The position numbers and the translations under genes are program-made. A model generated the notes under the pieces. It was not told the DNA's origin. It did not search any database and saw only the letters and a program-made list of their open reading frames with translations. This document shows, piece by piece, positions 1 through 64,000 of a stretch of DNA of 64,000 nt. The stretch is from assembly GCF_044324875.1 (NCBI RefSeq), contig NZ_CP172185.1. One strand, 5' to 3'. Source of the DNA: Escherichia coli (GTDB lineage Bacteria > Pseudomonadota > Gammaproteobacteria > Enterobacterales > Enterobacteriaceae). Numbering within the stretch: the first letter of the stretch is position 1; each line of letters starts with the position of its first letter.

Positions 1-1
1 G

Positions 2-82
2 CAAATACTGTCTGGTGAATTGGTTCCGGGTAAAGTTATTCGCCTGGAAGTTAATGAAGACCGGATTGTCGCCGTCCAGTAA
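2..82 (+). CDS. clpB: ClpB disaggregase, C-terminal 26 codons only (5' part lies outside the window)
   Basis: Frame-2 translation QILSGELVPGKVIRLEVNEDRIVAVQ* matches the ClpB C-terminus; stop TAA at 80-82. Confidence 0.8.
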   Translation, partial: QILSGELVPGKVIRLEVNEDRIVAVQ

Positions 83-86
83 TGAT

Positions 87-116
87 AAAACGAGCCCTTC
101 GGGGCTCGTTTTTGTC
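87..116 (+). terminator. Rho-independent terminator downstream of clpB
   Basis: GC-rich hairpin AAAACGAGCCCTTCGGGGCTCGTTTTTGTC followed by a T-run. Confidence 0.75.
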
Positions 117-196
117 TATAAATTAGACGGAAAAGACTATATTTAAGATGTTTTGCCTGAAAAATGAGCGAACGATAAAGTTTTTATATTTTTCGC

Positions 197-225
197 TTGT
201 CAGGCCGGAATAACTCCCTATAATG
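197..225 (+). promoter_or_regulatory. rrnG P1 promoter (-35 TTGTCA, -10 TATAAT) with A/T-rich UP region upstream
   Basis: Sequence TTGTCAGGCCGGAATAACTCCCTATAATGCGCCACCA is the canonical rrn P1 core. Confidence 0.85.
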
Positions 226-312
226 CGCCACCACTGACACGGAACAACGGCAAACACGCCGCCGGGTCAGCGGGGTTCTCCTGAGAATCTCAACAGAGAA
301 AAGCAAAAAATG

Positions 313-339
313 CTTGACTCTGTAGCGGGAAAGCGTATT
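313..339 (+). promoter_or_regulatory. rrnG P2 promoter (-35 TTGACT, -10 TATTAT)
   Basis: TTGACTCTGTAGCGGGAAAGCGTATTATGC matches the rrn P2 architecture. Confidence 0.8.
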
Positions 340-378
340 ATGCACACCCCGCGCCGCTGAGAAAAAGCGAAGCGGCAC

Positions 379-398
379 TGCTCTTTAACAATTTATCA
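379..398 (+). promoter_or_regulatory. rrn leader boxA antitermination element
   Basis: TGCTCTTTAACAATTTATCA in the leader between P2 and the 16S 5' end. Confidence 0.75.
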
Positions 399-522
399 GA
401 CAATCTGTGTGGGCACTCGAAGATACGGATTCTTAACGTCGCAAGACGAAAAATGAATACCAAGTCTCAAGAGTGAACACGTAATTCATTACGAAGTTTA
501 ATTCTTTGAGCATCAAACTTTT

Positions 523-2064
<1,542 letters not shown>

Positions 2065-2149
2065 CCTTAAAGAAGCGTACTTTGCAGTGCTCACACAGAT
2101 TGTCTGATAGAAAGTGAAAAGCAAGGCGTCTTGCGAAGCAGACTGATAC

Positions 2150-2225
2150 GTCCCCTTCGTCTAGAGGCCCAGGACACCGCCCTTTCACGGCGGTAACAGG
2201 GGTTCGAATCCCCTAGGGGACGCCA
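2150..2225 (+). tRNA. gltW: tRNA-Glu in the 16S-23S spacer
   Basis: GTCCCCTTCGTCTAGAGGCCCAGGACACCGCCCTTTCACGGCGGTAACAGGGGTTCGAATCCCCTAGGGGACGCCA, 76 nt with 3' CCA. Confidence 0.95.
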
Positions 2226-2418
2226 CTTGCTGGTTTGTGAGTGAAAGTCGCCGACCTCAATATCTCAAAACAGACTGTTAAGTCTTGTTTGAGATATTTG
2301 CTCTTTAAAAATCTGGATCAAGCTGAAAATTGAAACACTGAACAACGAAAGTTGTTCGTGAGTCTCTCAAATTTTCGCAACACGATGATGAATCGAAAGA
2401 AACATCTTCGGGTTGTGA

Positions 2419-5323
<2,905 letters not shown>

Positions 5324-5421
5324 ACAACGCCGAAGATGTTTTGGCGGATGAGAGAAAGATTTTCAGCCTGATACAGATTAAATCGACAGGTCATAACGAG
5401 ACGTGTTGATAAAACAGAATT

Positions 5422-5541
5422 TGCCTGGCGGCCGTAGCGCGGTGGTCCCACCTGACCCCATGCCGAACTCAGAAGTGAAACGCCGTAGCGCCGATGGTAG
5501 TGTGGGGTCTCCCCATGCGAGAGTAGGGAACTGCCAGGCAT
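5422..5541 (+). rRNA. rrfG: 5S ribosomal RNA
   Basis: TGCCTGGCGGCCGTAGCGCGGTGG ... GGGAACTGCCAGGCAT, 120 nt. Confidence 0.95.
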
Positions 5542-5552
5542 CAAATTAAGCG

Positions 5553-5582
5553 AAAGGCCATCCGAAAGGATGGCCTTTTTGC
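5553..5582 (+). terminator. rrn operon terminator
   Basis: Hairpin AAGGCCATCCGAAAGGATGGCCTTTTT immediately after 5S. Confidence 0.8.
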
Positions 5583-5589
5583 ATTGGTG

Positions 5590-5632
5590 CAAAAAAATGC
5601 CGGATGCGACGCTGGCGCGTCTTATCCAGCTT
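5590..5632. repeat. REP-like palindromic unit
   Basis: GCCGGATGCGACGCTGGCGCGTCTTATCCAGC resembles the REP consensus. Confidence 0.5.
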
Positions 5633-5888
5633 ACGCAGGCACGATTGGGGGCAGCTTATTCCTCCACATACGCCAGCGAATACGGCTTCCCCAACTTGCT
5701 CACTTCCATATGTGTCCTCCTTACCAGAAATTTATCCTTAAGCTCCTCAATAACCATTTTCCTGCTAACTAAATTCATGGTTAAGGTTGCATAATGATAC
5801 GCAACAAATGTATAACATTTTCTTTACCAAAAAAAATAAACAACAGCGACCGACAAAAGCATCGGATTACGGCAGGAGATATAATGGC

Positions 5889-7187
5889 ATGGCTGAAAGT
5901 ACTGTAACGGCAGACAGCAAACTGACAAGTAGTGATACTCGTCGCCGCATTTGGGCAATTGTGGGGGCCTCTTCAGGTAATCTGGTCGAGTGGTTCGATT
6001 TCTATGTCTACTCGTTTTGTTCACTCTACTTCGCCCACATCTTCTTCCCTTCCGGGAACACGACGACTCAACTACTGCAAACAGCAGGTGTTTTTGCTGC
6101 GGGATTTCTGATGCGCCCAATAGGCGGTTGGCTATTTGGCCGCATAGCCGATAAACATGGTCGCAAAAAATCGATGCTATTATCGGTGTGTATGATGTGT
6201 TTCGGCTCACTGGTTATCGCCTGTTTGCCAGGCTACGAAACAATCGGTACCTGGGCTCCGGCATTATTGCTTCTTGCTCGTTTATTCCAGGGATTATCCG
6301 TTGGCGGAGAATATGGCACCAGCGCCACCTATATGAGTGAAGTTGCCGTTGAAGGGCGCAAAGGTTTTTACGCATCATTTCAGTATGTGACGTTGATCGG
6401 CGGGCAACTACTAGCTCTACTGGTTGTCGTGGTTTTACAACACACCATGGAAGACGCTGCACTTAGAGAGTGGGGATGGCGTATTCCTTTCGCGTTAGGA
6501 GCTGTGTTAGCTGTTGTGGCGTTGTGGTTACGTCGTCAGTTAGATGAAACTTCACAACAAGAAACACGCGCTTTAAAAGAAGCTGGATCTCTGAAAGGAT
6601 TATGGCGCAATCGCCGTGCATTCATCATGGTTCTCGGTTTTACCGCTGCGGGCTCCCTTTGTTTCTATACCTTCACCACTTATATGCAGAAGTATCTGGT
6701 AAATACTGCGGGAATGCATGCCAACGTGGCGAGTGGCATTATGACTGCCGCATTGTTTGTATTCATGCTTATTCAACCACTTATTGGCGCGCTGTCGGAT
6801 AAGATTGGTCGTCGTACCTCAATGTTATGTTTCGGTTCTCTGGCAGCCATTTTTACCGTTCCTATTCTCTCAGCATTGCAGAACGTTTCCTCGCCTTATG
6901 CCGCTTTTGGTCTGGTGATGTGCGCCCTGCTGATCGTGAGTTTTTATACTTCAATCAGTGGAATACTGAAGGCTGAGATGTTCCCGGCACAGGTTCGTGC
7001 ATTAGGTGTTGGTCTGTCATATGCGGTCGCCAATGCTATATTTGGTGGTTCGGCGGAGTACGTAGCGTTGTCGCTGAAATCAATAGGAATGGAAACAGCC
7101 TTCTTCTGGTATGTGACCTTGATGGCCGTGGTGGCGTTTCTGGTTTCTTTGATGCTACATCGCAAAGGGAAGGGGATGCGTCTTTAG
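5889..7187 (+). CDS. kgtP: Alpha-ketoglutarate:H+ symporter (MFS), 432 aa
   Basis: ORF-track frame 5787..7187; start set at [11 protein letters not shown] with upstream AGGAG; MFS motifs. Confidence 0.9.
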
Positions 7188-7507
7188 TGACGGGTCAGTT
7201 GCCAGACGGTATAGCCAGTAGTTGCACCGGCGACATCCCAGGTAAAATCTTTCCAGCTCCAGCCGCTCCCCTCGGGGCGGCTATCCCAAAGTTCTTTTGA
7301 CGCGCCCAGCCCAACAGAGAACATCAGCCCGAAAGTGGCACTGCGATCGCGACTCATCCCCTGATGCTGTGCATATTCATTTCCGGCGGCGGAAAGCATC
7401 GCCGAGGCGATAAAGTGTTGAGCTTTATCCTGCCCGCTCCAGCTATCGTTAGCCATATGGCTGCATCCAGAAAGTAACAATAGCGAACAGACAAAAAGAA
7501 TACGCAA
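7184..7507 (-). CDS. yfiM: Small lipoprotein YfiM, 107 aa
   Basis: ORF with signal peptide and lipobox LLSGCS; position between kgtP and pssA. Confidence 0.8.
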
Positions 7508-7550
7508 AACGTGGCCTCCAAAACAAACCCCGTACAGGACGGGGTTGTGA

Positions 7551-8906
7551 TTACAGGATGCGGCTAATTAATCGGTCGATGCGGATACGGCGCAAACGAC
7601 GTATGAGTTTACGAACCTTCACCGGATAATCGGCAATACTTTGCAGGTCGCGATAGTGCTTAACGATGGTGGTATGCTCGCGGATCAGCTCCAGTTCTTT
7701 CTCTCGCTGTGGCGCAAGCTCCAGTTGCGGATCGTGGATCAAAATAGCGTTTTCCAGATCCAGACGCCAGGCGCGCGGGTTCAGGTTATTACCAGTGATC
7801 AACATCCACTTATCATCAACCCACATCCCTTTCAGGTGATAGGTGTTGTCGTCATCTTTCCATAACCGAACCACTAACTGGTCAGTGTTGACGTAATACT
7901 GCAAACGGCTCAGGAAACGACGCAGATTGATCTCATAGAGATAAGGCAATGCGCCAATTATCTTGAAAGGTTCATCTTCCGGAATGTAGAAGTCATTCGC
8001 GGTTTTATCACCAACAATAATTTCGACCTTTTTCCCTTCGCGCAGCAACTGGATAATATTGCGCACAAGGATTGCTGGCAGGTTGAAGTAAGGTGTGCAG
8101 ATGGTTAGTTTCTGCTCGGCACAAGGCATAAGATGGAAAATGGTCTTGTTCAACAGACTCGATTTCCCCAGCCCCACTAGCGGCGTTACGGAAAGCTGAT
8201 CGTTGTCGGCATCGCCCTGGAAATGATAAGCGGCATCACGCAGCTCCTGGCGGAACAGACGAATATCGTTCTTGATTTCCGGGCTTTTTGGCCGATTAAC
8301 ATCATCCAGACGATTAACGCCGCGGCCATTCATAATATTCTGTGTAACCCATTCAAACATAATGTCTGACATCTTACGGTTACGGATCAGATGATAACGG
8401 TCGTAGCGATATTTATCGTGCTGATGCAGGTAAACATCGTTCAGGCTGGCACCGCTATAAAGTACGCTATCGTCGATGATAAAGCCTTTAAAGTGCAGAA
8501 CACCAAGGGCTTCACGGGTATTGATTGGAACGCCATAAACCGGAACATCTACGCCCGGATTTTCCTGCGCCATGCGGCAGTACCAGTCAGCGTTAGTGTT
8601 AGATGCCGCAGCGCCAATGCGTCCACGTTGTGCACGATGCCAGTCGACCAGCACCCGCACATCCAGTTCCGGACGCTGCCTTTTAGCCTCATACAACGCG
8701 TTCAGAATGCCTTTGCCACCGTCATCCTGTTCGAGATACAGGGCGACAATGCAAATGCGCTGCTTCGCGCTGGCTATTTTTTCCAGCAACGTCTCCCGGA
8801 AGTCGGCGGGAGCGTAAAAGAAATCGACATCATCAACTGATTGAGAAATCTTGGGTAGTTGGGCAAGGTGTTGTTGATGTTTATTACGCTTAAATTTTGA
8901 CAACAT
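7551..8906 (-). CDS. pssA: Phosphatidylserine synthase, 451 aa
   Basis: [15 protein letters not shown]...; phospholipase D-like HKD motifs (HxK). Confidence 0.9.
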
Positions 8907-9019
8907 CACAGTGCATTTCTTCTCTGTTCATTGAAGGGTCCTCTGTGCAATGCAGACGACATAAGCGGGCAATAATAACACCAGTCCCGATTAAGTGGTC
9001 AACATTTCCAGTACCTTAC

Positions 9020-11680
9020 TCATGATTCCTCGCGCTGGGCAAGACTTAGCGTAAGCCCAACGATCCCCTCTTCGAGCTGGATATCAACGTTAAACCCTAG
9101 CTTGCGGGCCAGCGCCACCATGCCACGATTGTTTGGCATCGTAATACCATTCAGACGTTGTAGTCCGTGATCTCGCGTATAGGTAATCAACTTTTCCATT
9201 AAGCGTCGACCTAAGCCTAACCCTTTGAGATCCGAGCGAACCAGCACGGCAAATTCGGCATCGATGTTATCAGGGTCGGAGATCGCACGTGTGACGCCGA
9301 GGATCTCTTCCGTTTGATCAATTCGTCGTACCGCTACAAATGCCATTTCCCGATCGTAGTCGATCTGCGTCATGTTGGCTAAATCTTCATGGGTAAATTC
9401 GTTGATCTCGCTAAAGTAGCGGTAATAAAGATCTTCTTTGGTGACTCGCGAAATGAATTGCTGAAGCTGTGGCTCATCTTCTGGCAAAATCGGGCGGAAC
9501 AAGCAGCGTTCACCGTTTTTCAATTCTACCCATTCTTCCAGCTGATGCGGATAAGGGCGCACAGCCAGCCGGCTCTCGTTATCACCTTCAAACGGCGCGA
9601 TATCCAGCGTGACATCCAGCGCGGTAAATTCACTGCCAGAAGCCAGCAAAGGATGAATATCCAGACGCTGAATTTCCGGGCAATCGACAATCAAGTTGGA
9701 AACCTGCACCAGAAGCTGGCTCAAGCCTGCAACATCCAATGGGCGTAGCGCACTGCGCGCACGAATCTTTTTACTTTTGATCCCCTGAATAACCAGATAG
9801 CGGGCCAGGTTCATGTTCAGCGGCGGCAGTGCGACGACGGCTTGATCTTCAGGACGCCACTCCACACCGCCTTCACCCAGCATGATTAACGGCCCGAAAA
9901 CTGGATCGTGCTCAACCACAACCCGCAACTCCTGAGCGCCAGCACGGTTAGCCATACTTTGCACCAACAGGCCGTGGACCCGCGCCTGCGGCCAGGCCAT
10001 TTTTACGCGATCGAAAATAGCGTTTGCCGCTTGCTGGACTTCATTGGCTGTACGTAAGTAGAGCATGACGCCCTGAACTTCCGATTTATGTGGAATATCC
10101 GGCGAGCGCAATTTCAGTGCCACCGGATAGCCAATCTGTTCGGCAATATGTACCGCTTCGGTGCTATCACTGGCAATCCAGGTAGGGAGAGTATTCATAC
10201 CATACGCTTGCAGGATGGGCTGAACTTCATGGGTATCAAGCGACGTAGCCCCTTCGGCAATCGCGTGTTGCAACAGAAGATGCGCTTCTGCGGTATTGGA
10301 GGTCAGATTGCTGGGCAACGCCGGCGTTTCGCGTAGTTGCTTCTGATTACGCCGGTACTCCACCATATGCATAAAAGCAGTGATGGTTCCTTCCGGCGTG
10401 CGATAGGTCGGCAGCCCGGCTTCACTGAATAATCGTCGTGCCTCTTGCGAGGAGTACTCGCCACACCAGTTCGTCAGCAGAGAAACATACTTGCTGCGGG
10501 GATGATGCTTTACCGCTTCAATTAATACTTGCGCGCTTTCTGTTGCGGGAGCAGCGGCGCTGGGCGAATGAATAACCATCAGCGCATCAAAATCCTGGCT
10601 GTGGAGCAGAATGTCCAGCGTTTTGACATAATGCTCGCTGCTGGCGTCATCGCGCAGATCGAGCGGGTTAGAGATTGCCACATGTCCTGGCAGTGCATCG
10701 CGCAGTTTCTGGCAGGTTTCTTCGCTTAGCGTTGCCAGCTTGCCATTGCGTGACCATAAGGCATCCAGCGCCAGCGCGGCAGGCGCAGCACCGTTGCTGA
10801 TAATCATCAACCGGTCGCCACGCAGCGGGCGCATATGGCTAAGGGTTTCCACCGCCGAAAACAGTTCGTGGGTGTCCTGTACCCGCAACAAACCGGCACG
10901 CTGAATAGCCGCATCCCACGCCGGATCCATTCCTGCCGTGGTGTTCAACAGACGTTGAGCCGCCGGGCTACGTCCGCTTTTAATCACCAGAATCGGTTTA
11001 TTGCGAGAGGCACTACGGGCCGCCGAAACAAAGCGTCGCGCGTCGCTTAACTGTTCGAGATAGAGCAGGATGGCGCTGGTTTTACTGTCGCGCGCCAGAT
11101 AGTCGAGCAATTCATCAACGTCGATATCCAGGCTGTCGCCGAGCGCAATAAAGTAGGAAAAGCCCATCTCACGCTGTTGCGCCCAGTCGAGGATGGTGTT
11201 GGAGACGGCAGCCGATTGCGAAATAAACGCCAGTTTGCCGCGTTTAATCGGCACAGGCGAAAAGCTGGCATTCAGACCCTGCCAGGGAGCCAGTAAGCCC
11301 AGACTGTTTGGTCCTAGCAGGCGCATGTTATGGCGTAGGGTGCAGGCGCGGAGATCTTCATGTTGCGATGCCGGGGCGGAAAGAATAATGCAGGTTTTAC
11401 AGCCTTTCTCGCCGAGCTCTTCCAGAAGAGCAAGATTACGGCTGGCATTGGTACATAAAACCGCAAGGTCGGGTGTAAAGGGCAAGCTGGCAATATCCGG
11501 CCAGGCCAACACACCCAACACCGCTTTCCAGGCTGGCGTCACCGGGAGTACCGGTCCGTTAAAGCCTCCCGCCAGCAGGTTACGCATCATCAGGTAACCT
11601 GCGCGATTGGGTTTCATCGATGCGCCAATTACCGCAATCGATTTTGGTCGCAGTAGTGCTTCCAGTCCTCGCTGACTCAT
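9020..11680 (-). CDS. patZ: Protein lysine acetyltransferase (acyl-CoA synthetase-like plus GNAT domain), 886 aa
   Basis: 886-aa ORF with C-terminal GNAT domain; position matches yfiQ/pka. Confidence 0.9.
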   Translation of the reverse strand: MSQRGLEALLRPKSIAVIGASMKPNRAGYLMMRNLLAGGFNGPVLPVTPAWKAVLGVLAWPDIASLPFTPDLAVLCTNASRNLALLEELGEKGCKTCIILSAPASQHEDLRACTLRHNMRLLGPNSLGLLAPWQGLNASFSPVPIKRGKLAFISQSAAVSNTILDWAQQREMGFSYFIALGDSLDIDVDELLDYLARDSKTSAILLYLEQLSDARRFVSAARSASRNKPILVIKSGRSPAAQRLLNTTAGMDPAWDAAIQRAGLLRVQDTHELFSAVETLSHMRPLRGDRLMIISNGAAPAALALDALWSRNGKLATLSEETCQKLRDALPGHVAISNPLDLRDDASSEHYVKTLDILLHSQDFDALMVIHSPSAAAPATESAQVLIEAVKHHPRSKYVSLLTNWCGEYSSQEARRLFSEAGLPTYRTPEGTITAFMHMVEYRRNQKQLRETPALPSNLTSNTAEAHLLLQHAIAEGATSLDTHEVQPILQAYGMNTLPTWIASDSTEAVHIAEQIGYPVALKLRSPDIPHKSEVQGVMLYLRTANEVQQAANAIFDRVKMAWPQARVHGLLVQSMANRAGAQELRVVVEHDPVFGPLIMLGEGGVEWRPEDQAVVALPPLNMNLARYLVIQGIKSKKIRARSALRPLDVAGLSQLLVQVSNLIVDCPEIQRLDIHPLLASGSEFTALDVTLDIAPFEGDNESRLAVRPYPHQLEEWVELKNGERCLFRPILPEDEPQLQQFISRVTKEDLYYRYFSEINEFTHEDLANMTQIDYDREMAFVAVRRIDQTEEILGVTRAISDPDNIDAEFAVLVRSDLKGLGLGRRLMEKLITYTRDHGLQRLNGITMPNNRGMVALARKLGFNVDIQLEEGIVGLTLSLAQREES

Positions 11681-11711
11681 ACCGGTCTCCCGCAGAAGTG
11701 ACCGAATGATT

Positions 11712-12410
11712 TTAAACGCTTTCTAACTGTTCTGCTGTGATGCTACCCAGATGTTGCGTTTTTCCTGCCAGATAGCGTGTTTTAAAGCGGGTAAAATGCT
11801 CGCCTAACCCTGCCGCCGCCCCGGTATCGCCGGCCATATCTAACAGTGCGATGGCTACTTCGGCAGTACAATATTGGCCTTCAGCCTGGGCTTCACGCAG
11901 GCGATAGGCAGAAAGCCGGGAAAGATCGACGGAAATGACGGGAAGATTATCCAGATACGGACTTTTACGAAACATCTTGCGAGCTTCCGGCCAGGTACCA
12001 TCGAGCATGATAAACAGCGGTGGCTTACCGGCAGGTGGTGTGAAGATCACTTCCCGTTGCTCGTCAGCATACGAGGCGGGAAAGACCACCATTGGTTGAT
12101 AGTCCGGGTTTTGCACCAGATCCAGCAAATCTTGCGAGGGTTCGGTACGCGACCATTGAAACGCAACGGTATCAGGCAAAATATCAGCAATCAGACGCCC
12201 GGTATTACTGGGCTTCATTGGCTCGGTGTCGAACATCAGCAAACAAAAGCGACTTTTTGCTTGTGCTGGGGTAATTGTCGAACAGAGACATAATTTCTCT
12301 GGCAAAAGACAGCGTTGGCAGCGACGAACGCGATTTCCGCGGGCAAGAAAAGGACGTGTTGCGCGCGCAATACGCTCGGCGCGTAACTGGAGAACAGCGT
12401 TTTCGGTCAT
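11712..12410 (-). CDS. tapT: tRNA-uridine aminocarboxypropyltransferase (DTW domain), 232 aa
   Basis: ORF-track 249-aa frame; start placed at MTENAVLQLR; DTW motif present. Confidence 0.8.
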   Translation of the reverse strand: MTENAVLQLRAERIARATRPFLARGNRVRRCQRCLLPEKLCLCSTITPAQAKSRFCLLMFDTEPMKPSNTGRLIADILPDTVAFQWSRTEPSQDLLDLVQNPDYQPMVVFPASYADEQREVIFTPPAGKPPLFIMLDGTWPEARKMFRKSPYLDNLPVISVDLSRLSAYRLREAQAEGQYCTAEVAIALLDMAGDTGAAAGLGEHFTRFKTRYLAGKTQHLGSITAEQLESV

Positions 12411-12478
12411 AAGAGAGTGTCGAAAAAACGCTATTGTCGCAGAGGAGAAAACGGGGCACAAGATGCGCCCCGGTAAGA

Positions 12479-12898
12479 TTAAAGAGATTCGTTCAGCCAG
12501 CTGTCGAACGGCGCTTTCGGTACTGCGCCATTAAGCATGTCGACAACCTGACCGTTTTTGAAAATCATGATCGTCGGTATGCTACGAATTCCAAAGCGGC
12601 TGCTTAATTCACGTTCAGCTTCGGTATTCACTTTCACAAAGCGCACTTTACCGCTACGCTCTTGCGCGACATCTTCAAAAATTGGTGCGAAATTACGGCA
12701 GGGACCGCACCACGGTGCCCAGAAGTCGATCACCACAGGTAGATCATCTTTCAGCAATTTGTCGAACGTTTCACCGGTCGCATTAATAACCTCTCCGTCA
12801 AACAAGTCGTGACCGCAGCGTCCGCATTTTGCCGCATCTTCGATCCGATCGTCGGGAATGCGATTGATGGCCTGACAATGGGTACAAACGGTATTCAT
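12479..12898 (-). CDS. trxC: Thioredoxin 2 with N-terminal zinc-finger extension, 139 aa
   Basis: CxxC pairs in the N-terminus plus WCGPC active site. Confidence 0.9.
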
Positions 12899-13104
12899 AA
12901 CTAACCTCGGGATGAGTAAGGAGACTTATCGGCAACGACGCCGGTATGTTTCTAATATGTTACATATTATCGGGGACATTGTTCCAGACAACAATCTGTT
13001 TTATTCAATAGGTATGATAGTCGCAGGCTTTGGTACGAAATCATGGCGAACCGCGCGCACTTCGGGTAATCTGCGCGCTTCGCGCAGCGCTGGTGGAGAA
13101 AAGC

Positions 13105-14142
13105 ATGAACGATGAAATGAAAGGTAAAAGCGGCAAGGTCAAAGTGATGTATGTCCGCAGTGATGATGATTCTGATAAACGTACCCACAACCCGCGTACC
13201 GGGAAAGGGGGCGGGCGTCCAGGAAAATCTCGTGCTGACGGTGGCCGTCGCCCCGCCCGCGATGACAAACAAAGTCAGCCCCGTGACCGCAAGTGGGAAG
13301 AGTCGCCCTGGCGTACAGTTTCCCGCGCGCCGGGTGATGAGACGCCGGAAAAGGCCGATCACGGTGGCATAAGTGGTAAAAGTTTTATTGATCCGGAAGT
13401 TTTGCGTCGTCAGCGTGCGGAAGAAACCCGCGTCTACGGCGAAAATGCATGTCAGGCACTGTTCCAGAGCCGTCCGGAAGCGATTGTTCGCGCCTGGTTT
13501 ATCCAGAGTGTAACGCCGCGTTTTAAAGAAGCCTTGCGCTGGATGGCGGCAAACCGCAAAGCGTACCATGTGGTGGATGAAGCGGAACTGACAAAAGCGT
13601 CAGGCACGGAACATCACGGCGGCGTTTGCTTCCTGATCAAAAAGCGTAACGGTACAACCGTGCAGCAGTGGGTAAGCCAGGCAGGCGCGCAGGATTGTGT
13701 ACTGGCCCTGGAAAACGAATCTAACCCGCATAACCTGGGGGGCATGATGCGCAGCTGTGCGCACTTCGGCGTGAAAGGCGTTGTGGTGCAGGATGCGGCA
13801 CTGCTGGAATCGGGTGCGGCTATCCGTACCGCAGAAGGCGGCGCAGAGCACGTTCAGCCGATTACTGGCGACAACATTGTTAACGTGCTGGATGATTTCC
13901 GACAGGCGGGTTACACCGTGGTGACCACTTCCAGCGAGCAGGGTAAACCGCTGTTCAAAACCAGTCTACCAGCGAAAATGGTGCTGGTGTTGGGTCAGGA
14001 ATATGAAGGGTTACCGGATGCCGCACGCGATCCGAACGATTTGCGCGTGAAGATTGATGGTACTGGCAACGTTGCCGGGCTAAATATCTCTGTCGCAACC
14101 GGCGTTTTACTTGGTGAATGGTGGCGTCAGAATAAAGCCTGA
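13105..14142 (+). CDS. yfiF: Putative SpoU-family RNA methyltransferase YfiF, 345 aa
   Basis: ORF-track frame 13030..14142; start placed at MNDEMKGK; basic N-terminal region and SpoU-type C-terminus. Confidence 0.8.
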
Positions 14143-14189
14143 TAAATCAGCCGGGTGGTAACTCTGCCATCCGGCGTTTTCCCGCAAAT

Positions 14190-14879
14190 TTACTCACTCT
14201 CTGCCGGTAATACTGGCATCCAGTCAATCGGCGTCTCGCCACGTTGTTCCAGCCACTGATTTGCCTGCACAAAATGGTTACAGCCAAAGAATCCACGATG
14301 CGCAGAAAGCGGCGACGGATGCGGTGCTTTCAGTACATGATGGCGTTGCTTATCTATAATCGCCCCTTTCTTTTGCGCATGTGATCCCCATAACAAAAAC
14401 ACCACACCTTCGCGGTGCTGGTTAATCAGGCTGATGACTTTATCTGTAAACGTCTCCCAGCCGAGGCTGGCGTGGGAATGCGCCTGACCTGCGCGAACCG
14501 TCAAGACGGTATTGAGCAGCAGAACGCCCTGACGCGCCCAGCTTTCAAGATAACCATGATTAGGGCGGGTGAAGCCGGGAATAGTATTTTCCAGCTCTTT
14601 ATACATATTCAGCAGTGACGGCGGTGTCGCAATGCCGGGGCGAACGGAAAATGCCAGACCATGCGCCTGTCCCGGTCCGTGATAAGGATCCTGACCGAGG
14701 ATCACCACTTTAACGTCACCCAACTCTGTAAAGCGGAAGGCGTTAAAGACATCTTTTTGTGGTGGATAGATAGTGACGCCGGACTGCCGCTCGCTGGCGA
14801 CGGTCTGAAGGGTATTAAGAAAATAGGGTTGCTGCTTCTCTTCTGCCAGCACATCATGCCAGGTTAATTCGTTAGCCAT
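14190..14879 (-). CDS. ung: Uracil-DNA glycosylase, 229 aa
   Basis: [14 protein letters not shown]...; GQDPYH motif. Confidence 0.95.
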
Positions 14880-15009
14880 CTCGCTCTCCTGCGAATCTTC
14901 AATCCGCCTAGCTTAACTGCTTCTTTCTACAGAACAAAATCATGCTCATTTTATAGACAAAAAGACATGCAAAAAAATGTAAATTGGTAAAATTTCACAC
15001 CTGCATAAG

Positions 15010-15023
15010 TTGATGTAAAACAA
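15010..15023 (+). promoter_or_regulatory. FNR-type binding site (distal) in the grcA promoter
   Basis: TTGATGTAAAACAA, a variant of TTGAT-N4-ATCAA. Confidence 0.6.
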
Positions 15024-15062
15024 TAAAACCCATTTGTGACCACACTCGATATGTGTTTTTTA

Positions 15063-15076
15063 TTGATTTAAATCAA
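15063..15076 (+). promoter_or_regulatory. FNR consensus site (proximal) in the grcA promoter
   Basis: Perfect TTGATTTAAATCAA. Confidence 0.75.
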
Positions 15077-15182
15077 AGAATCAAGGGTGATTGAGGAGTA
15101 TATATACACTCAAGCAACAATGGTTTTACCAATTGGCCGCGACAGGCTGAACAAATCAATAATTTTGCCGGGGAGGCATCAC

Positions 15183-15566
15183 ATGATTACAGGTATCCAG
15201 ATTACTAAAGCCGCTAATGACGATCTGCTGAACTCTTTCTGGCTGCTGGACAGCGAAAAAGGCGAAGCGCGTTGCATCGTTGCGAAAGCAGGTTTTGCAG
15301 AAGACGAAGTGGTTGCAGTAAGCAAACTGGGTGACATTGAGTACCGTGAAGTTCCAGTAGAAGTGAAACCAGAAGTTCGCGTTGAAGGTGGTCAACACCT
15401 GAACGTTAACGTTCTGCGTCGTGAAACTCTGGAAGATGCAGTTAAGCATCCGGAAAAATATCCGCAGCTGACCATCCGTGTATCCGGTTATGCAGTTCGC
15501 TTTAACTCTCTGACTCCGGAACAGCAGCGCGACGTTATCGCTCGTACCTTTACTGAAAGCCTGTAA
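15183..15566 (+). CDS. grcA: Autonomous glycyl-radical cofactor, 127 aa
   Basis: Start at [12 protein letters not shown]; C-terminal RVSGYAV glycyl-radical motif; ORF-track N-terminal extension judged spurious. Confidence 0.9.
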
Positions 15567-15621
15567 GGCTTAAGTAGCAAGTTACTAAGCGGAAGAGGGC
15601 GACTTCTTCCGCTTTTTTTCG

Positions 15622-16209
15622 TTAATAGAAAATGCGTACCGCGCAATAGACCAGCAACAGGGCAAGCACGATATTTAACTGGCGACCATACTGGCGAAAC
15701 AATCGCTGAAACAGATGCCCCGCCAGCGCCCAGCACACATTGCCAAACGTCCCAATCATCGCCAGCAAAACGCTGACGCCAACTACCCAGCTTAGCGCCT
15801 GCGTTTGCGGCAGGACAAACGTCGACAGTGCCGTAACGCCATACAAAATGATTTTGACGTTCACAAACTGCAAAGCAAAGCTGGCCCAAAAGCTGATTGG
15901 TTTTGCCTGAAGTCCGTCTTCCTTTGTTGGACTGGTAGCGATTTTCCACGCCAGCCAGACAATGTATGCCGCTCCTGCCCAACTCAACAGATGCACTGCT
16001 GCCGGGTCGATAACAGCCAGTGAAAACGAAATTCCCGCACACAGCAACATGACGATTAAAAATCCCAGACTCATCCCTGCCAGCACGCGGGTACTCTGAC
16101 GAAATCCGTGCGATGTGGCTGAGCTAAGGGCGAGAATATTGTTCGGTCCTGGCGTCATGGCGGTAATCAGGGTGTAAGTCCAAAAAGCACTTAAAAGGGT
16201 CGGTGTCAC
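15622..16209 (-). CDS. eamB: Cysteine/O-acetylserine exporter (LysE/RhtB family), 195 aa
   Basis: Hydrophobic 195-aa ORF; position matches yfiK. Confidence 0.85.
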   Translation of the reverse strand: MTPTLLSAFWTYTLITAMTPGPNNILALSSATSHGFRQSTRVLAGMSLGFLIVMLLCAGISFSLAVIDPAAVHLLSWAGAAYIVWLAWKIATSPTKEDGLQAKPISFWASFALQFVNVKIILYGVTALSTFVLPQTQALSWVVGVSVLLAMIGTFGNVCWALAGHLFQRLFRQYGRQLNIVLALLLVYCAVRIFY

Positions 16210-16311
16210 TTGTTATCTCCTCTGTTTTGGTAGACAGTACCCGACACGGAACATTTAAAAAAATGAATGTTTTTACATTCTGAATTCGATATTTTTGATA
16301 GGTTTGGAGTT

Positions 16312-17193
16312 ATGGATCTGCGCCGTTTTATTACGCTTAAAACCGTGGTGGAAGAGGGTTCCTTTTTGCGAGCTTCGCAAAAATTGTGCTGTACACAATC
16401 GACGGTGACTTTTCATATTCAGCAGCTTGAACAGGAGTTCTCGGTACAGTTGTTTGAGAAAATTGGTCGACGGATGTGCCTCACTCGCGAAGGAAAAAAG
16501 CTGCTGCCGCACATCTATGAACTTACCCGAGTGATGGATACGCTTCGTGAGGCTGCCAAAAAAGAGTCGGATCCGGACGGGGAACTACGCGTTGTTTCGG
16601 GCGAAACGTTGCTCTCTTACCGAATGCCGGAGGTGTTGCAGCGTTTTCGGCAACGCGCACCAAAAGTGCGTTTATCGTTGCAGTCGCTGAACTGTTACGT
16701 GATCCGTGATGCACTACTGAATGATGAGGCCGATGTTGGCGTCTTTTATCGCGTAGGAAATGATGATGCTTTGAACCGACGGGAGTTGGGTGAACAATCG
16801 CTGGTGCTGGTGGCTTCACCACAAATTGCAGATGTCGATTTTACTGAGCCGGGAAGACATAACGCCTGTAGCTTTATTATCAACGAACCGCAATGTGTCT
16901 TCCGGCAGATATTTGAGAGCACGCTGCGTCAGCGGCGGATCACGGTGGAAAACACCATTGAGCTGTTAAGCATTGAAAGTATCAAGCGTTGTGTCGCGGC
17001 GAATATCGGGGTCAGTTACTTACCGCGTTTTGCGGTGGATAAAGAGCTTGAGAGCGGAGAATTAATTGAATTGCCTTTTGGCGAACAGTCGCAGACCATT
17101 ACGGCCATGTGCGCACACCATGCTGGAAAAGCGGTTAGCCCGGCGATGCACACTTTTATTCAGTGTGTTGAAGAGTGTTTTTTGCCGGGATAA
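16312..17193 (+). CDS. yfiE: LysR-family transcriptional regulator YfiE, 293 aa
   Basis: Start at MDLRRFITLKTVVEEGSF; LysR HTH N-terminus. Confidence 0.8.
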   Translation: MDLRRFITLKTVVEEGSFLRASQKLCCTQSTVTFHIQQLEQEFSVQLFEKIGRRMCLTREGKKLLPHIYELTRVMDTLREAAKKESDPDGELRVVSGETLLSYRMPEVLQRFRQRAPKVRLSLQSLNCYVIRDALLNDEADVGVFYRVGNDDALNRRELGEQSLVLVASPQIADVDFTEPGRHNACSFIINEPQCVFRQIFESTLRQRRITVENTIELLSIESIKRCVAANIGVSYLPRFAVDKELESGELIELPFGEQSQTITAMCAHHAGKAVSPAMHTFIQCVEECFLPG

Positions 17194-17195
17194 AA

Positions 17196-17224
17196 ATAAT
17201 GCCGGGCTTAAACCCGGCATTGAG
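17196..17224. terminator. Bidirectional hairpin between convergent yfiE and srmB
   Basis: AATGCCGGGCTTAAACCCGGCATT palindrome. Confidence 0.6.
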
Positions 17225-17225
17225 A

Positions 17226-18560
17226 TTACTCTTCTGTCGTTTGCGGTGGCACGCCTGTTCCGCTTGGTTTACGGCGCTTACCAATATTTTTGGTGTCGCG
17301 ATGGCGTTTTTTCACCCGCGGCTTCTCTTTCTCTTTAGCTTTTTTCTTCTCGGCGCGTTTTGCCAGTACTTTCTTCGATGGCTTGCCGGTTTGCTTCTCG
17401 CTTGGCGCACGCGTTTTCGGGCGTAACTCATCAATTACACGAGCTTTAATTGGCTCTTCAATATAGCGACCAACTTTGCCCAGCAGCAGATGGTCATGGG
17501 CTTCTACCAGCGAAATTGCGGTGCCTTTACGACCGGCGCGCGCGGTACGTCCGATACGGTGCAAATAAGTATCGCCACTGCGCGGCATATCGAAGTTAAA
17601 GACGTGGCTGACATCAGGAATGTCAATACCGCGTGCGGCAACGTCGGTTGCAACCAGCACGTTAACGCGGCCTTCGGTCAAACGCTTGATCGCTTCATTA
17701 CGCTTGCCTTGTACCATCTCGCCTTCGAGATAGCAGTTGTTGATGCCCGCTTCGCGCAGCCAGTTTGCCAGCTCATGCACACGCTCACGCTTACGCACAA
17801 ATACGATTGAGCGGGTCGCTTCCGGCTGTTTTAACAGATGCACCAGCAATGCGGTTTTATGTTCCAGGTCATCGGCGCGGTAATACCACTGATGAATTTT
17901 TTTGCGCTCACGGGTGGACGGATTGGCAGAAACCTCCACCGGATCTTCCAGCAGACGCTCGGCAAAGTCCTGAATCGCATCGCCTTCCAGAGTTGCCGAA
18001 AAGAGCAGGGTCTGTTTACGCCAGCGCGTTTCGCCAGCAATATGTTCGATATCCTGAGCGAAGCCCATATCCAGCATACGGTCTGCTTCGTCGAGGATCA
18101 GCGTTTCAACCGCGCGGCAATCGAAGTTCTCTTCTTTTATGTATTGCAGCAGACGTCCGGTCGTGGCGACCACGATGTCCTGATTTTCGCTGAACACTTC
18201 CGCGTGGTTCATATAGGCTACGCCGCCGGTGATGGTGGCGATATCCAGATGCGTATGTTTCGCCAGTTCGCGGGCATGATCGGCCACCTGCATCGCCAGC
18301 TCGCGAGTTGGGGTGAGGATCAAAATACGCGGCGGACCGGATTTCTTACGTGGGAAATCGAGCAGGTGCTGCAACGCTGGCAGCAGATACGCCGCCGTTT
18401 TACCGGTGCCTGTCGGCGCAGAACCGAGTACATCACGGCCATCGAGCGCAGGCGGAATGGCGGCAGCCTGAATGGCGGTCGGGCGAGTGAAACCTTTATC
18501 CTGGAGGGCTTCCAGCAGGCTTTCGTCGAGTTCAAGTTCGGAAAAAGTCGTTACAGTCAT
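17226..18560 (-). CDS. srmB: DEAD-box RNA helicase SrmB, 444 aa
   Basis: DEAD box and helicase motifs (GTGKT, DEAD, SAT); basic C-terminal tail. Confidence 0.9.
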
Positions 18561-18691
18561 GTTCTACCTCTGTGTGGGGCGCTGATTATAGACGTTACGG
18601 CTGCAATCTTCATCTGTTTGTATGGATATCGCTTCTCGGGTATTGTTCTCACCCGGTGCTATCGCCGTTTTTCCTGCAAGGTTTTATTTTC

Positions 18692-21045
<2,354 letters not shown>

Positions 21046-21333
21046 TTAATTTACTAAACACGGTTTGGTCAGCATAGCATCATGTTGTGCGATTAAACAC
21101 CTGCTATTTTAATATTTGTTACAGTGGCTAAACACGCTGACGCAGGGCGGCGAGAAAAAGAGAAGTTACTGGCTGGTGGAGGATTAGGTGGTGAAATAAA
21201 AAGGCCGTTGGGTTACTCTTCAGGCAGTTAAATGGGCATTTCTACACAGATAATGCGATGTTCAGATTCTGTAGACTTATAATGATAGATAATGATCCGT
21301 CTACAGCATGACAAACAAAAACAGATGCGTTAC

Positions 21334-21361
21334 GGAACTTTACAAAAACGAGACACTCTAA
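21334..21361 (+). promoter_or_regulatory. SigmaE-dependent promoter upstream of rpoE
   Basis: GGAACTT-N16-TCTAA matches the sigmaE -35/-10 consensus. Confidence 0.75.
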
Positions 21362-21443
21362 CCCTTTGCTTGCTCAAATTGCAGCTAATGGAGTGGCGTT
21401 TCGATAGCGCGTGGAAATTTGGTTTGGGGAGACTTTACCTCGG

Positions 21444-22019
21444 ATGAGCGAGCAGTTAACGGACCAGGTCCTGGTTGAACGGGTCCAGAAGGGAGATCAG
21501 AAAGCCTTTAACTTACTGGTAGTGCGCTATCAGCATAAAGTGGCGAGTCTGGTTTCCCGCTATGTGCCGTCGGGTGATGTTCCCGATGTAGTACAAGAAG
21601 CTTTTATTAAAGCCTATCGTGCGCTGGATTCGTTCCGGGGAGATAGCGCTTTTTATACATGGCTGTATCGGATTGCTGTAAATACAGCGAAAAATTACCT
21701 GGTTGCTCAGGGGCGTCGTCCACCTTCCAGTGATGTGGATGCCATTGAAGCTGAAAACTTCGAAAGTGGCGGCGCGTTGAAAGAAATTTCGAACCCTGAG
21801 AACTTAATGTTGTCAGAAGAACTGAGACAGATAGTTTTCCGAACTATTGAGTCCCTCCCGGAAGATTTACGCATGGCAATAACCTTGCGGGAGCTGGATG
21901 GCCTGAGCTATGAAGAGATAGCCGCTATCATGGATTGTCCGGTAGGTACGGTGCGTTCACGTATCTTCCGAGCGAGGGAAGCTATTGATAACAAAGTTCA
22001 ACCGCTTATCAGGCGTTGA
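21444..22019 (+). CDS. rpoE: RNA polymerase sigma-E factor, 191 aa
   Basis: Start at MSEQLTDQVLVERVQ; ECF sigma regions 2 and 4. Confidence 0.95.
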   Translation: MSEQLTDQVLVERVQKGDQKAFNLLVVRYQHKVASLVSRYVPSGDVPDVVQEAFIKAYRALDSFRGDSAFYTWLYRIAVNTAKNYLVAQGRRPPSSDVDAIEAENFESGGALKEISNPENLMLSEELRQIVFRTIESLPEDLRMAITLRELDGLSYEEIAAIMDCPVGTVRSRIFRAREAIDNKVQPLIRR

Positions 22020-22051
22020 CGATAGCGGGATACTGGATAAGGGTATTAGGC

Positions 22052-22702
22052 ATGCAGAAAGAACAACTTTCCGCTTTAATGGATGGCGAAACGCTGGATA
22101 GTGAGCTGCTTAACGAACTGGCTCATAACCCAGAAATGCAGAAAACCTGGGAAAGCTATCACTTAATCCGTGACTCAATGCGGGGTGATACTCCCGAGGT
22201 GCTCCATTTCGATATCTCTTCACGCGTGATGGCCGCCATTGAAGAAGAGCCAGTACGTCAACCGGCGACATTGATCCCGGAAGCCCAGCCTGCGCCGCAT
22301 CAATGGCAGAAAATGCCATTCTGGCAGAAAGTACGTCCGTGGGCGGCACAGCTTACCCAAATGGGCGTAGCAGCATGCGTATCGCTTGCAGTTATCGTTG
22401 GGGTCCAGCACTATAATGGACAATCTGAAACGTCCCAGCAGCCCGAAACGCCGGTATTTAATACACTGCCGATGATGGGTAAAGCCAGCCCGGTTAGCCT
22501 GGGAGTACCTTCTGAAGCGACCGCAAATAATGGTCAACAGCAGCAGGTACAGGAGCAGCGTCGTCGCATTAATGCAATGTTGCAGGATTACGAACTGCAA
22601 CGCCGACTCCACTCTGAACAGCTTCAGTTTGAGCAGGCGCAAACTCAGCAAGCCGCTGTACAGGTGCCAGGAATTCAAACTTTAGGAACGCAATCGCAGT
22701 AA
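22052..22702 (+). CDS. rseA: Anti-sigma-E factor RseA, 216 aa
   Basis: Start at MQKEQLSALMDGE; central transmembrane segment; Q-rich C-terminus. Confidence 0.9.
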   Translation: MQKEQLSALMDGETLDSELLNELAHNPEMQKTWESYHLIRDSMRGDTPEVLHFDISSRVMAAIEEEPVRQPATLIPEAQPAPHQWQKMPFWQKVRPWAAQLTQMGVAACVSLAVIVGVQHYNGQSETSQQPETPVFNTLPMMGKASPVSLGVPSEATANNGQQQQVQEQRRRINAMLQDYELQRRLHSEQLQFEQAQTQQAAVQVPGIQTLGTQSQ

Positions 22703-23658
22703 TGAAGCAACTTTGGTTTGCCATGTCATTAGTGACAGGTAGCCTGTTATTCTCTGCTAACGCCTCGGCCACTCCCGCGTCCGGGGCGTTATTACAGCAG
22801 ATGAACCTGGCCAGTCAGTCACTGAATTACGAGCTGTCATTCATCAGCATCAATAAACAGGGTGTTGAGTCTCTGCGTTATCGACATGCACGCCTCGATA
22901 ACCGTCCTCTTGCACAATTGTTGCAAATGGATGGCCCGCGCCGGGAAGTGGTACAGCGCGGCAATGAAATCAGCTATTTTGAACCGGGACTTGAACCGTT
23001 CACGCTTAATGGCGATTACATTGTTGATTCTCTACCATCGCTCATCTATACCGATTTCAAACGCCTTTCTCCTTACTACGACTTTATCTCCGTCGGGCGC
23101 ACGCGTATTGCTGATCGTCTTTGCGAAGTCATTCGTGTGGTTGCCCGAGATGGTACACGCTACAGCTACATCGTGTGGATGGACACCGAATCGAAATTAC
23201 CGATGCGGGTTGATCTCCTTGATCGCGATGGTGAAACGCTGGAACAATTTCGCGTGATTGCTTTTAATGTCAATCAGGATATCAGCAGCAGTATGCAGAC
23301 GTTGGCGAAGGCAAATTTGCCGCCGTTGCTTTCTGTTCCTGTAGGTGAAAAAGCTAAATTCAGCTGGACGCCAACCTGGTTGCCACAGGGTTTTAGCGAA
23401 GTTTCCAGTAGTCGACGTCCGCTACCGACGATGGACAACATGCCTATCGAATCACGTCTCTATTCCGACGGATTATTCAGCTTTTCGGTAAACGTTAACC
23501 GCGCTACGCCATCGAGCACCGATCAGATGTTGCGCACCGGACGCAGAACCGTCAGTACAAGCGTACGTGATAACGCCGAAATCACCATTGTCGGTGAACT
23601 GCCGCCGCAAACGGCGAAACGCATTGCCGAGAATATTAAGTTCGGGGCAGCGCAATGA
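22702..23658 (+). CDS. rseB: Sigma-E regulatory protein RseB, 318 aa
   Basis: Signal peptide; start overlaps the rseA stop (ATGA). Confidence 0.9.
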   Translation: MKQLWFAMSLVTGSLLFSANASATPASGALLQQMNLASQSLNYELSFISINKQGVESLRYRHARLDNRPLAQLLQMDGPRREVVQRGNEISYFEPGLEPFTLNGDYIVDSLPSLIYTDFKRLSPYYDFISVGRTRIADRLCEVIRVVARDGTRYSYIVWMDTESKLPMRVDLLDRDGETLEQFRVIAFNVNQDISSSMQTLAKANLPPLLSVPVGEKAKFSWTPTWLPQGFSEVSSSRRPLPTMDNMPIESRLYSDGLFSFSVNVNRATPSSTDQMLRTGRRTVSTSVRDNAEITIVGELPPQTAKRIAENIKFGAAQ

Positions 23659-24134
23659 TCAAAGAGTGGGCTACCGTCATCTCCTGGGAAAACGGGCAGG
23701 CGCTGGTTAGTTGTGATGTTAAAGCCTCATGCAGCAGCTGCGCTTCACGCGCCGGTTGCGGTAGCCGCGTGTTGAATAAACTTGGCCCGCAAACCACGCA
23801 TACCATTGTCGTACCCTGTGATGAACCGTTAGTGCCGGGGCAAAAAGTGGAATTGGGGATCGCCGAAGGCAGCCTGCTTAGCTCCGCATTACTGGTTTAT
23901 ATGTCGCCGTTGGTGGGACTATTCCTCATCGCTTCACTATTTCAGCTACTCTTTGCTTCAGATATTGCAGCATTATGCGGTGCGATTCTCGGTGGCGTTG
24001 GTGGATTCCTGATTGCACGTGGCGGCTCTCGAAAGTTTGCTGCCCGGTCTGAATGGCAACCGATCATCTTAAGCGTGGCATTGCCGCCTGGCCTTGTGCG
24101 ATTTGAAACATCTTCGGAAGACGCGAGCCAGTGA
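23655..24134 (+). CDS. rseC: RseC, 159 aa
   Basis: Overlaps rseB stop; hydrophobic C-terminal half. Confidence 0.85.
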   Translation: MIKEWATVISWENGQALVSCDVKASCSSCASRAGCGSRVLNKLGPQTTHTIVVPCDEPLVPGQKVELGIAEGSLLSSALLVYMSPLVGLFLIASLFQLLFASDIAALCGAILGGVGGFLIARGGSRKFAARSEWQPIILSVALPPGLVRFETSSEDASQ

Positions 24135-24331
24135 TTTCACTGGCTTTGTTGCATTTTGCATAACAAATGCGAGGACGTTTCCAGATACCACAATCCATAC
24201 GGTATGAACATTTCCTCGCCTCAATGTTGTAGTGTAGAATGCGGCGTTTCTATTAATACAGACGTTAAGCTCAGAACAGCGACTTCTAAAAGCCTGGTTA
24301 ACCGGGCATTAAGGCACAATAATCATACTTT

Positions 24332-26131
<1,800 letters not shown>

Positions 26132-26146
26132 CCCTTAGGAGTTGGC

Positions 26147-27121
26147 ATGGCGAATATGTTTGCCCTGATTCTGGTGATTGCCACACTGGTGACGGGCATT
26201 TTATGGTGCGTGGATAAATTCTTTTTCGCACCTAAACGGCGGGAACGTCAGGCAGCGGCGCAGGCGGCTGCCGGTGACTCACTGGATAAAGCAACGCTGA
26301 AGAAAGTTGCGCCGAAGCCTGGCTGGCTGGAAACCGGTGCTTCTGTTTTTCCGGTGCTGGCTATCGTATTGATTGTGCGTTCGTTTATTTATGAACCGTT
26401 CCAGATCCCGTCAGGTTCGATGATGCCGACTCTGTTAATCGGTGATTTTATTCTGGTAGAGAAGTTTGCTTATGGCATTAAAGATCCTATCTACCAGAAA
26501 ACGCTGATCGAAACCGGTCATCCGAAACGCGGCGATATCGTGGTCTTTAAATATCCGGAAGATCCAAAGCTTGATTACATCAAGCGCGCGGTGGGTTTAC
26601 CGGGCGATAAAGTCACTTATGATCCGGTCTCGAAAGAGCTGACGATTCAACCGGGATGCAGTTCCGGTCAGGCATGTGAAAACGCGCTGCCGGTCACCTA
26701 CTCCAACGTGGAACCGAGCGATTTCGTTCAGACCTTCTCACGCCGTAATGGTGGGGAAGCGACCAGCGGATTCTTTGAAGTGCCGAAAAACGAAACCAAA
26801 GAAAATGGAATTCGTCTTTCCGAGCGTAAAGAGACACTGGGTGATGTGACGCACCGCATTCTGACAGTGCCGATTGCGCAGGACCAGGTGGGGATGTATT
26901 ACCAGCAGCCAGGGCAACAACTGGCAACCTGGATTGTTCCGCCGGGACAATACTTCATGATGGGTGACAACCGCGACAACAGCGCGGACAGCCGTTACTG
27001 GGGCTTTGTGCCGGAAGCGAATCTGGTCGGTCGGGCAACGGCTATCTGGATGAGCTTCGATAAGCAAGAAGGCGAATGGCCGACAGGTGTGCGCTTAAGT
27101 CGCATTGGCGGCATCCATTAA
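26147..27121 (+). CDS. lepB: Signal peptidase I, 324 aa
   Basis: SGSMxPTL catalytic Ser motif and GDNRDNSxDSRYWG box. Confidence 0.95.
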   Translation: MANMFALILVIATLVTGILWCVDKFFFAPKRRERQAAAQAAAGDSLDKATLKKVAPKPGWLETGASVFPVLAIVLIVRSFIYEPFQIPSGSMMPTLLIGDFILVEKFAYGIKDPIYQKTLIETGHPKRGDIVVFKYPEDPKLDYIKRAVGLPGDKVTYDPVSKELTIQPGCSSGQACENALPVTYSNVEPSDFVQTFSRRNGGEATSGFFEVPKNETKENGIRLSERKETLGDVTHRILTVPIAQDQVGMYYQQPGQQLATWIVPPGQYFMMGDNRDNSADSRYWGFVPEANLVGRATAIWMSFDKQEGEWPTGVRLSRIGGIH

Positions 27122-27135
27122 TAGCCCATCTTCGT

Positions 27136-27166
27136 TCACGTTGTCGCCGTTATGGCGACAACGTGA
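27136..27166 (+). terminator. Hairpin after lepB, in the rnc leader region
   Basis: Inverted repeat TCACGTTGTCGCC-GTTAT-GGCGACAACGTGA. Confidence 0.5.
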
Positions 27167-27363
27167 ATTATTTATGAGATAAATCTCCCGTGGCTAACGA
27201 CATCCCCCGTCGTTGTGTATAGAATATTCCCCCGAAGTTTAAGGTTGGCACCTCCAGGTTGCCACGGCACACGAAACAGCGTTGGTCCCCATATACCGGT
27301 AAACTGAAACTGCAGCGAAGCAGTTAGCAGAACCATGTATATCAGGTCTGTTTCGTGTGCTGA

Positions 27364-28976
<1,613 letters not shown>

Positions 28977-28987
28977 GAGTAACTCCG

Positions 28988-29716
28988 ATGGAAGGCTGGC
29001 AGCGCGCATTTGTCCTGCATAGTCGCCCGTGGAGCGAAACCAGCCTGATGCTGGACGTCTTCACGGAGGAATCGGGTCGCGTGCGTCTGGTTGCCAAAGG
29101 CGCACGCTCTAAACGCTCTACTCTGAAAGGTGCATTACAGCCTTTCACCCCTCTCTTGCTACGTTTCGGCGGGCGTGGCGAAGTCAAAACGCTGCGCAGT
29201 GCTGAAGCCGTCTCGCTGGCGCTGCCATTAAGCGGTATCACGCTTTACAGCGGTCTGTACATCAACGAACTTCTCTCCCGCGTACTGGAATACGAGACGC
29301 GCTTCTCTGAACTCTTTTTCGATTACTTGCACTGCATTCAGTCTCTTGCCGGGGTCACTGGTACGCCAGAACCCGCGCTGCGCCGCTTTGAACTGGCACT
29401 GCTCGGGCATCTGGGCTATGGCGTCAATTTTACCCATTGTGCGGGTAGCGGCGAGCCGGTAGATGACACCATGACGTATCGTTATCGCGAAGAAAAAGGG
29501 TTTATCGCAAGCGTCGTTATCGACAATAAAACGTTCACCGGAAGGCAGTTAAAAGCGTTAAACGCGCGGGAATTTCCTGACGCAGACACACTGCGCGCCG
29601 CGAAACGCTTTACCCGCATGGCGCTTAAGCCGTATCTTGGCGGTAAACCATTAAAGAGCAGGGAACTGTTCCGGCAGTTTATGCCTAAGCGAACGGTGAA
29701 AACACATTATGAATGA
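28988..29716 (+). CDS. recO: DNA repair protein RecO, 242 aa
   Basis: Sequence and position in the rnc-era-recO-pdxJ-acpS operon. Confidence 0.9.
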
Positions 29717-29727
29717 TGAGGATTGTC

Positions 29728-30459
29728 ATGGCTGAATTACTGTTAGGCGTCAACATTGACCATATTGCAACGCTGCGTAACGCACGCGGTACTGCTTACC
29801 CGGATCCGGTGCAGGCGGCGTTTATTGCTGAGCAGGCGGGAGCAGACGGCATTACCGTGCATTTACGTGAAGATCGCCGCCACATTACTGACCGTGATGT
29901 GCGCATCCTGCGTCAGACGCTGGATACCCGCATGAATCTGGAGATGGCGGTGACCGAAGAGATGCTGGCGATCGCCGTTGAAACAAAGCCGCATTTTTGC
30001 TGCCTGGTACCTGAAAAGCGTCAGGAAGTAACAACCGAAGGCGGCCTGGACGTCGCAGGGCAGCGTGAAAAAATGCGCGATGCCTGCAAACGTCTGGCAG
30101 ATGCCGGGATCCAGGTTTCTCTGTTTATCGACGCCGATGTAGAGCAGATCAAAGCTGCGGCAGAGGTTGGCGCACCGTTTATCGAGATCCACACAGGTTG
30201 CTATGCTGATGCCAAAACTGACGCCGAACAGGCGCAAGAGCTGGCGCGTATCGCCAAAGCCGCGACCTTTGCCGCTAGTCTCGGTCTGAAAGTTAACGCT
30301 GGTCACGGTCTGACCTATCACAACGTGAAAGCTATTGCCGCCATCCCTGAGATGCATGAACTGAATATCGGTCATGCCATTATTGGTCGTGCAGTGATGA
30401 CCGGACTGAAAGATGCGGTGGCAGAAATGAAGCGTCTGATGCTGGAAGCGCGTGGCTAA
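29728..30459 (+). CDS. pdxJ: Pyridoxine 5'-phosphate synthase, 243 aa
   Basis: Start at [21 protein letters not shown]. Confidence 0.9.
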
Positions 30460-30839
30460 TGGCAATATTAGGTTTAGGTACGGATATTGTGGAGATCGCT
30501 CGCATAGAAGCGGTGATCGCCCGATCCGGTGAGCGCCTGGCACGCCGCGTATTAAGCGATAACGAATGGGCAATCTGGAAAACGCACCACCAGCCGGTGC
30601 GTTTTCTGGCGAAGCGTTTTGCTGTGAAAGAAGCGGCGGCAAAAGCGTTTGGCACCGGGATCCGCAATGGTCTGGCGTTTAATCAATTTGAAGTATTCAA
30701 TGATGAGCTCGGCAAACCACGGCTACGGCTATGGGGTGAGGCATTAAAACTGGCGGAAAAGCTCGGCGTTGTAAATATGCATGTAACGCTGGCAGATGAA
30801 CGCCACTATGCTTGTGCCACGGTAATTATTGAAAGTTAA
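30459..30839 (+). CDS. acpS: Holo-ACP synthase, 126 aa
   Basis: [17 protein letters not shown]-terminus; overlaps pdxJ stop. Confidence 0.95.
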
Positions 30840-30864
30840 AAAAATACCGTTCTCTTTATAAAGT

Positions 30865-30906
30865 AAAACCCCCGAACTGGTAAGGAACGGGGGTTTTACT
30901 TTTTAA
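30865..30906 (+). terminator. Rho-independent terminator after acpS
   Basis: AAAACCCCCGAACTGGTAAGGAACGGGGGTTTTACTTTTT. Confidence 0.8.
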
Positions 30907-31258
30907 CTTTAATTTTGTGCAGCACGCACCCTCAACAAGAGCGATTATGGATCAGGGCGGTTATCTTTTACAAGCAACTTGCAATCTTTAGCATAAAAAC
31001 TCGAGCCTTTACGAAGAAAACAATATTGATGGAAAGATTAACGTGACCGCCAATTCGGAAGTACATTAAAATTGGCTTCGTTATTGGCGATTTTGCTGTG
31101 CTTTATACCATGCCACAGAATTCCCCCATTGAAACGAGTGGTGTCGTCAAAGCTCTGGTGTGGAGTGCAGCATGCACCCTCAATAACTCGCACGTTCAGT
31201 TTTGGGGAGATGTAAGGGCTAATCTGAACGGCTGCATTCCTTGTTTAAGGAAAAACGA

Positions 31259-31339
31259 ATGACTGATTGCCGATACCTTATTAAACGGGTCATCAAAATC
31301 ATCATTGCTGTTTTACAGCTGATCCTTCTGTTCTTATAA
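31259..31339 (+). CDS. shoB: Type I toxin ShoB, 26-aa hydrophobic peptide
   Basis: ATG preceded by AAGGAAAAACGA; encodes MTDCRYLIKRVIKIIIAVLQLILLFL*; acpS-yfhL intergenic position matches the shoB/ohsC locus as recalled. Confidence 0.7.
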   Translation: MTDCRYLIKRVIKIIIAVLQLILLFL

Positions 31340-31533
31340 CATAAGGAAACGTACTTAAGGCGCGTCAGGTTAACCAGCCAGGCGCGCCTTTAATAATTAT
31401 AAATAAGTGCTTATACAGATAGTGTTATCATTCATGAAATAATTGATATTTATGATCACATCACGAAAATAAATATAAGAACCTGAAGGTTCACACTATA
31501 AAGTCAACAATAGTCTACTCCAGGAGCAGAATA

Positions 31534-31830
<297 letters not shown>

Positions 31831-31849
31831 TTATACGCGCATTCTTTAC

Positions 31850-32698
31850 TCAGACCAGTTTTTTCACCAGCGCTTCACTATGACGAATACGTTCTGGTGC
31901 CAGTTCCAGATCCTGCTGAATCAGCGCAATGAACAGCAAATCCGTTAACATTCCCTGCGCGTGGCAAGCAGAGATTGAAGCACTGTTTGTCGCTTGTTCT
32001 TCGGCAATGGTATACAGGCAATGAGAAGCGCGCTGTTGCAGGGCATTGGGAGTAAAGCCGGTAATCGCCAGCACTTTTCCGCCCACTCGCAGCATCTCAT
32101 CTGCCGCCAGGTTTAACTCGCGTCGTACACCGGTGTAAGAAATGGCTAATAACAGATCGTCAGGGGACGACGCCTGTACGGTAGCGAGTAGCGCATGCAT
32201 ATCGCGCACTGCGGCAGCATTGAAGCCAATCTTCATCAGCTTCCAGGCAAAGTTTTGCGCCACCAGACCCGAAGCGCCAATACCGGTCAGAATTATCCGC
32301 CGCGCAGAGCGCAACATTGTTACGCATTCATGCAGTTTCTCTTCACTATTAACGTTTAGCGTTGCGTACATAGCGGCAGTATTTTCTTTAATCAGTTTTT
32401 CGCCGACCAGCCGTAACGGATCATCACCGCGGATTTGGTTATGAATGGGCACGGAGGGCGATTCCGGCTGGCTTGCCAGCGCTTCACTCAACGCCAACTT
32501 AAGCGCCGGAAAACCTTTATAGCCGAGTTTTTGCGCGAACTTCACGACGCTGGACTGACTGACTCCGGCTTCGTTGGCCAGTTGCTGAGAGCTTAAATGG
32601 CGCGCCGTATCAGGTTGTAGCAGCAGATAATCCGCCAGTTTTTTATCACTCTGGGCAAGCCCCTGGTAACGCTGACGGATACGAAGTAAGCCGTTCAT
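31850..32698 (-). CDS. yfhH: RpiR-family transcriptional regulator (HTH plus SIS domain), about 282 aa
   Basis: Start placed at MNGLLRIRQRYQ; HTH followed by SIS domain; start uncertain. Confidence 0.75.
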   Translation of the reverse strand: MNGLLRIRQRYQGLAQSDKKLADYLLLQPDTARHLSSQQLANEAGVSQSSVVKFAQKLGYKGFPALKLALSEALASQPESPSVPIHNQIRGDDPLRLVGEKLIKENTAAMYATLNVNSEEKLHECVTMLRSARRIILTGIGASGLVAQNFAWKLMKIGFNAAAVRDMHALLATVQASSPDDLLLAISYTGVRRELNLAADEMLRVGGKVLAITGFTPNALQQRASHCLYTIAEEQATNSASISACHAQGMLTDLLFIALIQQDLELAPERIRHSEALVKKLV

Positions 32699-32906
32699 AT
32701 CTTTCCTCGCGATGAAATAGTGGCGACAACAGGCAATATGAGACAAACGCGAGTGAATTTTATATTCCATTGCCGCTAATTTCCATGAATTAAAAATTCC
32801 AGTTAGCCATGATGCGGTCGATTGTTGCCGGAAAAGTGATGATCTATCTGTTAGGCTATGTAGTAGCGAAAATTAATCAGGATGTTTCAGTCCAGAGGAG
32901 TATGGT

Positions 32907-33542
32907 TTGGCAACTCACGAGCGTCGTGTGGTGTTTTTTGACTTAGATGGAACATTGCATCAGCAGGATATGTTCGGCAGTTTTTTGCGTTATTTACTGC
33001 GTCGCCAACCGCTGAATGCGTTGCTTGTCCTGCCGTTGTTGCCGATCATAGCCATTGCGTTATTGATAAAAGGCCGTGCGGCACGCTGGCCGATGAGTCT
33101 GCTTCTGTGGGGATGCACTTTTGGTCACAATGAAGCGCGTTTGCAGGCGTTGCAGGCCGATTTCGTACGCTGGTTTCGTGACAATGTTACCGCCTTTCCG
33201 CTGGTTCAGGAGCGATTAACCACCTACCTGTTAAGTTCCGATGCTGATATCTGGTTGATTACCGGCTCTCCGCAGCCGCTGGTTGAAGCGGTTTATTTCG
33301 ATACTCCCTGGCTGCCGCGGGTTAATCTTATCGCCAGTCAGATTCAGCGTGGCTATGGTGGTTGGGTATTGACGATGCGTTGCCTCGGGCATGAGAAGGT
33401 CGCGCAACTGGAGCGTAAAATCGGCACGCCACTGCGGTTGTACAGTGGCTATAGCGACAGTAATCAGGACAACCCGCTGCTTTATTTCTGTCAGCATCGT
33501 TGGCGAGTAACCCCGCGCGGTGAACTCCAGCAACTGGAATAG
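32907..33542 (+). CDS. pgpC: Phosphatidylglycerophosphatase C (HAD family), 211 aa
   Basis: FFDLDGTL HAD motif I; position matches yfhB. Confidence 0.85.
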   Translation: MATHERRVVFFDLDGTLHQQDMFGSFLRYLLRRQPLNALLVLPLLPIIAIALLIKGRAARWPMSLLLWGCTFGHNEARLQALQADFVRWFRDNVTAFPLVQERLTTYLLSSDADIWLITGSPQPLVEAVYFDTPWLPRVNLIASQIQRGYGGWVLTMRCLGHEKVAQLERKIGTPLRLYSGYSDSNQDNPLLYFCQHRWRVTPRGELQQLE

Positions 33543-33554
33543 AGTAAAGCATAG

Positions 33555-35656
<2,102 letters not shown>

Positions 35657-35821
35657 TTAGTTAATTCTCTGTGTCGTGCGCGTCCCAGCTTGAAAAAACG
35701 TAATAATAGTGAAAGGTTTACTCATAAATGAGCGGCATTTTGCGTAAACCTGCGCCAGTTGGCAACTTATTACAGCCATTGGCGGCACGCGTTGCTAATT
35801 CGCGATGGTGATTTTATTTCC

Positions 35822-35837
35822 ACGCAAACGGTTTCGT
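35822..35837 (+). promoter_or_regulatory. PurR operator in the purL promoter region
   Basis: ACGCAAACGGTTTCGT matches the PurR box consensus. Confidence 0.75.
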
Positions 35838-35913
35838 CAGCGCATCAGATTCTTTATAATGACGCCCGTTTCCCCCCCTTGGGTACACCGAAAGCTTAGA
35901 AGACGAGAGACTT

Positions 35914-38900
35914 ATGATGGAAATTCTGCGTGGTTCGCCTGCATTGTCGGCATTCCGAATCAACAAACTGCTGGCACGTTTTCAGGCTGCCAGGCTCCCG
36001 GTTCACACTATTTACGCCGAGTATGTCCATTTTGCTGACCTCAATGCGCCGTTAAACGATGATGAGCACGCACAACTTGAACGCCTGCTGAAATATGGCC
36101 CGGCACTCGCCAGCCACGCCCCGCAAGGCAAACTCCTGCTGGTGACCCCGCGTCCTGGCACCATCTCTCCCTGGTCTTCGAAAGCGACCGATATTGCCCA
36201 TAACTGCGGGCTGCAACAGGTTAACCGCCTTGAGCGCGGCGTTGCTTACTATATAGAAGCCGGTACGCTGACCAATGAACAATGGCAGCAGGTTACCGCT
36301 GAACTGCACGACCGCATGATGGAAACGGTCTTTTTTGCTTTAGATGATGCAGAGCAGCTGTTTGCACACCATCAACCGACTCCGGTCACCAGCGTTGATT
36401 TGCTGGGGCAGGGCCGTCAGGCGCTAATCGACGCTAACCTGCGTCTTGGCCTGGCACTGGCGGAAGATGAAATTGACTATTTGCAGGATGCTTTCACAAA
36501 GCTTGGTCGTAACCCGAACGACATCGAACTGTATATGTTTGCCCAGGCGAACTCCGAGCACTGCCGCCACAAAATTTTTAACGCCGACTGGGTTATCGAT
36601 GGTGAACAGCAGCCGAAATCGCTGTTTAAGATGATCAAAAACACCTTCGAAACCACGCCGGATCACGTTCTCTCTGCTTATAAAGATAACGCCGCCGTAA
36701 TGGAAGGTTCTGAAGTGGGCCGCTACTTTGCTGACCACGAAACGGGCCGCTACGATTTCCATCAGGAACCGGCGCATATTCTGATGAAAGTCGAAACTCA
36801 CAACCACCCGACGGCGATTTCTCCGTGGCCGGGCGCGGCGACCGGTTCCGGCGGTGAAATCCGCGATGAAGGTGCCACCGGGCGCGGCGCGAAGCCGAAA
36901 GCTGGTTTGGTTGGTTTCTCCGTTTCCAACCTGCGAATTCCTGGCTTCGAACAACCGTGGGAAGAAGATTTCGGTAAGCCTGAGCGCATTGTCACCGCGC
37001 TGGACATCATGACCGAAGGCCCGCTGGGTGGCGCGGCATTTAACAACGAATTTGGTCGTCCGGCACTGAACGGCTACTTCCGTACTTATGAAGAAAAAGT
37101 GAATAGCCACAATGGCGAAGAGCTGCGCGGTTATCACAAACCGATCATGCTGGCGGGCGGGATCGGCAACATTCGCGCCGATCACGTACAAAAAGGCGAG
37201 ATCAACGTTGGTGCGAAGCTGGTCGTTCTCGGCGGCCCGGCAATGAACATCGGTCTTGGCGGCGGCGCGGCGTCTTCCATGGCGTCTGGTCAGTCTGATG
37301 CCGACCTCGACTTTGCTTCCGTACAGCGCGACAACCCGGAGATGGAGCGTCGCTGCCAGGAAGTGATCGACCGTTGCTGGCAGCTTGGTGATGCCAACCC
37401 AATCCTGTTTATCCACGACGTCGGCGCTGGCGGTCTTTCTAACGCCATGCCGGAACTGGTGAGCGACGGCGGGCGCGGCGGTAAATTCGAACTGCGCGAT
37501 ATCCTGAGCGACGAACCGGGCATGAGCCCGCTGGAAATCTGGTGTAACGAATCCCAGGAACGCTACGTGCTGGCGGTTGCTGCCGATCAGTTACCGCTGT
37601 TTGACGAACTGTGTAAGCGTGAGCGCGCGCCATACGCGGTGATTGGTGAAGCGACCGAAGAACTGCATCTTTCTTTGCACGATCGTCATTTTGATAATCA
37701 GCCGATCGATCTGCCGCTGGACGTCCTGCTTGGTAAAACGCCGAAGATGACCCGCGAAGTACAAACGCTGAAAGCGAAGGGTGATGCGCTGGTTCGTGAA
37801 GGGATCACCATCGCTGACGCGGTGAAACGCGTACTGCATCTGCCGACTGTGGCAGAGAAAACTTTCCTGGTGACCATCGGTGACCGCAGCGTAACTGGCA
37901 TGGTGGCGCGCGATCAGATGGTGGGTCCGTGGCAGGTGCCGGTCGCTAACTGCGCGGTCACTACCGCCAGCCTTGACAGCTACTATGGTGAAGCGATGGC
38001 GATTGGCGAGCGTGCGCCGGTTGCGCTGCTGGATTTCGCCGCCTCTGCCCGTCTGGCGGTCGGTGAAGCGTTAACCAATATTGCCGCAACACAGATTGGC
38101 GATATCAAACGCATTAAACTTTCCGCCAACTGGATGGCGGCGGCAGGCCACCCTGGTGAAGATGCGGGCCTGTATGAAGCCGTTAAAGCCGTGGGCGAAG
38201 AGCTTTGTCCGGCGCTGGGCCTGACGATCCCGGTGGGTAAAGACTCTATGTCGATGAAAACCCGCTGGCAGGAAGGTAACGAAGAGCGCGAAATGACGTC
38301 GCCGTTGTCGCTGGTGATTTCCGCATTTGCCCGCGTGGAAGATGTACGTCACACCATTACGCCGCAGCTTTCTACCGAAGATAACGCACTGCTGCTGATT
38401 GATTTGGGCAAAGGCAATAACGCGCTGGGCGCAACGGCGCTGGCGCAGGTTTATCGTCAGCTTGGCGACAAACCGGCAGATGTACGCGATGTCGCGCAAC
38501 TGAAAGGCTTCTATGACGCGGTTCAGGCGCTGGTAGCACAGCGTAAGCTGCTCGCGTACCACGACCGCTCTGATGGCGGCCTGCTGGTAACGCTGGCGGA
38601 AATGGCCTTTGCTGGTCATTGCGGCATTGACGCGGATATCGCCACTCTGGGTGACGATCGCCTGGCGGCGTTGTTTAACGAAGAACTGGGGGCGGTGATT
38701 CAGGTTCGTGCCGCTGACCGTGAAGCAGTTGAAGCGGTACTGGCACAGCATGGGCTTGCTGATTGCGTCCATTATGTTGGGCAGGCGGTTTCCGGTGACC
38801 GTTTTGTGATTACCGCCAACGGGCAGACTGTATTCAGCGAAAGCCGCACCACGTTGCGTGTCTGGTGGGCAGAAACTACCTGGCAGATGCAGCGCCTGCG

Positions 38901-39801
38901 TGACAACCCGGAGTGTGCCGACCAGGAGCACCAGGCGAAATCAAACGACGCCGATCCGGGCCTGAATGTAAAACTGTCGTTCGATATCAACGAAGATGTG
39001 GCAGCACCGTATATTGCCACTGGCGCACGTCCGAAAGTTGCTGTGCTGCGTGAGCAGGGCGTGAACTCGCATGTTGAAATGGCGGCAGCTTTCCACCGTG
39101 CAGGCTTCGATGCTATCGACGTGCATATGAGCGACCTGCTGGCTGGACGCACGGGCCTGGAGGATTTCCACGCCCTGGTCGCGTGCGGTGGTTTCTCCTA
39201 CGGTGATGTGCTGGGTGCCGGTGAAGGTTGGGCGAAGTCTATCCTGTTCAATGACCGTGTACGCGATGAGTTTGCAACCTTCTTCCACCGTCCGCAAACG
39301 CTGGCGCTGGGGGTATGTAACGGTTGCCAGATGATGTCTAATCTGCGCGAACTGATCCCTGGTAGTGAGTTGTGGCCACGTTTTGTGCGCAATACCTCCG
39401 ATCGCTTTGAAGCGCGTTTCAGCCTGGTTGAAGTAACCCAAAGTCCGTCTCTGCTGTTGCAGGGGATGGTGGGCTCGCAAATGCCGATTGCTGTCTCTCA
39501 TGGTGAAGGGCGCGTGGAAGTGCGTGATGCGGCGCATCTGGCGGCACTGGAAAGCAAAGGGCTGGTGGCACTGCGCTATGTCGATAACTTCGGCAAAGTC
39601 ACTGAAACCTACCCAGCTAACCCGAACGGTTCTCCGAATGGTATTACGGCGGTCACGACTGAAAGTGGTCGAGTCACCATTATGATGCCGCACCCGGAAC
39701 GTGTTTTCCGTACTGTCAGCAACTCCTGGCATCCGGAAAACTGGGGCGAGGATGGGCCGTGGATGCGTATTTTCCGCAATGCACGTAAGCAGTTGGGGTA
39801 A
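35914..39801 (+). CDS. purL: Phosphoribosylformylglycinamidine synthase, 1295 aa
   Basis: 1295-aa ORF with C-terminal glutamine amidotransferase domain. Confidence 0.95.
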
Positions 39802-39858
39802 GCCGTCAACCCATTGGTTTTGCAGCCGGATGAGGCATTAAGCACCAACTACTATTAT

Positions 39859-39885
39859 AAGCTCCCAACTTCGGGAGCTTTTTTG
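39859..39885 (+). terminator. Rho-independent terminator after purL
   Basis: AAGCTCCCAACTTCGGGAGCTTTTTTG. Confidence 0.8.
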
Positions 39886-39999
39886 TGTCTGTAAATCACG
39901 ACAATGGGTGGTTTGCCGTGTCGCTTTCTGGCGACATTTAACTCATTGATTTTAATATTATCTAATAAGTTTATCTTAAGTTGTCTCTTTTTAGCGACA
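39886..39999 (+). promoter_or_regulatory. Three GlrR (NtrC-type) activator sites TGTC-N10-GACA upstream of glmY
   Basis: Exact TGTC-N10-GACA at 39886-39903, 39919-39936 and 39982-39999. Confidence 0.8.
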
Positions 40000-40088
40000 C
40001 AGTGGCTGATTTACAGCCAAATAGCGAAGAAGCCATAAATCCCTCAAAGCGGCGTATAATCAGTACGTTACCAAACTATTTTCTTTAT

Positions 40089-40108
40089 TGGCACAGTTAC
40101 TGCATAAT
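40089..40108 (+). promoter_or_regulatory. Overlapping sigma54 (-24 TGGCAC / -12 CTGCA) and sigma70 (-10 CATAAT) promoters of glmY
   Basis: TGGCACAGTTACTGCATAAT. Confidence 0.85.
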
Positions 40109-40114
40109 AGTAAC

Positions 40115-40298
40115 CAGTGGCTCATTCACCGACTTATGTCAGCCCCTTCGGGACGTGCTACATAAAATTCGAATGACGCACAACAAGGTGCCTGCCGTCC
40201 AACTTCTGATATCAGCGTAGCTATATCAACCATCGGGCGAAACGTCGAGTTAGGCACCGCCTTATTCCATAACAAAGCCGGGTAATTCCCGGCTTTGT
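40115..40298 (+). ncRNA. glmY: Small RNA GlmY
   Basis: Starts AGTGGCTCATTCACCGACTTATGTCAGCC as recalled for GlmY; ends at terminator AAAGCCGGGTAATTCCCGGCTTTGTTG; about 184 nt. Confidence 0.85.
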
Positions 40299-40357
40299 TG
40301 TATCTGAACTTCCCCTCGGTTAGCATCAGGCTATTCGCGTCTGACGAGAGTAACACC

Positions 40358-41785
40358 TTGAAACGCTGGCCCGTTTTTCCCCGCTCATTACGACAACTGG
40401 TAATGCTGGCATTTTTGCTGATTCTGCTGCCCCTGTTGGTGCTGGCATGGCAAGCCTGGCAAAGCCTGAATGCACTTAGCGATCAGGCGGCGCTGGTTAA
40501 CCGCACTACGCTTATTGATGCCCGGCGTAGTGAAGCGATGACCAACGCGGCACTGGAGATGGAGCGCAGCTACCGTCAGTATTGCGTGCTGGACGACCCT
40601 ACGCTTGCGAAGGTTTATCAAAGCCAGCGCAAGCGTTATAGCGAAATGCTCGATGCCCACGCAGGCGTACTGCCAGACGATAAACTTTACCAGGCATTGC
40701 GTCAGGACTTGAACAATCTGGCCCAACTTCAGTGTAACAACAGTGGTCCCGATGCCGCCGCCGCCGCGCGTCTTGAAGCCTTTGCCAGTGCCAATACCGA
40801 AATGGTGCAGGCCACGCGCACAGTGGTGTTCTCTCGTGGGCAGCAACTTCAGCGTGAAATCGCCGAACGTGGGCAATATTTTGGTTGGCAATCGCTGGTG
40901 TTATTTCTGGTGAGTCTGGTGATGGTGCTACTTTTCACGAGGATGATTATCGGTCCGGTGAAAAATATCGAGCGCATGATCAACCGGCTGGGGGAAGGGC
41001 GTTCTCTGGGCAATAGTGTCTCGTTCAGTGGACCGAGCGAGTTACGCTCGGTTGGGCAACGTATTCTTTGGTTAAGTGAGCGCCTGTCATGGCTGGAATC
41101 CCAACGTCATCAATTCTTAAGACATTTATCTCATGAATTAAAAACGCCGCTGGCGAGTATGCGCGAGGGCACTGAATTACTGGCTGACCAGGTTGTCGGG
41201 CCGCTTACGCCAGAGCAAAAAGAGGTGGTGAGCATCCTCGATAGCAGCAGCCGCAATTTGCAAAAACTGATCGAACAACTGCTTGATTACAACCGTAAAC
41301 AGGCGGACAGTGCGGTGGAACTGGAGAATGTTGAATTAGCACCGCTGGTGGAGACAGTAGTTTCTGCTCATAGCCTGCCCGCACGGGCTAAAATGATGCA
41401 TACCGACGTCGATCTCCAAGCAACAGCTTGCCTGGCGGAGCCAATGCTGCTGATGAGCGTACTGGATAATCTTTACTCCAATGCTGTGCACTACGGGACT
41501 GAATCCGGTAACATTTGCCTTCGCAGCAGTTTACATGGCGCGCGGGTTTATATTGATGTCATCAATACAGGCACACCCATTCCGCAAGAGGAACGCGCCA
41601 TGATCTTTGAACCCTTTTTTCAGGGAAGCCACCAGCGAAAAGGGGCGGTGAAGGGCAGCGGTCTGGGATTAAGCATTGCCAGGGATTGTATTCGCCGTAT
41701 GCAGGGGGAACTGTATCTGGTCGACGAGAGCGGGCAAGACGTTTGCTTCCGCATTGAATTGCCGTCGTCGAAAAACACGAAATAA
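40358..41785 (+). CDS. glrK: Sensor histidine kinase GlrK, 475 aa, probable TTG start
   Basis: HAMP/HisKA region with conserved His in LSHELKTPL, plus HATPase domain; start set by expected length. Confidence 0.85.
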   Translation: MKRWPVFPRSLRQLVMLAFLLILLPLLVLAWQAWQSLNALSDQAALVNRTTLIDARRSEAMTNAALEMERSYRQYCVLDDPTLAKVYQSQRKRYSEMLDAHAGVLPDDKLYQALRQDLNNLAQLQCNNSGPDAAAAARLEAFASANTEMVQATRTVVFSRGQQLQREIAERGQYFGWQSLVLFLVSLVMVLLFTRMIIGPVKNIERMINRLGEGRSLGNSVSFSGPSELRSVGQRILWLSERLSWLESQRHQFLRHLSHELKTPLASMREGTELLADQVVGPLTPEQKEVVSILDSSSRNLQKLIEQLLDYNRKQADSAVELENVELAPLVETVVSAHSLPARAKMMHTDVDLQATACLAEPMLLMSVLDNLYSNAVHYGTESGNICLRSSLHGARVYIDVINTGTPIPQEERAMIFEPFFQGSHQRKGAVKGSGLGLSIARDCIRRMQGELYLVDESGQDVCFRIELPSSKNTK

Positions 41786-41949
41786 TGTTAAGAGCCTATC
41801 CCATCAGGCTATTTTATTTGCCAGTTCGGCCCCGGGCGGAGCTCGAAATCCTCACGTACGACATGTACGCTCCGGTTTCTCCGCGCTGTCTGTGCCCAAA
41901 CTGCCTGCAACAATTACGCCCACTGGGATAGGCATTAAGTCTGGTGAAT

Positions 41950-42663
41950 ATGCGACACATTTTTCAACGATTATTGCCCCGACGGCTGTGGCTGGCAGGG
42001 CTGCCATGTCTGGCATTGCTGGGTTGCGTGCAGAGTCACAATAAACCAGCCATTGATACGCCAGCAGAAGAAAAAATTCCGGTTTATCAACTGGCTGACT
42101 ATCTTTCTACTGAATGTAGCGACATCTGGGCGCTGCAAGGTAAATCAACCGAAACCAATCCGCTTTACTGGCTGCGGGCGATGGATTGTGCTGATCGTTT
42201 AATGCCTGCGCAGTCGCGTCAGCAAGCTCGCCAATATGACGACGGCAGCTGGCAAAAGACCTTTAAACAAGGGATTTTGCTCGCCGACGCCAAAATTACG
42301 CCGTATGAGCGCCGCCAGCTGGTCGCGCGCATTGATGCGCTAAGTACCGAGATCCCGGCACAGGTTCGCCCTCTGTATCAACTCTGGCGCGACGGTCAGG
42401 CGCTGCAACTGCAACTGGCGGAAGAGCGCCAACGCTACGGCAAACTCCAGCAATCCAGCGACAGCGAGCTGGATACATTGCGCCAGCAACATCACGTTCT
42501 ACAGCAGCAACTGGAACTCACCACCCGCAAGCTGGAAAACCTGACTGATATTGAACGCCAGCTCTCGACCCGCAAACCGGCTGGAAATTTCTCGCCGGAT
42601 ACGCCGCACGAGAGTGAAAAGCCCGCGCCATCCACCCATGAGGTCACTCCTGATGAGCCATAA
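41950..42663 (+). CDS. qseG: Lipoprotein QseG/YfhG, 237 aa
   Basis: Lipobox LLGCVQ; coiled-coil-like Q-rich C-terminus; between glrK and glrR. Confidence 0.8.
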   Translation: MRHIFQRLLPRRLWLAGLPCLALLGCVQSHNKPAIDTPAEEKIPVYQLADYLSTECSDIWALQGKSTETNPLYWLRAMDCADRLMPAQSRQQARQYDDGSWQKTFKQGILLADAKITPYERRQLVARIDALSTEIPAQVRPLYQLWRDGQALQLQLAEERQRYGKLQQSSDSELDTLRQQHHVLQQQLELTTRKLENLTDIERQLSTRKPAGNFSPDTPHESEKPAPSTHEVTPDEP

Positions 42664-43987
42664 ACCTGCGCATTTATTATTGGTCGATGACGATCCGGGA
42701 TTGCTGAAACTGCTTGGCCTGCGCCTGACCAGCGAAGGCTACAGCGTGGTCACGGCGGAAAGTGGTGCTGAAGGATTACGGGTACTGAATCGCGAAAAAG
42801 TAGATTTAGTTATCAGCGACCTGCGGATGGATGAAATGGATGGTATGCAGCTGTTTGCTGAAATCCAGAAAGTGCAGCCGGGAATGCCGGTAATTATTCT
42901 TACCGCACATGGTTCTATTCCCGATGCCGTTGCTGCAACACAGCAGGGCGTGTTCAGTTTCCTCACCAAGCCTGTCGATAAAGACGCGCTATATCAGGCA
43001 ATTGATGATGCGTTGGAACAATCCGCGCCAGCCACCGACGAACGCTGGCGCGAGGCGATTGTCACCCGCAGCCCGCTGATGCTGCGTTTGCTGGAACAGG
43101 CGCGGCTGGTGGCGCAATCAGACGTCAGCGTTTTGATTAATGGCCAGAGCGGCACCGGGAAAGAGATTTTCGCCCAGGCTATCCACAACGCCAGCCCGCG
43201 CAATAGCAAACCATTTATTGCTATTAACTGTGGTGCATTGCCCGAGCAATTGCTGGAGTCGGAGCTGTTTGGTCATGCGCGTGGCGCGTTTACTGGCGCT
43301 GTCAGCAATCGCGAAGGTTTATTCCAGGCGGCGGAAGGCGGTACGCTATTTCTCGATGAGATTGGCGATATGCCCGCACCGTTGCAGGTCAAACTGCTGC
43401 GCGTGTTGCAGGAGCGTAAAGTGCGCCCGCTGGGCAGTAACCGCGATATTGATATCGACGTGCGGATTATTTCCGCCACTCACCGCGACCTGCCAAAAGC
43501 GATGGCGCGCGGGGAATTCCGCGAAGATCTCTATTACCGCCTCAATGTTGTCAGCCTGAAAATTCCGGCTCTGGCAGAGCGCACAGAAGACATTCCGCTA
43601 CTGGCAAATCACCTGTTGCGCCAGGCGGCAGAGCGACATAAACCGTTTGTCCGCGCGTTCTCCACCGATGCAATGAAACGCCTGATGACCGCTAGCTGGC
43701 CGGGTAATGTACGCCAGTTGGTCAACGTGATTGAACAGTGCGTGGCGCTGACCTCATCTCCGGTGATTAGTGATGCATTAGTAGAGCAGGCGCTGGAGGG
43801 TGAAAATACGGCGCTGCCAACCTTTGTTGAGGCACGTAATCAGTTTGAACTCAACTATTTGCGTAAGCTGCTGCAAATTACCAAAGGCAACGTCACCCAC
43901 GCGGCGAGAATGGCGGGGCGCAACCGGACAGAATTTTATAAACTGCTTTCCCGACACGAGCTGGATGCAAACGATTTCAAGGAATGA
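42653..43987 (+). CDS. glrR: Sigma54-dependent response regulator GlrR, 444 aa
   Basis: Receiver domain, AAA+ sigma54-activator domain (GESGTGKE, GAFTGA) and C-terminal HTH. Confidence 0.9.
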
Positions 43988-44011
43988 ATTGGCGTTATGT
44001 GTTACGTTTAG

Positions 44012-44386
<375 letters not shown>

Positions 44387-44398
44387 ACCGCGTCAAGG

Positions 44399-44424
44399 GT
44401 TGCCGGATGTTTCCATCCGGCAAC
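44399..44424. terminator. Bidirectional hairpin between convergent glnB and hmp
   Basis: GTTGCCGGATGTTTCCATCCGGCAAC. Confidence 0.6.
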
Positions 44425-44430
44425 ATCAAA

Positions 44431-45621
44431 TCACAGCACCTTATGCGGACCAAAGCATTCGTAATGAATGTTTTCCTGCTTCACGCCCAGATCCACTAAC
44501 TGTTTCGCGGCAAACTGCATGAAGCCAACCGGGCCGCAGAGATAGAACTGCATTGTCGGATCGCTGAACGCACCTTCCAGTTTGCTCAAATCCATCAGAC
44601 CTTCGCTATCAAACTGACCTTTAGCGCGATCGGCTTCGCTCGGCTGACGATACCAGGTGTGCGCGGTAAAGCGCGGCAGTGCTTGCCCCAGTTCCTTAAC
44701 TTCATCGGCAAAGGCGTGAACATCGCCATTTTCTGCCGCATGGAACCAGTTCACTTGTGCTGTGTGGCCAGCTTTTGCCAGCGTGTCGAGCATTGCCAGC
44801 ATTGGCGTTTGACCGACACCGGCAGAGATTAACGTCACTGGTGTGTCATCTGCGACAGCCATAAAGAAATCACCTGCTGGAGCGACTAGTTTCACGACAT
44901 CGCCAACATTGGCGTGATTGTGCAGCCAGTTGGATACCTGCCCACCCTCTTCGCGTTTCACCGCAATACGATAGCCTTTGCCATCCGGTTTGCGAGTCAA
45001 AGAGTACTGACGAATTTCCTGATGCGGGAAACCTTCCGGCTTCAGCCAGACGCCGAGATATTGCCCCGGACGGTATTCTGCCACTGCGCCACCGTCGACC
45101 GGCTCCAGTTCGAAGCTGGTGATAAGCGCGCTGCGCGGTGTTTTAGCCACAATGTGGAAATCGCGAGTACCTTCCCAGCCACCGGCTTTGCTGGCGTTTT
45201 CGTTATAGATTTCCGCCTCGCGATTGATAAATACATTAGCCAGTACGCCATAGGCTTTACCCCACGCGTCCAGCACTTCCTGGCCCGGGCTGAACATTTC
45301 GTCCAGCGTCGCCAACAGGTGTTCACCGACAATGTTGTACTGTTCCGGTTTGATCTGGAAGCTGGTGTGCTTCTGCGCGATTTTTTCTACCGCTGGCAGC
45401 AGCGCAGGCAGGTTTTCAATATTACTGGCGTAGGCGGCAATAGCGTTAAACAGGGCTTCACGTTGATCGCCATTACGCTGGTTACTCATGTTAAAAATTT
45501 CTTTGAGTTCTGGGTTATGAGTAAACATACGGTCGTAGAAATGGGCGGTTAACTTTGGCCCCGTTTCCACCAGTAAAGGGATGGTGGCTTTTACTGTAGC
45601 GATGGTTTGAGCGTCAAGCAT
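44431..45621 (-). CDS. hmp: Flavohemoglobin (NO dioxygenase), 396 aa
   Basis: Globin N-domain plus FAD/NAD reductase domain; start at [11 protein letters not shown]. Confidence 0.95.
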
Positions 45622-45645
45622 ATGGTCTTCCTTTTTTTGCATCTT

Positions 45646-45670
45646 AATTGATGTATCTCAAATGCATCTT
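45646..45670. promoter_or_regulatory. NsrR operator in the hmp promoter
   Basis: AATTGATGTATCTCAAATGCATCTT is the reverse complement of an AAGATGCATTTGAGATACATCAATT-type NsrR site. Confidence 0.7.
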
Positions 45671-45948
45671 ATAAAAAATAGCCCTGCAATGTAAATGGTT
45701 CTTTGGTGTTTTTCAGAAAGAATGTGATGAAGTGAAAAATTTGCATCACAAACCTGAAAAGAAATCCGTTTCCGGTTGCAAGCTCTTTATTCTCCAAAGC
45801 CTTGCGCAGCCTGAAGGTAATCGTTTGCGTAAATTCCTTTGTCAAGACCTGTTATCGCACAATGATTCGGTTATACTGTTCGCCGTTGTCCAACAGGACC
45901 GCCTATAAAGGCCAAAAATTTTATTGTTAGCTGAGTCAGGAGATGCGG

Positions 45949-47202
45949 ATGTTAAAGCGTGAAATGAACATTGCCGATTATGATGCCGAACTGTGGCAGG
46001 CTATGGAGCAGGAAAAAGTACGTCAGGAAGAGCACATCGAACTGATCGCCTCCGAAAACTACACCAGCCCGCGCGTAATGCAGGCGCAGGGTTCTCAGCT
46101 GACCAACAAATATGCTGAAGGTTATCCGGGCAAACGCTACTACGGCGGTTGCGAGTATGTTGATATCGTTGAACAACTGGCGATCGATCGTGCGAAAGAA
46201 CTGTTCGGTGCTGACTACGCTAACGTCCAGCCGCACTCCGGCTCCCAGGCTAACTTTGCGGTGTACACCGCGCTGCTGGAACCAGGTGATACCGTTCTGG
46301 GTATGAACCTGGCGCATGGCGGTCACCTGACTCACGGTTCTCCGGTTAACTTCTCCGGTAAACTATACAACATCGTTCCTTACGGTATCGATGCTACCGG
46401 TCATATCGACTACGCCGATCTGGAAAAACAAGCCAAAGAACACAAACCGAAAATGATTATCGGTGGCTTCTCTGCATATTCCGGCGTGGTGGACTGGGCG
46501 AAAATGCGTGAAATCGCTGACAGCATCGGTGCTTACCTGTTCGTTGATATGGCGCACGTTGCGGGCCTGGTTGCAGCTGGCGTCTACCCGAACCCGGTTC
46601 CTCATGCTCACGTTGTTACTACCACCACTCACAAAACCCTGGCGGGTCCGCGCGGCGGCCTGATCCTGGCGAAAGGTGGTAGCGAAGAGCTGTACAAAAA
46701 ACTGAACTCTGCGGTTTTCCCTGGTGGTCAGGGTGGTCCGTTGATGCACGTAATCGCCGGTAAAGCGGTTGCTCTGAAAGAAGCGATGGAGCCTGAGTTC
46801 AAAACTTACCAGCAGCAGGTCGCTAAAAACGCTAAAGCGATGGTAGAAGTGTTCCTGGAACGCGGCTACAAAGTGGTTTCCGGCGGCACTGATAACCACC
46901 TGTTCCTGGTTGATCTGGTTGATAAAAACCTGACCGGTAAAGAAGCTGACGCCGCTCTGGGCCGTGCTAACATCACCGTCAACAAAAACAGCGTACCGAA
47001 CGATCCGAAGAGCCCGTTTGTGACCTCCGGTATTCGCGTGGGTACTCCGGCGATTACGCGTCGCGGCTTCAAAGAAGCAGAAGCGAAAGAACTGGCTGGC
47101 TGGATGTGTGACGTGCTGGACAGCATCAATGATGAAGCCGTTATCGAGCGCATCAAAGGTAAAGTTCTCGACATCTGTGCACGTTACCCGGTTTACGCAT
47201 AA
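45949..47202 (+). CDS. glyA: Serine hydroxymethyltransferase, 417 aa
   Basis: Start at [12 protein letters not shown]; PLP-lysine motif [14 protein letters not shown]. Confidence 0.95.
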
Positions 47203-47222
47203 GCGAAACGGTTAATCTGTTG

Positions 47223-47250
47223 AAAAAAGGCTTCCTTCGGGAAGCCTTTC
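47223..47250. terminator. Bidirectional terminator between glyA and yphH
   Basis: AAAAAAGGCTTCCTTCGGGAAGCCTTTC. Confidence 0.8.
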
Positions 47251-47265
47251 TACGTTATCGCGCCA

Positions 47266-48459
47266 TCAAATCTGCCGTAACTGCGCCTCAACATACAAAT
47301 AGCCAATTCCCAGTACCTGTTGTGCGCGGCTTAATTGCCCAAAGCCAATTTTCGTCGCTTTCACGCTCGGTCCTTCGTCGCGGTCGAACGGGTTAAATCC
47401 CGTCTGGCGAATAATGGTATTAAGCCAGTGCTCACCAAAGGCACAACTGCGACCGTACAACCAAATCTGATTAATATTGAGGATGTTGAGGAAGTTATAC
47501 AGACTCAAACCAATGGCATTGGCAGAGCGATCAACCCAGCTGGTGATCCACGGTTCTCCACTCTGCCAGGCAGCGATTAACTGCGCTGTTGTCAGTTTTT
47601 CAGGATCAAGCTGAGTATTAACCGGTTGTGATTTTAGCCATACCCGTGCCTGTTTTTTTAATGCACTTAACGAGGCGACGGTTTCCAGGCAGCCGTAACG
47701 TCCACAGTCGCAGACGACGCCATTCGGATTAACGATGGTGTGACCAATCTGTCCGCTACCATACAAACAGCCGCGATAAATTTGCTCGTTAATCACGAAC
47801 GACGAGCCAATACCGTAATCAACGTTGATCACGCAGAAATCCCGGCCCTGCGAATTATTTTGCCATTTCTCCGCCAGCGCCAGCATCACGCAGTCATTAT
47901 CGACCATCACCCGAATGCCGAGCTTCTCTTCCAGCAGATACTTCACCTCAACCGGCGTTGTCCACGGTGCTTGCGGCATGGTTTGCGACACGCCAGTCAC
48001 CGGATCAACCTGACCGTGGATTGCCAGCGCCAGGTTGATGGTACGGTCCGGCCACAATTTACGGTGGCGATGCCAGCATTTTTCGATTTCGGACAGCAGC
48101 GCCTGCGGCGTCGGTGCATCAATCTGTAAATACTCAAATTCGCCTTTCGGACTTAAACAGGCGTTAGCGACCTGACACTCAATACTGGTAGGCGTCACGT
48201 TCAGGCACAGCGTCCAGTCACCTTCCGGCGCAATCAGCCATGTACCGCTACTATGCCCGCGCGTCTGGCTTTCATCGTCGATATTCACCACCCGTTTTTC
48301 GCTTTCCAGTTCCTGCAAAATATTACTGACCGCCGGAATCGAAATTTGCGCCAGCCGGGCCAGGGTTGATTTATTGGCGCGCTTTTGCCGGTACAGCAGT
48401 TCCAGAATCACGCATTTGTTATGGTGGCGAATCTGTTGATTATTAATGCAGGCTCTCAT
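47266..48459 (-). CDS. yphH: ROK/NagC-family transcriptional regulator YphH, about 397 aa
   Basis: N-terminal HTH plus ROK sugar-kinase-like domain with Cys/His zinc motif; start uncertain. Confidence 0.8.
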   Translation of the reverse strand: MRACINNQQIRHHNKCVILELLYRQKRANKSTLARLAQISIPAVSNILQELESEKRVVNIDDESQTRGHSSGTWLIAPEGDWTLCLNVTPTSIECQVANACLSPKGEFEYLQIDAPTPQALLSEIEKCWHRHRKLWPDRTINLALAIHGQVDPVTGVSQTMPQAPWTTPVEVKYLLEEKLGIRVMVDNDCVMLALAEKWQNNSQGRDFCVINVDYGIGSSFVINEQIYRGCLYGSGQIGHTIVNPNGVVCDCGRYGCLETVASLSALKKQARVWLKSQPVNTQLDPEKLTTAQLIAAWQSGEPWITSWVDRSANAIGLSLYNFLNILNINQIWLYGRSCAFGEHWLNTIIRQTGFNPFDRDEGPSVKATKIGFGQLSRAQQVLGIGYLYVEAQLRQI

Positions 48460-48576
48460 CTTCACTAAACCTTGTTTAGTTAATTGCGTGATTATTCCGC
48501 GAAAACATTGCCAGATTGTTCAATACACTGCCACAAATCTTTTAATTCAGTATGTCTTGTTAATATTGAGGGCACC

Positions 48577-51500
48577 ATGACTCCAGTAAAAGTGTGGCAA
48601 GAGCGCGTTGAGATCCCGACCTATGAAACCGGGCCGCAGGATATACATCCCATGTTCTTGGAAAATCGCGTTTATCAGGGATCGTCCGGCGCGGTTTATC
48701 CCTACGGCGTGACCGATACGCTGAGCGAGCAGAAAACCCTGAAATCCTGGCAGGCGGTGTGGCTGGAAAACGACTACATCAAAGTGATGATCCTGCCGGA
48801 ACTGGGCGGTCGGGTGCATCGCGCGTGGGATAAAGTGAAACAGCGCGATTTTGTCTATCACAATGAAGTCATTAAACCGGCGCTGGTGGGGCTGCTGGGA
48901 CCGTGGATCTCCGGCGGGATTGAGTTTAACTGGCCGCAACACCATCGCCCGACCACCTTTATGCCCGTTGATTTCACCCTCGAAGCCCATGAAGACGGCG
49001 CACAAACCGTGTGGGTAGGCGAAACGGAGCCGATGCATGGTTTACAGGTGATGACAGGTTTCACCCTGCGCCCTGACCGGGCGGCGCTGGAAATCGCCAG
49101 CCGCGTCTATAACGGCAACGCCACGCCGCGTCATTTCTTGTGGTGGGCCAACCCGGCAGTGAAAGGGGGTGAAGGGCATCAGAGCGTCTTCCCGCCGGAT
49201 GTAACGGCGGTGTTTGATCACGGCAAACGGGCCGTCTCTGCTTTCCCCATCGCCACCGGCACTTACTACAAAGTGGACTACTCCGCCGGAGTGGACATTT
49301 CTCGCTATAAAAATGTGCCTGTTCCAACCTCATATATGGCTGAAAAATCACAGTACGATTTTGTTGGCGCGTGGTGTCACGATGAAGATGGCGGTTTGCT
49401 GCACGTTGCCAACCACCATATTGCGCCAGGTAAAAAACAGTGGAGCTGGGGACACAGTGAATTTGGCCAGGCGTGGGATAAGAGTCTGACCGACAATAAC
49501 GGCCCGTATATCGAACTGATGACCGGTATTTTTGCCGATAACCAGCCTGATTTTACCTGGCTTGATGCGTACGAAGAGAAGCGTTTCGAGCAGTATTTCC
49601 TGCCTTATCATTCTCTGGGCATGGTGCAAAATGCCTCCCGCGATGCGGTGATAAAACTCCAGCGTAGTGAGCGGGGGATTGAGTGGGGGCTGTATGCCAT
49701 CTCTCCGTTGAAAGGATACCGCCTGGCGATCCGCGAAATCGGCAAATGCAACGCGTTGCTCGATGATGCCGTGGCCCTGACACCAGCGACCGCCATCCAG
49801 GGCGTGTTGCACGGTATCAATCCTGAAAGGCTGACCATTGAACTCTCCGATGCCGACGGCAATATCATACTGAGTTATCAGGAACATCAGCCGCAAGAGC
49901 TGCCGTTGCCGGACGTCGCCAAAGCGCCACTGGCAGCACAAGACATTACCAGTACAGATGAAGCCTGGTTTATCGGTCAGCATCTGGAGCAATATCATCA
50001 CGCCAGCCGTTCACCGTTCGATTACTACCTGCGCGGCGTGGCGCTGGATCCGCTGGATTATCGCTGTAATCTGGCGCTGGCGATGCTGGAATATAACCGC
50101 GCCGATTTCCCGCAAGCGGTGGCGTATGCCACTCAGGCGCTGAAACGCGCACATGCGCTGAACAAAAATCCGCAGTGCGGACAGGCGAGCTTGATTCGCG
50201 CCAGTGCTTACGAACGTCAGGGGCAATATCAACAAGCCGAAGAGGATTTCTGGCGTGCGGTCTGGAGCGGCAACAGTAAAGCCGGTGGCTATTATGGTCT
50301 GGCACGGCTGGCGGCGCGTAATGGTCACGTCGACGCTGGTCTGGATTTTTGCCAACAAAGTCTTCGCGCCTGCCCAACCAATCAGGAAGTGCTTTGCCTG
50401 CATAATCTGCTGCTGGTGTTAAGTGGTCGTCAGGACAACGCGCGTTTGCAGCGTGAGAAACTGCTGCGTGATTATCCGCTGAACGCCACTCTGTGGTGGC
50501 TGAACTGGTTCGATGGTCGTAGCGAATCAGCCCTCGCGCAGTGGCGCGGTCTGTGTCAGGGACGCGACGTTAACGCCCTGATGACCGCCGGGCAACTGAT
50601 TAACTGGGGAATGCCCACCCTGGCGGCAGAGATGCTGAACGCACTGGACTGCCAGCGCACGCTGCCGCTTTATCTGCAGGCGAGTTTATTGCCGAAAGCT
50701 GAACGCGGCGAACTGGTCGCAAAAGCCATTGATGTCTTCCCACAGTTTGTCCGTTTCCCGAATACGCTGGAAGAAGTGGCGGCGCTGGAGAGTATTGAAG
50801 AGTGCTGGTTTGCCCGTCATTTACTGGCCTGCTTCTACTACAACAAGCGCAGCTACAACAAAGCCATTGCCTTATGGCAACGTTGCGTAGAGATGTCGCC
50901 GGAGTTTGCCGACGGCTGGCGCGGGTTAGCGATCCATGCGTGGAATAAGCAACACGATTATGAGCTGGCCGCGCGTTATCTTGATAATGCTTATCAGCTT
51001 GCGCCGCAGGATGCACGTCTGCTTTTCGAACGGGATTTGCTGGATAAGTTAAGTGGAGCCACACCGGAGAAACGACTGGCGCGTCTGGAAAATAATCTGG
51101 AAATTGCGCTGAAACGCGACGACATGACCGCAGAACTGCTCAATTTGTGGCATCTCACTGGTCAAGCAGACAAAGCGGCGGATATTCTCGCCACGCGCAA
51201 ATTCCACCCGTGGGAAGGCGGGGAAGGGAAGGTCACCAGTCAGTTTATCCTCAATCAGCTATTACGCGCCTGGCAGCACCTTGATGCCAGAGAGCCGCAG
51301 CAGGCCAGCGAACTGCTTCATGCCGCGCTGCATTATCCGGAAAATTTAAGCGAAGGCCGTTTACCCGGGCAAACTGATAACGACATCTGGTTCTGGCAGG
51401 CGATATGCGCTAACGCGCAGGGCGATGAAACTGAAGCGACGCGTTGTTTACGTCTGGCGGCGACCGGCGATCGCACCATTAACATTCACAGTTATTACAA

Positions 51501-51858
51501 CGATCAGCCGGTTGATTATCTCTTCTGGCAAGGAATGGCGCTGCGACTGCTGGGCGAACAACAAATCGCACAGCAACTGTTTAGTGAAATGAAACAGTGG
51601 GCGCAAGAGATGTCGAAAACCAGTATCGAGGCGGATTTCTTTGCTGTTTCACAACCTGACCTGTTGTCGCTGTATGGCGATTTACAACAGCAGCATAAAG
51701 AAAAATGCCTGATGGTGGCGATGCTGGCGTCCGCGGGACTAGGGGAGGTTGCGCAATATGAATCTGCTCGCGCTGAATTGACGGCGATTAATCCGGCCTG
51801 GCCGAAAGCAGCATTATTCACCACCGTGATGCCTTTTATTTTTAACCGCGTTCACTAA
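48577..51858 (+). CDS. yphG: Large uncharacterised protein YphG (about 1093 aa) with TPR-like C-terminal half
   Basis: Start placed at MTPVKVWQERVE; first gene of the yphGFEDCB cluster. Confidence 0.8.
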   Translation: MTPVKVWQERVEIPTYETGPQDIHPMFLENRVYQGSSGAVYPYGVTDTLSEQKTLKSWQAVWLENDYIKVMILPELGGRVHRAWDKVKQRDFVYHNEVIKPALVGLLGPWISGGIEFNWPQHHRPTTFMPVDFTLEAHEDGAQTVWVGETEPMHGLQVMTGFTLRPDRAALEIASRVYNGNATPRHFLWWANPAVKGGEGHQSVFPPDVTAVFDHGKRAVSAFPIATGTYYKVDYSAGVDISRYKNVPVPTSYMAEKSQYDFVGAWCHDEDGGLLHVANHHIAPGKKQWSWGHSEFGQAWDKSLTDNNGPYIELMTGIFADNQPDFTWLDAYEEKRFEQYFLPYHSLGMVQNASRDAVIKLQRSERGIEWGLYAISPLKGYRLAIREIGKCNALLDDAVALTPATAIQGVLHGINPERLTIELSDADGNIILSYQEHQPQELPLPDVAKAPLAAQDITSTDEAWFIGQHLEQYHHASRSPFDYYLRGVALDPLDYRCNLALAMLEYNRADFPQAVAYATQALKRAHALNKNPQCGQASLIRASAYERQGQYQQAEEDFWRAVWSGNSKAGGYYGLARLAARNGHVDAGLDFCQQSLRACPTNQEVLCLHNLLLVLSGRQDNARLQREKLLRDYPLNATLWWLNWFDGRSESALAQWRGLCQGRDVNALMTAGQLINWGMPTLAAEMLNALDCQRTLPLYLQASLLPKAERGELVAKAIDVFPQFVRFPNTLEEVAALESIEECWFARHLLACFYYNKRSYNKAIALWQRCVEMSPEFADGWRGLAIHAWNKQHDYELAARYLDNAYQLAPQDARLLFERDLLDKLSGATPEKRLARLENNLEIALKRDDMTAELLNLWHLTGQADKAADILATRKFHPWEGGEGKVTSQFILNQLLRAWQHLDAREPQQASELLHAALHYPENLSEGRLPGQTDNDIWFWQAICANAQGDETEATRCLRLAATGDRTINIHSYYNDQPVDYLFWQGMALRLLGEQQIAQQLFSEMKQWAQEMSKTSIEADFFAVSQPDLLSLYGDLQQQHKEKCLMVAMLASAGLGEVAQYESARAELTAINPAWPKAALFTTVMPFIFNRVH

Positions 51859-51954
51859 ACCTTATTAACTGTAATATTTGAGCGGCACGCGCTGCCGCTC
51901 ACGCTCAAATAATTAAAATAAGCCGTTGTAAATAAAAACCCTACAGGAGGTACT

Positions 51955-52938
51955 ATGCCTAAAAAAATGAGAACAACCCGTAATCTATTATTAATGGCTA
52001 CGCTATTAGGTAGCGCACTATTTGCCAGGGCTGCGGATAAAGAAATGACCATTGGCGCAATATACCTTGATACCCAGGGATATTACGCTGGTGTGCGTCA
52101 GGGCGTTCAGGATGCGGCAAAAGATTCTTCAGTACAGGTACAGTTAATTGAAACTAACGCCCAGGGTGATATTTCGAAAGAAAGTACCTTTGTTGATACC
52201 CTCGTGGCGCGTAATGTCGATGCCATTATTTTATCGGCAGTGTCTGAAAATGGCAGTAGCCGTACCGTTCGTCGCGCCAGTGAAGCGGGTATTCCGGTAA
52301 TTTGCTACAACACCTGTATTAATCAAAAAGGCGTCGATAAATATGTCTCGGCGTATCTGGTCGGCGATCCGCTGGAATTTGGTAAAAAACTGGGTAACGC
52401 TGCCGCCGATTATTTTATTGCCAACAAAATTGACCAGCCGAAAATTGCCGTCATCAATTGCGAAGCCTTTGAAGTTTGTGTGCAGCGCCGTAAAGGATTT
52501 GAAGAAGTATTAAAAATCCGTGTTCCCGGCGCGCAAATTGTCGCTAATCAGGAAGGGACTGTTTTAGATAAAGCGATTTCCGTTGGTGAAAAACTAATTA
52601 TCTCCACGCCGGATCTCAACGCCATTATGGGGGAATCGGGCGGTGCGACACTCGGCGCGGTAAAAGCGGTACGTAATCAAAATCAGACCGGAAAAATTGC
52701 TGTTTTCGGTTCGGATATGACCACTGAAATTGCTCAGGAGCTGGAAAACAATCAGGTGCTGAAAGCGGTGGTGGATATTTCCGGTAAGAAAATGGGCAAT
52801 GCTGTTTTCGCGCAAACTTTGAAGGTTATCAATAAACAAGCCGACGGTGAAAAAGTGATTCAGGTGCCTATCGATCTCTATACCAAAACGGAAGACGGTA
52901 AACAGTGGCTGGCAACGCACGTTGATGGTCTGCCCTAA
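51955..52938 (+). CDS. yphF: ABC transporter periplasmic sugar-binding protein, 327 aa
   Basis: Signal peptide; RbsB-like periplasmic binding fold. Confidence 0.85.
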   Translation: MPKKMRTTRNLLLMATLLGSALFARAADKEMTIGAIYLDTQGYYAGVRQGVQDAAKDSSVQVQLIETNAQGDISKESTFVDTLVARNVDAIILSAVSENGSSRTVRRASEAGIPVICYNTCINQKGVDKYVSAYLVGDPLEFGKKLGNAAADYFIANKIDQPKIAVINCEAFEVCVQRRKGFEEVLKIRVPGAQIVANQEGTVLDKAISVGEKLIISTPDLNAIMGESGGATLGAVKAVRNQNQTGKIAVFGSDMTTEIAQELENNQVLKAVVDISGKKMGNAVFAQTLKVINKQADGEKVIQVPIDLYTKTEDGKQWLATHVDGLP

Positions 52939-52960
52939 TCGCTGATTCGCAGAGGTCCCT

Positions 52961-54472
52961 ATGTTCACGGCAACAGAGGCAGTCCCGGTAGCAATAGTGG
53001 TAGCTGGAAATAAGCGTTATCCCGGCGTCGTTGCGCTGGATAACGTTAACTTCACGCTCAATAAAGGAGAAGTTCGTGCGCTGTTAGGCAAAAACGGCGC
53101 GGGCAAATCGACCCTCATTCGAATGCTTACCGGCAGTGAACGTCCGGATAGCGGTGATATCTGGATTGGCGAGACGCGACTGGAAGGTGACGAAGCTACG
53201 TTGACTCGCCGTGCCGCTGAACTGGGGGTTCGTGCGGTTTATCAGGAGTTAAGTCTGGTGGAGGGACTGACGGTGGCGGAAAACCTCTGCCTCGGTCAGT
53301 GGCCCCGCCGCAACGGCATGATTGATTACCTGCAAATGGCGCAGGATGCCCAACGTTGCTTACAGGCGCTGGGCGTTGACGTTAGCCCTGAACAACTTGT
53401 TTCAACGCTAAGCCCGGCGCAAAAGCAACTGGTGGAAATTGCGCGGGTGATGAAGGGCGAGCCGCGCGTGGTCATTCTTGATGAACCTACCAGTTCGCTT
53501 GCCAGTGCGGAAGTTGAACTGGTGATCAGCGCGGTTAAAAAGATGTCGGCACTGGGCGTGGCGGTGATTTATGTCAGCCACCGGATGGAAGAAATCCGCC
53601 GCATTGCCTCCTGTGCCACCGTTATGCGCGATGGTCAGGTAGCGGGCGATGTGATGCTCGAAAACACCTCCACGCATCATATTGTGTCGCTAATGCTCGG
53701 GCGCGATCACGTTGATATTGCGCCGGTTTCCCCTCAGGAAATTGTCGATCAGGCTGTGCTGGAAGTCCGTGCGTTACGCCATAAGCCCAAGCTGGAGGAT
53801 ATCAGCTTTACGCTCCGTCGTGGCGAAGTGCTCGGCATTGCTGGCCTGCTGGGGGCAGGGCGCAGTGAATTGTTGAAAGCCATAGTTGGGCTGGAGACGT
53901 ATGAACAGGGCGAAATTGTTATCAACGGCGAGAAAATCACGCGCCCCGATTACGGCGACATGCTGAAACGCGGCATTGGCTATACGCCAGAAAACCGCAA
54001 AGAAGCGGGGATCATTCCCTGGCTGGGCGTTGACGAAAATACAGTGCTGACCAATCGGCAAAAAATCAGCGCCAACGGTGTGCTGCAATGGTCCACCATC
54101 CGCCGCCTGACCGAAGAGGTGATGCAGCGGATGACGGTCAAGGCCGCCAGTAGCGAAACGCCCATCGGCACGCTTTCTGGCGGCAATCAGCAAAAAGTGG
54201 TGATCGGTCGTTGGGTCTATGCCGCCAGCCAGATTTTGTTGCTCGACGAGCCAACGCGTGGCGTCGATATCGAAGCCAAACAGCAGATTTACCGTATTGT
54301 CCGCGAGCTGGCTGCCGAAGGAAAAAGTGTGGTGTTTATCTCCAGTGAAGTGGAGGAGTTGCCGCTGGTGTGTGACCGCATCCTGTTATTACAGCACGGT
54401 ACGTTCTCGCAGGAGTTTCACTCGCCGGTCAATGTGGATGAGCTGATGTCCGCCATTCTGTCTGTGCACTGA
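52961..54472 (+). CDS. yphE: ABC transporter ATP-binding protein with two ABC domains, 503 aa
   Basis: Two Walker A motifs (GKNGAGKST, GLLGAGRSE) and signature LSGGNQQK. Confidence 0.9.
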   Translation: MFTATEAVPVAIVVAGNKRYPGVVALDNVNFTLNKGEVRALLGKNGAGKSTLIRMLTGSERPDSGDIWIGETRLEGDEATLTRRAAELGVRAVYQELSLVEGLTVAENLCLGQWPRRNGMIDYLQMAQDAQRCLQALGVDVSPEQLVSTLSPAQKQLVEIARVMKGEPRVVILDEPTSSLASAEVELVISAVKKMSALGVAVIYVSHRMEEIRRIASCATVMRDGQVAGDVMLENTSTHHIVSLMLGRDHVDIAPVSPQEIVDQAVLEVRALRHKPKLEDISFTLRRGEVLGIAGLLGAGRSELLKAIVGLETYEQGEIVINGEKITRPDYGDMLKRGIGYTPENRKEAGIIPWLGVDENTVLTNRQKISANGVLQWSTIRRLTEEVMQRMTVKAASSETPIGTLSGGNQQKVVIGRWVYAASQILLLDEPTRGVDIEAKQQIYRIVRELAAEGKSVVFISSEVEELPLVCDRILLLQHGTFSQEFHSPVNVDELMSAILSVH

Positions 54473-54496
54473 TGAATTTTACCGAGGAACCTGAAG

Positions 54497-55495
54497 ATGT
54501 CTGCTTCGTCATTACCATTGCCGCAGGGCAAGAGCGTCTCGCTCAAACAATTTGTCAGTCGCCATATTAATGAGATCGGTTTGCTGGTGGTGATCGCCAT
54601 TCTTTATCTGGTCTTCTCCCTGAACGCGCCGGGCTTTATCTCATTGAATAACCAGATGAACGTGCTGCGCGATGCCGCCACCATTGGGATTGCCGCCTGG
54701 GCGATGACGCTGATTATTATCTCCGGTGAAATTGATGTCAGCGTTGGGCCGATGGTGGCTTTTGTCTCGGTGTGCCTGGCATTTTTGCTGCAATTTGAAG
54801 TTCCGCTGGCGGTGGCGTGTCTGCTGGTGTTGCTGTTAGGCGCGCTGATGGGAACGCTGGCCGGGGTGCTGCGCGGCGTGTTTAACGTACCAAGTTTCGT
54901 TGCCACACTGGGGCTGTGGAGCGCCCTGCGCGGAATGGGGCTGTTTATGACCAACGCCCTGCCAGTGCCGATTGACGAAAACGAGGTACTGGACTGGCTG
55001 GGTGGACAATTTCTCGGAGTGCCGGTATCCGCGCTGATCATGATGGTGTTGTTTGCGCTGTTTGTGTTCATCAGCCGCAAAACCGCCTTCGGGCGCTCGG
55101 TTTTTGCTGTTGGCGGTAATGCCACTGCAGCACAGTTGTGCGGCATCAACGTTCGTCGGGTGCGCATTCTTATCTTTACCCTTTCGGGATTATTAGCGGC
55201 GGTGACCGGCATTTTGTTGGCGGCGCGCCTCGGTTCCGGTAACGCAGGTGCCGCAAACGGTCTGGAGTTTGACGTCATCGCCGCGGTCGTGGTCGGTGGT
55301 ACGGCACTTTCCGGCGGTCGCGGTTCCCTGTTTGGTACATTGCTTGGTGTGTTGGTGATTACGCTAATCGGTAACGGTCTGGTGCTGCTCGGGATTAACT
55401 CCTTTTTCCAGCAGGTGGTGCGCGGCGTCATCATCGTGGTGGCGGTGCTGGCGAATATCTTGCTGACTCAGCGAAGCAGTAAAGCGAAACGCTAA
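54497..55495 (+). CDS. yphD: ABC transporter permease (RbsC-like), 332 aa
   Basis: Polytopic membrane protein downstream of yphE. Confidence 0.85.
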   Translation: MSASSLPLPQGKSVSLKQFVSRHINEIGLLVVIAILYLVFSLNAPGFISLNNQMNVLRDAATIGIAAWAMTLIIISGEIDVSVGPMVAFVSVCLAFLLQFEVPLAVACLLVLLLGALMGTLAGVLRGVFNVPSFVATLGLWSALRGMGLFMTNALPVPIDENEVLDWLGGQFLGVPVSALIMMVLFALFVFISRKTAFGRSVFAVGGNATAAQLCGINVRRVRILIFTLSGLLAAVTGILLAARLGSGNAGAANGLEFDVIAAVVVGGTALSGGRGSLFGTLLGVLVITLIGNGLVLLGINSFFQQVVRGVIIVVAVLANILLTQRSSKAKR

Positions 55496-55560
55496 ACCTA
55501 AACGCCCCTGGCGCGGGTGCGGCAGGGATGAAAATTAATCGTATTGTTAATGAGGGATTT

Positions 55561-56622
55561 ATGAAAACGATGCTGGCAGCTTATTTACCAGGAAATTCGA
55601 CCGTCGATCTGCGGGAAGTTGCGGTGCCGACGCCGGGGATTAACCAGGTACTGATCAAAATGAAATCCTCCGGGATTTGCGGAAGTGATGTCCACTATAT
55701 CTATCATCAACACCGTGCCACGGCAGCGGCACCCGATAAACCGTTATACCAGGGATTTATCAACGGTCATGAACCGTGCGGGCAGATTGTGGCGATGGGG
55801 CAAGGCTGCCGCCATTTTAAAGAGGGCGACCGCGTGCTGGTGTATCACATTTCTGGCTGTGGTTTTTGCCCGAACTGCCGCCGCGGCTTTCCTATCTCTT
55901 GTACTGGCAAAGGAAAAGCGGCTTACGGCTGGCAGCGTGACGGCGGTCATGCCGAATACCTGCTGGCGGAAGAAAAAGATCTGATCCTGCTCCCGGACGC
56001 GCTGAGCTATGAAGATGGTGCGTTTATCAGTTGCGGCGTTGGTACAGCGTATGAAGGGATTTTGCGCGGCGAAGTTTCCGGCAGTGATAACGTGCTGGTG
56101 GTCGGTCTGGGGCCGGTCGGCATGATGGCGATGATGCTGGCGAAAGGTCGCGGTGCAAAAAGGATCATCGGCGTTGATATGCTGCCGGAACGTCTGGCGA
56201 TGGCGAAACAGTTAGGGGTGATGGATCATGGCTATTTAGCAACGACCGAAGGTCTGCCGCAGATTATCGCCGAACTTACCCACGGTGGCGCGGATGTTGC
56301 GCTCGATTGTTCCGGTAATGCCGCAGGTCGCTTACTGGCGTTGCAATCCACTGCTGACTGGGGACGGGTGGTTTACATCGGAGAAACCGGAAAAGTGGAG
56401 TTCGAGGTTAGCGCCGATCTGATGCATCATCAACGGCGGATTATTGGCTCCTGGGTGACCAGTCTGTTCCATATGGAAAAATGCGCCCACGATTTAACGG
56501 ACTGGAAACTGTGGCCGCGTAATGCCATTACCCATCGCTTCACGCTGGAACAGGCAGGAGATGCCTATGCGCTGATGGCGAGCGGTAAATGCGGGAAAGT
56601 TGTGATTAACTTCCCGGATTAA
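55561..56622 (+). CDS. yphC: Zn-dependent alcohol/polyol dehydrogenase family protein, 353 aa
   Basis: GHEPCG zinc motif; Rossmann motif GLGPVG. Confidence 0.85.
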   Translation: MKTMLAAYLPGNSTVDLREVAVPTPGINQVLIKMKSSGICGSDVHYIYHQHRATAAAPDKPLYQGFINGHEPCGQIVAMGQGCRHFKEGDRVLVYHISGCGFCPNCRRGFPISCTGKGKAAYGWQRDGGHAEYLLAEEKDLILLPDALSYEDGAFISCGVGTAYEGILRGEVSGSDNVLVVGLGPVGMMAMMLAKGRGAKRIIGVDMLPERLAMAKQLGVMDHGYLATTEGLPQIIAELTHGGADVALDCSGNAAGRLLALQSTADWGRVVYIGETGKVEFEVSADLMHHQRRIIGSWVTSLFHMEKCAHDLTDWKLWPRNAITHRFTLEQAGDAYALMASGKCGKVVINFPD

Positions 56623-56633
56623 GGAGTCAGCGG

Positions 56634-57505
56634 ATGACCATCTATACGTTATCTCACGGGCCGCTAGAGCTGGACGTTTCTGACCGGGGCGGTGTCATCG
56701 AAGGCTTCTGGCGTGACGCGACGCCGCTCTTACGTCCCGGTAAAAAAAGCGGTGTGGCAACCGATGCCTCTTGTTTTCCGCTGGTGCCGTTTGCAAACCG
56801 GGTGAGCGGCAATCGTTTTGTCTGGCAGGGGCGTGAGTATCAACTGCAACCGAATGTTGAGTGGGATGCGCACTATCTGCACGGCGACGGCTGGCTGGGG
56901 CAGTGGCAATGTGTCTCGCGCAGCGAAGATAGCTTGTGTCTGGTGTATGAACATCGCAGCGGTGTTTATCACTATCGGGTAAGTCAGGCGTTTCATTTAA
57001 CGGCAGATACGCTGACGGTGACGCTCTCTGTCACCAATCAAGGGACAGAGACGCTGCCATTTGGTACCGGCTGGCATCCTTATTTTCCGTTGTCACCACA
57101 AACGCGGATTCAGGCGCAGGCGAGCGGTTACTGGCTGGAGCGGGAGCAGTGGCTGGCGGGTGAGTTTTCGAGCAGCTACCGCAGGAGCTGGATTTCAACC
57201 AGCTCGCGCCGTTGCCGCACCAGTGGGTGAACAATGGCTTTGCCGGATGGAATGGTCAGGCCCGCATCGAGCAGCCGCAGGAGGGTTATGCCATCATCAT
57301 GGAAACGACGCCACCTGCACCATGTTATTTCATCTTTGTTTCCGACCCGGCGTTTGATAAAGGATATGCGTTTGATTTCTTCTGTCTGGAACCGATGAGC
57401 CATGCGCCGGATGACCATCATCGCCCGGAAGGGGGTGATCTCATTGCGCTTGCACCAGGGGAATCAACAACTTCAGAGATGTCGTTGCGGGTTGCGTTAC
57501 TGTAA
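56634..57505 (+). pseudogene. yphB: Aldose 1-epimerase-family gene yphB, apparently frameshifted
   Basis: 872 nt from start to stop, not a multiple of 3; N-terminal frame ends at 57230, C-terminal frame continues from about 57164 to 57505; frame switch maps to the TTTT run at 57165-57168. Confidence 0.6.
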
Positions 57506-57513
57506 TTTATAAA

Positions 57514-57531
57514 ATGCCGGATAAGGCGTTC
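57514..57531. repeat. Left half of a REP palindromic unit split by the IS insertion
   Basis: ATGCCGGATAAGGCGTTC; the right half ACGCCGCATCCGGCAT lies at 58957-58972. Confidence 0.7.
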
Positions 57532-58439
<908 letters not shown>

Positions 58440-58987
58440 TCCAGGAGATGCTCCTGCATGGCTTTCAGATATGCATTTTCTGCGCGAAGATAACGCAGCT
58501 CATTCTTCATCTCTTCCGGCGTCATGTTTGCCTCGTTTTCATGGGTATCATCAGAACGGGTCATGCTTTTCTCCTTCCAGCGCCTGATAAAGGCCTCATT
58601 ACCAGATTTGCGGTAGCCTTTTATCCAGTTTTTAACCGTGTTGTGGCTGGGAATGTTAAACCGGGCAGCTACCCGGGGTAGAGACTCAGAATGCCCGAGA
58701 GCATAAAGAACCACGCAAAGTTTATCTTCAGGAGAATAGCTACGCTTGTGTCTGCAATCCAGTGCCCGAGGACCGTGAAGAAGAAAAAGATTAATCCAGT
58801 GTGAGAGGCTGGTGTGAGAAAGTTGAAAGAGTTTTGCCGTAGAAATGATGCCTGCATGACCGGCCAGGTAATGATTTACAGCGGCAAGTTTTACTTCAAA
58901 TGAATGTTTCATAAACTGCACCTTCAGATGTCAGATTATGTCCAACATTTGGGGTGCAGTTCATTCACGCCGCATCCGGCATCTTTC

Positions 58988-59410
58988 CTAACGCCGATCG
59001 AGAGAAATTGCCCCCGGCCCGGTAATTGCCAACAGCAGGAATGCGCCAGCGATACTGACATTCTTCCAGAAATTAATCATATTTGGCCCAACCGCATCGC
59101 CGGTCATATCCCAGTAATGGTGACCAATTACCGCTGTACCCAGCGTGTAGAAAATAAACAGCACCGCCAGCGGACGGGTGAAAAAGCCAAGCACGATTAA
59201 TATCGCGGCGGGCACTTCCATAACTACCGCAATAATCGCTGCCAGCATCGGCATTGGCGCGCCCAGCGAGGCCATATATTGGACCGTACCGTCAAAGCCC
59301 ATCATTTTGGGAAAACCAAAAATAATGAAAATTAAGACCACGGCGATACGGGCAATTAATAACAAAACGGGGCGTGCAGCACCAAAATCAAAATAACGTA
59401 GTGTGTTCAT
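58988..59410 (-). CDS. yphA: DoxX-family inner membrane protein YphA, 140 aa
   Basis: Start at [14 protein letters not shown]; hydrophobic throughout. Confidence 0.8.
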
Positions 59411-59506
59411 AACCAATCCCTTTGCAAGATAATGTGATTTAAACGTAATACACACTCTTGCACCTCGCCACGCCCCAGGCATTGAGATATTCGCTAATTA
59501 TCCTGG

Positions 59507-60718
<1,212 letters not shown>

Positions 60719-61531
60719 TTAAAGATCCAGCCCAGCCGCTACGTGGCGAATGCCGCGAATCGCTAAACCCGCATCAGCGTTGATCATCACACCGCTTAAT
60801 GCGCGATTATTGCGCCGCGATGCCAACATCACATACGGACCCGTAAAATCCGCCGGTTGCGGGAAAAATTGCAGCGGTAAAATGGCGGCAATTTTCTCCG
60901 GCGTCAGAGACTGCATTATCGAGGTTTCACTTTGCCCGAGCGCCTGTGGGCCGCGCAGGTCGCTGGCCATACCACACGGGCCGACGCCATTCACCCGCAC
61001 TTTCGGTGCCAGTTCATAAGCCAGTTGGCGAATAAGTCCGGTTGCGGCATGTTTACTGGCGGTGTACAGCGGGCCACCGCCGCCGGGATACCAGGCGGCA
61101 TTTGACAGTGTGAAAATCATGCTGCCTTCACTGGCGATTAACGCCGGAGCGCAGGCTTTTGCGCCCAGCAGGTAACCGAGTACGTTGACGTTAAACAGCT
61201 CGTGGAAGCCAGTTTCGAGCGTCTCTGCGGGAGTATTAACCAGTGAGGCATTGTGATCCCAGATGCCCGCATTGCCGATAAAACAATCCAGCTTGCCAGA
61301 ACGAGTCAGGATCTGATCGACCGCGCGTTGATAATCGGCATAGCAGGTCACGTTACCTTCCACCGCCAGAATATGTTCGCCAAATCGCTGACGCAGACTG
61401 GCGACTTTTGCCGCCGACAGTTCCAGCGTGGCAACCTGCGCGCCTTCTTCGATAAATCGCTCGACCAGCGCCAGGCCTAATCCCGATCCGCCGCCGGTAA
61501 TAAAGATGGACTCGTTATGCAGATCGCTCAT
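60719..61531 (-). CDS. hcaB: cis-dihydrodiol dehydrogenase (SDR family), 270 aa
   Basis: TGGGSGLG Rossmann motif; YxxxK active site. Confidence 0.9.
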
Positions 61532-61847
61532 GGCTGCGCCTCCGGTAAGTCGATGAAGATGTCACCACCTTCAACGTGTACTGGATAAGTGGTTAGCGGA
61601 TCGGTGGCGGGCAGGCATAACGCTTTCCCCGTTTTCAGGCAAAAACTGGCGGCGTGCAGCGGGCACTCCACCGTGGCGTCATCTTCCAGATACCCTTCTG
61701 ACATCGACGCATTACCATGGCTGCAACGATCGTTAATGGCATAAAACTCGCCGCCTACGTTGAACAGGGCGATGACGGGCGAGGTATCGATCCGGAGAGC
61801 CTCACCCTCCGGCACATCCGCAACGGGACACGCATAAATTCGATTCA

Positions 61848-61848
<1 letters not shown>
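61528..61848 (-). CDS. hcaC: Rieske-type ferredoxin, 106 aa
   Basis: CSH...CPLH Rieske motifs. Confidence 0.9.
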
Positions 61849-63760
<1,912 letters not shown>

Positions 63761-63859
63761 CTATTTTTGTGCCATAAGGATGTTGCTGGTTGGTTGCTAA
63801 TATGTGAAATAGTTAATTTCTACCAGCTGAGACGTTTTTTCGATAACAAGGGGAAGGTG

Positions 63860-64000
63860 ATGGAACTACGGCATTTACGCTATTTCGTCGCAGTGGCGCA
63901 GGCACTGAACTTTACCCGTGCGGCGGAAAAACTGCATACCTCACAGCCTTCGTTAAGCAGCCAGATCCGCGATCTTGAAAACTGTATCGGTGTTCCGTTG
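63860..64000 (+). CDS. hcaR: LysR-family regulator HcaR, N-terminal 47 codons (3' part outside window)
   Basis: [40 protein letters not shown] is a LysR HTH; divergent from hcaE. Confidence 0.85.

Follow-up and report, generated by a model that had tools for sequence, protein, structure and literature searches.

The grcA gene of Escherichia coli, also named yfiD, stands divergently to ung, and the gap between the two genes carries two dyads of the FNR type, one perfect and one imperfect. The locus raises the question of whether both dyads are operators of grcA, what the weaker one contributes to the control of the gene, and whether its weakness and its distance from the stronger one form part of a design. 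The original prediction, made from the letters of the DNA, had placed a perfect site at 15063-15076 and a second site at 15010-15023, with centres about 53 bp apart, upstream of a glycyl-radical cofactor gene. The sites were analysed here in the context of the window, that is, the whole 64-kb stretch of E. coli DNA, to which all coordinates refer unless they are given for K-12.

Two FNR-type dyads and the grcA promoter

Both sites are present in the sequence as predicted, the centre of site II lying at 15016.5 and that of site I at 15069.5, so that the distance of 53 bp corresponds to about 5.0 helical turns and places both sites on one face of the helix. The identity of the downstream gene was likewise borne out, its product matching the NCBIfam model TIGR04365 with 233.9 bits (cut-off 170) in agreement with the RefSeq annotation. 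Both sites are located inside the 303-bp ung-grcA gap, the features of which, together with the flanking genes, are as follows.

14190..14879, minus strand: ung, the divergent neighbour (open reading frame and annotation)
15010..15023, no strand: FNR site II, TTGATGTAAAACAA, one mismatch, at -93.5; read as the lower-scoring, downregulating site
15024..15062, no strand: inter-site spacer of 39 bp, its length held (38-39 bp) and its sequence free
15063..15076, no strand: FNR site I, TTGATTTAAATCAA, a perfect dyad; read as the class II activating site at -40.5
15099..15104, plus strand: probable -10 hexamer TATATA (-11 to -6), 0.89 conserved, its position inferred from the start site
15110, plus strand: implied transcription start, derived from published coordinates, with a possible error of 1-2 nt
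15118..15134, no strand: PdhR-like operator CAATGGTtttACCAATT, near +17, differing from the pdh operator AATTGGTaagACCAATT at two positions
15170..15176, plus strand: Shine-Dalgarno sequence GGGGAGG, from the sequence, 0.82 conserved
15183..15566, plus strand: grcA (yfiD) coding sequence, 127 aa, autonomous glycyl radical cofactor (TIGR04365 and RefSeq annotation)
15587..15614, plus strand: intrinsic terminator 3' of grcA, a 12-pair stem followed by a T run

Site I agrees with the dyad TTGAT-N4-ATCAA at all 10 specified positions and is the sole exact TTGATNNNNATCAA in the 64-kb window, where 0.09 copies are expected from shuffled sequences (at least one exact copy occurred in 8 of 100 shuffles). 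Site II agrees at 9 of the 10 positions, deviating by T to A at 15020 in its right half, and is one of seven matches in the window with at most one mismatch, against 2.23 expected. It had been described in the prediction as half-degenerate, which is apt in that the right half is the degenerate one, but the deviation amounts to a single dyad mismatch and the term needs care.

For a graded measure of site strength, a symmetrised FNR position weight matrix was constructed from 61 ChIP-peak sites in the available part of Table S6 of Myers et al. 2013 (PMC3688515), with yfiD's own two sites excluded to guard against circularity. Site I scored 21.39 bits (maximum 21.95) and ranked first among 63,987 positions, while site II scored 16.09 bits and ranked third, with P of about 1.6e-6 per position; the chance of finding a site as good as site II within +/-100 bp of site I is about 3e-4. 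Sites I and II are not chance occurrences. Sub-threshold matrix scores at both sites, named in the prediction as grounds for rejecting it, were not obtained, as each of the two scores above threshold. The second rank is held by TTGATGTATCTCAA at 45648-45661 (17.0 bits), 27 bp upstream of the start of hmp, and this sequence matches the glyA/hmp site in Table S6, where it is not placed under a ChIP-seq peak (PMC3688515). The top three FNR matrix matches in the window, two at grcA and one at hmp, are thus all already in the literature. The hmp gene itself is on the minus strand with its ATG at about 45621, and TTGATGTATCTCAA faces glyA (45943 onward).

A 19-nt inverted repeat (15010-15028 / 15058-15076, 89%) was considered as a separate element and set aside, as it consists mostly of the two palindromes of the same family extended by A/T-rich inner flanks, which are only moderately conserved.

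The transcription start was derived by mapping the U00096.2 coordinates 2714579 (site I) and 2714524-2714555 (the ArcA site given as -10/+22) onto the window. The implied start, 2714545, equals window position 15110, and relative to it site I is centred at -40.5 and site II at -93.5. A T as the first transcribed nucleotide, as implied here, is unusual. A consensus scan found no complete sigma-70 -35/-10 promoter in 14800-15700. The lack of a recognisable -35 fits an activator-dependent class II promoter, because FNR site I overlaps the -35 position, and the region shows the features of class II FNR promoters in having a site near -41.5 and a -10 together with no good -35. As far as the evidence goes, the sites exert no control over ung.

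The 73-nt grcA leader matched no Rfam family of riboswitches or other structured RNAs, and its folding is no better than that of shuffled sequences (z = -0.84). On the other side of the gap, about 47 bp adjoining the ung start codon (14880-14926) are nearly invariant from Escherichia to Citrobacter; this block is presumably the ung leader or promoter.

Elsewhere in the window, Rfam matches were obtained for the following elements, all of which are known E. coli features.

523-5539: complete rRNA operon (16S, tRNA, 23S, 5S, with StyR-44 in the spacer)
23619-24450: AsrC, antisense to rseC
27234-27448: rncO leader
30860-30936: ohsC antitoxin sRNA
40116-40263: GlmY

By coordinate transfer, a K-12 FNR peak (2716583) and an ArcA peak (2716648) fall in the trxC-yfiF intergenic region at about 12950-13070; an ArcA box of 18.9 bits is published for K-12 at 2716706, and no strong FNR matrix site was found in this interval.

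Identity with the yfiD promoter of K-12 and its occupancy by FNR

Comparison with the annotated yfiD promoter, which had been proposed as a check, showed that both 14-mers are base-for-base the same as in K-12 MG1655; they are identical also in E. albertii and Citrobacter. The ung-grcA intergenic regions of the window and K-12 MG1655 share 97% identity and all differences lie outside the two 14-mers: six substitutions in the inter-site spacer, seven in 14953-14967, one in 15002, two in the stretch from site I to the -10, and the loss of one base pair in the leader. None of them touches any recognised element of the grcA promoter. Relative to K-12 the window thus carries a strain-042-type allele that differs only outside these elements, with the same gene, 14-mers, 53-bp spacing, -10, PdhR-like box and Shine-Dalgarno sequence; 1 kb around the sites is 100% identical to strain 042. 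Of 5,426 complete E. coli genomes, 5,425 contain the 1-kb stretch, with the annotation ung, grcA and eamB, and identity of at least 99% over 14700-15700 was obtained in only 12 of 5,431 E. coli records, indicating a rare intergenic allele. The differences from K-12 are clustered, with seven in 15 bp upstream (14953-14967) and six in the 39-bp spacer, densities well above what the overall 97% identity of the intergenic alignment implies.

The K-12 promoter with its sites FNR I and FNR II is reportedly to be credited to Green et al. 1998 and Marshall et al. 2001. The correspondence of these names with the sequences of the window can be traced through the primers of a later study (PMC10208419 and its supplement). 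There, the wild-type yfiD fragment begins with ...gttgatgtaaaaca (primer m095); primer m097 carries ttTatgtaaaaAaa, in which the key G and C of FNR II are replaced, to give the promoter yfiD-m; and oligonucleotide m098 is a 78-bp fragment that starts past FNR II and keeps ttgatttaaatcaa. Because the primer sequences carry them, the published names FNR I and FNR II denote exactly these 14-mers, and the sites of the window are the published FNR I (-40.5) and FNR II (-93.5) of the yfiD promoter.

Occupancy of the promoter by FNR in vivo was taken from Myers et al. 2013 (PMC3688515), and these data, like the expression data considered below, are those of K-12, from which the strain of the window differs at six spacer positions. 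In the available part of Table S6, TTGATTTAAATCAA is listed for yfiD/ung at 2714579 with a PatSer score of 17.25 (ln p -16.63), the top score in part 1 of 2 of that table, and site II, given in reverse complement as TTGTTTTACATCAA, at 2714632 with a score of 13.87 (ln p -12.33). The two entries are 53 bp apart, both pass the threshold of -10.75, and both are placed under an FNR ChIP-seq peak. The centre of the peak (2714605-2714607) lies between sites I and II, and the peak was called by all four peak callers and also in an earlier ChIP-chip study (PMC3688515). In the main table yfiD is assigned to Category 1, direct activation by FNR, with the site at -40.5 (PMC3688515). A weak matrix value is given for the yfiD peak in Table S5 (-5.75), which conflicts with that in the available part of Table S6 (-16.63). 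The dual control by FNR stated in the prediction is therefore known, from Table S6, the ChIP-seq data and the literature on the sites at -40.5 and -93.5.

Conservation of the spacing and the regulators beside FNR

A scan for GrcA in one genome per species provided 80 loci from the Enterobacterales and the Pasteurellaceae. The 300-420 bp upstream of each grcA were scored with the FNR matrix, and scores were returned for all 65 Enterobacterales loci. A strong primary FNR site is present in each of the 65, and a second site of at least 11 bits is found exactly 53 bp upstream of it in 82% and at 52 bp in another 9%, i.e. at 52-53 bp in 91% of the loci, every other offset accounting for at most 2%. 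With genera assigned to families by the established taxonomy, the layout is present in the Enterobacteriaceae, the Hafniaceae (Hafnia, Edwardsiella), the Yersiniaceae (Yersinia, Serratia, Rahnella), the Pectobacteriaceae (Pectobacterium, Dickeya, Brenneria) and some Erwiniaceae; it is missing from three Pantoea, Erwinia persicina and Plesiomonas. In every pair the weaker site is the distal one, which retains a degenerate right half reading AACAA in the Enterobacteriaceae and the Pectobacteriaceae and AACAT in the Yersiniaceae and the Hafniaceae. In an alignment of 52 Enterobacterales sequences, mean identity to the window is 0.92 at site II and 0.93 at site I, falling to 0.49 in the spacer and to 0.39 in the DNA preceding site II; 87% of the sequences share the dyad-breaking A at 15020. 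This phylogenetic footprint argues for selection on the inter-site distance and on a weak distal affinity.

Two other regulators are given for yfiD beside FNR(+/-), namely ArcA(+) and PdhR(-), and the latter has been reported to repress the gene. The pdh operator AATTGGTaagACCAATT is centred at +19, and the box CAATGGTtttACCAATT near +17 of grcA is the only sequence in the window that matches it with at most two mismatches. Scored against the dyad AATTGGT-N3-ACCAATT, 15118-15134 agrees at 12 of 14 positions, the best match of the window, the count at three or fewer mismatches being not above chance. With a conservation of 0.88 in the 52-sequence alignment, CAATGGTtttACCAATT is the best-conserved block outside the FNR sites, and judging from the sequence the +17 box is likely a PdhR operator. 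A perfect 11-nt inverted partner of this box, AATTGGTAAAA, was noticed 131 bp upstream at 14982-14992; this upstream PdhR half-site is conserved only within Escherichia.

The sources on ArcA differ in both position and sign. Park 2013 (PMC3798270) gives a predicted ArcA site at -10/+22 (2714524-2714555) with negative sign, and the ArcA ChIP centres and the predicted box of that study map to the grcA core promoter at about 15085-15130. The same paper sums up earlier work as activation of yfiD by ArcA through disruption of FNR binding (PMC3798270), and a negative core-promoter site conflicts with this older account of activation by displacement of FNR from the distal site.

The latter account lends some interest to a reading in which a second factor, for example ArcA-P, binds a block of about 23 bp, TAAGTTGATGTAAAACAATAAAA, and competes there with FNR, the 'defect' at 15020 serving the site of that factor. 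Conservation does extend 3-5 bp past the 14-mer of site II, and the retention of A15020 would be accounted for. Against this, the published ArcA peaks and box are situated at the core promoter, away from site II, and the half-site drifts further to AACAT in the Yersiniaceae and the Hafniaceae, as simple weakening predicts; by eye, no direct repeat of the ArcA type could be convincingly made out over site II. Such a second factor appears unlikely, and would in any case be compatible with two FNR operators.

The divergent arrangement invites the view that site II is a chance near-match or an element of the ung promoter with no role at grcA, as 137 bp separate it from the ung start, a distance over which a divergent promoter could be served, and one-mismatch dyads are not rare in the window. 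The matrix score of site II speaks against this view, and so do the surveyed loci. In nearly all of them ung stands divergently next to grcA. Measured to the ung start, site II lies anywhere between 112 and 300 bp away, and site I is 110 to 160 bp from the grcA ATG; the pair itself, where present, is always spaced by 52-53 bp. Site II belongs with site I, because their spacing is fixed while the distance to ung varies. Since mutation of site II also raises grcA promoter activity (PMC10208419), a site without a role at grcA is highly improbable.

In the Pasteurellaceae, two FNR-like sites 42-44 bp apart are located about 85-140 bp upstream of grcA (L045, L048, L052, L053, L055, L060, L066 and L073), and the pair sits upstream of a conserved promoter, TTGAAA-N17-TGnTAAAAT, of the extended -10 type and close to consensus. 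By our own count the centre of the proximal site is near -48.5, which is not a class II position. Upstream of grcA in Pasteurella bettyae (L058), no FNR site of at least 10 bits was found.

Action of the two sites and related promoters

The published work on yfiD agrees that FNR bound at the proximal site activates the promoter (PMC3688515) and that FNR bound upstream suppresses this activation, reportedly without involvement of alphaCTD (Lee and Busby 2012); the downregulation occurs even with the activating site occupied. When FNR II is mutated (yfiD-m) or deleted (yfiD-P1), the resulting anaerobic promoters are stronger than yfiD-WT, and the activity of yfiD-WT is higher under microaerobic than under fully anaerobic conditions (PMC10208419). 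A shift from anaerobic conditions to 10 uM oxygen raises yfiD 5- to 12-fold at the levels of transcript and protein. For the mechanistic studies themselves (Green 1998, Marshall 2001, Wyborn 2002, Barnard 2003), the account given here follows their titles and later papers. The original prediction, in which the second site 'modulates activation', was right but vague, the published effect being downregulation in full anaerobiosis with a microaerobic peak.

The two sites are almost certainly the FNR operators of the grcA promoter, site I acting as a class II activator site and site II providing anaerobic damping. This reading is based on the sequence, the matrix strength of the sites, their identity with those of K-12, the occupancy in K-12, the site II mutants and the conservation of the layout, and nothing in the data contradicts it. 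In the absence of oxygen, dimeric [4Fe-4S] FNR would bind the perfect dyad at 15063-15076 and, placed at -40.5 over the -35 position, would recruit RNA polymerase in the manner of class II activation. Under full anaerobiosis, with active FNR abundant, site II (-93.5, one half degenerate) would also be filled and transcription would drop. The lower affinity of site II would set the order of filling, the site with the degenerate half being occupied after site I as active FNR builds up. Expression of grcA would then be highest at low but non-zero oxygen, the promoter behaving as a band-pass filter for oxygen, and inputs of pyruvate and redox state would be added by PdhR, probably at the +17 box, and by ArcA. 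In the literature GrcA figures as a spare glycyl-radical domain by which oxygen-cleaved pyruvate formate-lyase is rescued, and a microaerobic peak suits a protein with this repair function. The contact between the distal and proximal FNR dimers that produces the damping is given in the literature as unknown.

Promoters of related organisation help to place this behaviour. The melR-based semi-synthetic tandem-FNR promoters (Barnard, Green and Busby 2003) resemble grcA in combining a class II site with an upstream FNR site. The upstream site is reported to be strongly repressive only at about -85 to -95, a range that includes the -93.5 site of grcA, by a mechanism whose details the authors call unknown. 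These promoters were engineered with consensus sites, whereas the distal site of grcA is naturally weakened. Among promoters with tandem CRP sites, CC(-n)CC(-61.5) shows that an upstream activator of the same family can repress in a position-dependent manner, as at yfiD (Lee and Busby 2012). Repression by tandem CRP at -122.5 proceeds via an AR1-alphaCTD contact, while that at yfiD reportedly does without alphaCTD (Lee and Busby 2012).

The CRP promoters also provide the main argument for taking site II as a co-activating site of class I type acting in synergy with site I, as an upstream CRP site at -93.5 raises activity (Lee and Busby 2012) and the two sites of grcA lie on the same helix face. 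For FNR the effect is the opposite: repression results from an upstream site at -85 to -95, upstream FNR suppresses activation at yfiD itself, and promoters without site II are stronger (PMC10208419), which leaves very little probability for synergy.

A promoter that reads mainly cAMP rather than oxygen, its dyads being bound by CRP or by both CRP and FNR, is scarcely credible: CRP and FNR do belong to the same family with related dyads, and a CRP scan alongside that for FNR had been proposed with the prediction, but neither site is within two mismatches of the CRP core TGTGAN6TCACA, the window contains no more CRP-like matches than chance would give (22 against 24.3 expected), and both sites carry the FNR-type TTGAT half-site, score above the FNR threshold (ranks 1 and 3) and are occupied by FNR in K-12 ChIP-seq.

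Among natural promoters, E. coli ndh is said to be repressed by FNR at two upstream sites, at about -50.5 and -94.5 (Meng et al. 1997). Like grcA, it binds FNR dimers in tandem ahead of the start, the distal dimer near -94. It differs in that its proximal site is off the class II position and the net effect is repression, whereas the proximal site of grcA activates. The 42-44 bp tandem of the Pasteurellaceae recalls this FNR-repressed layout more than that of grcA. An ndh site, TTGATTAACATCAA, is present in the available part of Table S6 of Myers et al. (PMC3688515).

The tandem-FNR promoter of grcA is already known, having been dissected since 1998 and being in use as an engineering part. The analysis therefore brings nothing new on E. 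coli, and its value is that of a positive control for the scan, in which the operators and their spacing were placed from the sequence alone. The small additions concern the wider distribution, namely the order-wide occurrence of two sites 53 bp apart, the distal one weak, and the 42-44 bp layout of the Pasteurellaceae; in the literature searched, which did not extend to the primary yfiD papers, no description of either was found. In evolutionary rather than mechanistic terms, it is possible, though put forward only tentatively, that the microaerobic-peak design is ancient, consisting of a strong class II site and a deliberately weakened site exactly five turns upstream. The design may have been selected in at least five families of the Enterobacterales and lost in Pantoea, some Erwinia and Plesiomonas, with a different layout, perhaps for damping instead of activation of grcA by FNR/HlyX, in the Pasteurellaceae. 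The comparative data add modest support to the view that the weakness of the distal site and its position are a functional design and not an accident.

What the first reader, a model, noticed from the sequence alone, without database searches (positions are those of the whole stretch)
30907..31400. ShoB type I toxin gene and expected antisense OhsC sRNA in the acpS-yfhL gap
The roughly 700-bp gap between acpS and yfhL has no ORF of 60 aa or more. It does contain a 26-codon ORF with a good ribosome-binding site (31259-31339) encoding the hydrophobic peptide MTDCRYLIKRVIKIIIAVLQLILLFL, which I recognise as ShoB. A GC hairpin at about 31357-31390 could terminate its mRNA. The cognate antisense sRNA OhsC is expected to be encoded divergently upstream of shoB, but I cannot place its ends by eye.
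Basis: partly seen in the sequence, partly recalled or inferred. Interest (0 to 1): 0.4.

Follow-up and report, generated by a model that had tools for sequence, protein, structure and literature searches.

The report
Known ShoB toxin / OhsC antitoxin locus

Summary
Confirmed, and already known. The window is E. coli. The 694-bp acpS-yfhL gap carries the 26-codon ORF at 31259-31339 (+). Its peptide is letter-for-letter SHOB_ECOLI, and RefSeq annotates it as shoB in a 100% identical genome.

It equals the K-12 ohsC annotation.

OhsC does not overlap shoB. Its first 20 nt pair with the shoB 5' UTR at 31165-31184, 75-94 nt upstream of the AUG, because the DNA carries a 20-nt direct repeat 248 bp apart. 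Both published promoters are present, and the predicted mRNA of about 316-320 nt fits the published ~320 nt.

The hairpin at 31357-31390 is real (-22 kcal/mol) and has compensatory changes across strains.

Extra result: E. coli has two co-varying pairing alleles. The same 5-nt block is changed in both repeat copies, in 1697 genomes at each site. That supports the pairing in vivo. An open frame overlapping the shoB start shows no sign of coding constraint.

Novelty: none. Interest: low.

The parts
30858..30936 (-). ohsC gene (OhsC antitoxin sRNA, about 77-79 nt)
   Evidence: Rfam RF02495 full-length match at 30860-30936, 106.6 bits against a gathering score of 50. The K-12 ohsC annotation (b4608, 79 nt) maps to 30858-30936 through the alignment. 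The RNA folds at -28.8 kcal/mol, z = -4.2.
30917..30936 (-). OhsC 5' seed (first 20 nt, GUUGAGGGUGCGUGCUGCAC) that pairs with the shoB 5' UTR
   Evidence: Direct repeat D1. RNAduplex gives 20 contiguous pairs at -41.0 kcal/mol. There is only one other match in 64 kb, against 0.01 expected. The C at 30925 (T in K-12) makes an internal G.U wobble.
30856..30906 (.). Palindrome that serves as the OhsC terminator on the minus strand and the acpS terminator on the plus strand
   Evidence: Inverted repeat I1, 19-nt arms. It folds at -23.9 kcal/mol (minus strand, z -5.6) and -25.4 kcal/mol (plus strand, z -4.4). Rfam also gives a partial plus-strand hit to the 3' half only, 34 bits.
30944..30973 (-). 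ohsC promoter (-35 TTGTAA at 30973-30968, -10 CATAAT at 30949-30944); the start site at 30936 is 7 nt downstream
   Evidence: Promoter scan. The hexamers are identical to those tabulated for MG1655 in PMC11264685, Table 2.
31043..31072 (+). shoB promoter (-35 GTGACC at 31043-31048, -10 TAAAAT at 31067-31072)
   Evidence: Promoter scan. The hexamers are identical to the published ones, conserved in 99.9% and 99.6% of E. coli (PMC11264685).
31080..31395 (+). Predicted shoB mRNA (about 316-320 nt; start inferred from the -10 box, end from the terminator hairpin), with a 5' UTR of about 179 nt
   Evidence: The length fits the published ~320-nt full-length transcript (PMC5668327). MFE -102 kcal/mol, z = -4.8. 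Consensus structure over 15 sequences. Neither end is mapped experimentally here.
31165..31184 (+). OhsC target site in the shoB 5' UTR, 75-94 nt upstream of the AUG
   Evidence: It co-varies with the ohsC seed across E. coli. In the predicted full-length fold it is partly paired with the mRNA 5' end.
31237..31252 (+). Anti-SD (UUCCUU, 31237-31242) and SD (AAGGAA, 31247-31252) hairpin
   Evidence: Six pairs, essentially invariant in 15 sequences. Alone the hairpin is weak and not significant (-4.6 kcal/mol, z -0.46).
31259..31339 (+). shoB coding sequence (26 aa toxin plus stop)
   Evidence: There is one synonymous difference from K-12. pN/pS-like is 0.18.
31357..31390 (+). shoB terminator hairpin
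   Evidence: -22.1 kcal/mol, z -4.5. Pair 31361/31386 is CG in 6, UA in 5 and UG in 4 sequences. Pair 31367/31380 is CG in 9, UA in 1, GU in 1 and A.A in 4; the A.A mismatch is the window type.

Best explanation
This is the chromosomal shoB/ohsC type I toxin-antitoxin locus of E. coli, intact and in its usual place between acpS and yfhL. shoB is transcribed rightwards from a weak sigma-70 promoter as an mRNA of about 320 nt with a 5' UTR of about 179 nt. The mRNA encodes a 26-aa peptide with a basic N-terminal half and a hydrophobic C-terminal half. When over-made, this peptide inserts in the inner membrane and depolarises it. ohsC is transcribed leftwards from a promoter about 143 bp away and ends in the acpS terminator palindrome. 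[quoted passage not shown] By analogy with tisB/IstR-1 and zorO/OrzO, pairing most likely blocks a ribosome standby or entry region that is exposed only after 5' processing, and it creates an RNase III substrate. A second, RNA-intrinsic layer of control is likely. In the full-length mRNA the 5' end folds back on the target region, the SD pairs with an upstream UUCCUU, and the AUG is paired, so the primary transcript is inert. Shown here: identity of all parts, the complementarity, its co-variation in the population, purifying selection on the ORF, and the terminator. Taken from the literature: toxicity, repression, the 320- and 280-nt transcripts, and RNase III cleavage. Inferred: the standby mechanism and the exact mRNA ends.
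For: Identity. The peptide is an exact match to SHOB_ECOLI. RefSeq annotates shoB in a 100% identical genome and in K-12. Rfam ohsC_RNA scores 106.6 bits over its full length. The window is 95-100% identical to K-12 over ohsC, the promoters, the 5' UTR and the ORF. Both promoter hexamer pairs equal the published ones. The locus is found in 5425 of 5426 complete E. coli genomes, always on the chromosome.

Pairing. There are 20 contiguous pairs (18 Watson-Crick plus 2 G.U) at -41.0 kcal/mol. The match is unique in 64 kb, with 0.01 expected by chance. Two allele classes change the same block, ACCCT to GATTC, in both repeat copies. Cognate duplexes are -41 and -34 kcal/mol against -21 to -28 for cross pairs. 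The B-type ohsC site is in 1697 genomes and the B-type target is in 1697 genomes.

Coding. The pN/pS-like ratio of shoB is 0.18.

Structure. The mRNA fold has z = -4.8. The terminator has compensatory pairs.

Literature. ShoB toxicity and depolarisation, and rescue by OhsC (PMC8309996; PMC5668327). Only the ~280-nt processed mRNA is translated. The 19-nt pairing by the OhsC 5' end (PMC3919570). An RNase III site in the duplex (PMC6212723).
Against: Nothing argues against the identification. Several caveats apply to function in this particular strain and to the mechanism.

- No expression data exist for this window.
- The window's OhsC has G instead of A at position 12 (G.U instead of A-U), and its shoB terminator stem has an A.A mismatch. 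Both are minor: -41.0 against -41.4 kcal/mol for the duplex, and the hairpin is still -22 kcal/mol.
- Thermodynamic modelling gives only a modest rise in target accessibility after removing about 40 nt (mean unpaired probability 0.32 to 0.46), so the processing and standby model is not demonstrated by folding.
- The SD hairpin alone is not significant.
- No profile HMM in NCBIfam or Pfam recognises the 26-aa peptide, so peptide identity rests on exact sequence match and annotation.
- The founding experimental paper (Fozo et al. 2008) could not be read here. Its results are cited second-hand.
Confidence: 0.95

Rival explanations
1. Leader-ORF coupling, as in hok/mok. ShoB would be translated only by ribosomes that first translate the open frame at 31098-31262, whose TGA overlaps the shoB ATG (ATGA). 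OhsC would repress by binding inside that frame.
For: The frame is open for 71 codons in all 18 Escherichia sequences examined. It contains the OhsC target, and the ATGA overlap is kept in all of them.
Against: Neither the GTG at 31098 nor the ATG at 31110 has a Shine-Dalgarno sequence in front. The ATG is lost in L019. Variant sites give a pN/pS-like ratio of 0.78, the same as the two out-of-frame controls (0.71 and 1.14) and unlike shoB (0.18). The B allele changes CTL to LDS in the peptide. No family matches. The literature search found no paper reporting such an ORF. An sRNA pairing mid-ORF would not normally stop an elongating ribosome.
Confidence: 0.05
2. The locus is present but functionally decayed in this lineage, as some chromosomal hok/sok copies are. 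The G.U in the duplex and the A.A in the terminator stem would mark loss of constraint.
For: The window haplotype is a minority one, with at least 99% identity in only 351-475 of 5426 genomes. It has the two non-canonical pairs. Natural loss does occur, as the IS1 replacement in EC96 and the 248-bp deletion in SK6988 show.
Against: All promoter hexamers, the SD, the ORF, the seed and the target are intact. The duplex energy is practically unchanged (-41.0 against -41.4 kcal/mol). The same C/G.U state occurs in three other Escherichia species representatives, so it may be ancestral. The hairpin is still strong.
Confidence: 0.03
3. Not a real gene pair. The 26-codon ORF would be a chance ORF, and the 'OhsC' hit would be only the acpS terminator palindrome.
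For: The 3' half of the Rfam model also matches the plus strand at 34 bits, because the terminator is palindromic. Short ORFs are abundant, with 39 of at least 20 aa in 2.3 kb.
Against: The minus-strand match is full length, including the 5' stem-loop, at 106.6 bits, with a correctly spaced promoter. The peptide is exactly ShoB and is under purifying selection. The seed and target co-vary.
Confidence: 0.01

Closest known systems
shoB/ohsC of E. coli K-12 MG1655 (b4687/b4608; formerly ryfB/ryfC)
   Same: Same flanking genes and the same divergent layout. The ShoB peptide is identical, both promoters have the same hexamers, the SD is the same and the target site is the same. Identity is 95-100% from ohsC through the ORF.
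   Different: OhsC position 12 is G here and A in K-12, giving G.U instead of A-U in the duplex. There is one synonymous change in shoB. The terminator stem differs at 9 of 61 positions, partly compensatory. The 133-bp spacer down to yfhL is only 63% identical.
B-type shoB/ohsC allele (for example IHE3034, UTI89, O157:H7; about 31% of complete E. coli genomes)
   Same: Same locus and architecture, and the same or a one-residue-different ShoB (I22L in the B2-type strains).
   Different: The pairing block is GATTC instead of ACCCT in both the ohsC and the target copy. The promoter segment is 79% identical and the ohsC -35 is TTGTAC. The cognate duplex has one U.U mismatch (-34 kcal/mol). Predicted cross-pairing with the window's allele is much weaker, -21 to -28 kcal/mol.
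tisB/istR-1, zorO/orzO and dinQ/agrB (divergent 'non-traditional' type I systems of E. coli)
   Same: The sRNA is encoded divergently and does not overlap. Its 5' end has 18-21 nt of complementarity to a site far upstream of the RBS in a long 5' UTR. The primary transcript is inert and a 5'-processed form is active. RNase III cleaves the duplex (PMC3919570, PMC4147584, PMC5668327).
   Different: The peptide and RNA sequences are unrelated. tisB and dinQ are LexA-controlled, whereas shoB/ohsC is reported as CpxR-responsive (PMC9600279). For shoB the standby-site mechanism has not been demonstrated.
hok/sok (the classical type I system)
   Same: A small hydrophobic membrane toxin, an RNA antitoxin that blocks translation, and an mRNA fold-back that keeps the primary transcript inert.
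   Different: Sok is a true cis-antisense RNA that overlaps the mok leader ORF, and hok translation is coupled to mok. Here there is no overlap, and the candidate leader frame shows no coding constraint.

Membership tests
ShoB/OhsC type I toxin-antitoxin system | 26-aa ShoB peptide (SHOB_ECOLI) | tested here: met
   The exact-sequence look-up returns the entry named ShoB / SHOB_ECOLI. RefSeq annotates a shoB CDS (WP_000128776.1) at the same place in a 100% identical genome. The peptide is identical to K-12 b4687.
ShoB/OhsC type I toxin-antitoxin system | OhsC sRNA matching Rfam RF02495 at or above the gathering score | tested here: met
   106.6 bits against 50, model positions 1-77 of 77, E 1.2e-17, at 30860-30936 (-).
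ShoB/OhsC type I toxin-antitoxin system | Divergent, non-overlapping arrangement in the acpS-yfhL intergenic region | tested here: met
   AcpS and YfhL are identified by NCBIfam. The gene order matches K-12 and 5335 or more E. coli genomes.
ShoB/OhsC type I toxin-antitoxin system | About 19 nt of complementarity between the OhsC 5' end and the shoB 5' UTR | tested here: met
   20 contiguous pairs (18 Watson-Crick, 2 G.U) at -41.0 kcal/mol. The match is unique in the window. It co-varies across alleles. The literature figure is 19 nt (PMC3919570).
ShoB/OhsC type I toxin-antitoxin system | Published promoter elements and RBS | tested here: met
   GTGACC/TAAAAT, TTGTAA/CATAAT and AAGGAA are all present with correct spacing, matching PMC11264685 Table 2.
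ShoB/OhsC type I toxin-antitoxin system | shoB transcripts of ~320 nt (inert) and ~280 nt (active); OhsC of ~78 nt | not testable with these tools
   Only the predicted lengths (316-320 nt and 77-79 nt) agree.
ShoB/OhsC type I toxin-antitoxin system | ShoB over-production is toxic and depolarises the membrane; OhsC relieves this | not testable with these tools
   Reported for K-12 (PMC8309996, PMC5668327). The peptide here is identical.
Type I toxin-antitoxin systems (general) | Small hydrophobic toxin under purifying selection | tested here: met
   The sequence has a basic N-terminal half and a C-terminal IIIAVLQLILLFL. There are 7 synonymous and 4 conservative non-synonymous variant sites, pN/pS-like 0.18.
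hok/mok-type leader-ORF coupling | A translated, conserved leader ORF overlapping the toxin start | tested here: not met
   The frame is open and overlaps (ATGA). It has no SD, its ATG is lost in L019, and its pN/pS-like ratio of 0.78 equals the control frames.

The most novel reading that the evidence does not exclude
The OhsC:shoB recognition sequence exists in E. coli as two mutually exclusive, co-varying alleles. The A type is carried by the window and K-12. The B type is in about 31% of genomes. The alleles may be functionally orthogonal. They would be kept matched because seed and target are a direct DNA repeat, so that one gene-conversion event changes both at once. The same repeat also mediates loss of the regulatory region, as in the 248-bp deletion in strain SK6988. 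[quoted passage not shown] The matched counts here (1697 and 1697) and the cognate versus cross duplex energies would fill that gap.
Probability: 0.4. Interest if true: 0.3.

Novelty: already known. Interest (0 to 1): 0.08.

Why it matters
For genome annotation it matters only as a correct call. Gene finders often skip shoB, and ohsC is not annotated in most RefSeq E. coli records; in the seven-feature table of the 100% identical genome only shoB is listed. The one point of wider use is the population result. Seed and target change together in two allele classes with identical genome counts. That is natural compensatory-mutation evidence that the predicted OhsC:shoB pairing is what selection acts on. 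It also suggests a simple route, conversion between direct repeats, by which divergently encoded type I antitoxins stay matched to their targets.

Tried and rejected
1. Profile searches of the 26-aa peptide against NCBIfam and Pfam found no family. Identity therefore rests on the exact match and on annotation.

2. The founding paper (Fozo 2008, PMC2597788) and the 2008 MMBR review are not held. Their results are cited second-hand from later open papers.

3. A CpxR consensus scan (GTAAA-N5-GTAAA, up to 2 mismatches) found no site in the divergent promoter region. The only hit near by is at 31092-31106 (-). The published CB1 and CB2 boxes could not be placed.

4. The leader-ORF hypothesis (31098-31262) was tested and rejected as a conserved coding gene.

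5. Folding of full-length against 5'-shortened mRNA was inconclusive. Target accessibility rose only from 0.32 to 0.46. The SD window used in that script was offset by 2 nt, so its SD numbers are not used.

6. The SD/anti-SD hairpin is not significant on its own.

7. The simple terminator scan missed both the shoB and the OhsC terminators because of a short U-tract and a 13-nt loop.

8. E. albertii ohsC could not be recovered. Locus L015 starts inside the shoB 5' UTR, and the look-up of encoding contigs refuses peptides under 30 aa.

9. The genome contigs pattern needs the SD plus MTDCRY, so the absence of E. fergusonii or other genera among the 6 hits does not prove they lack the locus.

Full report
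OBSERVATION. The window is Escherichia coli. The 761 bases around the finding are 100% identical to E. coli GMF054, and similar sequence is present in 5425 of 5426 complete E. coli genomes, always on the chromosome. acpS (30459-30839, +) and yfhL (31534-31797, -) are confirmed by NCBIfam and by RefSeq annotation. The gap between them is 694 bp, and its longest ORF is 54 aa. The 26-codon ORF at 31259-31339 (+) reads MTDCRYLIKRVIKIIIAVLQLILLFL and is preceded by AAGGAA at 31247-31252. The hairpin at 31357-31370/31377-31390 folds at -22.1 kcal/mol with z = -4.5.

IDENTITY OF THE TOXIN GENE. An exact-sequence look-up returns the peptide under the names 'Small toxic protein ShoB ... SHOB_ECOLI' and 'type I toxin-antitoxin system toxin ShoB'. 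RefSeq annotates shoB (WP_000128776.1) at this position in the identical genome and in K-12 (b4687). The window differs from K-12 by one synonymous base in the ORF. Neither NCBIfam nor Pfam has a profile that recognises the peptide. Across 18 Escherichia sequences the ORF has 7 synonymous and 4 conservative non-synonymous variant sites (V11A, I14V, I15V, I22L). That gives a pN/pS-like ratio of 0.18, which indicates purifying selection.

Rfam family RF02495 (ohsC_RNA) matches 30860-30936 on the minus strand over the whole model. The score is 106.6 bits against a gathering score of 50, with E = 1.2e-17 (found again in the whole-window scan). The K-12 ohsC annotation (b4608, 79 nt) maps through the pairwise alignment to 30858-30936.

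The published ohsC promoter is in place: -35 TTGTAA at 30973-30968 and -10 CATAAT at 30949-30944, 7 nt from the start at 30936 (PMC11264685 Table 2).

The 3' two-thirds of OhsC is a 15-bp hairpin (-23.9 kcal/mol, z -5.6). It is the reverse reading of the acpS terminator palindrome at 30856-30906, so this is a bidirectional terminator.

HOW THE TWO GENES TALK. OhsC and shoB do not overlap. The published shoB promoter (-35 GTGACC at 31043-31048, -10 TAAAAT at 31067-31072) puts the shoB start near 31080, about 143 bp from the ohsC start. Complementarity arises from a direct DNA repeat, 30917-30938 and 31165-31186, spaced 248 bp apart.

The first 20 nt of OhsC form 20 contiguous pairs with 31165-31184 (18 Watson-Crick and 2 G.U) at -41.0 kcal/mol. 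This site lies 75-94 nt upstream of the AUG. It is the only other match to the seed in 64 kb at up to 3 mismatches, where chance expects 0.01. The literature gives 19 nt of 5'-end pairing (PMC3919570). The window has C at 30925 where K-12 has T, which turns one A-U into G.U at almost no cost in energy.

NATURAL COMPENSATORY EVIDENCE. I sampled E. coli genomes across the identity range and added four other Escherichia species representatives that retain the ohsC side. Among the E. coli genomes there are two allele classes of the pairing block.

- A type (window, K-12 and others): GTGCAGCA[C/T]GCACCCTCAA in the ohsC copy and GTGCAGCATGCACCCTCAA in the target copy.
- B type (IHE3034, O157:H7 and others): GTGCAGCACACGATTCCAA in the ohsC copy and GTGCAGCACTCGATTCCAA in the target copy.

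The same 5-nt block, ACCCT to GATTC, is changed in both copies. All 12 intact E. coli loci sampled carry matched copies. Cognate duplexes are -41 kcal/mol (A) and -34 kcal/mol (B), whereas cross pairs are -21 to -28 kcal/mol.

Short allele-specific queries against all complete genomes give 1697 genomes with the B-type ohsC site and 1697 with the B-type target (consistent). This fits the 33.1% TTGTAC -35 class in PMC11264685. Equal counts are not proof that the two sets are the same genomes, but together with the sample they indicate complete linkage.

In the other species the substitutions keep the pairing. In L019 the target differs from its own ohsC copy by two C-to-T changes, and both give G.U. 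[quoted passage not shown] These counts speak to that point.

THE mRNA. From about 31080 to about 31395 the RNA is 316-320 nt long, which fits the published ~320-nt primary transcript. A ~280-nt 5'-processed form is reported to be the only translatable one (PMC5668327). The predicted fold (-102 kcal/mol, z -4.8) and the consensus fold of 15 sequences have three features.

- The first 31 nt pair with 31156-31187, covering much of the OhsC target.
- UUCCUU (31237-31242) pairs with the SD.
- The AUG is paired with the coding region.

Sequence variation is too low for covariation in most helices. Pair 31087/31180 occurs as G.U, A-U and G-C but never as a mismatch. The terminator has true compensatory pairs (CG 6, UA 5, UG 4). 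The window type has one A.A in the terminator stem.

Removing about 40 nt in silico raises the mean unpaired probability of the target only from 0.32 to 0.46. Folding is therefore compatible with the tisB/zorO-style 'processing exposes a standby site that the sRNA then occupies' model, but it does not demonstrate it (PMC4147584). RNase III cleavage within the putative duplex has been detected in vivo (PMC6212723).

A RIVAL THAT WAS TESTED. The frame at 31098-31262 (54 codons from a GTG, 50 from the ATG at 31110) contains the OhsC target and ends in a TGA that overlaps the shoB ATG. It is open for 71 codons in all 18 sequences, and the ATGA overlap is kept in all of them. This suggested hok/mok-like coupling.

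The evidence is against it. No SD precedes either start. The ATG is lost in L019. The pN/pS-like ratio of 0.78 is no different from the two control frames (0.71 and 1.14). The B allele changes three consecutive residues. No protein family matches meaningfully, and the literature search found no paper reporting such an ORF. I rate this reading at about 5%.

DISTRIBUTION. A scan of one genome for each of 100,044 bacterial and archaeal species, using an SD-plus-MTDCRY pattern, found six loci, all in Escherichia: E. albertii, E. whittamii, two unnamed species and two 'E. coli' representatives. This agrees with the view that ShoB is confined to E. coli and its close relatives (PMC2887945). The pattern is strict, so absence elsewhere is not proven.

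COMPARISON AND VERDICT. The locus meets every sequence-level feature that defines shoB/ohsC. The functional features (toxicity, rescue, transcript sizes) cannot be tested here but were shown for an identical peptide and a near-identical RNA in K-12. The locus works like tisB/istR-1, zorO/orzO and dinQ/agrB: a divergent sRNA, 5'-end pairing far upstream of the RBS, and an inert primary transcript. It works unlike hok/sok, which relies on overlap and leader-ORF coupling. Interest is low. The only mildly new element is the population-level co-variation of seed and target.

Noticed in passing
window 30917-30936 and 31165-31184; L004, L005, L007, L008, L009, L011 (B type): E. coli has two co-varying alleles of the OhsC seed and its shoB target. 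The same 5-nt block (ACCCT to GATTC) is changed in both direct-repeat copies. The B type is found in 1697 genomes at each site. Predicted cross-allele duplexes are 10-20 kcal/mol weaker than cognate ones.
   Followed up: yes
L014 (E. coli SK6988), between acpS (ends 2423) and shoB (starts 2595); corresponds to window 30917-31164: A 248-bp deletion lies exactly between the two direct repeats. It removes both promoters and leaves one hybrid repeat. The repeat that provides RNA complementarity is thus also a substrate for recombination that deletes the regulatory region.
   Followed up: partly
L010 (E. coli EC96) 2627-3324: An IS1 element sits where shoB and its 5' UTR should be. Only the first ~111 bp after acpS (the ohsC part) remain, so this is an 'antitoxin-only' strain of the kind mentioned in PMC11264685.
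   Followed up: partly
window 31401-31533: The AT-rich spacer between the shoB terminator and the yfhL stop is hypervariable within E. coli. It is 63% identical to K-12 and 54% to strain 24AR0376, whereas the neighbouring shoB ORF is 96-100% identical. At least three haplotypes exist. The window type is in about 6-9% of complete genomes. No ORF, Rfam match or repeat explains this.
   Followed up: partly
window 30937-31079 compared with L009/L011: The divergent promoter segment between ohsC and shoB is only 79% identical between A-type and B-type strains (30 differences in 144 bp), although the flanks are 96-100% identical. The other Escherichia species examined are A-like, so the B segment looks derived or imported.
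   Followed up: partly
window 31098-31262 (+): An open frame of 54 codons (71 codons between stops) spans the OhsC target, and its TGA overlaps the shoB ATG. It is open in all 18 sequences but shows no coding constraint (pN/pS-like 0.78 against 0.71 and 1.14 in the control frames).
   Followed up: yes
window 30856-30906: One palindrome serves as terminator for acpS on the plus strand (followed by UUUUU) and for OhsC on the minus strand. This is why Rfam also gives a partial plus-strand ohsC hit of 34 bits.
   Followed up: yes
window 523-5539, 23619-24450 (-), 27234-27448, 40116-40263: Other Rfam matches in the window: an rRNA operon with tRNA-Glu (16S 523-2064, 23S 2419-5323, 5S 5424-5539), AsrC antisense RNA of rseC, the rncO leader, and GlmY. 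All are expected for this part of the E. coli chromosome.
   Followed up: no

What the first reader, a model, noticed from the sequence alone, without database searches (positions are those of the whole stretch)
39886..40298. Complete GlmY sRNA module: three GlrR sites, overlapping sigma54/sigma70 promoters, sRNA and terminator
Three exact TGTC-N10-GACA sites lie about 90-200 bp upstream of a TGGCAC-N5-CTGCA sigma54 promoter that shares its -12 region with a CATAAT sigma70 -10 box. Transcription would start at AGTGGCTCATTCACC (40115) and end at a strong terminator (40271-40300). This matches the known GlmY sRNA and its GlrK/GlrR-controlled promoter, immediately upstream of glrK. It is an established element, but it would be missed by protein-only annotation.
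Basis: partly seen in the sequence, partly recalled or inferred. Interest (0 to 1): 0.3.

Follow-up and report, generated by a model that had tools for sequence, protein, structure and literature searches.

The report
Known E. coli glmY small-RNA gene

Summary
The window is an E. coli chromosome. Between purL and glrK/qseE lies glmY at 40116-40299. It is 183/184 identical to the annotated K-12 gene b4441 and scores 147 bits on Rfam GlmY_tke1 (threshold 33).

Upstream are the only three exact TGTC-N10-GACA sites in the 64 kb, all within 114 bp. A TGGCAC-N5-CTGCA sigma-54 promoter follows at 40089-40104, overlapped by CATAAT at 40103-40108. A 14-bp hairpin (-23.4 kcal/mol) closes the gene.

I fetched 99 orthologous loci from other Enterobacterales. 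They keep the sigma-54 core at the same offset, usually keep three GlrR sites with 33/63-bp spacing, and keep glrK downstream. The RNA helices show compensatory changes.

Corrections:
- The 5' end is 40116, not 40115.
- The Rfam match ends at 40263, which is the length of the 148-nt processed form.
- Two IHF-consensus sites (39939-39951 and 40058-40070) flank the proximal GlrR site and were missed.
- The sigma-70 promoter has no recognisable -35.

Nothing is novel, so interest is low.

The parts
39859..39880 (+). purL intrinsic terminator. It marks the upstream boundary of the module, and its T run leads directly into the first GlrR site.
   Evidence: Terminator scan. Folds at -13.6 kcal/mol, z = -4.3. 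The purL ORF ends at 39801.
39886..39903 (.). GlrR/QseF binding site 1 (distal), TGTCTGTAAATCACGACA. Centre about -221 from the 5' end of glmY.
   Evidence: Exact TGTC-N10-GACA. Half-sites conserved at 0.95 and 0.97 across 98 loci, spacer at 0.54. Identical in K-12. Three such sites are published as GlrR sites (PMC3045617).
39919..39936 (.). GlrR/QseF binding site 2, TGTCGCTTTCTGGCGACA. It starts 33 bp after site 1.
   Evidence: Half-sites conserved at 0.98 and 0.98. A start-to-start spacing of 31-33 bp is found in 82 of the 82 loci that have three sites.
39939..39951 (-). IHF consensus site (distal), AATCAATGAGTTA on the minus strand. It lies between GlrR sites 2 and 3.
   Evidence: Exact WATCARNNNNTTR. 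Conserved at 0.80. The literature reports two IHF-like sites flanking ABS3, with the distal one essential for sigma-54 promoter activity (PMC3045617).
39982..39999 (.). GlrR/QseF binding site 3 (proximal), TGTCTCTTTTTAGCGACA. It starts 63 bp after site 2 and 134 bp before the 5' end of glmY.
   Evidence: Half-sites conserved at 0.84 and 0.96. The 63-bp spacing is found in 79 of the 82 loci with three sites.
40058..40070 (+). IHF consensus site (proximal), AATCAGTACGTTA. It lies between GlrR site 3 and the promoter.
   Evidence: Exact WATCARNNNNTTR. Conserved at 0.61. Identical in K-12.
40089..40104 (+). Sigma-54 promoter core, TGGCAC-N5-CTGCA. GG is at 40090-40091 and GC at 40102-40103.
   Evidence: TGGCAY-N6-TGC is found at the same offset (+/-1) in 99 of 100 confirmed glmY loci from other Enterobacterales and in none of 20 chance matches. 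The TGGCAC block is conserved at 0.95.
40103..40108 (+). -10 hexamer CATAAT of the overlapping weak sigma-70 promoter.
   Evidence: Read directly from the sequence. Identical to K-12, where CATAAT is the characterised -10 (PMC3045617). Present in 34 of 97 orthologous loci only. No consensus -35 was found.
40116..40299 (+). glmY primary transcript, 184 nt.
   Evidence: Aligns end to end with K-12 ncRNA glmY b4441 and differs only at 40169, T here and A in K-12. Folds at -64.2 kcal/mol, z = -5.5.
40116..40263 (+). The part of glmY that matches the whole Rfam model. Its 148 nt equal the length of the published processed, active form.
   Evidence: RF00128 at 147.1 bits, threshold 33, model positions 1-163 of 163. 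The 148-nt processed form is described in PMC4152352. The Rfam structure is 96.4% paired across 98 sequences, with 10 compensatory pairs.
40269..40301 (+). glmY terminator hairpin: a 14-bp stem and 5-nt loop, with a U-rich 3' arm and tail.
   Evidence: Folds at -23.4 kcal/mol, z = -7.1. The K-12 annotated 3' end corresponds to 40299. The stem is kept with changed sequence in related genera, for example GCCGGG/CCCGGC against GGCAGGG/CCCTGCC.
40358..41785 (+). glrK/qseE sensor kinase gene (TTG start), first gene of the qseEGF operon. Context for the module.
   Evidence: The RefSeq CDS qseE starts at this position in a strain identical over 39800-40400. Histidine kinase family matches. qseG lies at 41944-42663 (358 bits), glrR at 42650-43987 (983 bits to the GlrR equivalog) and glnB at 44048-44386.

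Best explanation
This is the E. coli glmY gene with its complete transcription control region.

Transcription. Phosphorylated GlrR (QseF), encoded three genes downstream, binds the three TGTC-N10-GACA sites. IHF bends the intervening DNA at the two flanking IHF sites. GlrR then contacts sigma-54 RNA polymerase held at TGGCAC-N5-CTGCA and drives open-complex formation. A weak sigma-70 promoter uses CATAAT, which overlaps the -12 element. It gives basal transcription from the same start, A40116.

The RNA. The 184-nt transcript ends at the hairpin 40269-40301. Its 3' end is trimmed to a 148-nt form, which folds into three conserved stem-loop domains.

Function. This RNA does not base-pair with a target. 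It mimics its homologue GlmZ and sequesters the RNase E adaptor protein RapZ. GlmZ therefore escapes cleavage and activates glmS translation when glucosamine-6-phosphate is scarce.

What was shown here: the presence, position, statistical rarity and cross-species conservation of every DNA element; the RNA family membership; covariation supporting the RNA structure; near-identity to K-12; and the gene neighbourhood.

What is taken from the literature on K-12 and inferred by sequence identity: GlrR and IHF binding, dual sigma-factor use, the exact start site, 3' processing, and the RapZ decoy mechanism.
For: - RNA family: Rfam GlmY_tke1 at 147.1 bits, E = 8e-33, over the full model.
- Identity with K-12: 183/184 identity to K-12 glmY b4441, with identical GlrR sites, IHF sites and promoter core.
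- Presence in E. coli: the locus occurs in 5425 of 5426 complete E. coli genomes, always on the chromosome.
- GlrR sites: the only three exact TGTC-N10-GACA sites in 64 kb lie within 114 bp. The chance expectation for such a triplet is about 1e-6.
- IHF sites: two exact IHF-consensus sites flank site 3.
- Orthologous loci: 99 loci from other Enterobacterales keep the sigma-54 core at -27 (+/-1). Of the 97 with a full upstream region, 82 have exactly three sites at up to 1 mismatch. Spacing is 33/63 or 32/63 bp in 76 of those 82. glrK lies downstream in 79 of 83.
- Footprint: half-sites are conserved at 0.84-0.98 and the -24 element at 0.95, against 0.3-0.6 for spacers.
- RNA structure: 96.4% of cells are paired, against 27-42% in slid controls, and 10 pairs show changes on both sides. 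The MFE z-score is -5.5.
- Terminator: -23.4 kcal/mol.
- Neighbouring genes: the GlrR equivalog scores 983 bits, QseG 358 bits, and PurL lies upstream.
- Literature: PMC3045617, PMC4152352, PMC7073468 and PMC6075780.
Against: Nothing in the sequence argues against it. The limits are these:
- No experiment exists for this particular strain.
- The sigma-54, IHF and sigma-70 motifs are each individually no rarer than chance in the window. Their assignment rests on position, conservation and identity with K-12.
- No -35 element is recognisable for the sigma-70 promoter.
- The primary paper on the overlapping promoters (PubMed 19843219) could not be read, so its results are cited through later papers from the same laboratory.
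- My cross-species sample was selected with a pattern that fixes helix 1 and one arm of helix 3. Their invariance is therefore uninformative.
Confidence: 0.97

Rival explanations
1. The RNA is the paralogue GlmZ, the base-pairing activator of glmS, rather than GlmY.
For: GlmY and GlmZ belong to one Rfam clan (CL00011), and a lower-scoring overlapping match to a clan member was suppressed in the searches. The literature describes the two as highly similar in sequence and structure (PMC4152352).
Against: GlmY_tke1 is the best-scoring clan member at this site. The sequence is 183/184 identical to the K-12 gene annotated as glmY. It sits between purL and glrK, the conserved glmY position (PMC6075780). 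E. coli glmZ is reported to have only a sigma-70 promoter (PMC3045617), whereas this locus has the sigma-54/GlrR module.
Confidence: 0.01
2. glmY acts mainly as the promoter-proximal part of a glmY-qseE-qseG-qseF operon. The GlrR/sigma-54 promoter would then autoregulate the two-component system by read-through of the hairpin.
For: All four genes are on the same strand, with only 58 bp between the glmY 3' end and the glrK start. The T tract after the hairpin is interrupted, and the simple terminator scan did not flag it. In Proteus mirabilis glmY-qseE-qseG-qseF are reported to form an operon (abstract of PMC8745638).
Against: The hairpin is very stable, at -23.4 kcal/mol with z = -7.1. In K-12, whose sequence from the promoter to the glrK start is identical apart from one base, reporter fusions and RT-PCR indicate that read-through from glmY into qseE virtually does not occur. 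There qseEGF has its own sigma-70 promoter, starting 25 bp upstream of the start codon (PMC6075780).
Confidence: 0.05
3. The motif cluster is a chance arrangement in an intergenic spacer, and the RNA-like fold has no function.
For: Taken singly, the sigma-54, IHF and one-mismatch GlrR motifs occur about as often as in shuffled sequence.
Against: Three exact sites within 114 bp have an expectation of about 1e-6. The elements keep their positions across 99 loci from many genera, while the DNA between them diverges. Compensatory base changes preserve the helices. The 20 chance pattern matches from unrelated phyla have none of these elements.
Confidence: 0.005

Closest known systems
E. coli K-12 glmY (b4441; formerly tke1/sroF) and its promoter region
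   Same: The gene order purL-glmY-glrK is the same. 183 of 184 transcribed bases are identical. The three GlrR sites, both IHF-consensus sites, the sigma-54 core, CATAAT, the terminator and the glrK leader are all identical.
   Different: Position 54 of the RNA (40169) is T here and A in K-12. It is unpaired in the Rfam structure, and T is the state in E. albertii and most other genera. About 10 substitutions lie in the spacer 40017-40053 between GlrR site 3 and the proximal IHF site. This stretch is polymorphic across E. coli and shows no indels against K-12 or the other E. coli genome aligned.
GlmZ (Rfam RF00083, same clan CL00011)
   Same: It is a homologous sRNA with the same overall stem-loop architecture, and both are bound by RapZ (PMC4152352). 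In many Enterobacterales glmZ also has a sigma-54/GlrR/IHF promoter (PMC3045617).
   Different: GlmZ carries a glmS-complementary region and acts by base-pairing. GlmY lacks it and acts as a protein decoy (PMC4152352). E. coli glmZ is reported to have a sigma-70 promoter only and lies elsewhere in the genome.
glmY loci of other Enterobacterales (Salmonella, Citrobacter, Enterobacter, Yersinia, Serratia, Photorhabdus, Pantoea, Erwinia and others)
   Same: They share the sigma-54 core at the same offset, usually three GlrR sites with about 33/63-bp spacing, glrK downstream, and the same RNA helices.
   Different: All three sites are exact in only 20 of 97 loci. The overlapping CATAAT -10 occurs in only 34 of 97, in a subset of genera, as published. 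The 3' terminator region does not align between distant genera. Edwardsiella hoshinae has glmY without the module.

Membership tests
GlmY sRNA (Rfam RF00128, GlmY_tke1) | Score at or above the curated gathering threshold of the covariance model, over the full model | tested here: met
   147.1 bits against a threshold of 33, model positions 1-163 of 163, E = 8e-33.
GlmY sRNA (Rfam RF00128, GlmY_tke1) | Conserved multi-helix secondary structure supported by covariation | tested here: met
   The Rfam structure was mapped onto 98 sequences. 96.4% of cells are paired, against 27-42% when slid, and 10 pairs change on both sides. The MFE fold of the window's RNA reproduces the helices, z = -5.5. Caveat: helix 1 and one arm of helix 3 were fixed by the search pattern.
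GlmY sRNA (Rfam RF00128, GlmY_tke1) | Conserved position immediately upstream of glrK/qseE (synteny) | tested here: met
   glrK starts 58 bp after the glmY 3' end. glrK lies downstream in 79 of 83 orthologous loci. The synteny is stated in PMC6075780.
GlmY sRNA (Rfam RF00128, GlmY_tke1) | Orthology to the experimentally characterised K-12 gene | tested here: met
   183/184 identity across the annotated 184-nt ncRNA b4441.
GlmY sRNA (Rfam RF00128, GlmY_tke1) | 3' processing to about 148 nt, RapZ binding, and indirect activation of glmS | not testable with these tools
   Known for K-12 (PMC4152352; PMC7073468). Inferred here from near-identity only.
GlrR/QseF-activated sigma-54 promoter | -24 GG and -12 GC elements with canonical spacing, at the proper distance from the start | tested here: met
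   TGGCACAGTTACTGCA at 40089-40104. The GC lies at -14/-13 relative to A40116. The same offset (+/-1) is seen in 99 orthologous loci.
GlrR/QseF-activated sigma-54 promoter | Upstream activator sites TGTC-N10-GACA, three of them, more than 100 bp upstream | tested here: met
   Three exact sites start at -230, -197 and -134. Their half-sites are conserved.
GlrR/QseF-activated sigma-54 promoter | IHF site(s) between activator sites and promoter | tested here: met
   Exact WATCARNNNNTTR at 39939-39951 (-) and 40058-40070 (+). The consensus is met, but binding was not tested. Only 15 of 97 orthologous loci have two exact-consensus sites.
GlrR/QseF-activated sigma-54 promoter | Cognate enhancer-binding response regulator and its kinase are encoded | tested here: met
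   The GlrR equivalog NF011695 scores 983 bits against a cutoff of 763. QseG scores 358 bits. A histidine kinase is annotated as QseE/GlrK in a strain identical over 39800-40400.
GlrR/QseF-activated sigma-54 promoter | Dependence of transcription on rpoN, glrR, glrK and IHF | not testable with these tools
   Shown for K-12 (PMC3045617). rpoN lies outside the window.
Overlapping sigma-70 promoter of glmY | -10 hexamer CATAAT overlapping the sigma-54 -12 element | tested here: met
   40103-40108, identical to K-12. Named as the characterised -10 in PMC3045617.
Overlapping sigma-70 promoter of glmY | Recognisable -35 hexamer at 16-18 bp | tested here: not met
   The consensus scan finds no sigma-70-type promoter in 39700-40500. 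At a 17-bp spacing the sequence is TTTCTT, matching 2 of 6. This fits the published description of a weak promoter (PMC6075780) and does not exclude function.

The most novel reading that the evidence does not exclude
The least ordinary reading not excluded is that allelic differences alter how strongly or when glmY is induced in this strain lineage compared with K-12. Two differences could do this. One is the spacer 40017-40053 between GlrR site 3 and the proximal IHF site, which differs from K-12 at about 10 of 37 bases. The other is U54 in place of A54 in the RNA. The effect could come through DNA bendability or an unrecognised regulator site.
Probability: 0.03. Interest if true: 0.12.

Novelty: already known. 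Interest (0 to 1): 0.05.

Why it matters
It matters only as an annotation point. glmY heads the GlmY/GlmZ/RapZ circuit that keeps glucosamine-6-phosphate, and so cell-envelope synthesis, in balance. It is also tied to virulence regulation through QseE/QseF. Even so, the RefSeq annotation of a strain identical over 39800-40400 shows nothing between purL and qseE. The result shows that the first-stage reader can recover a complete non-coding regulatory module from raw sequence. It adds no new biology.

Tried and rejected
- Generic scans. The terminator scan found the purL terminator but not the glmY terminator, whose T run is interrupted. The sigma-70 scan found nothing. These scans are therefore uninformative for this promoter and terminator, not evidence against them.
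- Single-motif statistics. The counts for the sigma-54 core and the IHF consensus (7 found against 4 expected) are not significant on their own. One-mismatch GlrR sites (19 found against 21 expected) show no enrichment, so no further GlrR sites can be called in the window from the motif alone.
- Primary paper. The paper on the overlapping promoters (PubMed 19843219) is not held. I used later open papers that restate its findings.
- Small proteins. I checked whether the region encodes one. ORFs of 20-79 aa overlap it on both strands. None has support, and the region is explained by the RNA and its DNA sites, so I did not pursue them.
- Spacer differences from K-12. I checked whether the substitution-dense spacer marks something strain-specific. 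It is polymorphic across all E. coli: only 25 genomes are at least 99% identical to the window over 40000-40075, and 1654 are at 80-90%. It is also poorly conserved between genera (0.31). I read it as ordinary, weakly constrained DNA.
- GlmZ identity and chance origin were both rejected (see the rival explanations).

Full report
**What is there.** I read window 39700-40500 directly. Three exact TGTC-N10-GACA palindromes lie at 39886-39903, 39919-39936 and 39982-39999. They are the only exact matches in the whole 64-kb window, against 0.87 expected from shuffles. From that background rate, the expected number of three-site clusters within 114 bp is about 1e-6. TGGCACAGTTACTGCA lies at 40089-40104. 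CATAAT lies at 40103-40108 and shares two bases with the -12 element. A 14-bp hairpin (40269-40282 paired with 40288-40301) folds at -23.4 kcal/mol, z = -7.1. The simple terminator scan missed it because the T run is interrupted. The same scan did find the purL terminator at 39859-39880, whose T run leads directly into the first site.

Rfam GlmY_tke1 (RF00128) matches 40116-40263 on the + strand over the full model, at 147.1 bits against a threshold of 33, E = 8e-33. The match is 148 nt long. That equals the published length of the 3'-processed, active form of the 184-nt primary transcript (PMC4152352). The Rfam match therefore does not reach the terminator, which lies in the part that is trimmed off.

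**Organism and locus.** The 601 bases around the finding match 5425 of 5426 complete E. coli genomes, always on the chromosome. The match is 100% to strain CFIAFB20140388 (O158:H23) and about 97% to K-12 types. In K-12 MG1655 the corresponding stretch is annotated as ncRNA glmY (b4441, 184 nt), between purL and glrK. A pairwise alignment shows that all three sites, both IHF-like sites, the promoter core, the terminator and the glrK leader are identical to K-12. The transcribed region differs at one base: 40169, which is T here and A in K-12. That base is unpaired in the Rfam structure, and T is the state in E. albertii and most other genera. The flanking proteins are as follows:
- PurL: 2275 bits.
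- A histidine kinase, annotated QseE/GlrK in a strain identical over 39800-40400, with a TTG start at 40358.
- QseG: 358 bits.
- GlrR: 983 bits to its equivalog model.
- GlnB.

The PGAP annotation of that strain has no feature between purL and qseE.

The literature describes two IHF-like sites (consensus WATCARNNNNTTR) flanking the proximal GlrR site. The distal one is essential for sigma-54 promoter activity (PMC3045617). Both are present as exact consensus matches: 39939-39951 on the minus strand and 40058-40070 on the plus strand. The window holds 7 such matches against 4 expected, so it is their position that counts, not their mere presence.

**Independent conservation test.** I did not want to rely on the papers alone, so I scanned one genome per species with a pattern taken from conserved parts of GlmY.
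- *Sample.* Of 120 loci returned, 99 carry TGGCAY-N6-TGC at -27 (+/-1) from the RNA 5' end. Of the 21 that do not, 20 are chance matches from unrelated phyla, and they also lack every other element. They serve as a negative control.
- *GlrR sites.* Among the 97 true loci with a full upstream region, 82 have exactly three sites at up to 1 mismatch. Start-to-start spacing is 33/63 bp in 53 and 32/63 bp in 23, roughly 3 and 6 helical turns, which would put all sites on one face. All three sites are exact in 20 loci.
- *Sigma-70 -10.* CATAAT occurs in 34 of 97 loci. This matches the published statement that the overlapping sigma-70 promoter is confined to a subset of genera.
- *Synteny.* glrK follows in 79 of 83 loci, and purL precedes within 900 bp in 66 of 86.
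- *Footprint.* A column-by-column footprint shows the half-sites at 0.84-0.98, the -24 block at 0.95 and the distal IHF site at 0.80. Spacers are at 0.3-0.6.

**RNA structure.** The 184-nt RNA folds at -64.2 kcal/mol, z = -5.5. I mapped Rfam's curated structure onto my alignment of 98 sequences. 96.4% of cells form standard pairs, against 27-42% when partners are slid. Ten pairs change on both sides, against 5.0 +/- 0.9 in shuffles, and none of 500 shuffles reached the observed value. Helix 1 and the 5' arm of helix 3 were fixed by my search pattern, so their invariance carries no weight. The compensatory changes are in helices 2 to 6. The terminator stem is also kept with changed sequence in neighbouring genera.

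**Mechanism.**
- *Shown here:* the anatomy, its rarity, its conservation, RNA family membership and near-identity to K-12.
- *Inferred from K-12 work through sequence identity, transcription:* GlrR~P binds the three sites, IHF bends the DNA, and sigma-54 polymerase is activated. A weak sigma-70 promoter starts at the same nucleotide (PMC3045617; PMC6075780).
- *Inferred from K-12 work through sequence identity, the RNA:* The transcript is trimmed to 148 nt and acts as a decoy that sequesters RapZ. This protects GlmZ, which activates glmS (PMC4152352). GlcN6P-free RapZ in turn stimulates QseE/QseF and so stimulates glmY transcription (PMC7073468).
- *Read-through:* In K-12 read-through into qseE is reported as virtually absent, and qseEGF has its own promoter starting 25 bp before the start codon (PMC6075780). 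That start would be about 40333 here.

**Things that did not add up to anything.** The spacer 40017-40053 differs from K-12 at about 10 of 37 bases. The same stretch is polymorphic across E. coli as a whole, poorly conserved between genera, and shows no indels against K-12 or the other E. coli genome aligned. It looks like weakly constrained looping DNA whose length matters more than its sequence. Small ORFs overlap the region on both strands but have no support.

**Verdict.** The element is already known, so interest is low.

Noticed in passing
L052:2193-2520 (minus strand), Edwardsiella hoshinae: A genuine glmY (Rfam 110.5 bits) sits between purL and glrK, only about 150 bp after the purL stop. 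It has no TGTC-N10-GACA site and no TGGCA-N6-TGC core upstream. In this genus glmY seems to lack the GlrR/sigma-54 module that the other 99 loci keep.
   Followed up: partly
window 21037-21443 (nadB-rpoE intergenic region): Two TGT-N12-ACA sites lie upstream of rpoE, at 21043-21060 and 21117-21134. rpoE is the other published QseF/GlrR sigma-54 target (rpoE P2; PMC6075780). I did not locate a clear -24/-12 core in this region.
   Followed up: partly
window 40000-40075: The spacer between GlrR site 3 and the proximal IHF site is highly polymorphic within E. coli. Only 25 of 5425 genomes are at least 99% identical to the window here, and 1654 are at 80-90%. It shows no indels against K-12 or the other E. 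coli genome aligned, while the flanking sites are invariant.
   Followed up: yes
window 40078-40082: A short T tract about 35-38 bp before the glmY start is conserved across genera at 0.5-0.9, although it belongs to none of the named elements. It may be part of the sigma-54 upstream contact, or the sigma-70 -35 region.
   Followed up: no
window 40298-40326: By eye, TTGTAT (40298-40303) and TAGCAT (40321-40326) are 17 bp apart and fit the published qseEGF sigma-70 start 25 bp before the glrK start codon. The -35 would then overlap the tail of the glmY terminator. The pair falls below the consensus scan's threshold, at 8 of 12 matches.
   Followed up: no
window 523-5539, 23619-24450, 27234-27448, 30860-30936: Other Rfam hits in the window: a complete rRNA operon with a spacer tRNA and StyR-44, AsrC antisense to rseC, the rncO leader, and the ohsC antitoxin sRNA. 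Together these fit the E. coli rrnG-to-glyA chromosomal segment.
   Followed up: no
L006 (Escherichia albertii), upstream of glmY: E. albertii has about 1 kb between purL and glmY, against 314 bp here, and only two sites at up to 1 mismatch. The proximal site and the spacer are strongly diverged from E. coli.
   Followed up: no

Follow-up and report, generated by a model that had tools for sequence, protein, structure and literature searches.

The hmp and glyA genes, encoding a flavohaemoglobin NO dioxygenase and serine hydroxymethyltransferase, lie divergently around 45.6 kb in a stretch of Escherichia coli chromosome (the window, meaning the whole 64,000 nucleotides analysed), and the DNA between them raises the question of which regulators address the two promoters and through which bases. 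An earlier reading of the sequence, here called the original prediction, had named both genes, had separated them by 327 bp and had picked out an NsrR-type inverted repeat, a second inverted repeat and a PurR-like half-site as candidate operators. The gene identities and their divergent arrangement are correct, as judged by tblastn to MG1655 and by RefSeq annotation: hmp is the ORF at 44431-45621 on the minus strand, with 99.2% identity to MG1655 Hmp, and glyA the ORF at 45949-47202 on the plus strand, whose product is 100% identical to MG1655 GlyA. Three Hmp residues differ from K-12, and the window therefore comes from a non-K-12 strain. The spacer, 45622-45948, measures exactly 327 bp between the two genes, and all of the sequence strings quoted in the original prediction are found in it. 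In MG1655 the pair b2551/b2552 flanks the same divergent 327 bp, collinear with the window apart from one substitution, with 45622-45806 identical between the two. This sole spacer difference, at window position 45807 (C here, T in K-12, plus strand), falls in a poorly conserved stretch outside all of the boxes described below. A 601-bp query across the spacer matched 5,425 of 5,426 complete E. coli genomes, and the matches were always annotated glyA and hmpA.

The region is, with a probability of about 93%, the known bidirectional hmp/glyA control region of E. coli. The published hmp and glyA control regions are the same object as the DNA analysed here, and nothing in it is novel. It is a curated and experimentally dissected case in which signals of NO (through NsrR and FNR), homocysteine (through MetR) and purines (through PurR) converge on one divergent promoter pair. 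The present analysis changes nothing in that picture; its value is one of calibration, as the NsrR and PurR sites were recognised from sequence alone and the published sites were reproduced base for base. The sequences, positions, statistics, conservation and identity to published ChIP motifs are results of this work, while protein occupancy and effector responses are taken from the literature.

Conservation was assessed with comparative loci retrieved from species-representative genomes by a degenerate glyA coding pattern. This returned at least 120 loci, mostly from Pseudomonas, Vibrio and Betaproteobacteria, and among the matches listed there were five further usable divergent hmp-glyA loci. 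Six spacers were thus aligned, from E. coli, E. albertii, Enterobacter cloacae, Superficieibacter electus, Enterobacter sp. Bisph1 and Enterobacter sp. Ag1; the Hmp proteins of the five comparison loci are 78-98% identical to that of the window, and their spacers are 272-329 bp long. The alignment is conserved in blocks. One of these, TTTATAAGATGCATTT, joins the hmp -10 hexamer to the left half of the NsrR dyad; the others are AACCATTTACA, which holds the hmp -35 hexamer, both MetR boxes, the PurR box as TTTACGCAAACGATT, a block of 19 bp that lies upstream of the putative glyA -10, GTTATACTGT, and the 25 nt that directly precede the glyA ATG. Between the blocks, identity falls to 52-64% and indels occur. 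Only the Escherichia sequences have the FNR half-sites and the accessory NsrR half-site. The features are collected in the table.

Several other kinds of element were considered for the spacer and rejected. Small ORFs of 42-58 aa begin with TTG or GTG and are crossed in other species by indels that are not multiples of three. Upstream in-frame ATGs, at 45642 for hmp and 45943 for glyA, were ruled out as starts by Shine-Dalgarno spacing and by the RefSeq annotation. An RNA element in the spacer or the leaders was dismissed on three grounds: an Rfam search of the spacer and leaders gave nothing except one chance miRNA hit, the glyA leader folds no better than its shuffles (z=0.19) and the covariation term of the alignment fold is slightly unfavourable (+0.44 kcal/mol).

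Table. Features of the hmp-glyA spacer in window coordinates, ordered from hmp to glyA
Feature	Position	Strand	Basis or remark
hmp start codon	45619-45621	-	CAT on the plus strand; translation; RefSeq hmp/hmpA at the corresponding place
hmp Shine-Dalgarno AGGAAG	45627-45632	-	5 nt before ATG; AGGA partly conserved in six species
Accessory NsrR half-site AAGATGCAAAA	45635-45645	-	19 bp from hmp ATG, in the putative 5' UTR
NsrR operator, 11-1-11 dyad AAGATGCATTT-G-AGATACATCAA	45648-45670	-	Core match, matrix, published ChIP-seq site, conservation
FNR box TTGAGATACATCAA	45648-45661	-	Wholly within the NsrR operator
hmp -10 TAAGAT	45666-45671	-	Promoter scan; invariant in six species
hmp -35 TTTACA	45690-45695	-	Promoter scan; invariant in six species
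Second inverted repeat TGTGATG-N14-CATCACA (TGTGATGAAGTGAAAAATTTGCATCACA)	45723-45750		Present; chance-level palindrome
MetR-type box A GTGAAAAATTTGCAT	45732-45746	+	hmp-proximal; within the second inverted repeat
MetR-type box B CTGAAAAGAAATCCG	45754-45768	+	glyA-proximal, weaker; conservation, spacing, literature
PurR operator ACGCAAACGATTACCT (-) / AGGTAATCGTTTGCGT (+)	45815-45830	-	Consensus, leave-out matrix, ChIP-chip motif, conservation
Conserved block TTTGTCAAGACCTGTTATC	45838-45856	+	14/19 columns invariant; between PurR operator and glyA -10
Probable glyA -10 TATACT	45872-45877	+	5/6 of TATAAT; 5/6 positions invariant in six species
glyA Shine-Dalgarno AGGAG (45938-45942) and ATG (45949-45951)	45938-45951	+	Sequence reading

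On the hmp side, the NsrR-type inverted repeat of the original prediction (AAGATGCATTTGAGATACATCAATT, 45646-45670, minus strand), put there at about 25 bp from the hmp ATG, lies 24 bp from it; the hmp strand reads TATAAGATGCATTTGAGATACATCAATTAAGATGCAAAAAAAGGAAGACCATATG across the operator. The enterobacterial NsrR core, gATGyAT-N5-ATrCATc (PMC1274295), is matched at all 14 specified positions by 45650-45668, the single exact match in 64 kb where 0.007 would be expected, and only 0.3% of 300 dinucleotide shuffles contain any match. An 11-bp half-site matrix was derived from the ChIP-seq sites tabulated for CFT073, excluding those of hmp. By this leave-out matrix the left half, AAGATGCATTT at 45660-45670, agrees at 11/11 positions and takes the top place among 127,980 positions, while the right half is poor (7/11 positions, rank 424) and the summed 11-1-11 score ranks second in the window. 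The strict NsrR palindrome AANATGCATTTNAAATGCATNTT has no match in the window at up to three mismatches because the hmp right half carries four, and the hmp dyad is therefore asymmetric. The published motif is likewise described as 11-1-11, and the hmp site of that form given by Mehta et al., TTGATGTATCTCAAATGCATCTT, ChIP-seq positive in CFT073 (PMC5320621 Table 4), is the plus strand of 45648-45670, base for base. The ChIP-seq peak at hmp is modest, at 3.8-fold (PMC5320621); hmp is also a target in K-12 NsrR ChIP-chip, and Salmonella NsrR has been shown by EMSA to bind an hmp probe. In the six species, 10 of the 11 positions of the left half are invariant and the core is kept in all, and the right halves outside E. 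coli, such as AAATACAT and AAATGCAA, come nearer to the consensus.

The same dyad overlaps the hmp promoter. A promoter scan of the hmp strand gives TTTACA-18-TAAGAT with 9/12 matches, and 5 bp of the -10 hexamer also belong to the left half of the NsrR dyad. Transcription of hmp would start at about G45659, which would set the dyad at about -11 to +12. Downstream of it lies the accessory half-site. In the literature the half-sites AAGATGCATTT and AAGATGCAAAA lie 44 and 19 bp, respectively, from the start of hmp (PMC5320621), and these distances correspond to 45660-45670 and 45635-45645. The second of them is among the sites given for the NsrR ChIP-seq peak at hmp in CFT073, with a PatSer score of 5.0 (PMC5320621 Table 2). 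It forms with the main half-site a direct repeat, TAAGATGCA, at 25-bp spacing; it is weak by the leave-out matrix (rank 227), and loose NsrR half-site patterns occur across the window at background frequency.

A further NsrR-type site was seen elsewhere in the window, and both the NsrR and the PurR matrix recover sites outside the spacer, namely this one and the purL operator. An IS3-family element at about 57564-58950 (orfA 58391-58921 and orfB 57564-58286, both on the minus strand) is inserted beside yphA/hcaD, some 13 kb from hmp, and at the start of its orfA, at 58886-58924, there is a strong 11-1-11 dyad, AAGTTTTACTTCAAATGAATGTT, together with an 11-mer, AAGGTGCAGTT. The matrix score of this site is circular, as its 11-mers are in the training set. 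The IS-borne 23-mer equals the CFT073 NsrR ChIP-seq-positive sites 'c0118/c0233', which the authors described as transposase-like (PMC5320621).

The motif check for FNR that the original prediction had suggested was productive: a box was found inside the NsrR operator, matching TTGAT-N4-ATCAA at 9/10 positions. One-mismatch matches of this kind are expected about 2.2 times per 64 kb and about 0.011 times per 327 bp, with loose FNR patterns at background frequency across the window. As the box falls wholly within the 23 bp of the NsrR site, FNR and NsrR must compete for one stretch of DNA. This near-perfect match, and published work on FNR repression and NO sensing at hmp, to which citing papers refer, would be accommodated by a reading in which the 45648-45670 dyad serves FNR first and foremost and hmp responds to NO mainly through FNR, with NsrR secondary. 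That order of precedence is very improbable. In the six-species alignment the FNR box shows no conservation beyond Escherichia: both half-sites degrade in Enterobacter and Superficieibacter (to TCTAAAATACATCAT in E. cloacae, for example), whereas these genera keep the NsrR core and left half. Rodionov et al. described the same pattern, with the FNR site conserved in E. coli and S. typhimurium only (PMC1274295). In vivo, hmp lacked an FNR ChIP-seq peak, although a matrix predicts a site there (PMC3688515), whereas NsrR was positive there by ChIP-seq and ChIP-chip (PMC5320621). Reviews treat NsrR as the strong hmp repressor and state that the regulators known earlier did not explain NO induction. 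In-vitro binding of FNR at hmp is among the work cited in PMC3688515, where silent FNR sites are generally attributed to occlusion by other proteins, and the missing peak is consistent with competition between two proteins for that 23-bp stretch.

Towards glyA, the original prediction had reported a PurR-like half-site at about 45815-45830 (string AATCGTTTGCGTAA, 45819-45832). A PurR element does lie there, although it is a full 16-bp operator, of which the supposed half-site is the left part. The PurR consensus is a 16-bp palindrome, ACGCAAACGTTTTCGT / ACGNAAACGTTTGCNT, with a central CG, and the site agrees with ACGCAAACGTTTTCGT at 13/16 positions. A matrix made from 19 published ChIP-chip motifs, with those of glyA and purL left out, gives it 21.8 bits and second rank among 127,970 positions. 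First rank falls to the purL operator at 35822-35837 (ACGCAAACGGTTTCGT on the plus and ACGAAACCGTTTGCGT on the minus strand; 22.8 bits), which has one mismatch to the consensus, equals its published ChIP-chip motif and served as an internal positive control for the matrix; the next unrelated position scores 12.6. Cho et al. placed the glyA PurR ChIP-chip peak at 2,683,277-2,683,995 and its motif, AGGTAATCGTTTGCGT, at 2,683,648-2,683,663 (PMC3159470 Table 1). The window site is this motif in sequence and also in coordinates, which were converted by equating window position p with NC_000913.3 position 2,731,456-p and then shifting by 1,978 to reach the older genome version. Enrichment at glyA (log2) was 2.08 with adenine and 1.13 without (PMC3159470). 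Binding of PurR to the glyA promoter has been published by EMSA, and RegulonDB lists the site as 'confirmed' by independent methods. The matrix and regulon-database checks proposed with the original prediction bore it out for PurR, as did the first rank of the left half-site for NsrR. Across the six species, 12/16 positions of the PurR box are invariant, including ACGCAAACG(A/T)TT, and the E. cloacae box, ACGCAAACGTTTTCCT, agrees with the consensus at 15/16 positions.

The PurR matrix also ranked seventh, at 12.3 bits, the sequence TTGAAATCGTTTGCAT at 43965-43980 on the minus strand, about 70 bp upstream of the glnB ATG (44048) and inside the 3' end of the response-regulator gene upstream of glnB. 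This is probably the weak glnB PurR operator, a site that is known and was reported as missed by ChIP-chip (PMC3159470).

In mid-spacer, the second inverted repeat of the original prediction, placed there at about 45724-45751, is present one base away, and its 7-bp arms are perfect. As a palindrome it does not exceed chance: the spacer holds two perfect 7-bp-arm inverted repeats against 0.8 expected in such A+T-rich DNA (P=0.20), and an automated repeat search reported no inverted repeat at its thresholds. The perfect arms, and the resemblance of TGTGA and TCACA to CRP half-sites, would suit a separate dimeric regulator, CRP-like or unknown, acting on TGTGATG-N14-CATCACA itself in place of MetR. 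The likelihood of this is little short of negligible, given that no position of the left arm is invariant (mean identity of 0.38 to the E. coli bases over the six species), the arm being missing or altered in the four species outside Escherichia, and that the bases which are conserved make up a dyad of MetR type whose centre varies. The specific CRP reading was rejected, since TGTGA and TCACA are 18 bp apart where CRP has N6, and no CRP-type pattern occurs in the spacer at up to two mismatches.

MetR had been offered tentatively in the original prediction for this repeat, and what endures of that suggestion is a conserved MetR-type box inside the repeat, not the long palindrome. The MetR palindrome is ATGAA-N5-TTCAT, and hmp/glyA belongs to the enterobacterial MetR regulon (PMC4239095). 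Box A agrees with the palindrome at 8/10 specified positions; its arms TGAA...GCAT are conserved in the six species and its central 5 bp vary. Box B agrees at 6/10 positions and has a mean identity of 0.92 over the six species, in all of which the centres of the two boxes are 22 bp apart. The 327-bp spacer contains two MetR patterns with up to two mismatches where about 0.15 would be expected, one of them box A and the other, which is unassigned, at 45689-45703; the window contains 32 against 30 expected. With the pattern at background across the window, it is conservation, spacing and the literature that carry the case for MetR, and a passage of PMC5002191 describes a tandem pair of TGAAnnTnnTTCA-type MetR sites in the regulatory region of hmp and glyA. 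The two sites would correspond to exactly the bases of boxes A and B. The comparison speaks against the long palindrome as the functional unit and points to its conserved part, MetR-type box A, which is paired with box B. A third MetR-like pattern, ATGTAAATGGTTCTT at 45689-45703, has two mismatches, is conserved and overlaps the hmp -35; its conservation may come simply from the hexamer and its upstream flank.

All of the testable defining features of NsrR and PurR operators are thus found in the spacer; those of the FNR box are found in sequence and not in conservation, and for the MetR boxes the architecture and conservation are present and the sequence is weakly distinctive. The original prediction had singled out the NsrR and PurR sites and the second repeat, and had passed over the FNR box, the accessory NsrR half-site and both promoters. 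That the motif matches are a coincidence of A+T-rich DNA without a regulatory role, as might be argued from the 39% G+C of the spacer against 52% for the 64-kb window and from the background frequency of loose MetR, FNR and NsrR half-site patterns, can be set aside as having a negligible chance of being right, because both the PurR matrix score and the exact NsrR core match are far beyond what background and shuffled sequence give, the conserved blocks fall on the motifs and the sequences are those of the motifs under published ChIP peaks.

The glyA promoter is less plainly laid out in the sequence. Its -10 hexamer is probably TATACT, favoured over the alternative AATGAT (45861-45866) because TATACT is conserved and AATGAT, with 0 invariant positions in six species, is not. 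The geometry of the promoter, and hence the positions of the operators relative to +1, are given here as predicted. The conserved block upstream of the -10 contains an invariant TTGTCA (45839-45844), which at 27 bp from TATACT is too far away for a normal -35, and which the promoter scan pairs with AATGAT at 16-bp spacing. The block also contains a perfect TTGACA on the hmp strand, and TGTCA/TGTTA repeated at 10-bp spacing. It is unlikely to be bound by an uncharacterised regulator of glyA or to belong to a promoter of unusual architecture; an ordinary -35 or upstream RNA polymerase contact, or an alternative promoter using AATGAT, is the more likely explanation. Over the 25 nt that precede the glyA ATG the six species hardly differ, a degree of conservation beyond what a Shine-Dalgarno sequence by itself requires. 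In the glyA leader (45884-45948) a small 5' hairpin, GUCC-AACA-GGAC, has two compensatory pairs.

Together with published work, these features suggest how the region would operate. The sigma-70 promoter of hmp would be covered by the 23-bp NsrR dyad, so placed that holo-NsrR, a repressor of the Rrf2 family with a [4Fe-4S] cluster whose occupancy is taken from the literature, would occlude the -10 and the start region. According to that literature, NO destroys the cluster, upon which NsrR would leave and hmp would be transcribed. The weak extra NsrR half-site is found 25 bp downstream, in the putative hmp leader. FNR would add a secondary, anaerobic and NO-labile repression of hmp. In mid-spacer, the two tandem boxes for MetR, a LysR-type protein, set 22 bp apart, would serve both genes. 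From published studies, MetR with homocysteine would activate glyA, and when homocysteine is depleted, for instance by nitrosation, MetR at the hmp-proximal box would raise hmp expression. The 16-bp PurR operator, just upstream of the glyA promoter, would exert a modest repression when PurR carries hypoxanthine or guanine, again as the literature describes.

These arrangements can be set beside the known systems. In K-12, an hmp NsrR operator with an overlapping FNR site is reportedly documented in the work of Rodionov 2005, Bodenmiller & Spiro 2006, Partridge 2009, Mehta 2015 and Cruz-Ramos 2002. The 23-mer and the distances of the half-sites to the ATG are the same in the E. coli K-12 hmp promoter as here, and the operators are without differences. 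The glyA control region of E. coli, with a PurR operator and two MetR sites, is likewise said to have been established by Steiert 1990/1992, Lorenz & Stauffer 1995/1996 and Cho 2011. Its PurR 16-mer and coordinates are those found here, the two tandem MetR-type boxes are in line with its description, and no difference was detected. Among other NsrR operators, that of ytfE has the left half AAGATGCATTT in common with hmp, and both ytfE and hcp share the 11-1-11 geometry. The hmp right half, AGATACATCAA, is degenerate and doubles as an FNR half-site, whereas the dyads of ytfE and hcp are near-perfect; the corresponding PatSer ln(P) values are -18.2 for hmp against -25.1 for ytfE (PMC5320621).

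What the first reader, a model, noticed from the sequence alone, without database searches (positions are those of the whole stretch)
47266..57505. yphH-yphGFEDCB: a predicted sugar-utilisation locus with unknown substrate, headed by a large TPR-like protein
A divergently encoded ROK-family regulator (yphH) faces an apparent operon of a 1093-aa uncharacterised protein (yphG), a ribose-type ABC importer (binding protein, double-ABC ATPase, permease), a zinc-dependent polyol dehydrogenase (yphC) and an aldose epimerase-like gene (yphB). This architecture suggests uptake and catabolism of an unidentified sugar or polyol. YphG has no obvious catalytic signature that I can read by eye. To my knowledge the locus remains functionally unassigned, making it the least-understood part of the window.
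Basis: inference. Interest (0 to 1): 0.45.

Follow-up and report, generated by a model that had tools for sequence, protein, structure and literature searches.

The report
Orphan sugar operon yphH-yphGFEDCB
This is a real, near-universal E. coli sugar-uptake operon with no known substrate; its lead gene encodes a 1,093-residue protein (sugar-mutarotase fold plus TPR helices) that is conserved across bacterial phyla next to sugar importers and beta-galactosidases but has never been given a reaction.

Summary
They are yphH (ROK regulator, minus strand), then yphG, yphF/E/D (ribose-type ABC importer), yphC (Zn-dependent dehydrogenase) and yphB (aldose 1-epimerase). The locus occurs in 5,425 of 5,426 complete E. 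coli genomes. Correction: yphB carries a 1-bp deletion here (window 57168) and is truncated, and an IS1397 lies just downstream.

No library (Pfam, NCBIfam, PDB, AFDB) and no paper in the held collection assigns a function.

The family is very large: 3,938 clusters at 50% identity and relatives in at least 596 species. In 87 loci the recurrent neighbours are a divergent AraC or ROK regulator, a XylE-like sugar porter or YphFED-type ABC importer, and a GH2_20 beta-galactosidase. Secreted homologues keep the same invariant residues.

Best reading (confidence 0.4): an inducible module for a small galacto- or arabino-configured sugar or glycoside, with YphG as an uncharacterised enzyme acting at the anomeric carbon. 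The substrate and the chemistry remain unproven.

The parts
47266..48459 (-). yphH, a ROK-family transcriptional regulator (397 aa) transcribed divergently from yphG
   Evidence: ORF. NCBIfam NagC 1.7e-31 and Mlc 1.2e-30, both far below cut-off. The ROK Zn motif CDCGRYGC is visible in the translation. RefSeq annotates it 'ROK family protein'. A ROK gene sits immediately next to yphG in 15 of 19 gammaproteobacterial loci.
48464..48480 (.). Perfect 7-3-7 palindrome ACTAAAC-CTT-GTTTAGT, candidate YphH operator
   Evidence: It is the only exact match in the 64-kb window; 0.17 matches with up to 2 mismatches are expected by chance. It is conserved in register in the E. coli, Serratia and Aeromonas intergenic regions and is degenerate in Klebsiella. 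It abuts the yphH start codon, so part of the conservation could reflect the ribosome-binding site. No binding has been tested.
48483..48492 (.). Invariant box ATTGCGTGAT next to the palindrome, part of a TGCG-N9-CGCA-like dyad in three of four species
   Evidence: Alignment of four intergenic regions. Its function is inferred only.
48577..49611 (+). yphG residues 1-345: DUF5107 domain with an aldose-1-epimerase (mutarotase) fold; proposed catalytic domain
49612..49896 (+). yphG residues 346-440: small all-beta domain, poorly conserved
   Evidence: Secondary structure of the AF2 model. Conservation figures.
49954..51858 (+). yphG residues 460-1093: TPR-type helical solenoid of about 31 helices. 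A few invariant polar residues are present (W563, R782, E818, E880), and the conserved loop HPWEGGEG lies at residues 877-884
   Evidence: Pfam TPR_16 hits. Profile hits to TPR structures. Helix list of the model. Conservation.
51955..52938 (+). yphF, periplasmic binding protein of a CUT2 (ribose-type) ABC importer, with a signal peptide
   Evidence: Translation. Best NCBIfam hits are AlsB, MglB, LsrB and RbsB, all far below cut-off. The closest solved structure is 5hsg at E 4.8e-24.
52961..54472 (+). yphE, fused double ATP-binding-cassette ATPase (503 aa)
   Evidence: NCBIfam AraG 455 bits and XylG 434 bits, both below cut-offs.
54497..55495 (+). yphD, ABC permease (332 aa)
   Evidence: NCBIfam RbsC 227 bits and AraH 221 bits, both below cut-offs.
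55528..56622 (+). yphC, Zn-dependent medium-chain dehydrogenase (364 aa); an accessory rather than core component
   Evidence: NCBIfam Tdh 2.4e-50 and IolM 1.2e-49, both far below cut-offs. Closest PDB entries are 4cpd and the xylitol dehydrogenase 7y9p at about 1e-36. The GHEPCG motif and the Cys4 structural-zinc motif are visible. A homologue lies within four genes of yphG in only 6 of 87 loci.
56634..57505 (+). yphB, aldose 1-epimerase; frameshifted here by a 1-bp deletion at 57168 (pseudogene or sequencing error)
   Evidence: The intact orthologue is essentially identical to PDB 3nre (E 4e-201).
57565..58913 (-). IS1397 (IS3 family) transposase gene inserted between yphB and yphA; marks the downstream edge of the locus and is not part of it
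   Evidence: by homology to the annotated copy at the same site in E. coli IAI39.

Best explanation
The locus is a repressor-controlled catabolic module for a small carbohydrate of the galactose/arabinose kind: a monosaccharide-sized glycoside or sugar derived from beta-galactoside-bearing plant or algal glycans.

Proposed steps:
1. YphFED imports the compound. In most other bacteria a XylE-like proton symporter does this job instead.
2. Cytoplasmic YphG is the committed enzyme. Its mutarotase-fold domain binds the pyranose ring. Invariant His122/His123, His215 and Glu313, plus residues from the TPR solenoid (Arg782, Glu818, Glu880), would carry out acid/base chemistry at the anomeric carbon. 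My preferred version is cleavage of a small glycoside into common sugars.
3. YphB equilibrates the anomer that is released.
4. YphC, present only in the E. coli-type layout, oxidises a co-product or a second, related substrate.
5. YphH represses both divergent transcripts through the conserved palindrome at 48464-48480 until an inducer binds.

Shown: gene content, fold, conservation, phyletic spread and gene neighbourhoods. Inferred: the substrate class, the catalytic residues, the type of reaction, the operator, and the roles of YphB and YphC. In this strain the YphB step is genetically broken.
For: 1. YphG looks like an enzyme. The N-domain is by far the most conserved part: 51% identity across phyla against 20-26% elsewhere, and 82 of 345 columns are at least 90% conserved. 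These columns are rich in His, Glu, Asp, Asn, Lys and Trp.
3. The neighbourhood in 87 loci from at least five phyla is consistent. Within four genes, a XylE-like sugar porter occurs in 42 loci (adjacent in 31). The porter or a YphFED-type ABC occurs in 51. An AraC, ROK or LacI regulator occurs in 61. GH2_20 occurs in 35 (adjacent in 24). One of GH2_20, GH35, GH36 or GH97 occurs in 40. A mutarotase occurs in 17. The porter passes the sugar-porter subfamily cut-off (358 bits against 238) and is closest to XylE. In Photobacterium a MelB equivalog sits next to the GH2_20 gene, two genes from YphG.
4. GH2_20 is reported as a beta-galactosidase subfamily acting on decorated xyloglucan and rhamnogalacturonan (PMC12243196). 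The neighbouring GH2 matches PDB 8U01, a member of that subfamily, at E 1e-186.
5. Several loci contain only AraC + porter + YphG between unrelated housekeeping genes. One enzyme therefore seems to be enough to connect the substrate to central metabolism.
6. About 17 of 111 family representatives carry signal peptides, and one sits in a SusC/D locus with GH16 and sulfatases. They keep E64, D85, K86, E116, H122, H123, N179, N192, H215, E313, R782, E818 and E880. A periplasmic location fits a glycan- or glycoside-processing enzyme better than a mutarotase.
7. The same palindrome and adjacent box are conserved in the divergent promoter region of E. coli, Serratia and Aeromonas.
Against: - No activity, ligand or phenotype is known for any member of the family.
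- A profile-profile comparison of the N-domain with mutarotases finds nothing (hhalign probability 0.1). I could not superpose coordinates, so the equivalence of Glu313 and the His residues with the mutarotase catalytic set is unverified.
- No glycoside hydrolase is known to use this fold as its catalytic domain.
- XylE-type porters and CUT2 ABC systems normally carry free monosaccharides. That favours a monosaccharide substrate and so the rival 'anomerase/ring-converting' reading.
- The link to galactose or arabinose rests on neighbours assigned only at family or subfamily level. It is weak in Gammaproteobacteria, where only 3 of 19 loci hold such a glycosidase.
- YphF induction on levoglucosan relative to fructose (PMC8753852) came together with MalE, XylF and MglA, so it looks like catabolite de-repression rather than specific induction.
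- No sigma-70-like promoter was found in the intergenic region by the simple scan.
Confidence: 0.4

Rival explanations
1. YphG is a specialised mutarotase or ring-form converter (anomerase, or a pyranose/furanose-converting enzyme like RbsD or FucU in role). It would act on a free galacto- or arabino-configured monosaccharide released by the neighbouring galactosidases and taken up by the porter. The TPR part would serve oligomerisation or partner binding.
Against: A further classical mutarotase is encoded within four genes in 17 of 87 loci, and in 11 of 19 gammaproteobacterial loci; that would be redundant. A 1,093-residue protein with invariant residues in the TPR part (R782, E818, E880) is hard to justify for a reaction that 290-350-residue enzymes already perform. 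Signal-peptide-bearing homologues in polysaccharide utilisation loci keep the same residues. There is no sequence-profile similarity to mutarotases.
Confidence: 0.25
2. YphG is not an enzyme. It would be a cytoplasmic sugar sensor or scaffold: the mutarotase-like domain binds the sugar, and the TPR solenoid binds a protein partner such as the regulator or the transporter to tune expression or uptake.
Against: The partner regulator changes family between phyla (ROK, AraC, LacI) while YphG stays 40% identical. The density of invariant His, Glu, Asp and Lys residues in the N-domain is typical of an active site. Secreted homologues occur in polysaccharide utilisation loci. The family is an indicator of phagotrophic, digestive lifestyles in stramenopiles (PMC8163842).
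Confidence: 0.1
3. In E. coli the operon encodes an oxidative aldose route. YphB would supply the beta anomer, YphC would oxidise C1 to the lactone, and YphG would be a new lactonase whose product feeds an existing sugar-acid pathway such as dgo.
For: The YphC-like neighbour in a Firmicute locus carries the glucose-dehydrogenase C-terminal Pfam domain. A lactone resembles the pyranose ring that a mutarotase pocket binds. A mutarotase gene next to an aldose 1-dehydrogenase is a common arrangement (general knowledge).
Against: The dehydrogenase lies within four genes of yphG in only 6 of 87 loci and is absent from the Aeromonas, Klebsiella and Serratia core. YphG therefore cannot depend on it. 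YphC's best matches are polyol and threonine dehydrogenases.
Confidence: 0.07
4. The locus is cryptic or decaying in this strain, so no function is exerted here.
For: yphB is frameshifted, an IS1397 sits 60 bp downstream, and no consensus promoter was found. Truncated yphG products form sizeable clusters in public E. coli data (P0009, 900 aa; P0033, 692 aa).
Against: The other six genes are intact. Synonymous changes greatly outnumber non-synonymous ones: yphG 47:9, yphD 25:1, yphC 11:1, yphH 21:4. The locus is kept in 5,425 of 5,426 genomes. The single-base deletion may be a sequencing error, and E. coli has other mutarotases.
Confidence: 0.08

Closest known systems
Aldose 1-epimerases (galactose mutarotase GalM, YphB/3NRE, YeaD, Pfam PF01263)
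   Different: No sequence or profile similarity. YphG is three times larger, with an extra beta domain and about 31 TPR helices that carry invariant polar residues. It often co-occurs with a genuine mutarotase. Some homologues are secreted.
PDB 5CD6 (BDI_1685, Parabacteroides distasonis, 'TPR-domain containing protein', structural genomics)
   Different: It is 580 residues, so it has only about a third of the TPR solenoid, and is 21% identical. No function or publication was found.
Glycosidases and phosphorylases built from an N-terminal mutarotase-like sandwich plus a helical domain (GH65, GH94, GH95, GH15)
   Different: In those families the catalytic residues lie in a closed (alpha/alpha)6 barrel and the sandwich is auxiliary. 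In YphG the sandwich is the conserved part, and the helical part matches open TPR solenoids.
Transporter + glycosidase + mutarotase operons of E. coli (the sulfoquinovose yih cluster with YihQ/YihR; lac/mel with galM; mglBAC)
   Same: The logic is the same: a specific importer, one committed enzyme and an anomer-equilibrating mutarotase under a dedicated repressor. The best NCBIfam hit of YphB is the YihR-type model PRK15172 (2e-9). MglBAC, also a CUT2 system, is known to carry small galactosides (general knowledge).
   Different: The committed enzyme here belongs to no glycoside hydrolase family, and no substrate is known.

Membership tests
DUF5107 (Pfam PF17128) | Significant match to the family profile | tested here: met
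   E 3.1e-55 over residues 39-324, covering model positions 5-281 of 310.
Aldose 1-epimerase superfamily (YphG N-domain) | Galactose-mutarotase beta-supersandwich fold | tested here: met
Aldose 1-epimerase superfamily (YphG N-domain) | Detectable sequence or profile homology to PF01263-type mutarotases | tested here: not met
   hhalign of a 66-sequence YphG N-domain profile against a YphB/GalM-type profile gives probability 0.1 and E 0.48. There is no Aldose_epim hit in Pfam.
Aldose 1-epimerase superfamily (YphG N-domain) | The catalytic His/His/Asp/Glu set at structurally equivalent positions | not testable with these tools
There is only a colinear pattern (H122/H123, H215, E313) and a motif resemblance, IELMT against LEPMS.
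TPR repeat proteins (YphG C-terminal two thirds) | Repeated helix-turn-helix units matching TPR profiles | tested here: met
   TPR_16 at 2.9e-6 and 4.4e-4. Profile hits to consensus TPR, OGT and Cdc27 structures. About 31 helices in the model.
Known glycoside hydrolase, phosphorylase or lyase families | Sequence or fold match of a catalytic domain to a classified CAZy family | tested here: not met
ROK transcriptional repressors (YphH) | N-terminal DNA-binding domain plus a ROK sugar-kinase-like domain with the Cys-rich zinc motif | tested here: met
   The Mlc model aligns over residues 9-334 and the NagC model over 118-343. CDCGRYGC is present. Orthologues carry Pfam ROK, with or without a weak MarR hit. 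Both scores are far below the NagC and Mlc equivalog cut-offs, so YphH is neither of those.
CUT2 (ribose-type) sugar ABC importers (YphFED) | A type-I periplasmic binding protein, one fused double ATPase of about 500 aa and a RbsC/AraH-type permease | tested here: met
   YphE to AraG 455 bits; YphD to RbsC 227 bits; YphF to AlsB, MglB and RbsB. None reaches an equivalog cut-off, so the substrate is undefined.
Zn-dependent medium-chain dehydrogenases (YphC) | Catalytic and structural zinc ligands, a Rossmann domain and profile matches | tested here: met
   Tdh 2.4e-50 and IolM 1.2e-49, both below cut-offs. PDB 4cpd and 7y9p at about 1e-36. The GHEPCG, CGFCPNCRRGFPISC and GLGPVG motifs are in the translation. 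Substrate specificity was not tested.
Aldose 1-epimerase (YphB) in this window | An intact reading frame that includes the C-terminal catalytic Glu motif | tested here: not met
   The 1-bp deletion at 57168 truncates the product at 198 aa. The intact allele matches PDB 3nre.

The most novel reading that the evidence does not exclude
YphG is the founding member of a new class of carbohydrate-active enzyme. In this class a mutarotase-fold sandwich, closed off by a TPR solenoid, is itself the catalytic domain that cleaves or rearranges a glycoside. No classified glycoside hydrolase uses that arrangement. The family would be a widespread, overlooked step in the breakdown of beta-galactoside-decorated plant and algal glycans by gut, soil and marine bacteria. 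It is encoded in nearly every E. coli genome and in phagotrophic protists.
Probability: 0.3. Interest if true: 0.8.

Novelty: new variant of a known kind. Interest (0 to 1): 0.5.

Why it matters
yphG is a 3.3-kb gene kept in nearly every E. coli genome. Relatives occur in at least 596 bacterial species and form 3,938 clusters at 50% identity, yet none has a known reaction. It is one of the larger blind spots in carbohydrate metabolism in the best-studied bacterium.

The comparative picture assembled here turns an open 'y-gene' problem into a short list of experiments. The elements are a cytoplasmic mutarotase-fold enzyme, a dedicated XylE-like or ribose-type importer, AraC or ROK control, and GH2_20/GH35 beta-galactosidase partners in gut Bacteroidota, Lachnospiraceae and Bifidobacterium.

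If YphG proves to be a new glycoside-processing enzyme, it would add a catalytic fold to the carbohydrate-active enzyme repertoire. It would also fill a missing step in the use of dietary pectin, xyloglucan or arabinogalactan side chains by the microbiota.

Tried and rejected
1. Looking for a published assignment. Searches on gene names, b-numbers, DUF5107/PF17128/IPR033396, 5CD6/BDI_1685 and 'mutarotase-like + tetratricopeptide + glycoside hydrolase' gave only incidental mentions. The levoglucosan proteomics hit for YphF was set aside as non-specific, because MalE, XylF and MglA rose with it.
2. The first structure prediction, from 29 close homologues, failed in the N-domain (pLDDT below 50 for residues 169-344). 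It was replaced by a 66-sequence alignment.
3. A 115-sequence alignment was too large for the structure server.
4. Profile-profile alignment to mutarotases, meant to map catalytic residues, gave no signal.
5. Reading YphG as a GH65/GH94/GH95-like enzyme with an (alpha/alpha)6 barrel was rejected. The helical part matches open TPR solenoids, and the conserved part is the sandwich.
6. I looked for further conserved neighbours among 127 unclustered flanking proteins by scanning each against Pfam. Nothing recurs in more than 4 loci (GH95 3, GH31 2, GH115 2). The flanks of the minimal loci are unrelated housekeeping genes.
7. A second palindrome-like site at 21053-21069 lies just upstream of nadB and overlaps a TGTTTA...TAAACA dyad. 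I recognise that dyad from memory as NadR-box-like. I treated the site as unrelated.
8. A palindrome search with a 4-nt spacer missed the real site, which has a 3-nt spacer.
9. The paper behind the GH2_20 pectin activity (PMC5784806) is not held in the library.

Full report
**What is in the sequence.**
- yphH on the minus strand, 47266-48459
- a 117-bp divergent control region
- yphG, 48577-51858
- yphF, 51955-52938
- yphE, 52961-54472
- yphD, 54497-55495
- yphC, 55528-56622
- yphB, 56634-57505

RefSeq records of E. coli annotate the same seven genes with the same names. The stretch is found in 5,425 of 5,426 complete E. coli genomes at 95-99% identity. No genome matches the whole 10.2 kb at 99% or more. 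Against strain AF40, yphF and yphE are identical while yphG, yphD and yphH differ by 1.7-2.7%, so the region appears to be an allelic mosaic.

Differences in the intact genes are mostly synonymous: yphG 47:9, yphH 21:4, yphD 25:1, yphC 11:1. These genes are therefore under purifying selection.

The frame shifts after residue ~178 and stops at codon 199, which removes the C-terminal FCLEPMSHAPDD segment. An IS1397 lies 60 bp downstream, between yphB and yphA, at the same site as in strain IAI39.

**Family-level identities.**
- YphH matches the NagC, Mlc and ROK models and carries the ROK zinc motif.
- YphF, YphE and YphD match the binding protein, fused double ATPase and permease of ribose/arabinose-type (CUT2) importers.
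- YphC matches Zn-dependent medium-chain dehydrogenases.
- Intact YphB is essentially PDB 3NRE, a structural-genomics aldose 1-epimerase.

Every NCBIfam score is far below the curated equivalog cut-off, so none of these matches names a substrate.

**Is there a published function?** I found none. YphH is described as 'a third uncharacterized ROK repressor' of E. coli (PMC4288165). It is listed among 58 transcription factors of unknown function (PMC9308461). YphF rose about 3-5-fold on levoglucosan relative to fructose in an engineered strain. MalE, XylF, UgpB, YtfQ and MglA rose with it, which looks like relief of catabolite repression (PMC8753852). 'DUF5107' occurs in a single paper, as an orthogroup of unknown function that marks phagotrophic stramenopiles alongside digestive enzymes (PMC8163842). 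Searches on b-numbers, Pfam and InterPro accessions and the one PDB code gave nothing.

**What YphG is.** Pfam finds DUF5107 at residues 39-324 (E 3e-55) and TPR repeats further on. The only solved relative by sequence is 5CD6, an unpublished 580-residue structural-genomics protein from Parabacteroides.

A first structure prediction from 29 close homologues failed in the N-domain. With 66 diverse homologues the model reached pLDDT 94.9 and pTM 0.93. It shows three parts:
- a beta-sandwich, residues ~1-345
- a small beta domain, residues 346-440
- about 31 helices, residues 460-1092

The N-domain is the conserved part. Distant homologues average 51% identity to the E. coli protein there, against 20-26% in the other domains, and 82 of its 345 columns are at least 90% conserved. 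Nearly invariant residues include E64, N65, D85, K86, K100, W110, E116, H122, H123, R124, N179, N192, H215, K287, Y311, E313, N322, Q323 and D325. The helical part adds W563, R782, E818, E880 and the loop HPWEGGEG.

A profile-profile comparison with mutarotases found no similarity (probability 0.1). The relationship is therefore visible only in the fold. I could not superpose coordinates, so equating E313, H215 and H122/H123 with the mutarotase catalytic Glu/His/His remains an inference. It rests on colinearity and on the resemblance of Y-I-E-L-M-T to YphB's C-L-E-P-M-S.

**How widespread it is and what it travels with.** A search of 1.84 billion representative proteins with residues 1-480 found 3,938 clusters at E of 1e-3 or better and 893 at 1e-30 or better. 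Most proteins are about 1,100 residues long, so the whole architecture is conserved. The best 80 loci come from Enterobacterales, Aeromonas, Photobacterium, many Bacteroidota, Lachnospiraceae, Paenibacillus, Bacillus, Bifidobacterium and a spirochaete.

I called ORFs in 87 loci and clustered them. The counts below give the number of loci with each neighbour.

| Neighbour | Loci, within four genes | Loci, immediately adjacent |
|---|---|---|
| AraC-type regulator | 44 | 27, usually divergent |
| ROK regulator | 16 | 15 |
| XylE-like sugar porter | 42 | 31 |
| YphE-type ABC ATPase | 11 | not counted |
| GH2 of ~930 residues | 35 | 24 |
| GH35 | 8 | 3 |
| GH36 | 4 | 0 |
| GH97 | 2 | 1 |
| YphB-type mutarotase | 11 | 2 |
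| GalM-type mutarotase | 6 | 2 |
| YphC-type dehydrogenase | 6 | 1 |

The sugar porter or the CUT2 ABC system is present in 51 loci.

The porter passes the sugar-porter subfamily cut-off and is closest to XylE (399 bits). The AraC-type regulator aligns with AraC over both of its domains. The GH97 is close to the retaining alpha-galactosidase model. The best NCBIfam hit of the GH36-like protein is a beta-L-arabinopyranosidase model. The GH2 matches PDB 8U01 at E 1e-186. That entry represents subfamily GH2_20, reported as beta-galactosidases active on decorated xyloglucan and rhamnogalacturonan (PMC12243196).

Among 127 further flanking proteins nothing recurs in more than four loci (GH95 3, GH31 2, GH115 2). 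Several loci consist only of AraC + porter + YphG between unrelated genes.

In Aeromonas, Klebsiella oxytoca and Serratia the layout is ROK | YphG - porter - mutarotase, with no ABC system or dehydrogenase. In Klebsiella this sits at the same glyA-yphA position as in E. coli. One Enterobacter has yphGFEDCB followed by the porter as well. In Photobacterium pectinilyticum, YphG, a ROK gene, a MelB equivalog and a GH2_20 gene lie in a row. YphFED-type ABC genes with a GalM-type mutarotase also flank YphG in four Firmicutes.

**Cellular location.** All 80 best homologues, at 39% identity or more, begin 10-15 residues before the conserved IPTY motif and have no signal peptide. Their GH2_20 partners carry signal or lipoprotein peptides in Bacteroidota but not in Firmicutes or Bifidobacterium.

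Among more distant family representatives about 17 of 111 have clear signal peptides. One lies in a SusC/SusD locus with GH16, sulfatases and beta-helix proteins. These secreted proteins keep the same invariant residues.

**Control region.** The yphH-yphG spacer contains a perfect palindrome, ACTAAAC-CTT-GTTTAGT (48464-48480), followed by an invariant ATTGCGTGAT box (48483-48492). Both are conserved in register in Serratia and Aeromonas, and the palindrome is degenerate in Klebsiella. The exact palindrome is unique in the 64-kb window. A one-mismatch copy at 21053 lies upstream of nadB in what looks to me like a NadR-type dyad, so I regard it as unrelated.

The palindrome abuts the yphH start codon, so ribosome-binding-site conservation may contribute. 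A simple scan found no sigma-70-like promoter in the spacer. That would fit a promoter that needs activation, but this is conjecture.

**Interpretation.** The conserved unit is a regulator, a monosaccharide-type importer and YphG. It is often joined by a mutarotase and, outside the Gammaproteobacteria, by beta- and alpha-galactosidase-type glycosidases. YphC and the ABC system are features of the E. coli lineage, although both recur sporadically in Firmicutes.

YphG has the hallmarks of an enzyme whose pocket binds a pyranose at the anomeric end. A single such enzyme seems to be enough to connect the imported compound to central metabolism.

I therefore favour a small galacto- or arabino-configured glycoside or sugar as substrate, with acid/base chemistry at C1. 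Two observations tip me towards bond cleavage rather than plain mutarotation. The first is the frequent presence of a separate classical mutarotase. The second is the existence of secreted homologues with the same invariant residues. Against that, the transporter types and the fold favour a free monosaccharide and an anomerase or ring-converting role, so this rival remains strong.

A non-catalytic sensor role and a dehydrogenase-plus-lactonase route are less likely, for the reasons given under the rivals. None of these readings has been tested experimentally. The substrate is still unknown.

**Verdict.** The locus is a known unknown rather than a discovery. The analysis adds a structural identity for YphG, its very wide distribution, a conserved genomic signature that points to beta-galactoside-derived sugars, a candidate operator, and the finding that yphB is broken in this strain.

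Noticed in passing
window 57168 (within yphB, 56634-57505): There is a single-base deletion (TTTTGCGAG becomes TTTTCGAG) relative to E. coli AF40 and IAI39. It truncates YphB at 198 aa and removes the catalytic-Glu motif. This is either a pseudogene or a sequencing error.
   Followed up: yes
window ~57565-58913 (-): An IS1397 (IS3 family, programmed-frameshift transposase) is inserted between yphB and yphA. E. coli IAI39 has it at the same site, with 99.2% identity over 3 kb.
   Followed up: partly
window 21053-21069: A one-mismatch copy of the yphH-yphG palindrome (ACTAAACACGGTTTGGT) lies just upstream of nadB in the nadB-rpoE spacer. It overlaps a TGTTTA...TAAACA dyad that looks like a NadR box (from memory). 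It is probably unrelated to YphH.
   Followed up: partly
window 47266-57505 compared with 19400-22100: No complete E. coli genome matches the yph region at 99% or more (best 98.7%). yphF and yphE are identical to strain AF40, while yphG, yphD and yphH differ by about 2%. The nadB-rpoE region, in contrast, has 100% matches. This suggests recombinational mosaicism within the operon.
   Followed up: no
L011 (Enterobacter sp. BIGb0383) 8690-20397: This is a hybrid layout: yphH | yphG-F-E-D-C-B followed by the XylE-like porter typical of the other enterobacterial layout. It may be an intermediate between the two operon types.
   Followed up: no
L018 (Photobacterium pectinilyticum) 9983-22329: YphG, a ROK gene, a MelB equivalog (564 bits against a cut-off of 456) and a GH2_20 gene lie in a row. 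A distant AraA/SftI-like isomerase and a RhaT-like transporter follow. This locus links YphG to galactosides and possibly to rhamnose.
   Followed up: partly
L009 1791-5990 (protein P0237, 1,399 aa): This family member has an extra C-terminal Exo_endo_phos (endonuclease/exonuclease/phosphatase) domain and lies next to F5/8 type C (discoidin) domain proteins. The architecture is unusual and unexplained.
   Followed up: no
protein clusters P0009 (900 aa, 1,109 members) and P0033 (692 aa, 1,402 members): Large clusters of truncated, 98-99% identical YphG products exist in public E. coli data. They could be contig-end fragments or widespread disrupted alleles.
   Followed up: no
L083 (Niabella sp.) 10001-13312 and 14842-17928: Two DUF5107-TPR paralogues lie in one locus, one cytoplasmic and one with a signal peptide (1,028 aa). 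This hints at paired periplasmic and cytoplasmic steps.
   Followed up: no

What the first reader, a model, noticed from the sequence alone, without database searches (positions are those of the whole stretch)
57150..57230. yphB (aldose 1-epimerase family) is frameshifted
The distance from the yphB start (56634) to its stop (57505) is 872 nt, one short of a multiple of three. The N-terminal reading frame terminates at 57230 (...AGEFSSSYRRSWISTSSRRCRTSG*), while the conserved C-terminal half is in another frame (...QLPQELDFNQLAPLPHQWVNNGF...). The two frames can only be joined across the T4 run at 57165-57168, consistent with a 1-nt deletion at a homopolymer. This is either a genuine pseudogene in this strain or a homopolymer sequencing error.
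Basis: partly seen in the sequence, partly recalled or inferred. Interest (0 to 1): 0.45.

Follow-up and report, generated by a model that had tools for sequence, protein, structure and literature searches.

The report
Real one-base deletion inactivating yphB
This E. coli strain has lost a single G inside yphB, a sugar mutarotase-family gene of unknown substrate, which truncates the enzyme; the lesion appears to be real and not a sequencing error, but it is an ordinary strain-specific pseudogene.

Summary
yphB (56634-57505, +) is 872 nt, against 873 nt in the other E. coli genomes examined. The N-terminal frame stops at 57230, and the conserved C-terminal part continues in another frame to 57505.

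The proposed cause is wrong in one detail. The T4 run (57165-57168) is T4 in the intact alleles too. The missing base is the lone G that follows it (c.536delG, between 57168 and 57169; Cys179Ser, then 19 more aberrant residues and a stop).

A sequencing artefact is unlikely:
- The lost base is not in a homopolymer.
- All 53 other K-12 genes lying wholly in the window align without any indel or internal stop.
- A contig assembled independently from raw reads (Logan, SRR31072984; also found in a second sample) is 100% identical to the window over 10,927 nt, deletion included.

None of 5,045 RefSeq complete E. coli genomes with a match at the site carries the deletion. The gene differs from its closest intact allele by one synonymous substitution, so the lesion is recent.

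The 198-aa product keeps the two catalytic-motif histidines. It loses the catalytic-motif glutamate and about 39% of the single aldose-1-epimerase domain, so I predict loss of function. yphB is the last gene of its operon, so no polar effect is expected.

This is an ordinary finding of low interest.

The parts
56634..57230 (+). Truncated yphB reading frame. It has 178 native codons, then 20 aberrant codons (SSSYRRSWISTSSRRCRTSG) and a TGA stop. It starts 11 nt after the yphC stop, behind an AGGAG Shine-Dalgarno sequence.
57168..57169 (+). Lesion site. A single G, present between these two bases in intact yphB alleles (nt 536 of the 873-nt gene, codon 179 TGC), is missing. The T4 run just upstream (57165-57168) is unchanged.
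57170..57505 (+). Out-of-frame remnant of yphB, native codons 180-290. It holds the CLEP motif with the presumed catalytic Glu253. A gene caller makes a 92-aa ORF from GTG 57227, which overlaps the upstream TGA stop (GTGA).
48577..56622 (+). Upstream genes of the same operon, yphG, yphF, yphE, yphD and yphC. All are the same length as in K-12, with no gap and no internal stop.
57532..58963 (-). IS1397 (IS3 family, 1432 bp), with orfA and orfB open. It sits in the loop of the REP/palindromic unit between yphB and yphA, flanked by a duplicated TTC (57529-57531 and 58964-58966). It is not the cause of the yphB lesion: it lies 26 nt past the stop codon.

Best explanation
A genuine, recent, strain- or clone-specific single-base deletion (c.536delG) has turned yphB into a pseudogene.

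The ribosome starts normally at 56634 and reads 178 native codons. It then runs 20 codons out of frame and stops at 57230.

The 198-aa product keeps the two conserved histidines of the mutarotase active site (His83 in LHG, His148 in GWHPYF). It lacks residues 179-290, that is 112 of 290 residues of a single beta-sandwich domain, including Glu253 of the CLEP motif. It should therefore be inactive and probably unstable.

yphB is the last gene of the yphGFEDCB operon and is followed by the convergent yphA. No downstream gene should be affected.

- Shown: the deletion, its uniqueness among the genomes searched, its presence in an independent read-derived assembly, and the loss of the C-terminal part of the domain.
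- Inferred: loss of enzyme activity, and the catalytic roles of His83, His148 and Glu253, which rest on motif alignment to GalM and on established knowledge of galactose mutarotase.
For: **The lesion**
- One gap, a G after an unchanged T4 run, in the alignment to intact alleles from AST215 and K-12. The same single gap appears against NZ_OZ547136.1.
- Putting the G back gives a 290-aa protein identical to the AST215 YphB.

**Not an indel-prone assembly**
- 53 of 53 other K-12 CDS lying wholly in the window align with 0 gaps and 0 internal stops.
- 25,000 nt of the window align to 25,000 nt of the best genome.

**Read-level support**
- The exact 198-aa product exists in Logan assemblies of sequencing runs.
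- Contig SRR31072984_108 (42 kb, seen in 2 samples) is 100.000% identical to window 46634-57560, with 0 gaps.
- That contig stops 29 nt into IS1397, which is what I would expect of a short-read graph assembly breaking at a repeat.

**Rarity and age**
- The best of 5,045 RefSeq genomes with a match across the site is 99.0%, so none carries the deletion.
- The gene is present in 5,389 of 5,426 genomes.
- It differs by one synonymous substitution from the nearest intact allele.

**Consequence**
- Pfam Aldose_epim covers residues 3-285 as one domain.
- The protein matches PDB 3NRE, the K-12 YphB structure.
- The His motifs align to E. coli GalM, and the CLEP motif lies after the break.
Against: - I could not see read pile-ups or the metadata of the two sequencing runs. 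They may be the very reads from which the window was assembled, or the same culture. They exclude an assembly or polishing error and most platform errors. They do not exclude a mutation that arose in the laboratory stock.
- No expression or activity data exist for this strain.
- The substrate of YphB is unknown, so 'loss of function' cannot be tied to a phenotype.
- Other public assemblies show assorted yphB frameshifts. At least one of them (GCA_016586875.1) has several split genes, which shows that such calls can be artefacts in poor assemblies.
Confidence: 0.9

Rival explanations
1. Sequencing or assembly artefact. The strain really has an intact 873-nt yphB, and one G was dropped in the consensus.
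For: - A single-base deletion is the commonest kind of consensus error.
- It lies next to a short T run.
- No other genome in RefSeq shares it.
- Some public assemblies do show clearly artefactual split genes in this region, for example L009 with yphD and hcaB also split.
Against: - The lost base is a lone G, not part of a homopolymer.
- There are 0 indels in 53 other genes of the window.
- A de novo contig from raw reads of SRR31072984, also seen in a second sample, reproduces the deletion within 10,927 identical bases.
Confidence: 0.06
2. The gene is still functional. Either ribosomes shift frame to restore the full-length enzyme, or the 198-aa N-fragment and a re-initiated 92-aa C-fragment (GTG 57227 overlapping TGA 57228-57230) assemble into an active split enzyme.
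For: - The GTGA overlap of stop and start is the kind of arrangement that permits termination-reinitiation.
- A gene caller does call the 92-aa ORF.
Against: - There is no X_XXY_YYZ slippery heptamer anywhere in the 57164-57227 zone where both frames are open, and no run longer than T4.
- The frameshift is not conserved. Sampled orthologues are 873 nt and no RefSeq genome matches across the site without the gap.
- Native residues 179-198 would be missing from both fragments, in the middle of a single beta-sandwich domain.
- No Shine-Dalgarno sequence precedes GTG 57227.
Confidence: 0.03

Closest known systems
E. coli K-12 YphB (b2544; crystal structure PDB 3NRE), aldose 1-epimerase / mutarotase family PF01263
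   Same: - It is the orthologue in the same position: last gene after yphG-F-E-D-C, convergent with yphA.
- It is 95.3% identical at DNA level.
- The repaired protein differs from K-12 at 12 of 290 residues.
- It gives a full-length Pfam match.
   Different: - The window's copy lacks nt 536 (G).
- It encodes only residues 1-178 in frame.
- The C-terminal 112 residues, with the CLEP glutamate, are out of frame.
Sporadic frameshift pseudogenes of non-essential genes in E. coli isolates
   Same: - It is a single inactivating lesion in an otherwise undecayed gene.
- Close relatives have the intact gene.
- Other isolates carry different, independent yphB lesions: delC547, delA506, delG509, delT532, delT572, a 7-nt and a 10-nt deletion.
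   Different: Nothing of substance. This allele (delG536) was found only in the window and in two sequencing runs.
IS1397, an IS3-family element that targets REP/palindromic units
   Same: - The neighbouring element is 1432 bp and lies in the loop of the yphB-yphA palindromic unit, with a 3-bp duplication.
- RefSeq annotates the same element at the same site in other strains.
   Different: It lies outside the yphB coding sequence and does not explain the frameshift.

Membership tests
Aldose 1-epimerase (mutarotase) family, PF01263 | Full-length match to the family profile | tested here: met
   The repaired 290-aa protein gives PF01263 E=4.9e-52, residues 3-285 on model positions 2-298 of 299. 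The ORF actually encoded covers only the first 178 of these residues.
Aldose 1-epimerase (mutarotase) family, PF01263 | Conserved active-site histidines (GalM His104/His175 equivalents) | tested here: met
   His83 (LHG) and His148 (GWHPYF) are invariant in the alignment with E. coli GalM. Their catalytic role is taken from established GalM biochemistry and was not tested here.
Aldose 1-epimerase (mutarotase) family, PF01263 | Catalytic glutamate (GalM Glu309 equivalent) present in the translated product | tested here: not met
   The CLEP motif (Glu253) lies downstream of the frameshift and is not in the 198-aa product. It is still present in the DNA, out of frame. The exact equivalence to GalM Glu309 rests on motif similarity, because the MAFFT alignment places it 2 columns off.
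Aldose 1-epimerase (mutarotase) family, PF01263 | Mutarotase activity on a defined sugar | not testable with these tools
   The literature held here gave no substrate for YphB.
Frameshift pseudogene | An indel that is not a multiple of 3 relative to intact orthologues, causing a premature stop | tested here: met
   872 nt against 873 nt, a single G gap, and a stop at 57230.
Frameshift pseudogene | The lesion is real in the DNA and is not a consensus error | tested here: met
   An independent read-derived Logan contig is identical, deletion included, and 53 neighbouring genes have no indels. Read pile-ups themselves were not available.
Programmed ribosomal frameshift / recoding | Slippery heptamer or long homopolymer at the frame junction | tested here: not met
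   No X_XXY_YYZ heptamer in 57158-57230, and the longest run is T4.
Programmed ribosomal frameshift / recoding | The frameshift is conserved among orthologues | tested here: not met
   The best of 5,045 RefSeq matches across the site is 99.0%, i.e. with the gap. In a spread sample, 59 of 59 full-length places are 873 nt.

The most novel reading that the evidence does not exclude
yphB may be a recurrent target of inactivation in E. coli. At least nine independent indel alleles occur within about 100 nt, on different allelic backgrounds, in public data. That could mean loss of this mutarotase is selected for in some niche, and the window's clone would be one instance. The present evidence does not distinguish this from the background mutation rate across the very large number of sequenced E. 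coli. The gene is present in 99.3% of complete RefSeq genomes, and it was full-length in every one of those sampled.
Probability: 0.05. Interest if true: 0.35.

Novelty: already known. Interest (0 to 1): 0.07.

Why it matters
It matters little beyond annotation.
- yphB should be annotated as a frameshifted pseudogene in this genome. It should not be annotated as two hypothetical proteins, nor silently 'repaired'.
- The lesion can serve as a clone-specific marker, because it was found only in this sequence and in two sequencing runs.
- YphB's substrate is unknown. A natural null allele in an otherwise intact yph operon could be a convenient strain for testing what the operon does, but that is a modest benefit.

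Tried and rejected
- **Homopolymer contraction.** Rejected: T4 is unchanged and a lone G is lost.
- **Indel-prone assembly.** Rejected: 0 gaps in 53 other CDS, and only one other 1-nt difference, intergenic at 58963, over 19 kb against the closest genome.
- **Allele shared with a known lineage.** No exact match among complete RefSeq E. coli.
- **Disruption by the neighbouring IS1397.** Rejected: the element starts 26 nt after the stop codon.
- **Programmed frameshifting.** No slippery site.
- **Literature on yphB and the yph operon.** Only a mention of PDB 3NRE in a sulfoquinovose mutarotase paper (PMC5902678). No paper holds three or more yph gene names.
- **Searches not run.** I did not scan metagenome or species-representative collections for the junction. 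The exact-protein look-up in the much larger Logan/NCBI/ENA index already answered whether the allele occurs elsewhere.

Full report
**1. The observation**

The window holds an ORF at 56634-57230 (+) of 198 aa, ending ...AGEFSSSYRRSWISTSSRRCRTSG*. Translating 57101-57505 in the frame that ends at 57505 gives ...G*VFEQLPQELDFNQLAPLPHQWVNNGF...SLRVALL*. Start to stop is 872 nt.

**2. Identity of the gene**

A megablast of 56634-57505 against 5,426 complete RefSeq E. coli genomes finds the locus in 5,389 of them. Every listed match is annotated 'yphB: aldose 1-epimerase', and the listed best matches span 873 nt.

The window is collinear with the K-12 region from rrnG to hcaR. The order is yphG-F-E-D-C-B on one strand, followed by the convergent yphA.

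**3. The lesion**

I aligned the window's gene with the intact alleles of strain AST215 and of K-12. There is exactly one gap:
- Reference: ...GGTGAGTTTTGCGAGCAG...
- Window: ...GGTGAGTTTT-CGAGCAG...

The T-run is T4 in all three sequences. The missing base is the single G that follows it, nt 536 of the gene, between window 57168 and 57169. An alignment with a third genome (NZ_OZ547136.1) puts the gap at the same place.

In protein terms the change is Cys179Ser, then 19 more aberrant residues and a stop.

Re-inserting the G gives a 290-aa protein identical to the AST215 YphB. It differs from K-12 YphB at 12 residues.

**4. Real mutation or artefact?**

Three independent lines point to a real mutation.

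- *The base lost.* It is not part of a homopolymer.
- *The quality of the assembly.* Each of the other 53 K-12 protein-coding genes lying wholly within the window aligns full length, with 0 gaps and no internal stop; the tiny yfiS gave no hit and hcaR is cut by the window end. Over 19 kb, the only other length difference from the closest RefSeq genome is 1 nt in the intergenic stretch at the end of IS1397. 25,000 nt of the window align to exactly 25,000 nt of the best genome there.
- *Independent reads.* The exact 198-aa product is on record in Logan assemblies of public sequencing runs.
  - The contig SRR31072984_108 is 42 kb and the same contig occurs in a second sample. It is 100.000% identical to window 46634-57560 over 10,927 nt, with no gap.
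  - It ends 29 nt inside IS1397. That is what a k-mer graph assembly of accurate short reads does at a multi-copy repeat (my inference).
  - This shows that the sample also shares the IS insertion.

I could not inspect read pile-ups or run metadata. The runs may come from the same isolate. They rule out an assembly or polishing error, but not a mutation that arose in a laboratory stock.

**5. How common is it?**

A 100-nt probe across the site matches 5,045 RefSeq genomes. The best identity is 99.0%, which corresponds to the gap, so none of them carries the deletion. In a spread sample of the ranking, 59 of 59 full-length yphB places are exactly 873 nt.

The gene is therefore near-universal and normally intact. 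This allele is private to the window's clone.

Apart from the deletion, the gene differs from the nearest intact allele by one substitution (GGC to GGT, synonymous). The lesion is evolutionarily recent, and nothing else has decayed.

**6. Other yphB lesions in public data**

I looked up the 92-aa C-terminal ORF that gene callers make from such alleles. It is carried by 14 contigs, of which 10 places were shown. Nine of these were new loci (L013 is the window's own contig). Aligning them to the intact allele shows different lesions on different backgrounds:
- delC547
- delA506
- delG509
- delT532, which is a true T-run contraction and occurs in 3 samples
- delT572, on two different backgrounds
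- a 7-nt deletion
- a 10-nt deletion
- one scaffold gap of Ns

One of these assemblies (GCA_016586875.1) also has yphD and hcaB split, and looks error-prone.

Given the very large number of E. coli assemblies indexed, this scatter is what background mutation and occasional errors would give. I do not read it as evidence of selection, though that is not excluded.

**7. Consequence for the protein**

- The repaired protein matches Pfam Aldose_epim over residues 3-285 as one domain (E=4.9e-52).
- It matches the crystal structure of K-12 YphB, PDB 3NRE (E=1e-200; also cited in PMC5902678).
- In an alignment with E. coli GalM, His83 (LHG) and His148 (GWHPYF) are conserved. By established GalM biochemistry these are the active-site histidines. 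This assignment comes from my own knowledge of the family and was not tested here.
- The glutamate of the CLEP motif (Glu253) corresponds by motif to the catalytic base of galactose mutarotases. It lies after the break.
- The 198-aa product therefore lacks 112 of 290 residues of a single beta-sandwich domain, including that residue. I infer that it is inactive.

The gene keeps its AGGAG ribosome-binding site, 11 nt after the yphC stop. The truncated protein is probably still made, and then degraded.

yphB is the last gene of the operon, and the upstream genes are intact. No polar effect is expected.

**8. Rescue mechanisms considered**

Restoring the frame would need a -1 shift between 57164 and 57227. 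No X_XXY_YYZ heptamer exists there, and the longest homopolymer is T4. The frameshift is not conserved among orthologues.

The GTG at 57227 overlaps the TGA stop (GTGA), so re-initiation of a 92-aa fragment is conceivable. However, native residues 179-198 would be absent from both pieces, and no Shine-Dalgarno sequence precedes the GTG. I rate functional rescue at about 3%.

**9. Surroundings**

An IS1397 lies 26 nt after the yphB stop.
- It is 1432 bp (57532-58963), with the transposase on the minus strand and both reading frames open.
- It sits in the loop of the REP/palindromic unit that fills the K-12 yphB-yphA spacer. The arrangement is GCCGGATAAGGCGTTC | IS | TTCACGCCGCATCCGGC, with TTC duplicated.
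- The same site is occupied by an annotated 'IS3-like element IS1397 family transposase' in several RefSeq genomes that have an intact yphB.

The insertion and the frameshift are therefore unrelated events.

**10. Comparison with what is known, and verdict**

The gene is the orthologue of K-12 yphB, a structurally solved member of the aldose-1-epimerase family whose substrate I could not find in the literature held here. The feature is a strain-specific frameshift pseudogene, which is a well-known and common kind of thing.

The finding is real, and its location was right. Its proposed cause (homopolymer) is wrong in detail, and the 'genuine pseudogene' alternative is strongly favoured (about 0.9). 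It is an ordinary finding and I score interest at 0.07.

Noticed in passing
window 57529-58966: IS1397 (1432 bp, minus strand, orfA and orfB open) is inserted in the loop of the REP/palindromic unit between yphB and yphA, with a TTC target duplication. Some RefSeq E. coli genomes that have an intact yphB carry it at the same site.
   Followed up: yes
L007-L016 (public contigs), yphB nt 475-572: At least eight other, independent yphB indel alleles exist in public assemblies, on different allelic backgrounds. They include a true T-run contraction (delT532, SRR10614236, 3 samples) and delT572 on two backgrounds. I did not establish whether this exceeds background.
   Followed up: partly
L009 (GCA_016586875.1) 273-1269 and 5058-5868: This assembly has yphD and hcaB each split into two ORFs, in addition to yphB. 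That suggests an indel-prone assembly rather than real pseudogenes.
   Followed up: no
window 58963: There is a one-base difference from NZ_OZ547136.1, which has one more G here (G4 in the window), at the terminal inverted repeat of IS1397. The window's G4 mirrors the C4 at the other end of the element.
   Followed up: partly
window 20000-64000: No complete RefSeq E. coli genome is near-identical to the window. The best is 99.8% over 20000-44999 (an O158:H23 strain) and only 98.7% over 45000-64000. Yet yphB itself is one substitution, plus the deletion, from strain AST215. The region looks mosaic, from a sparsely sampled lineage.
   Followed up: partly
window 55528-56622: The yphC ORF is open for 364 aa from an upstream ATG. 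Some RefSeq genomes annotate it that way, while K-12 annotates 353 aa from a later start. This is a start-site annotation difference only.
   Followed up: no
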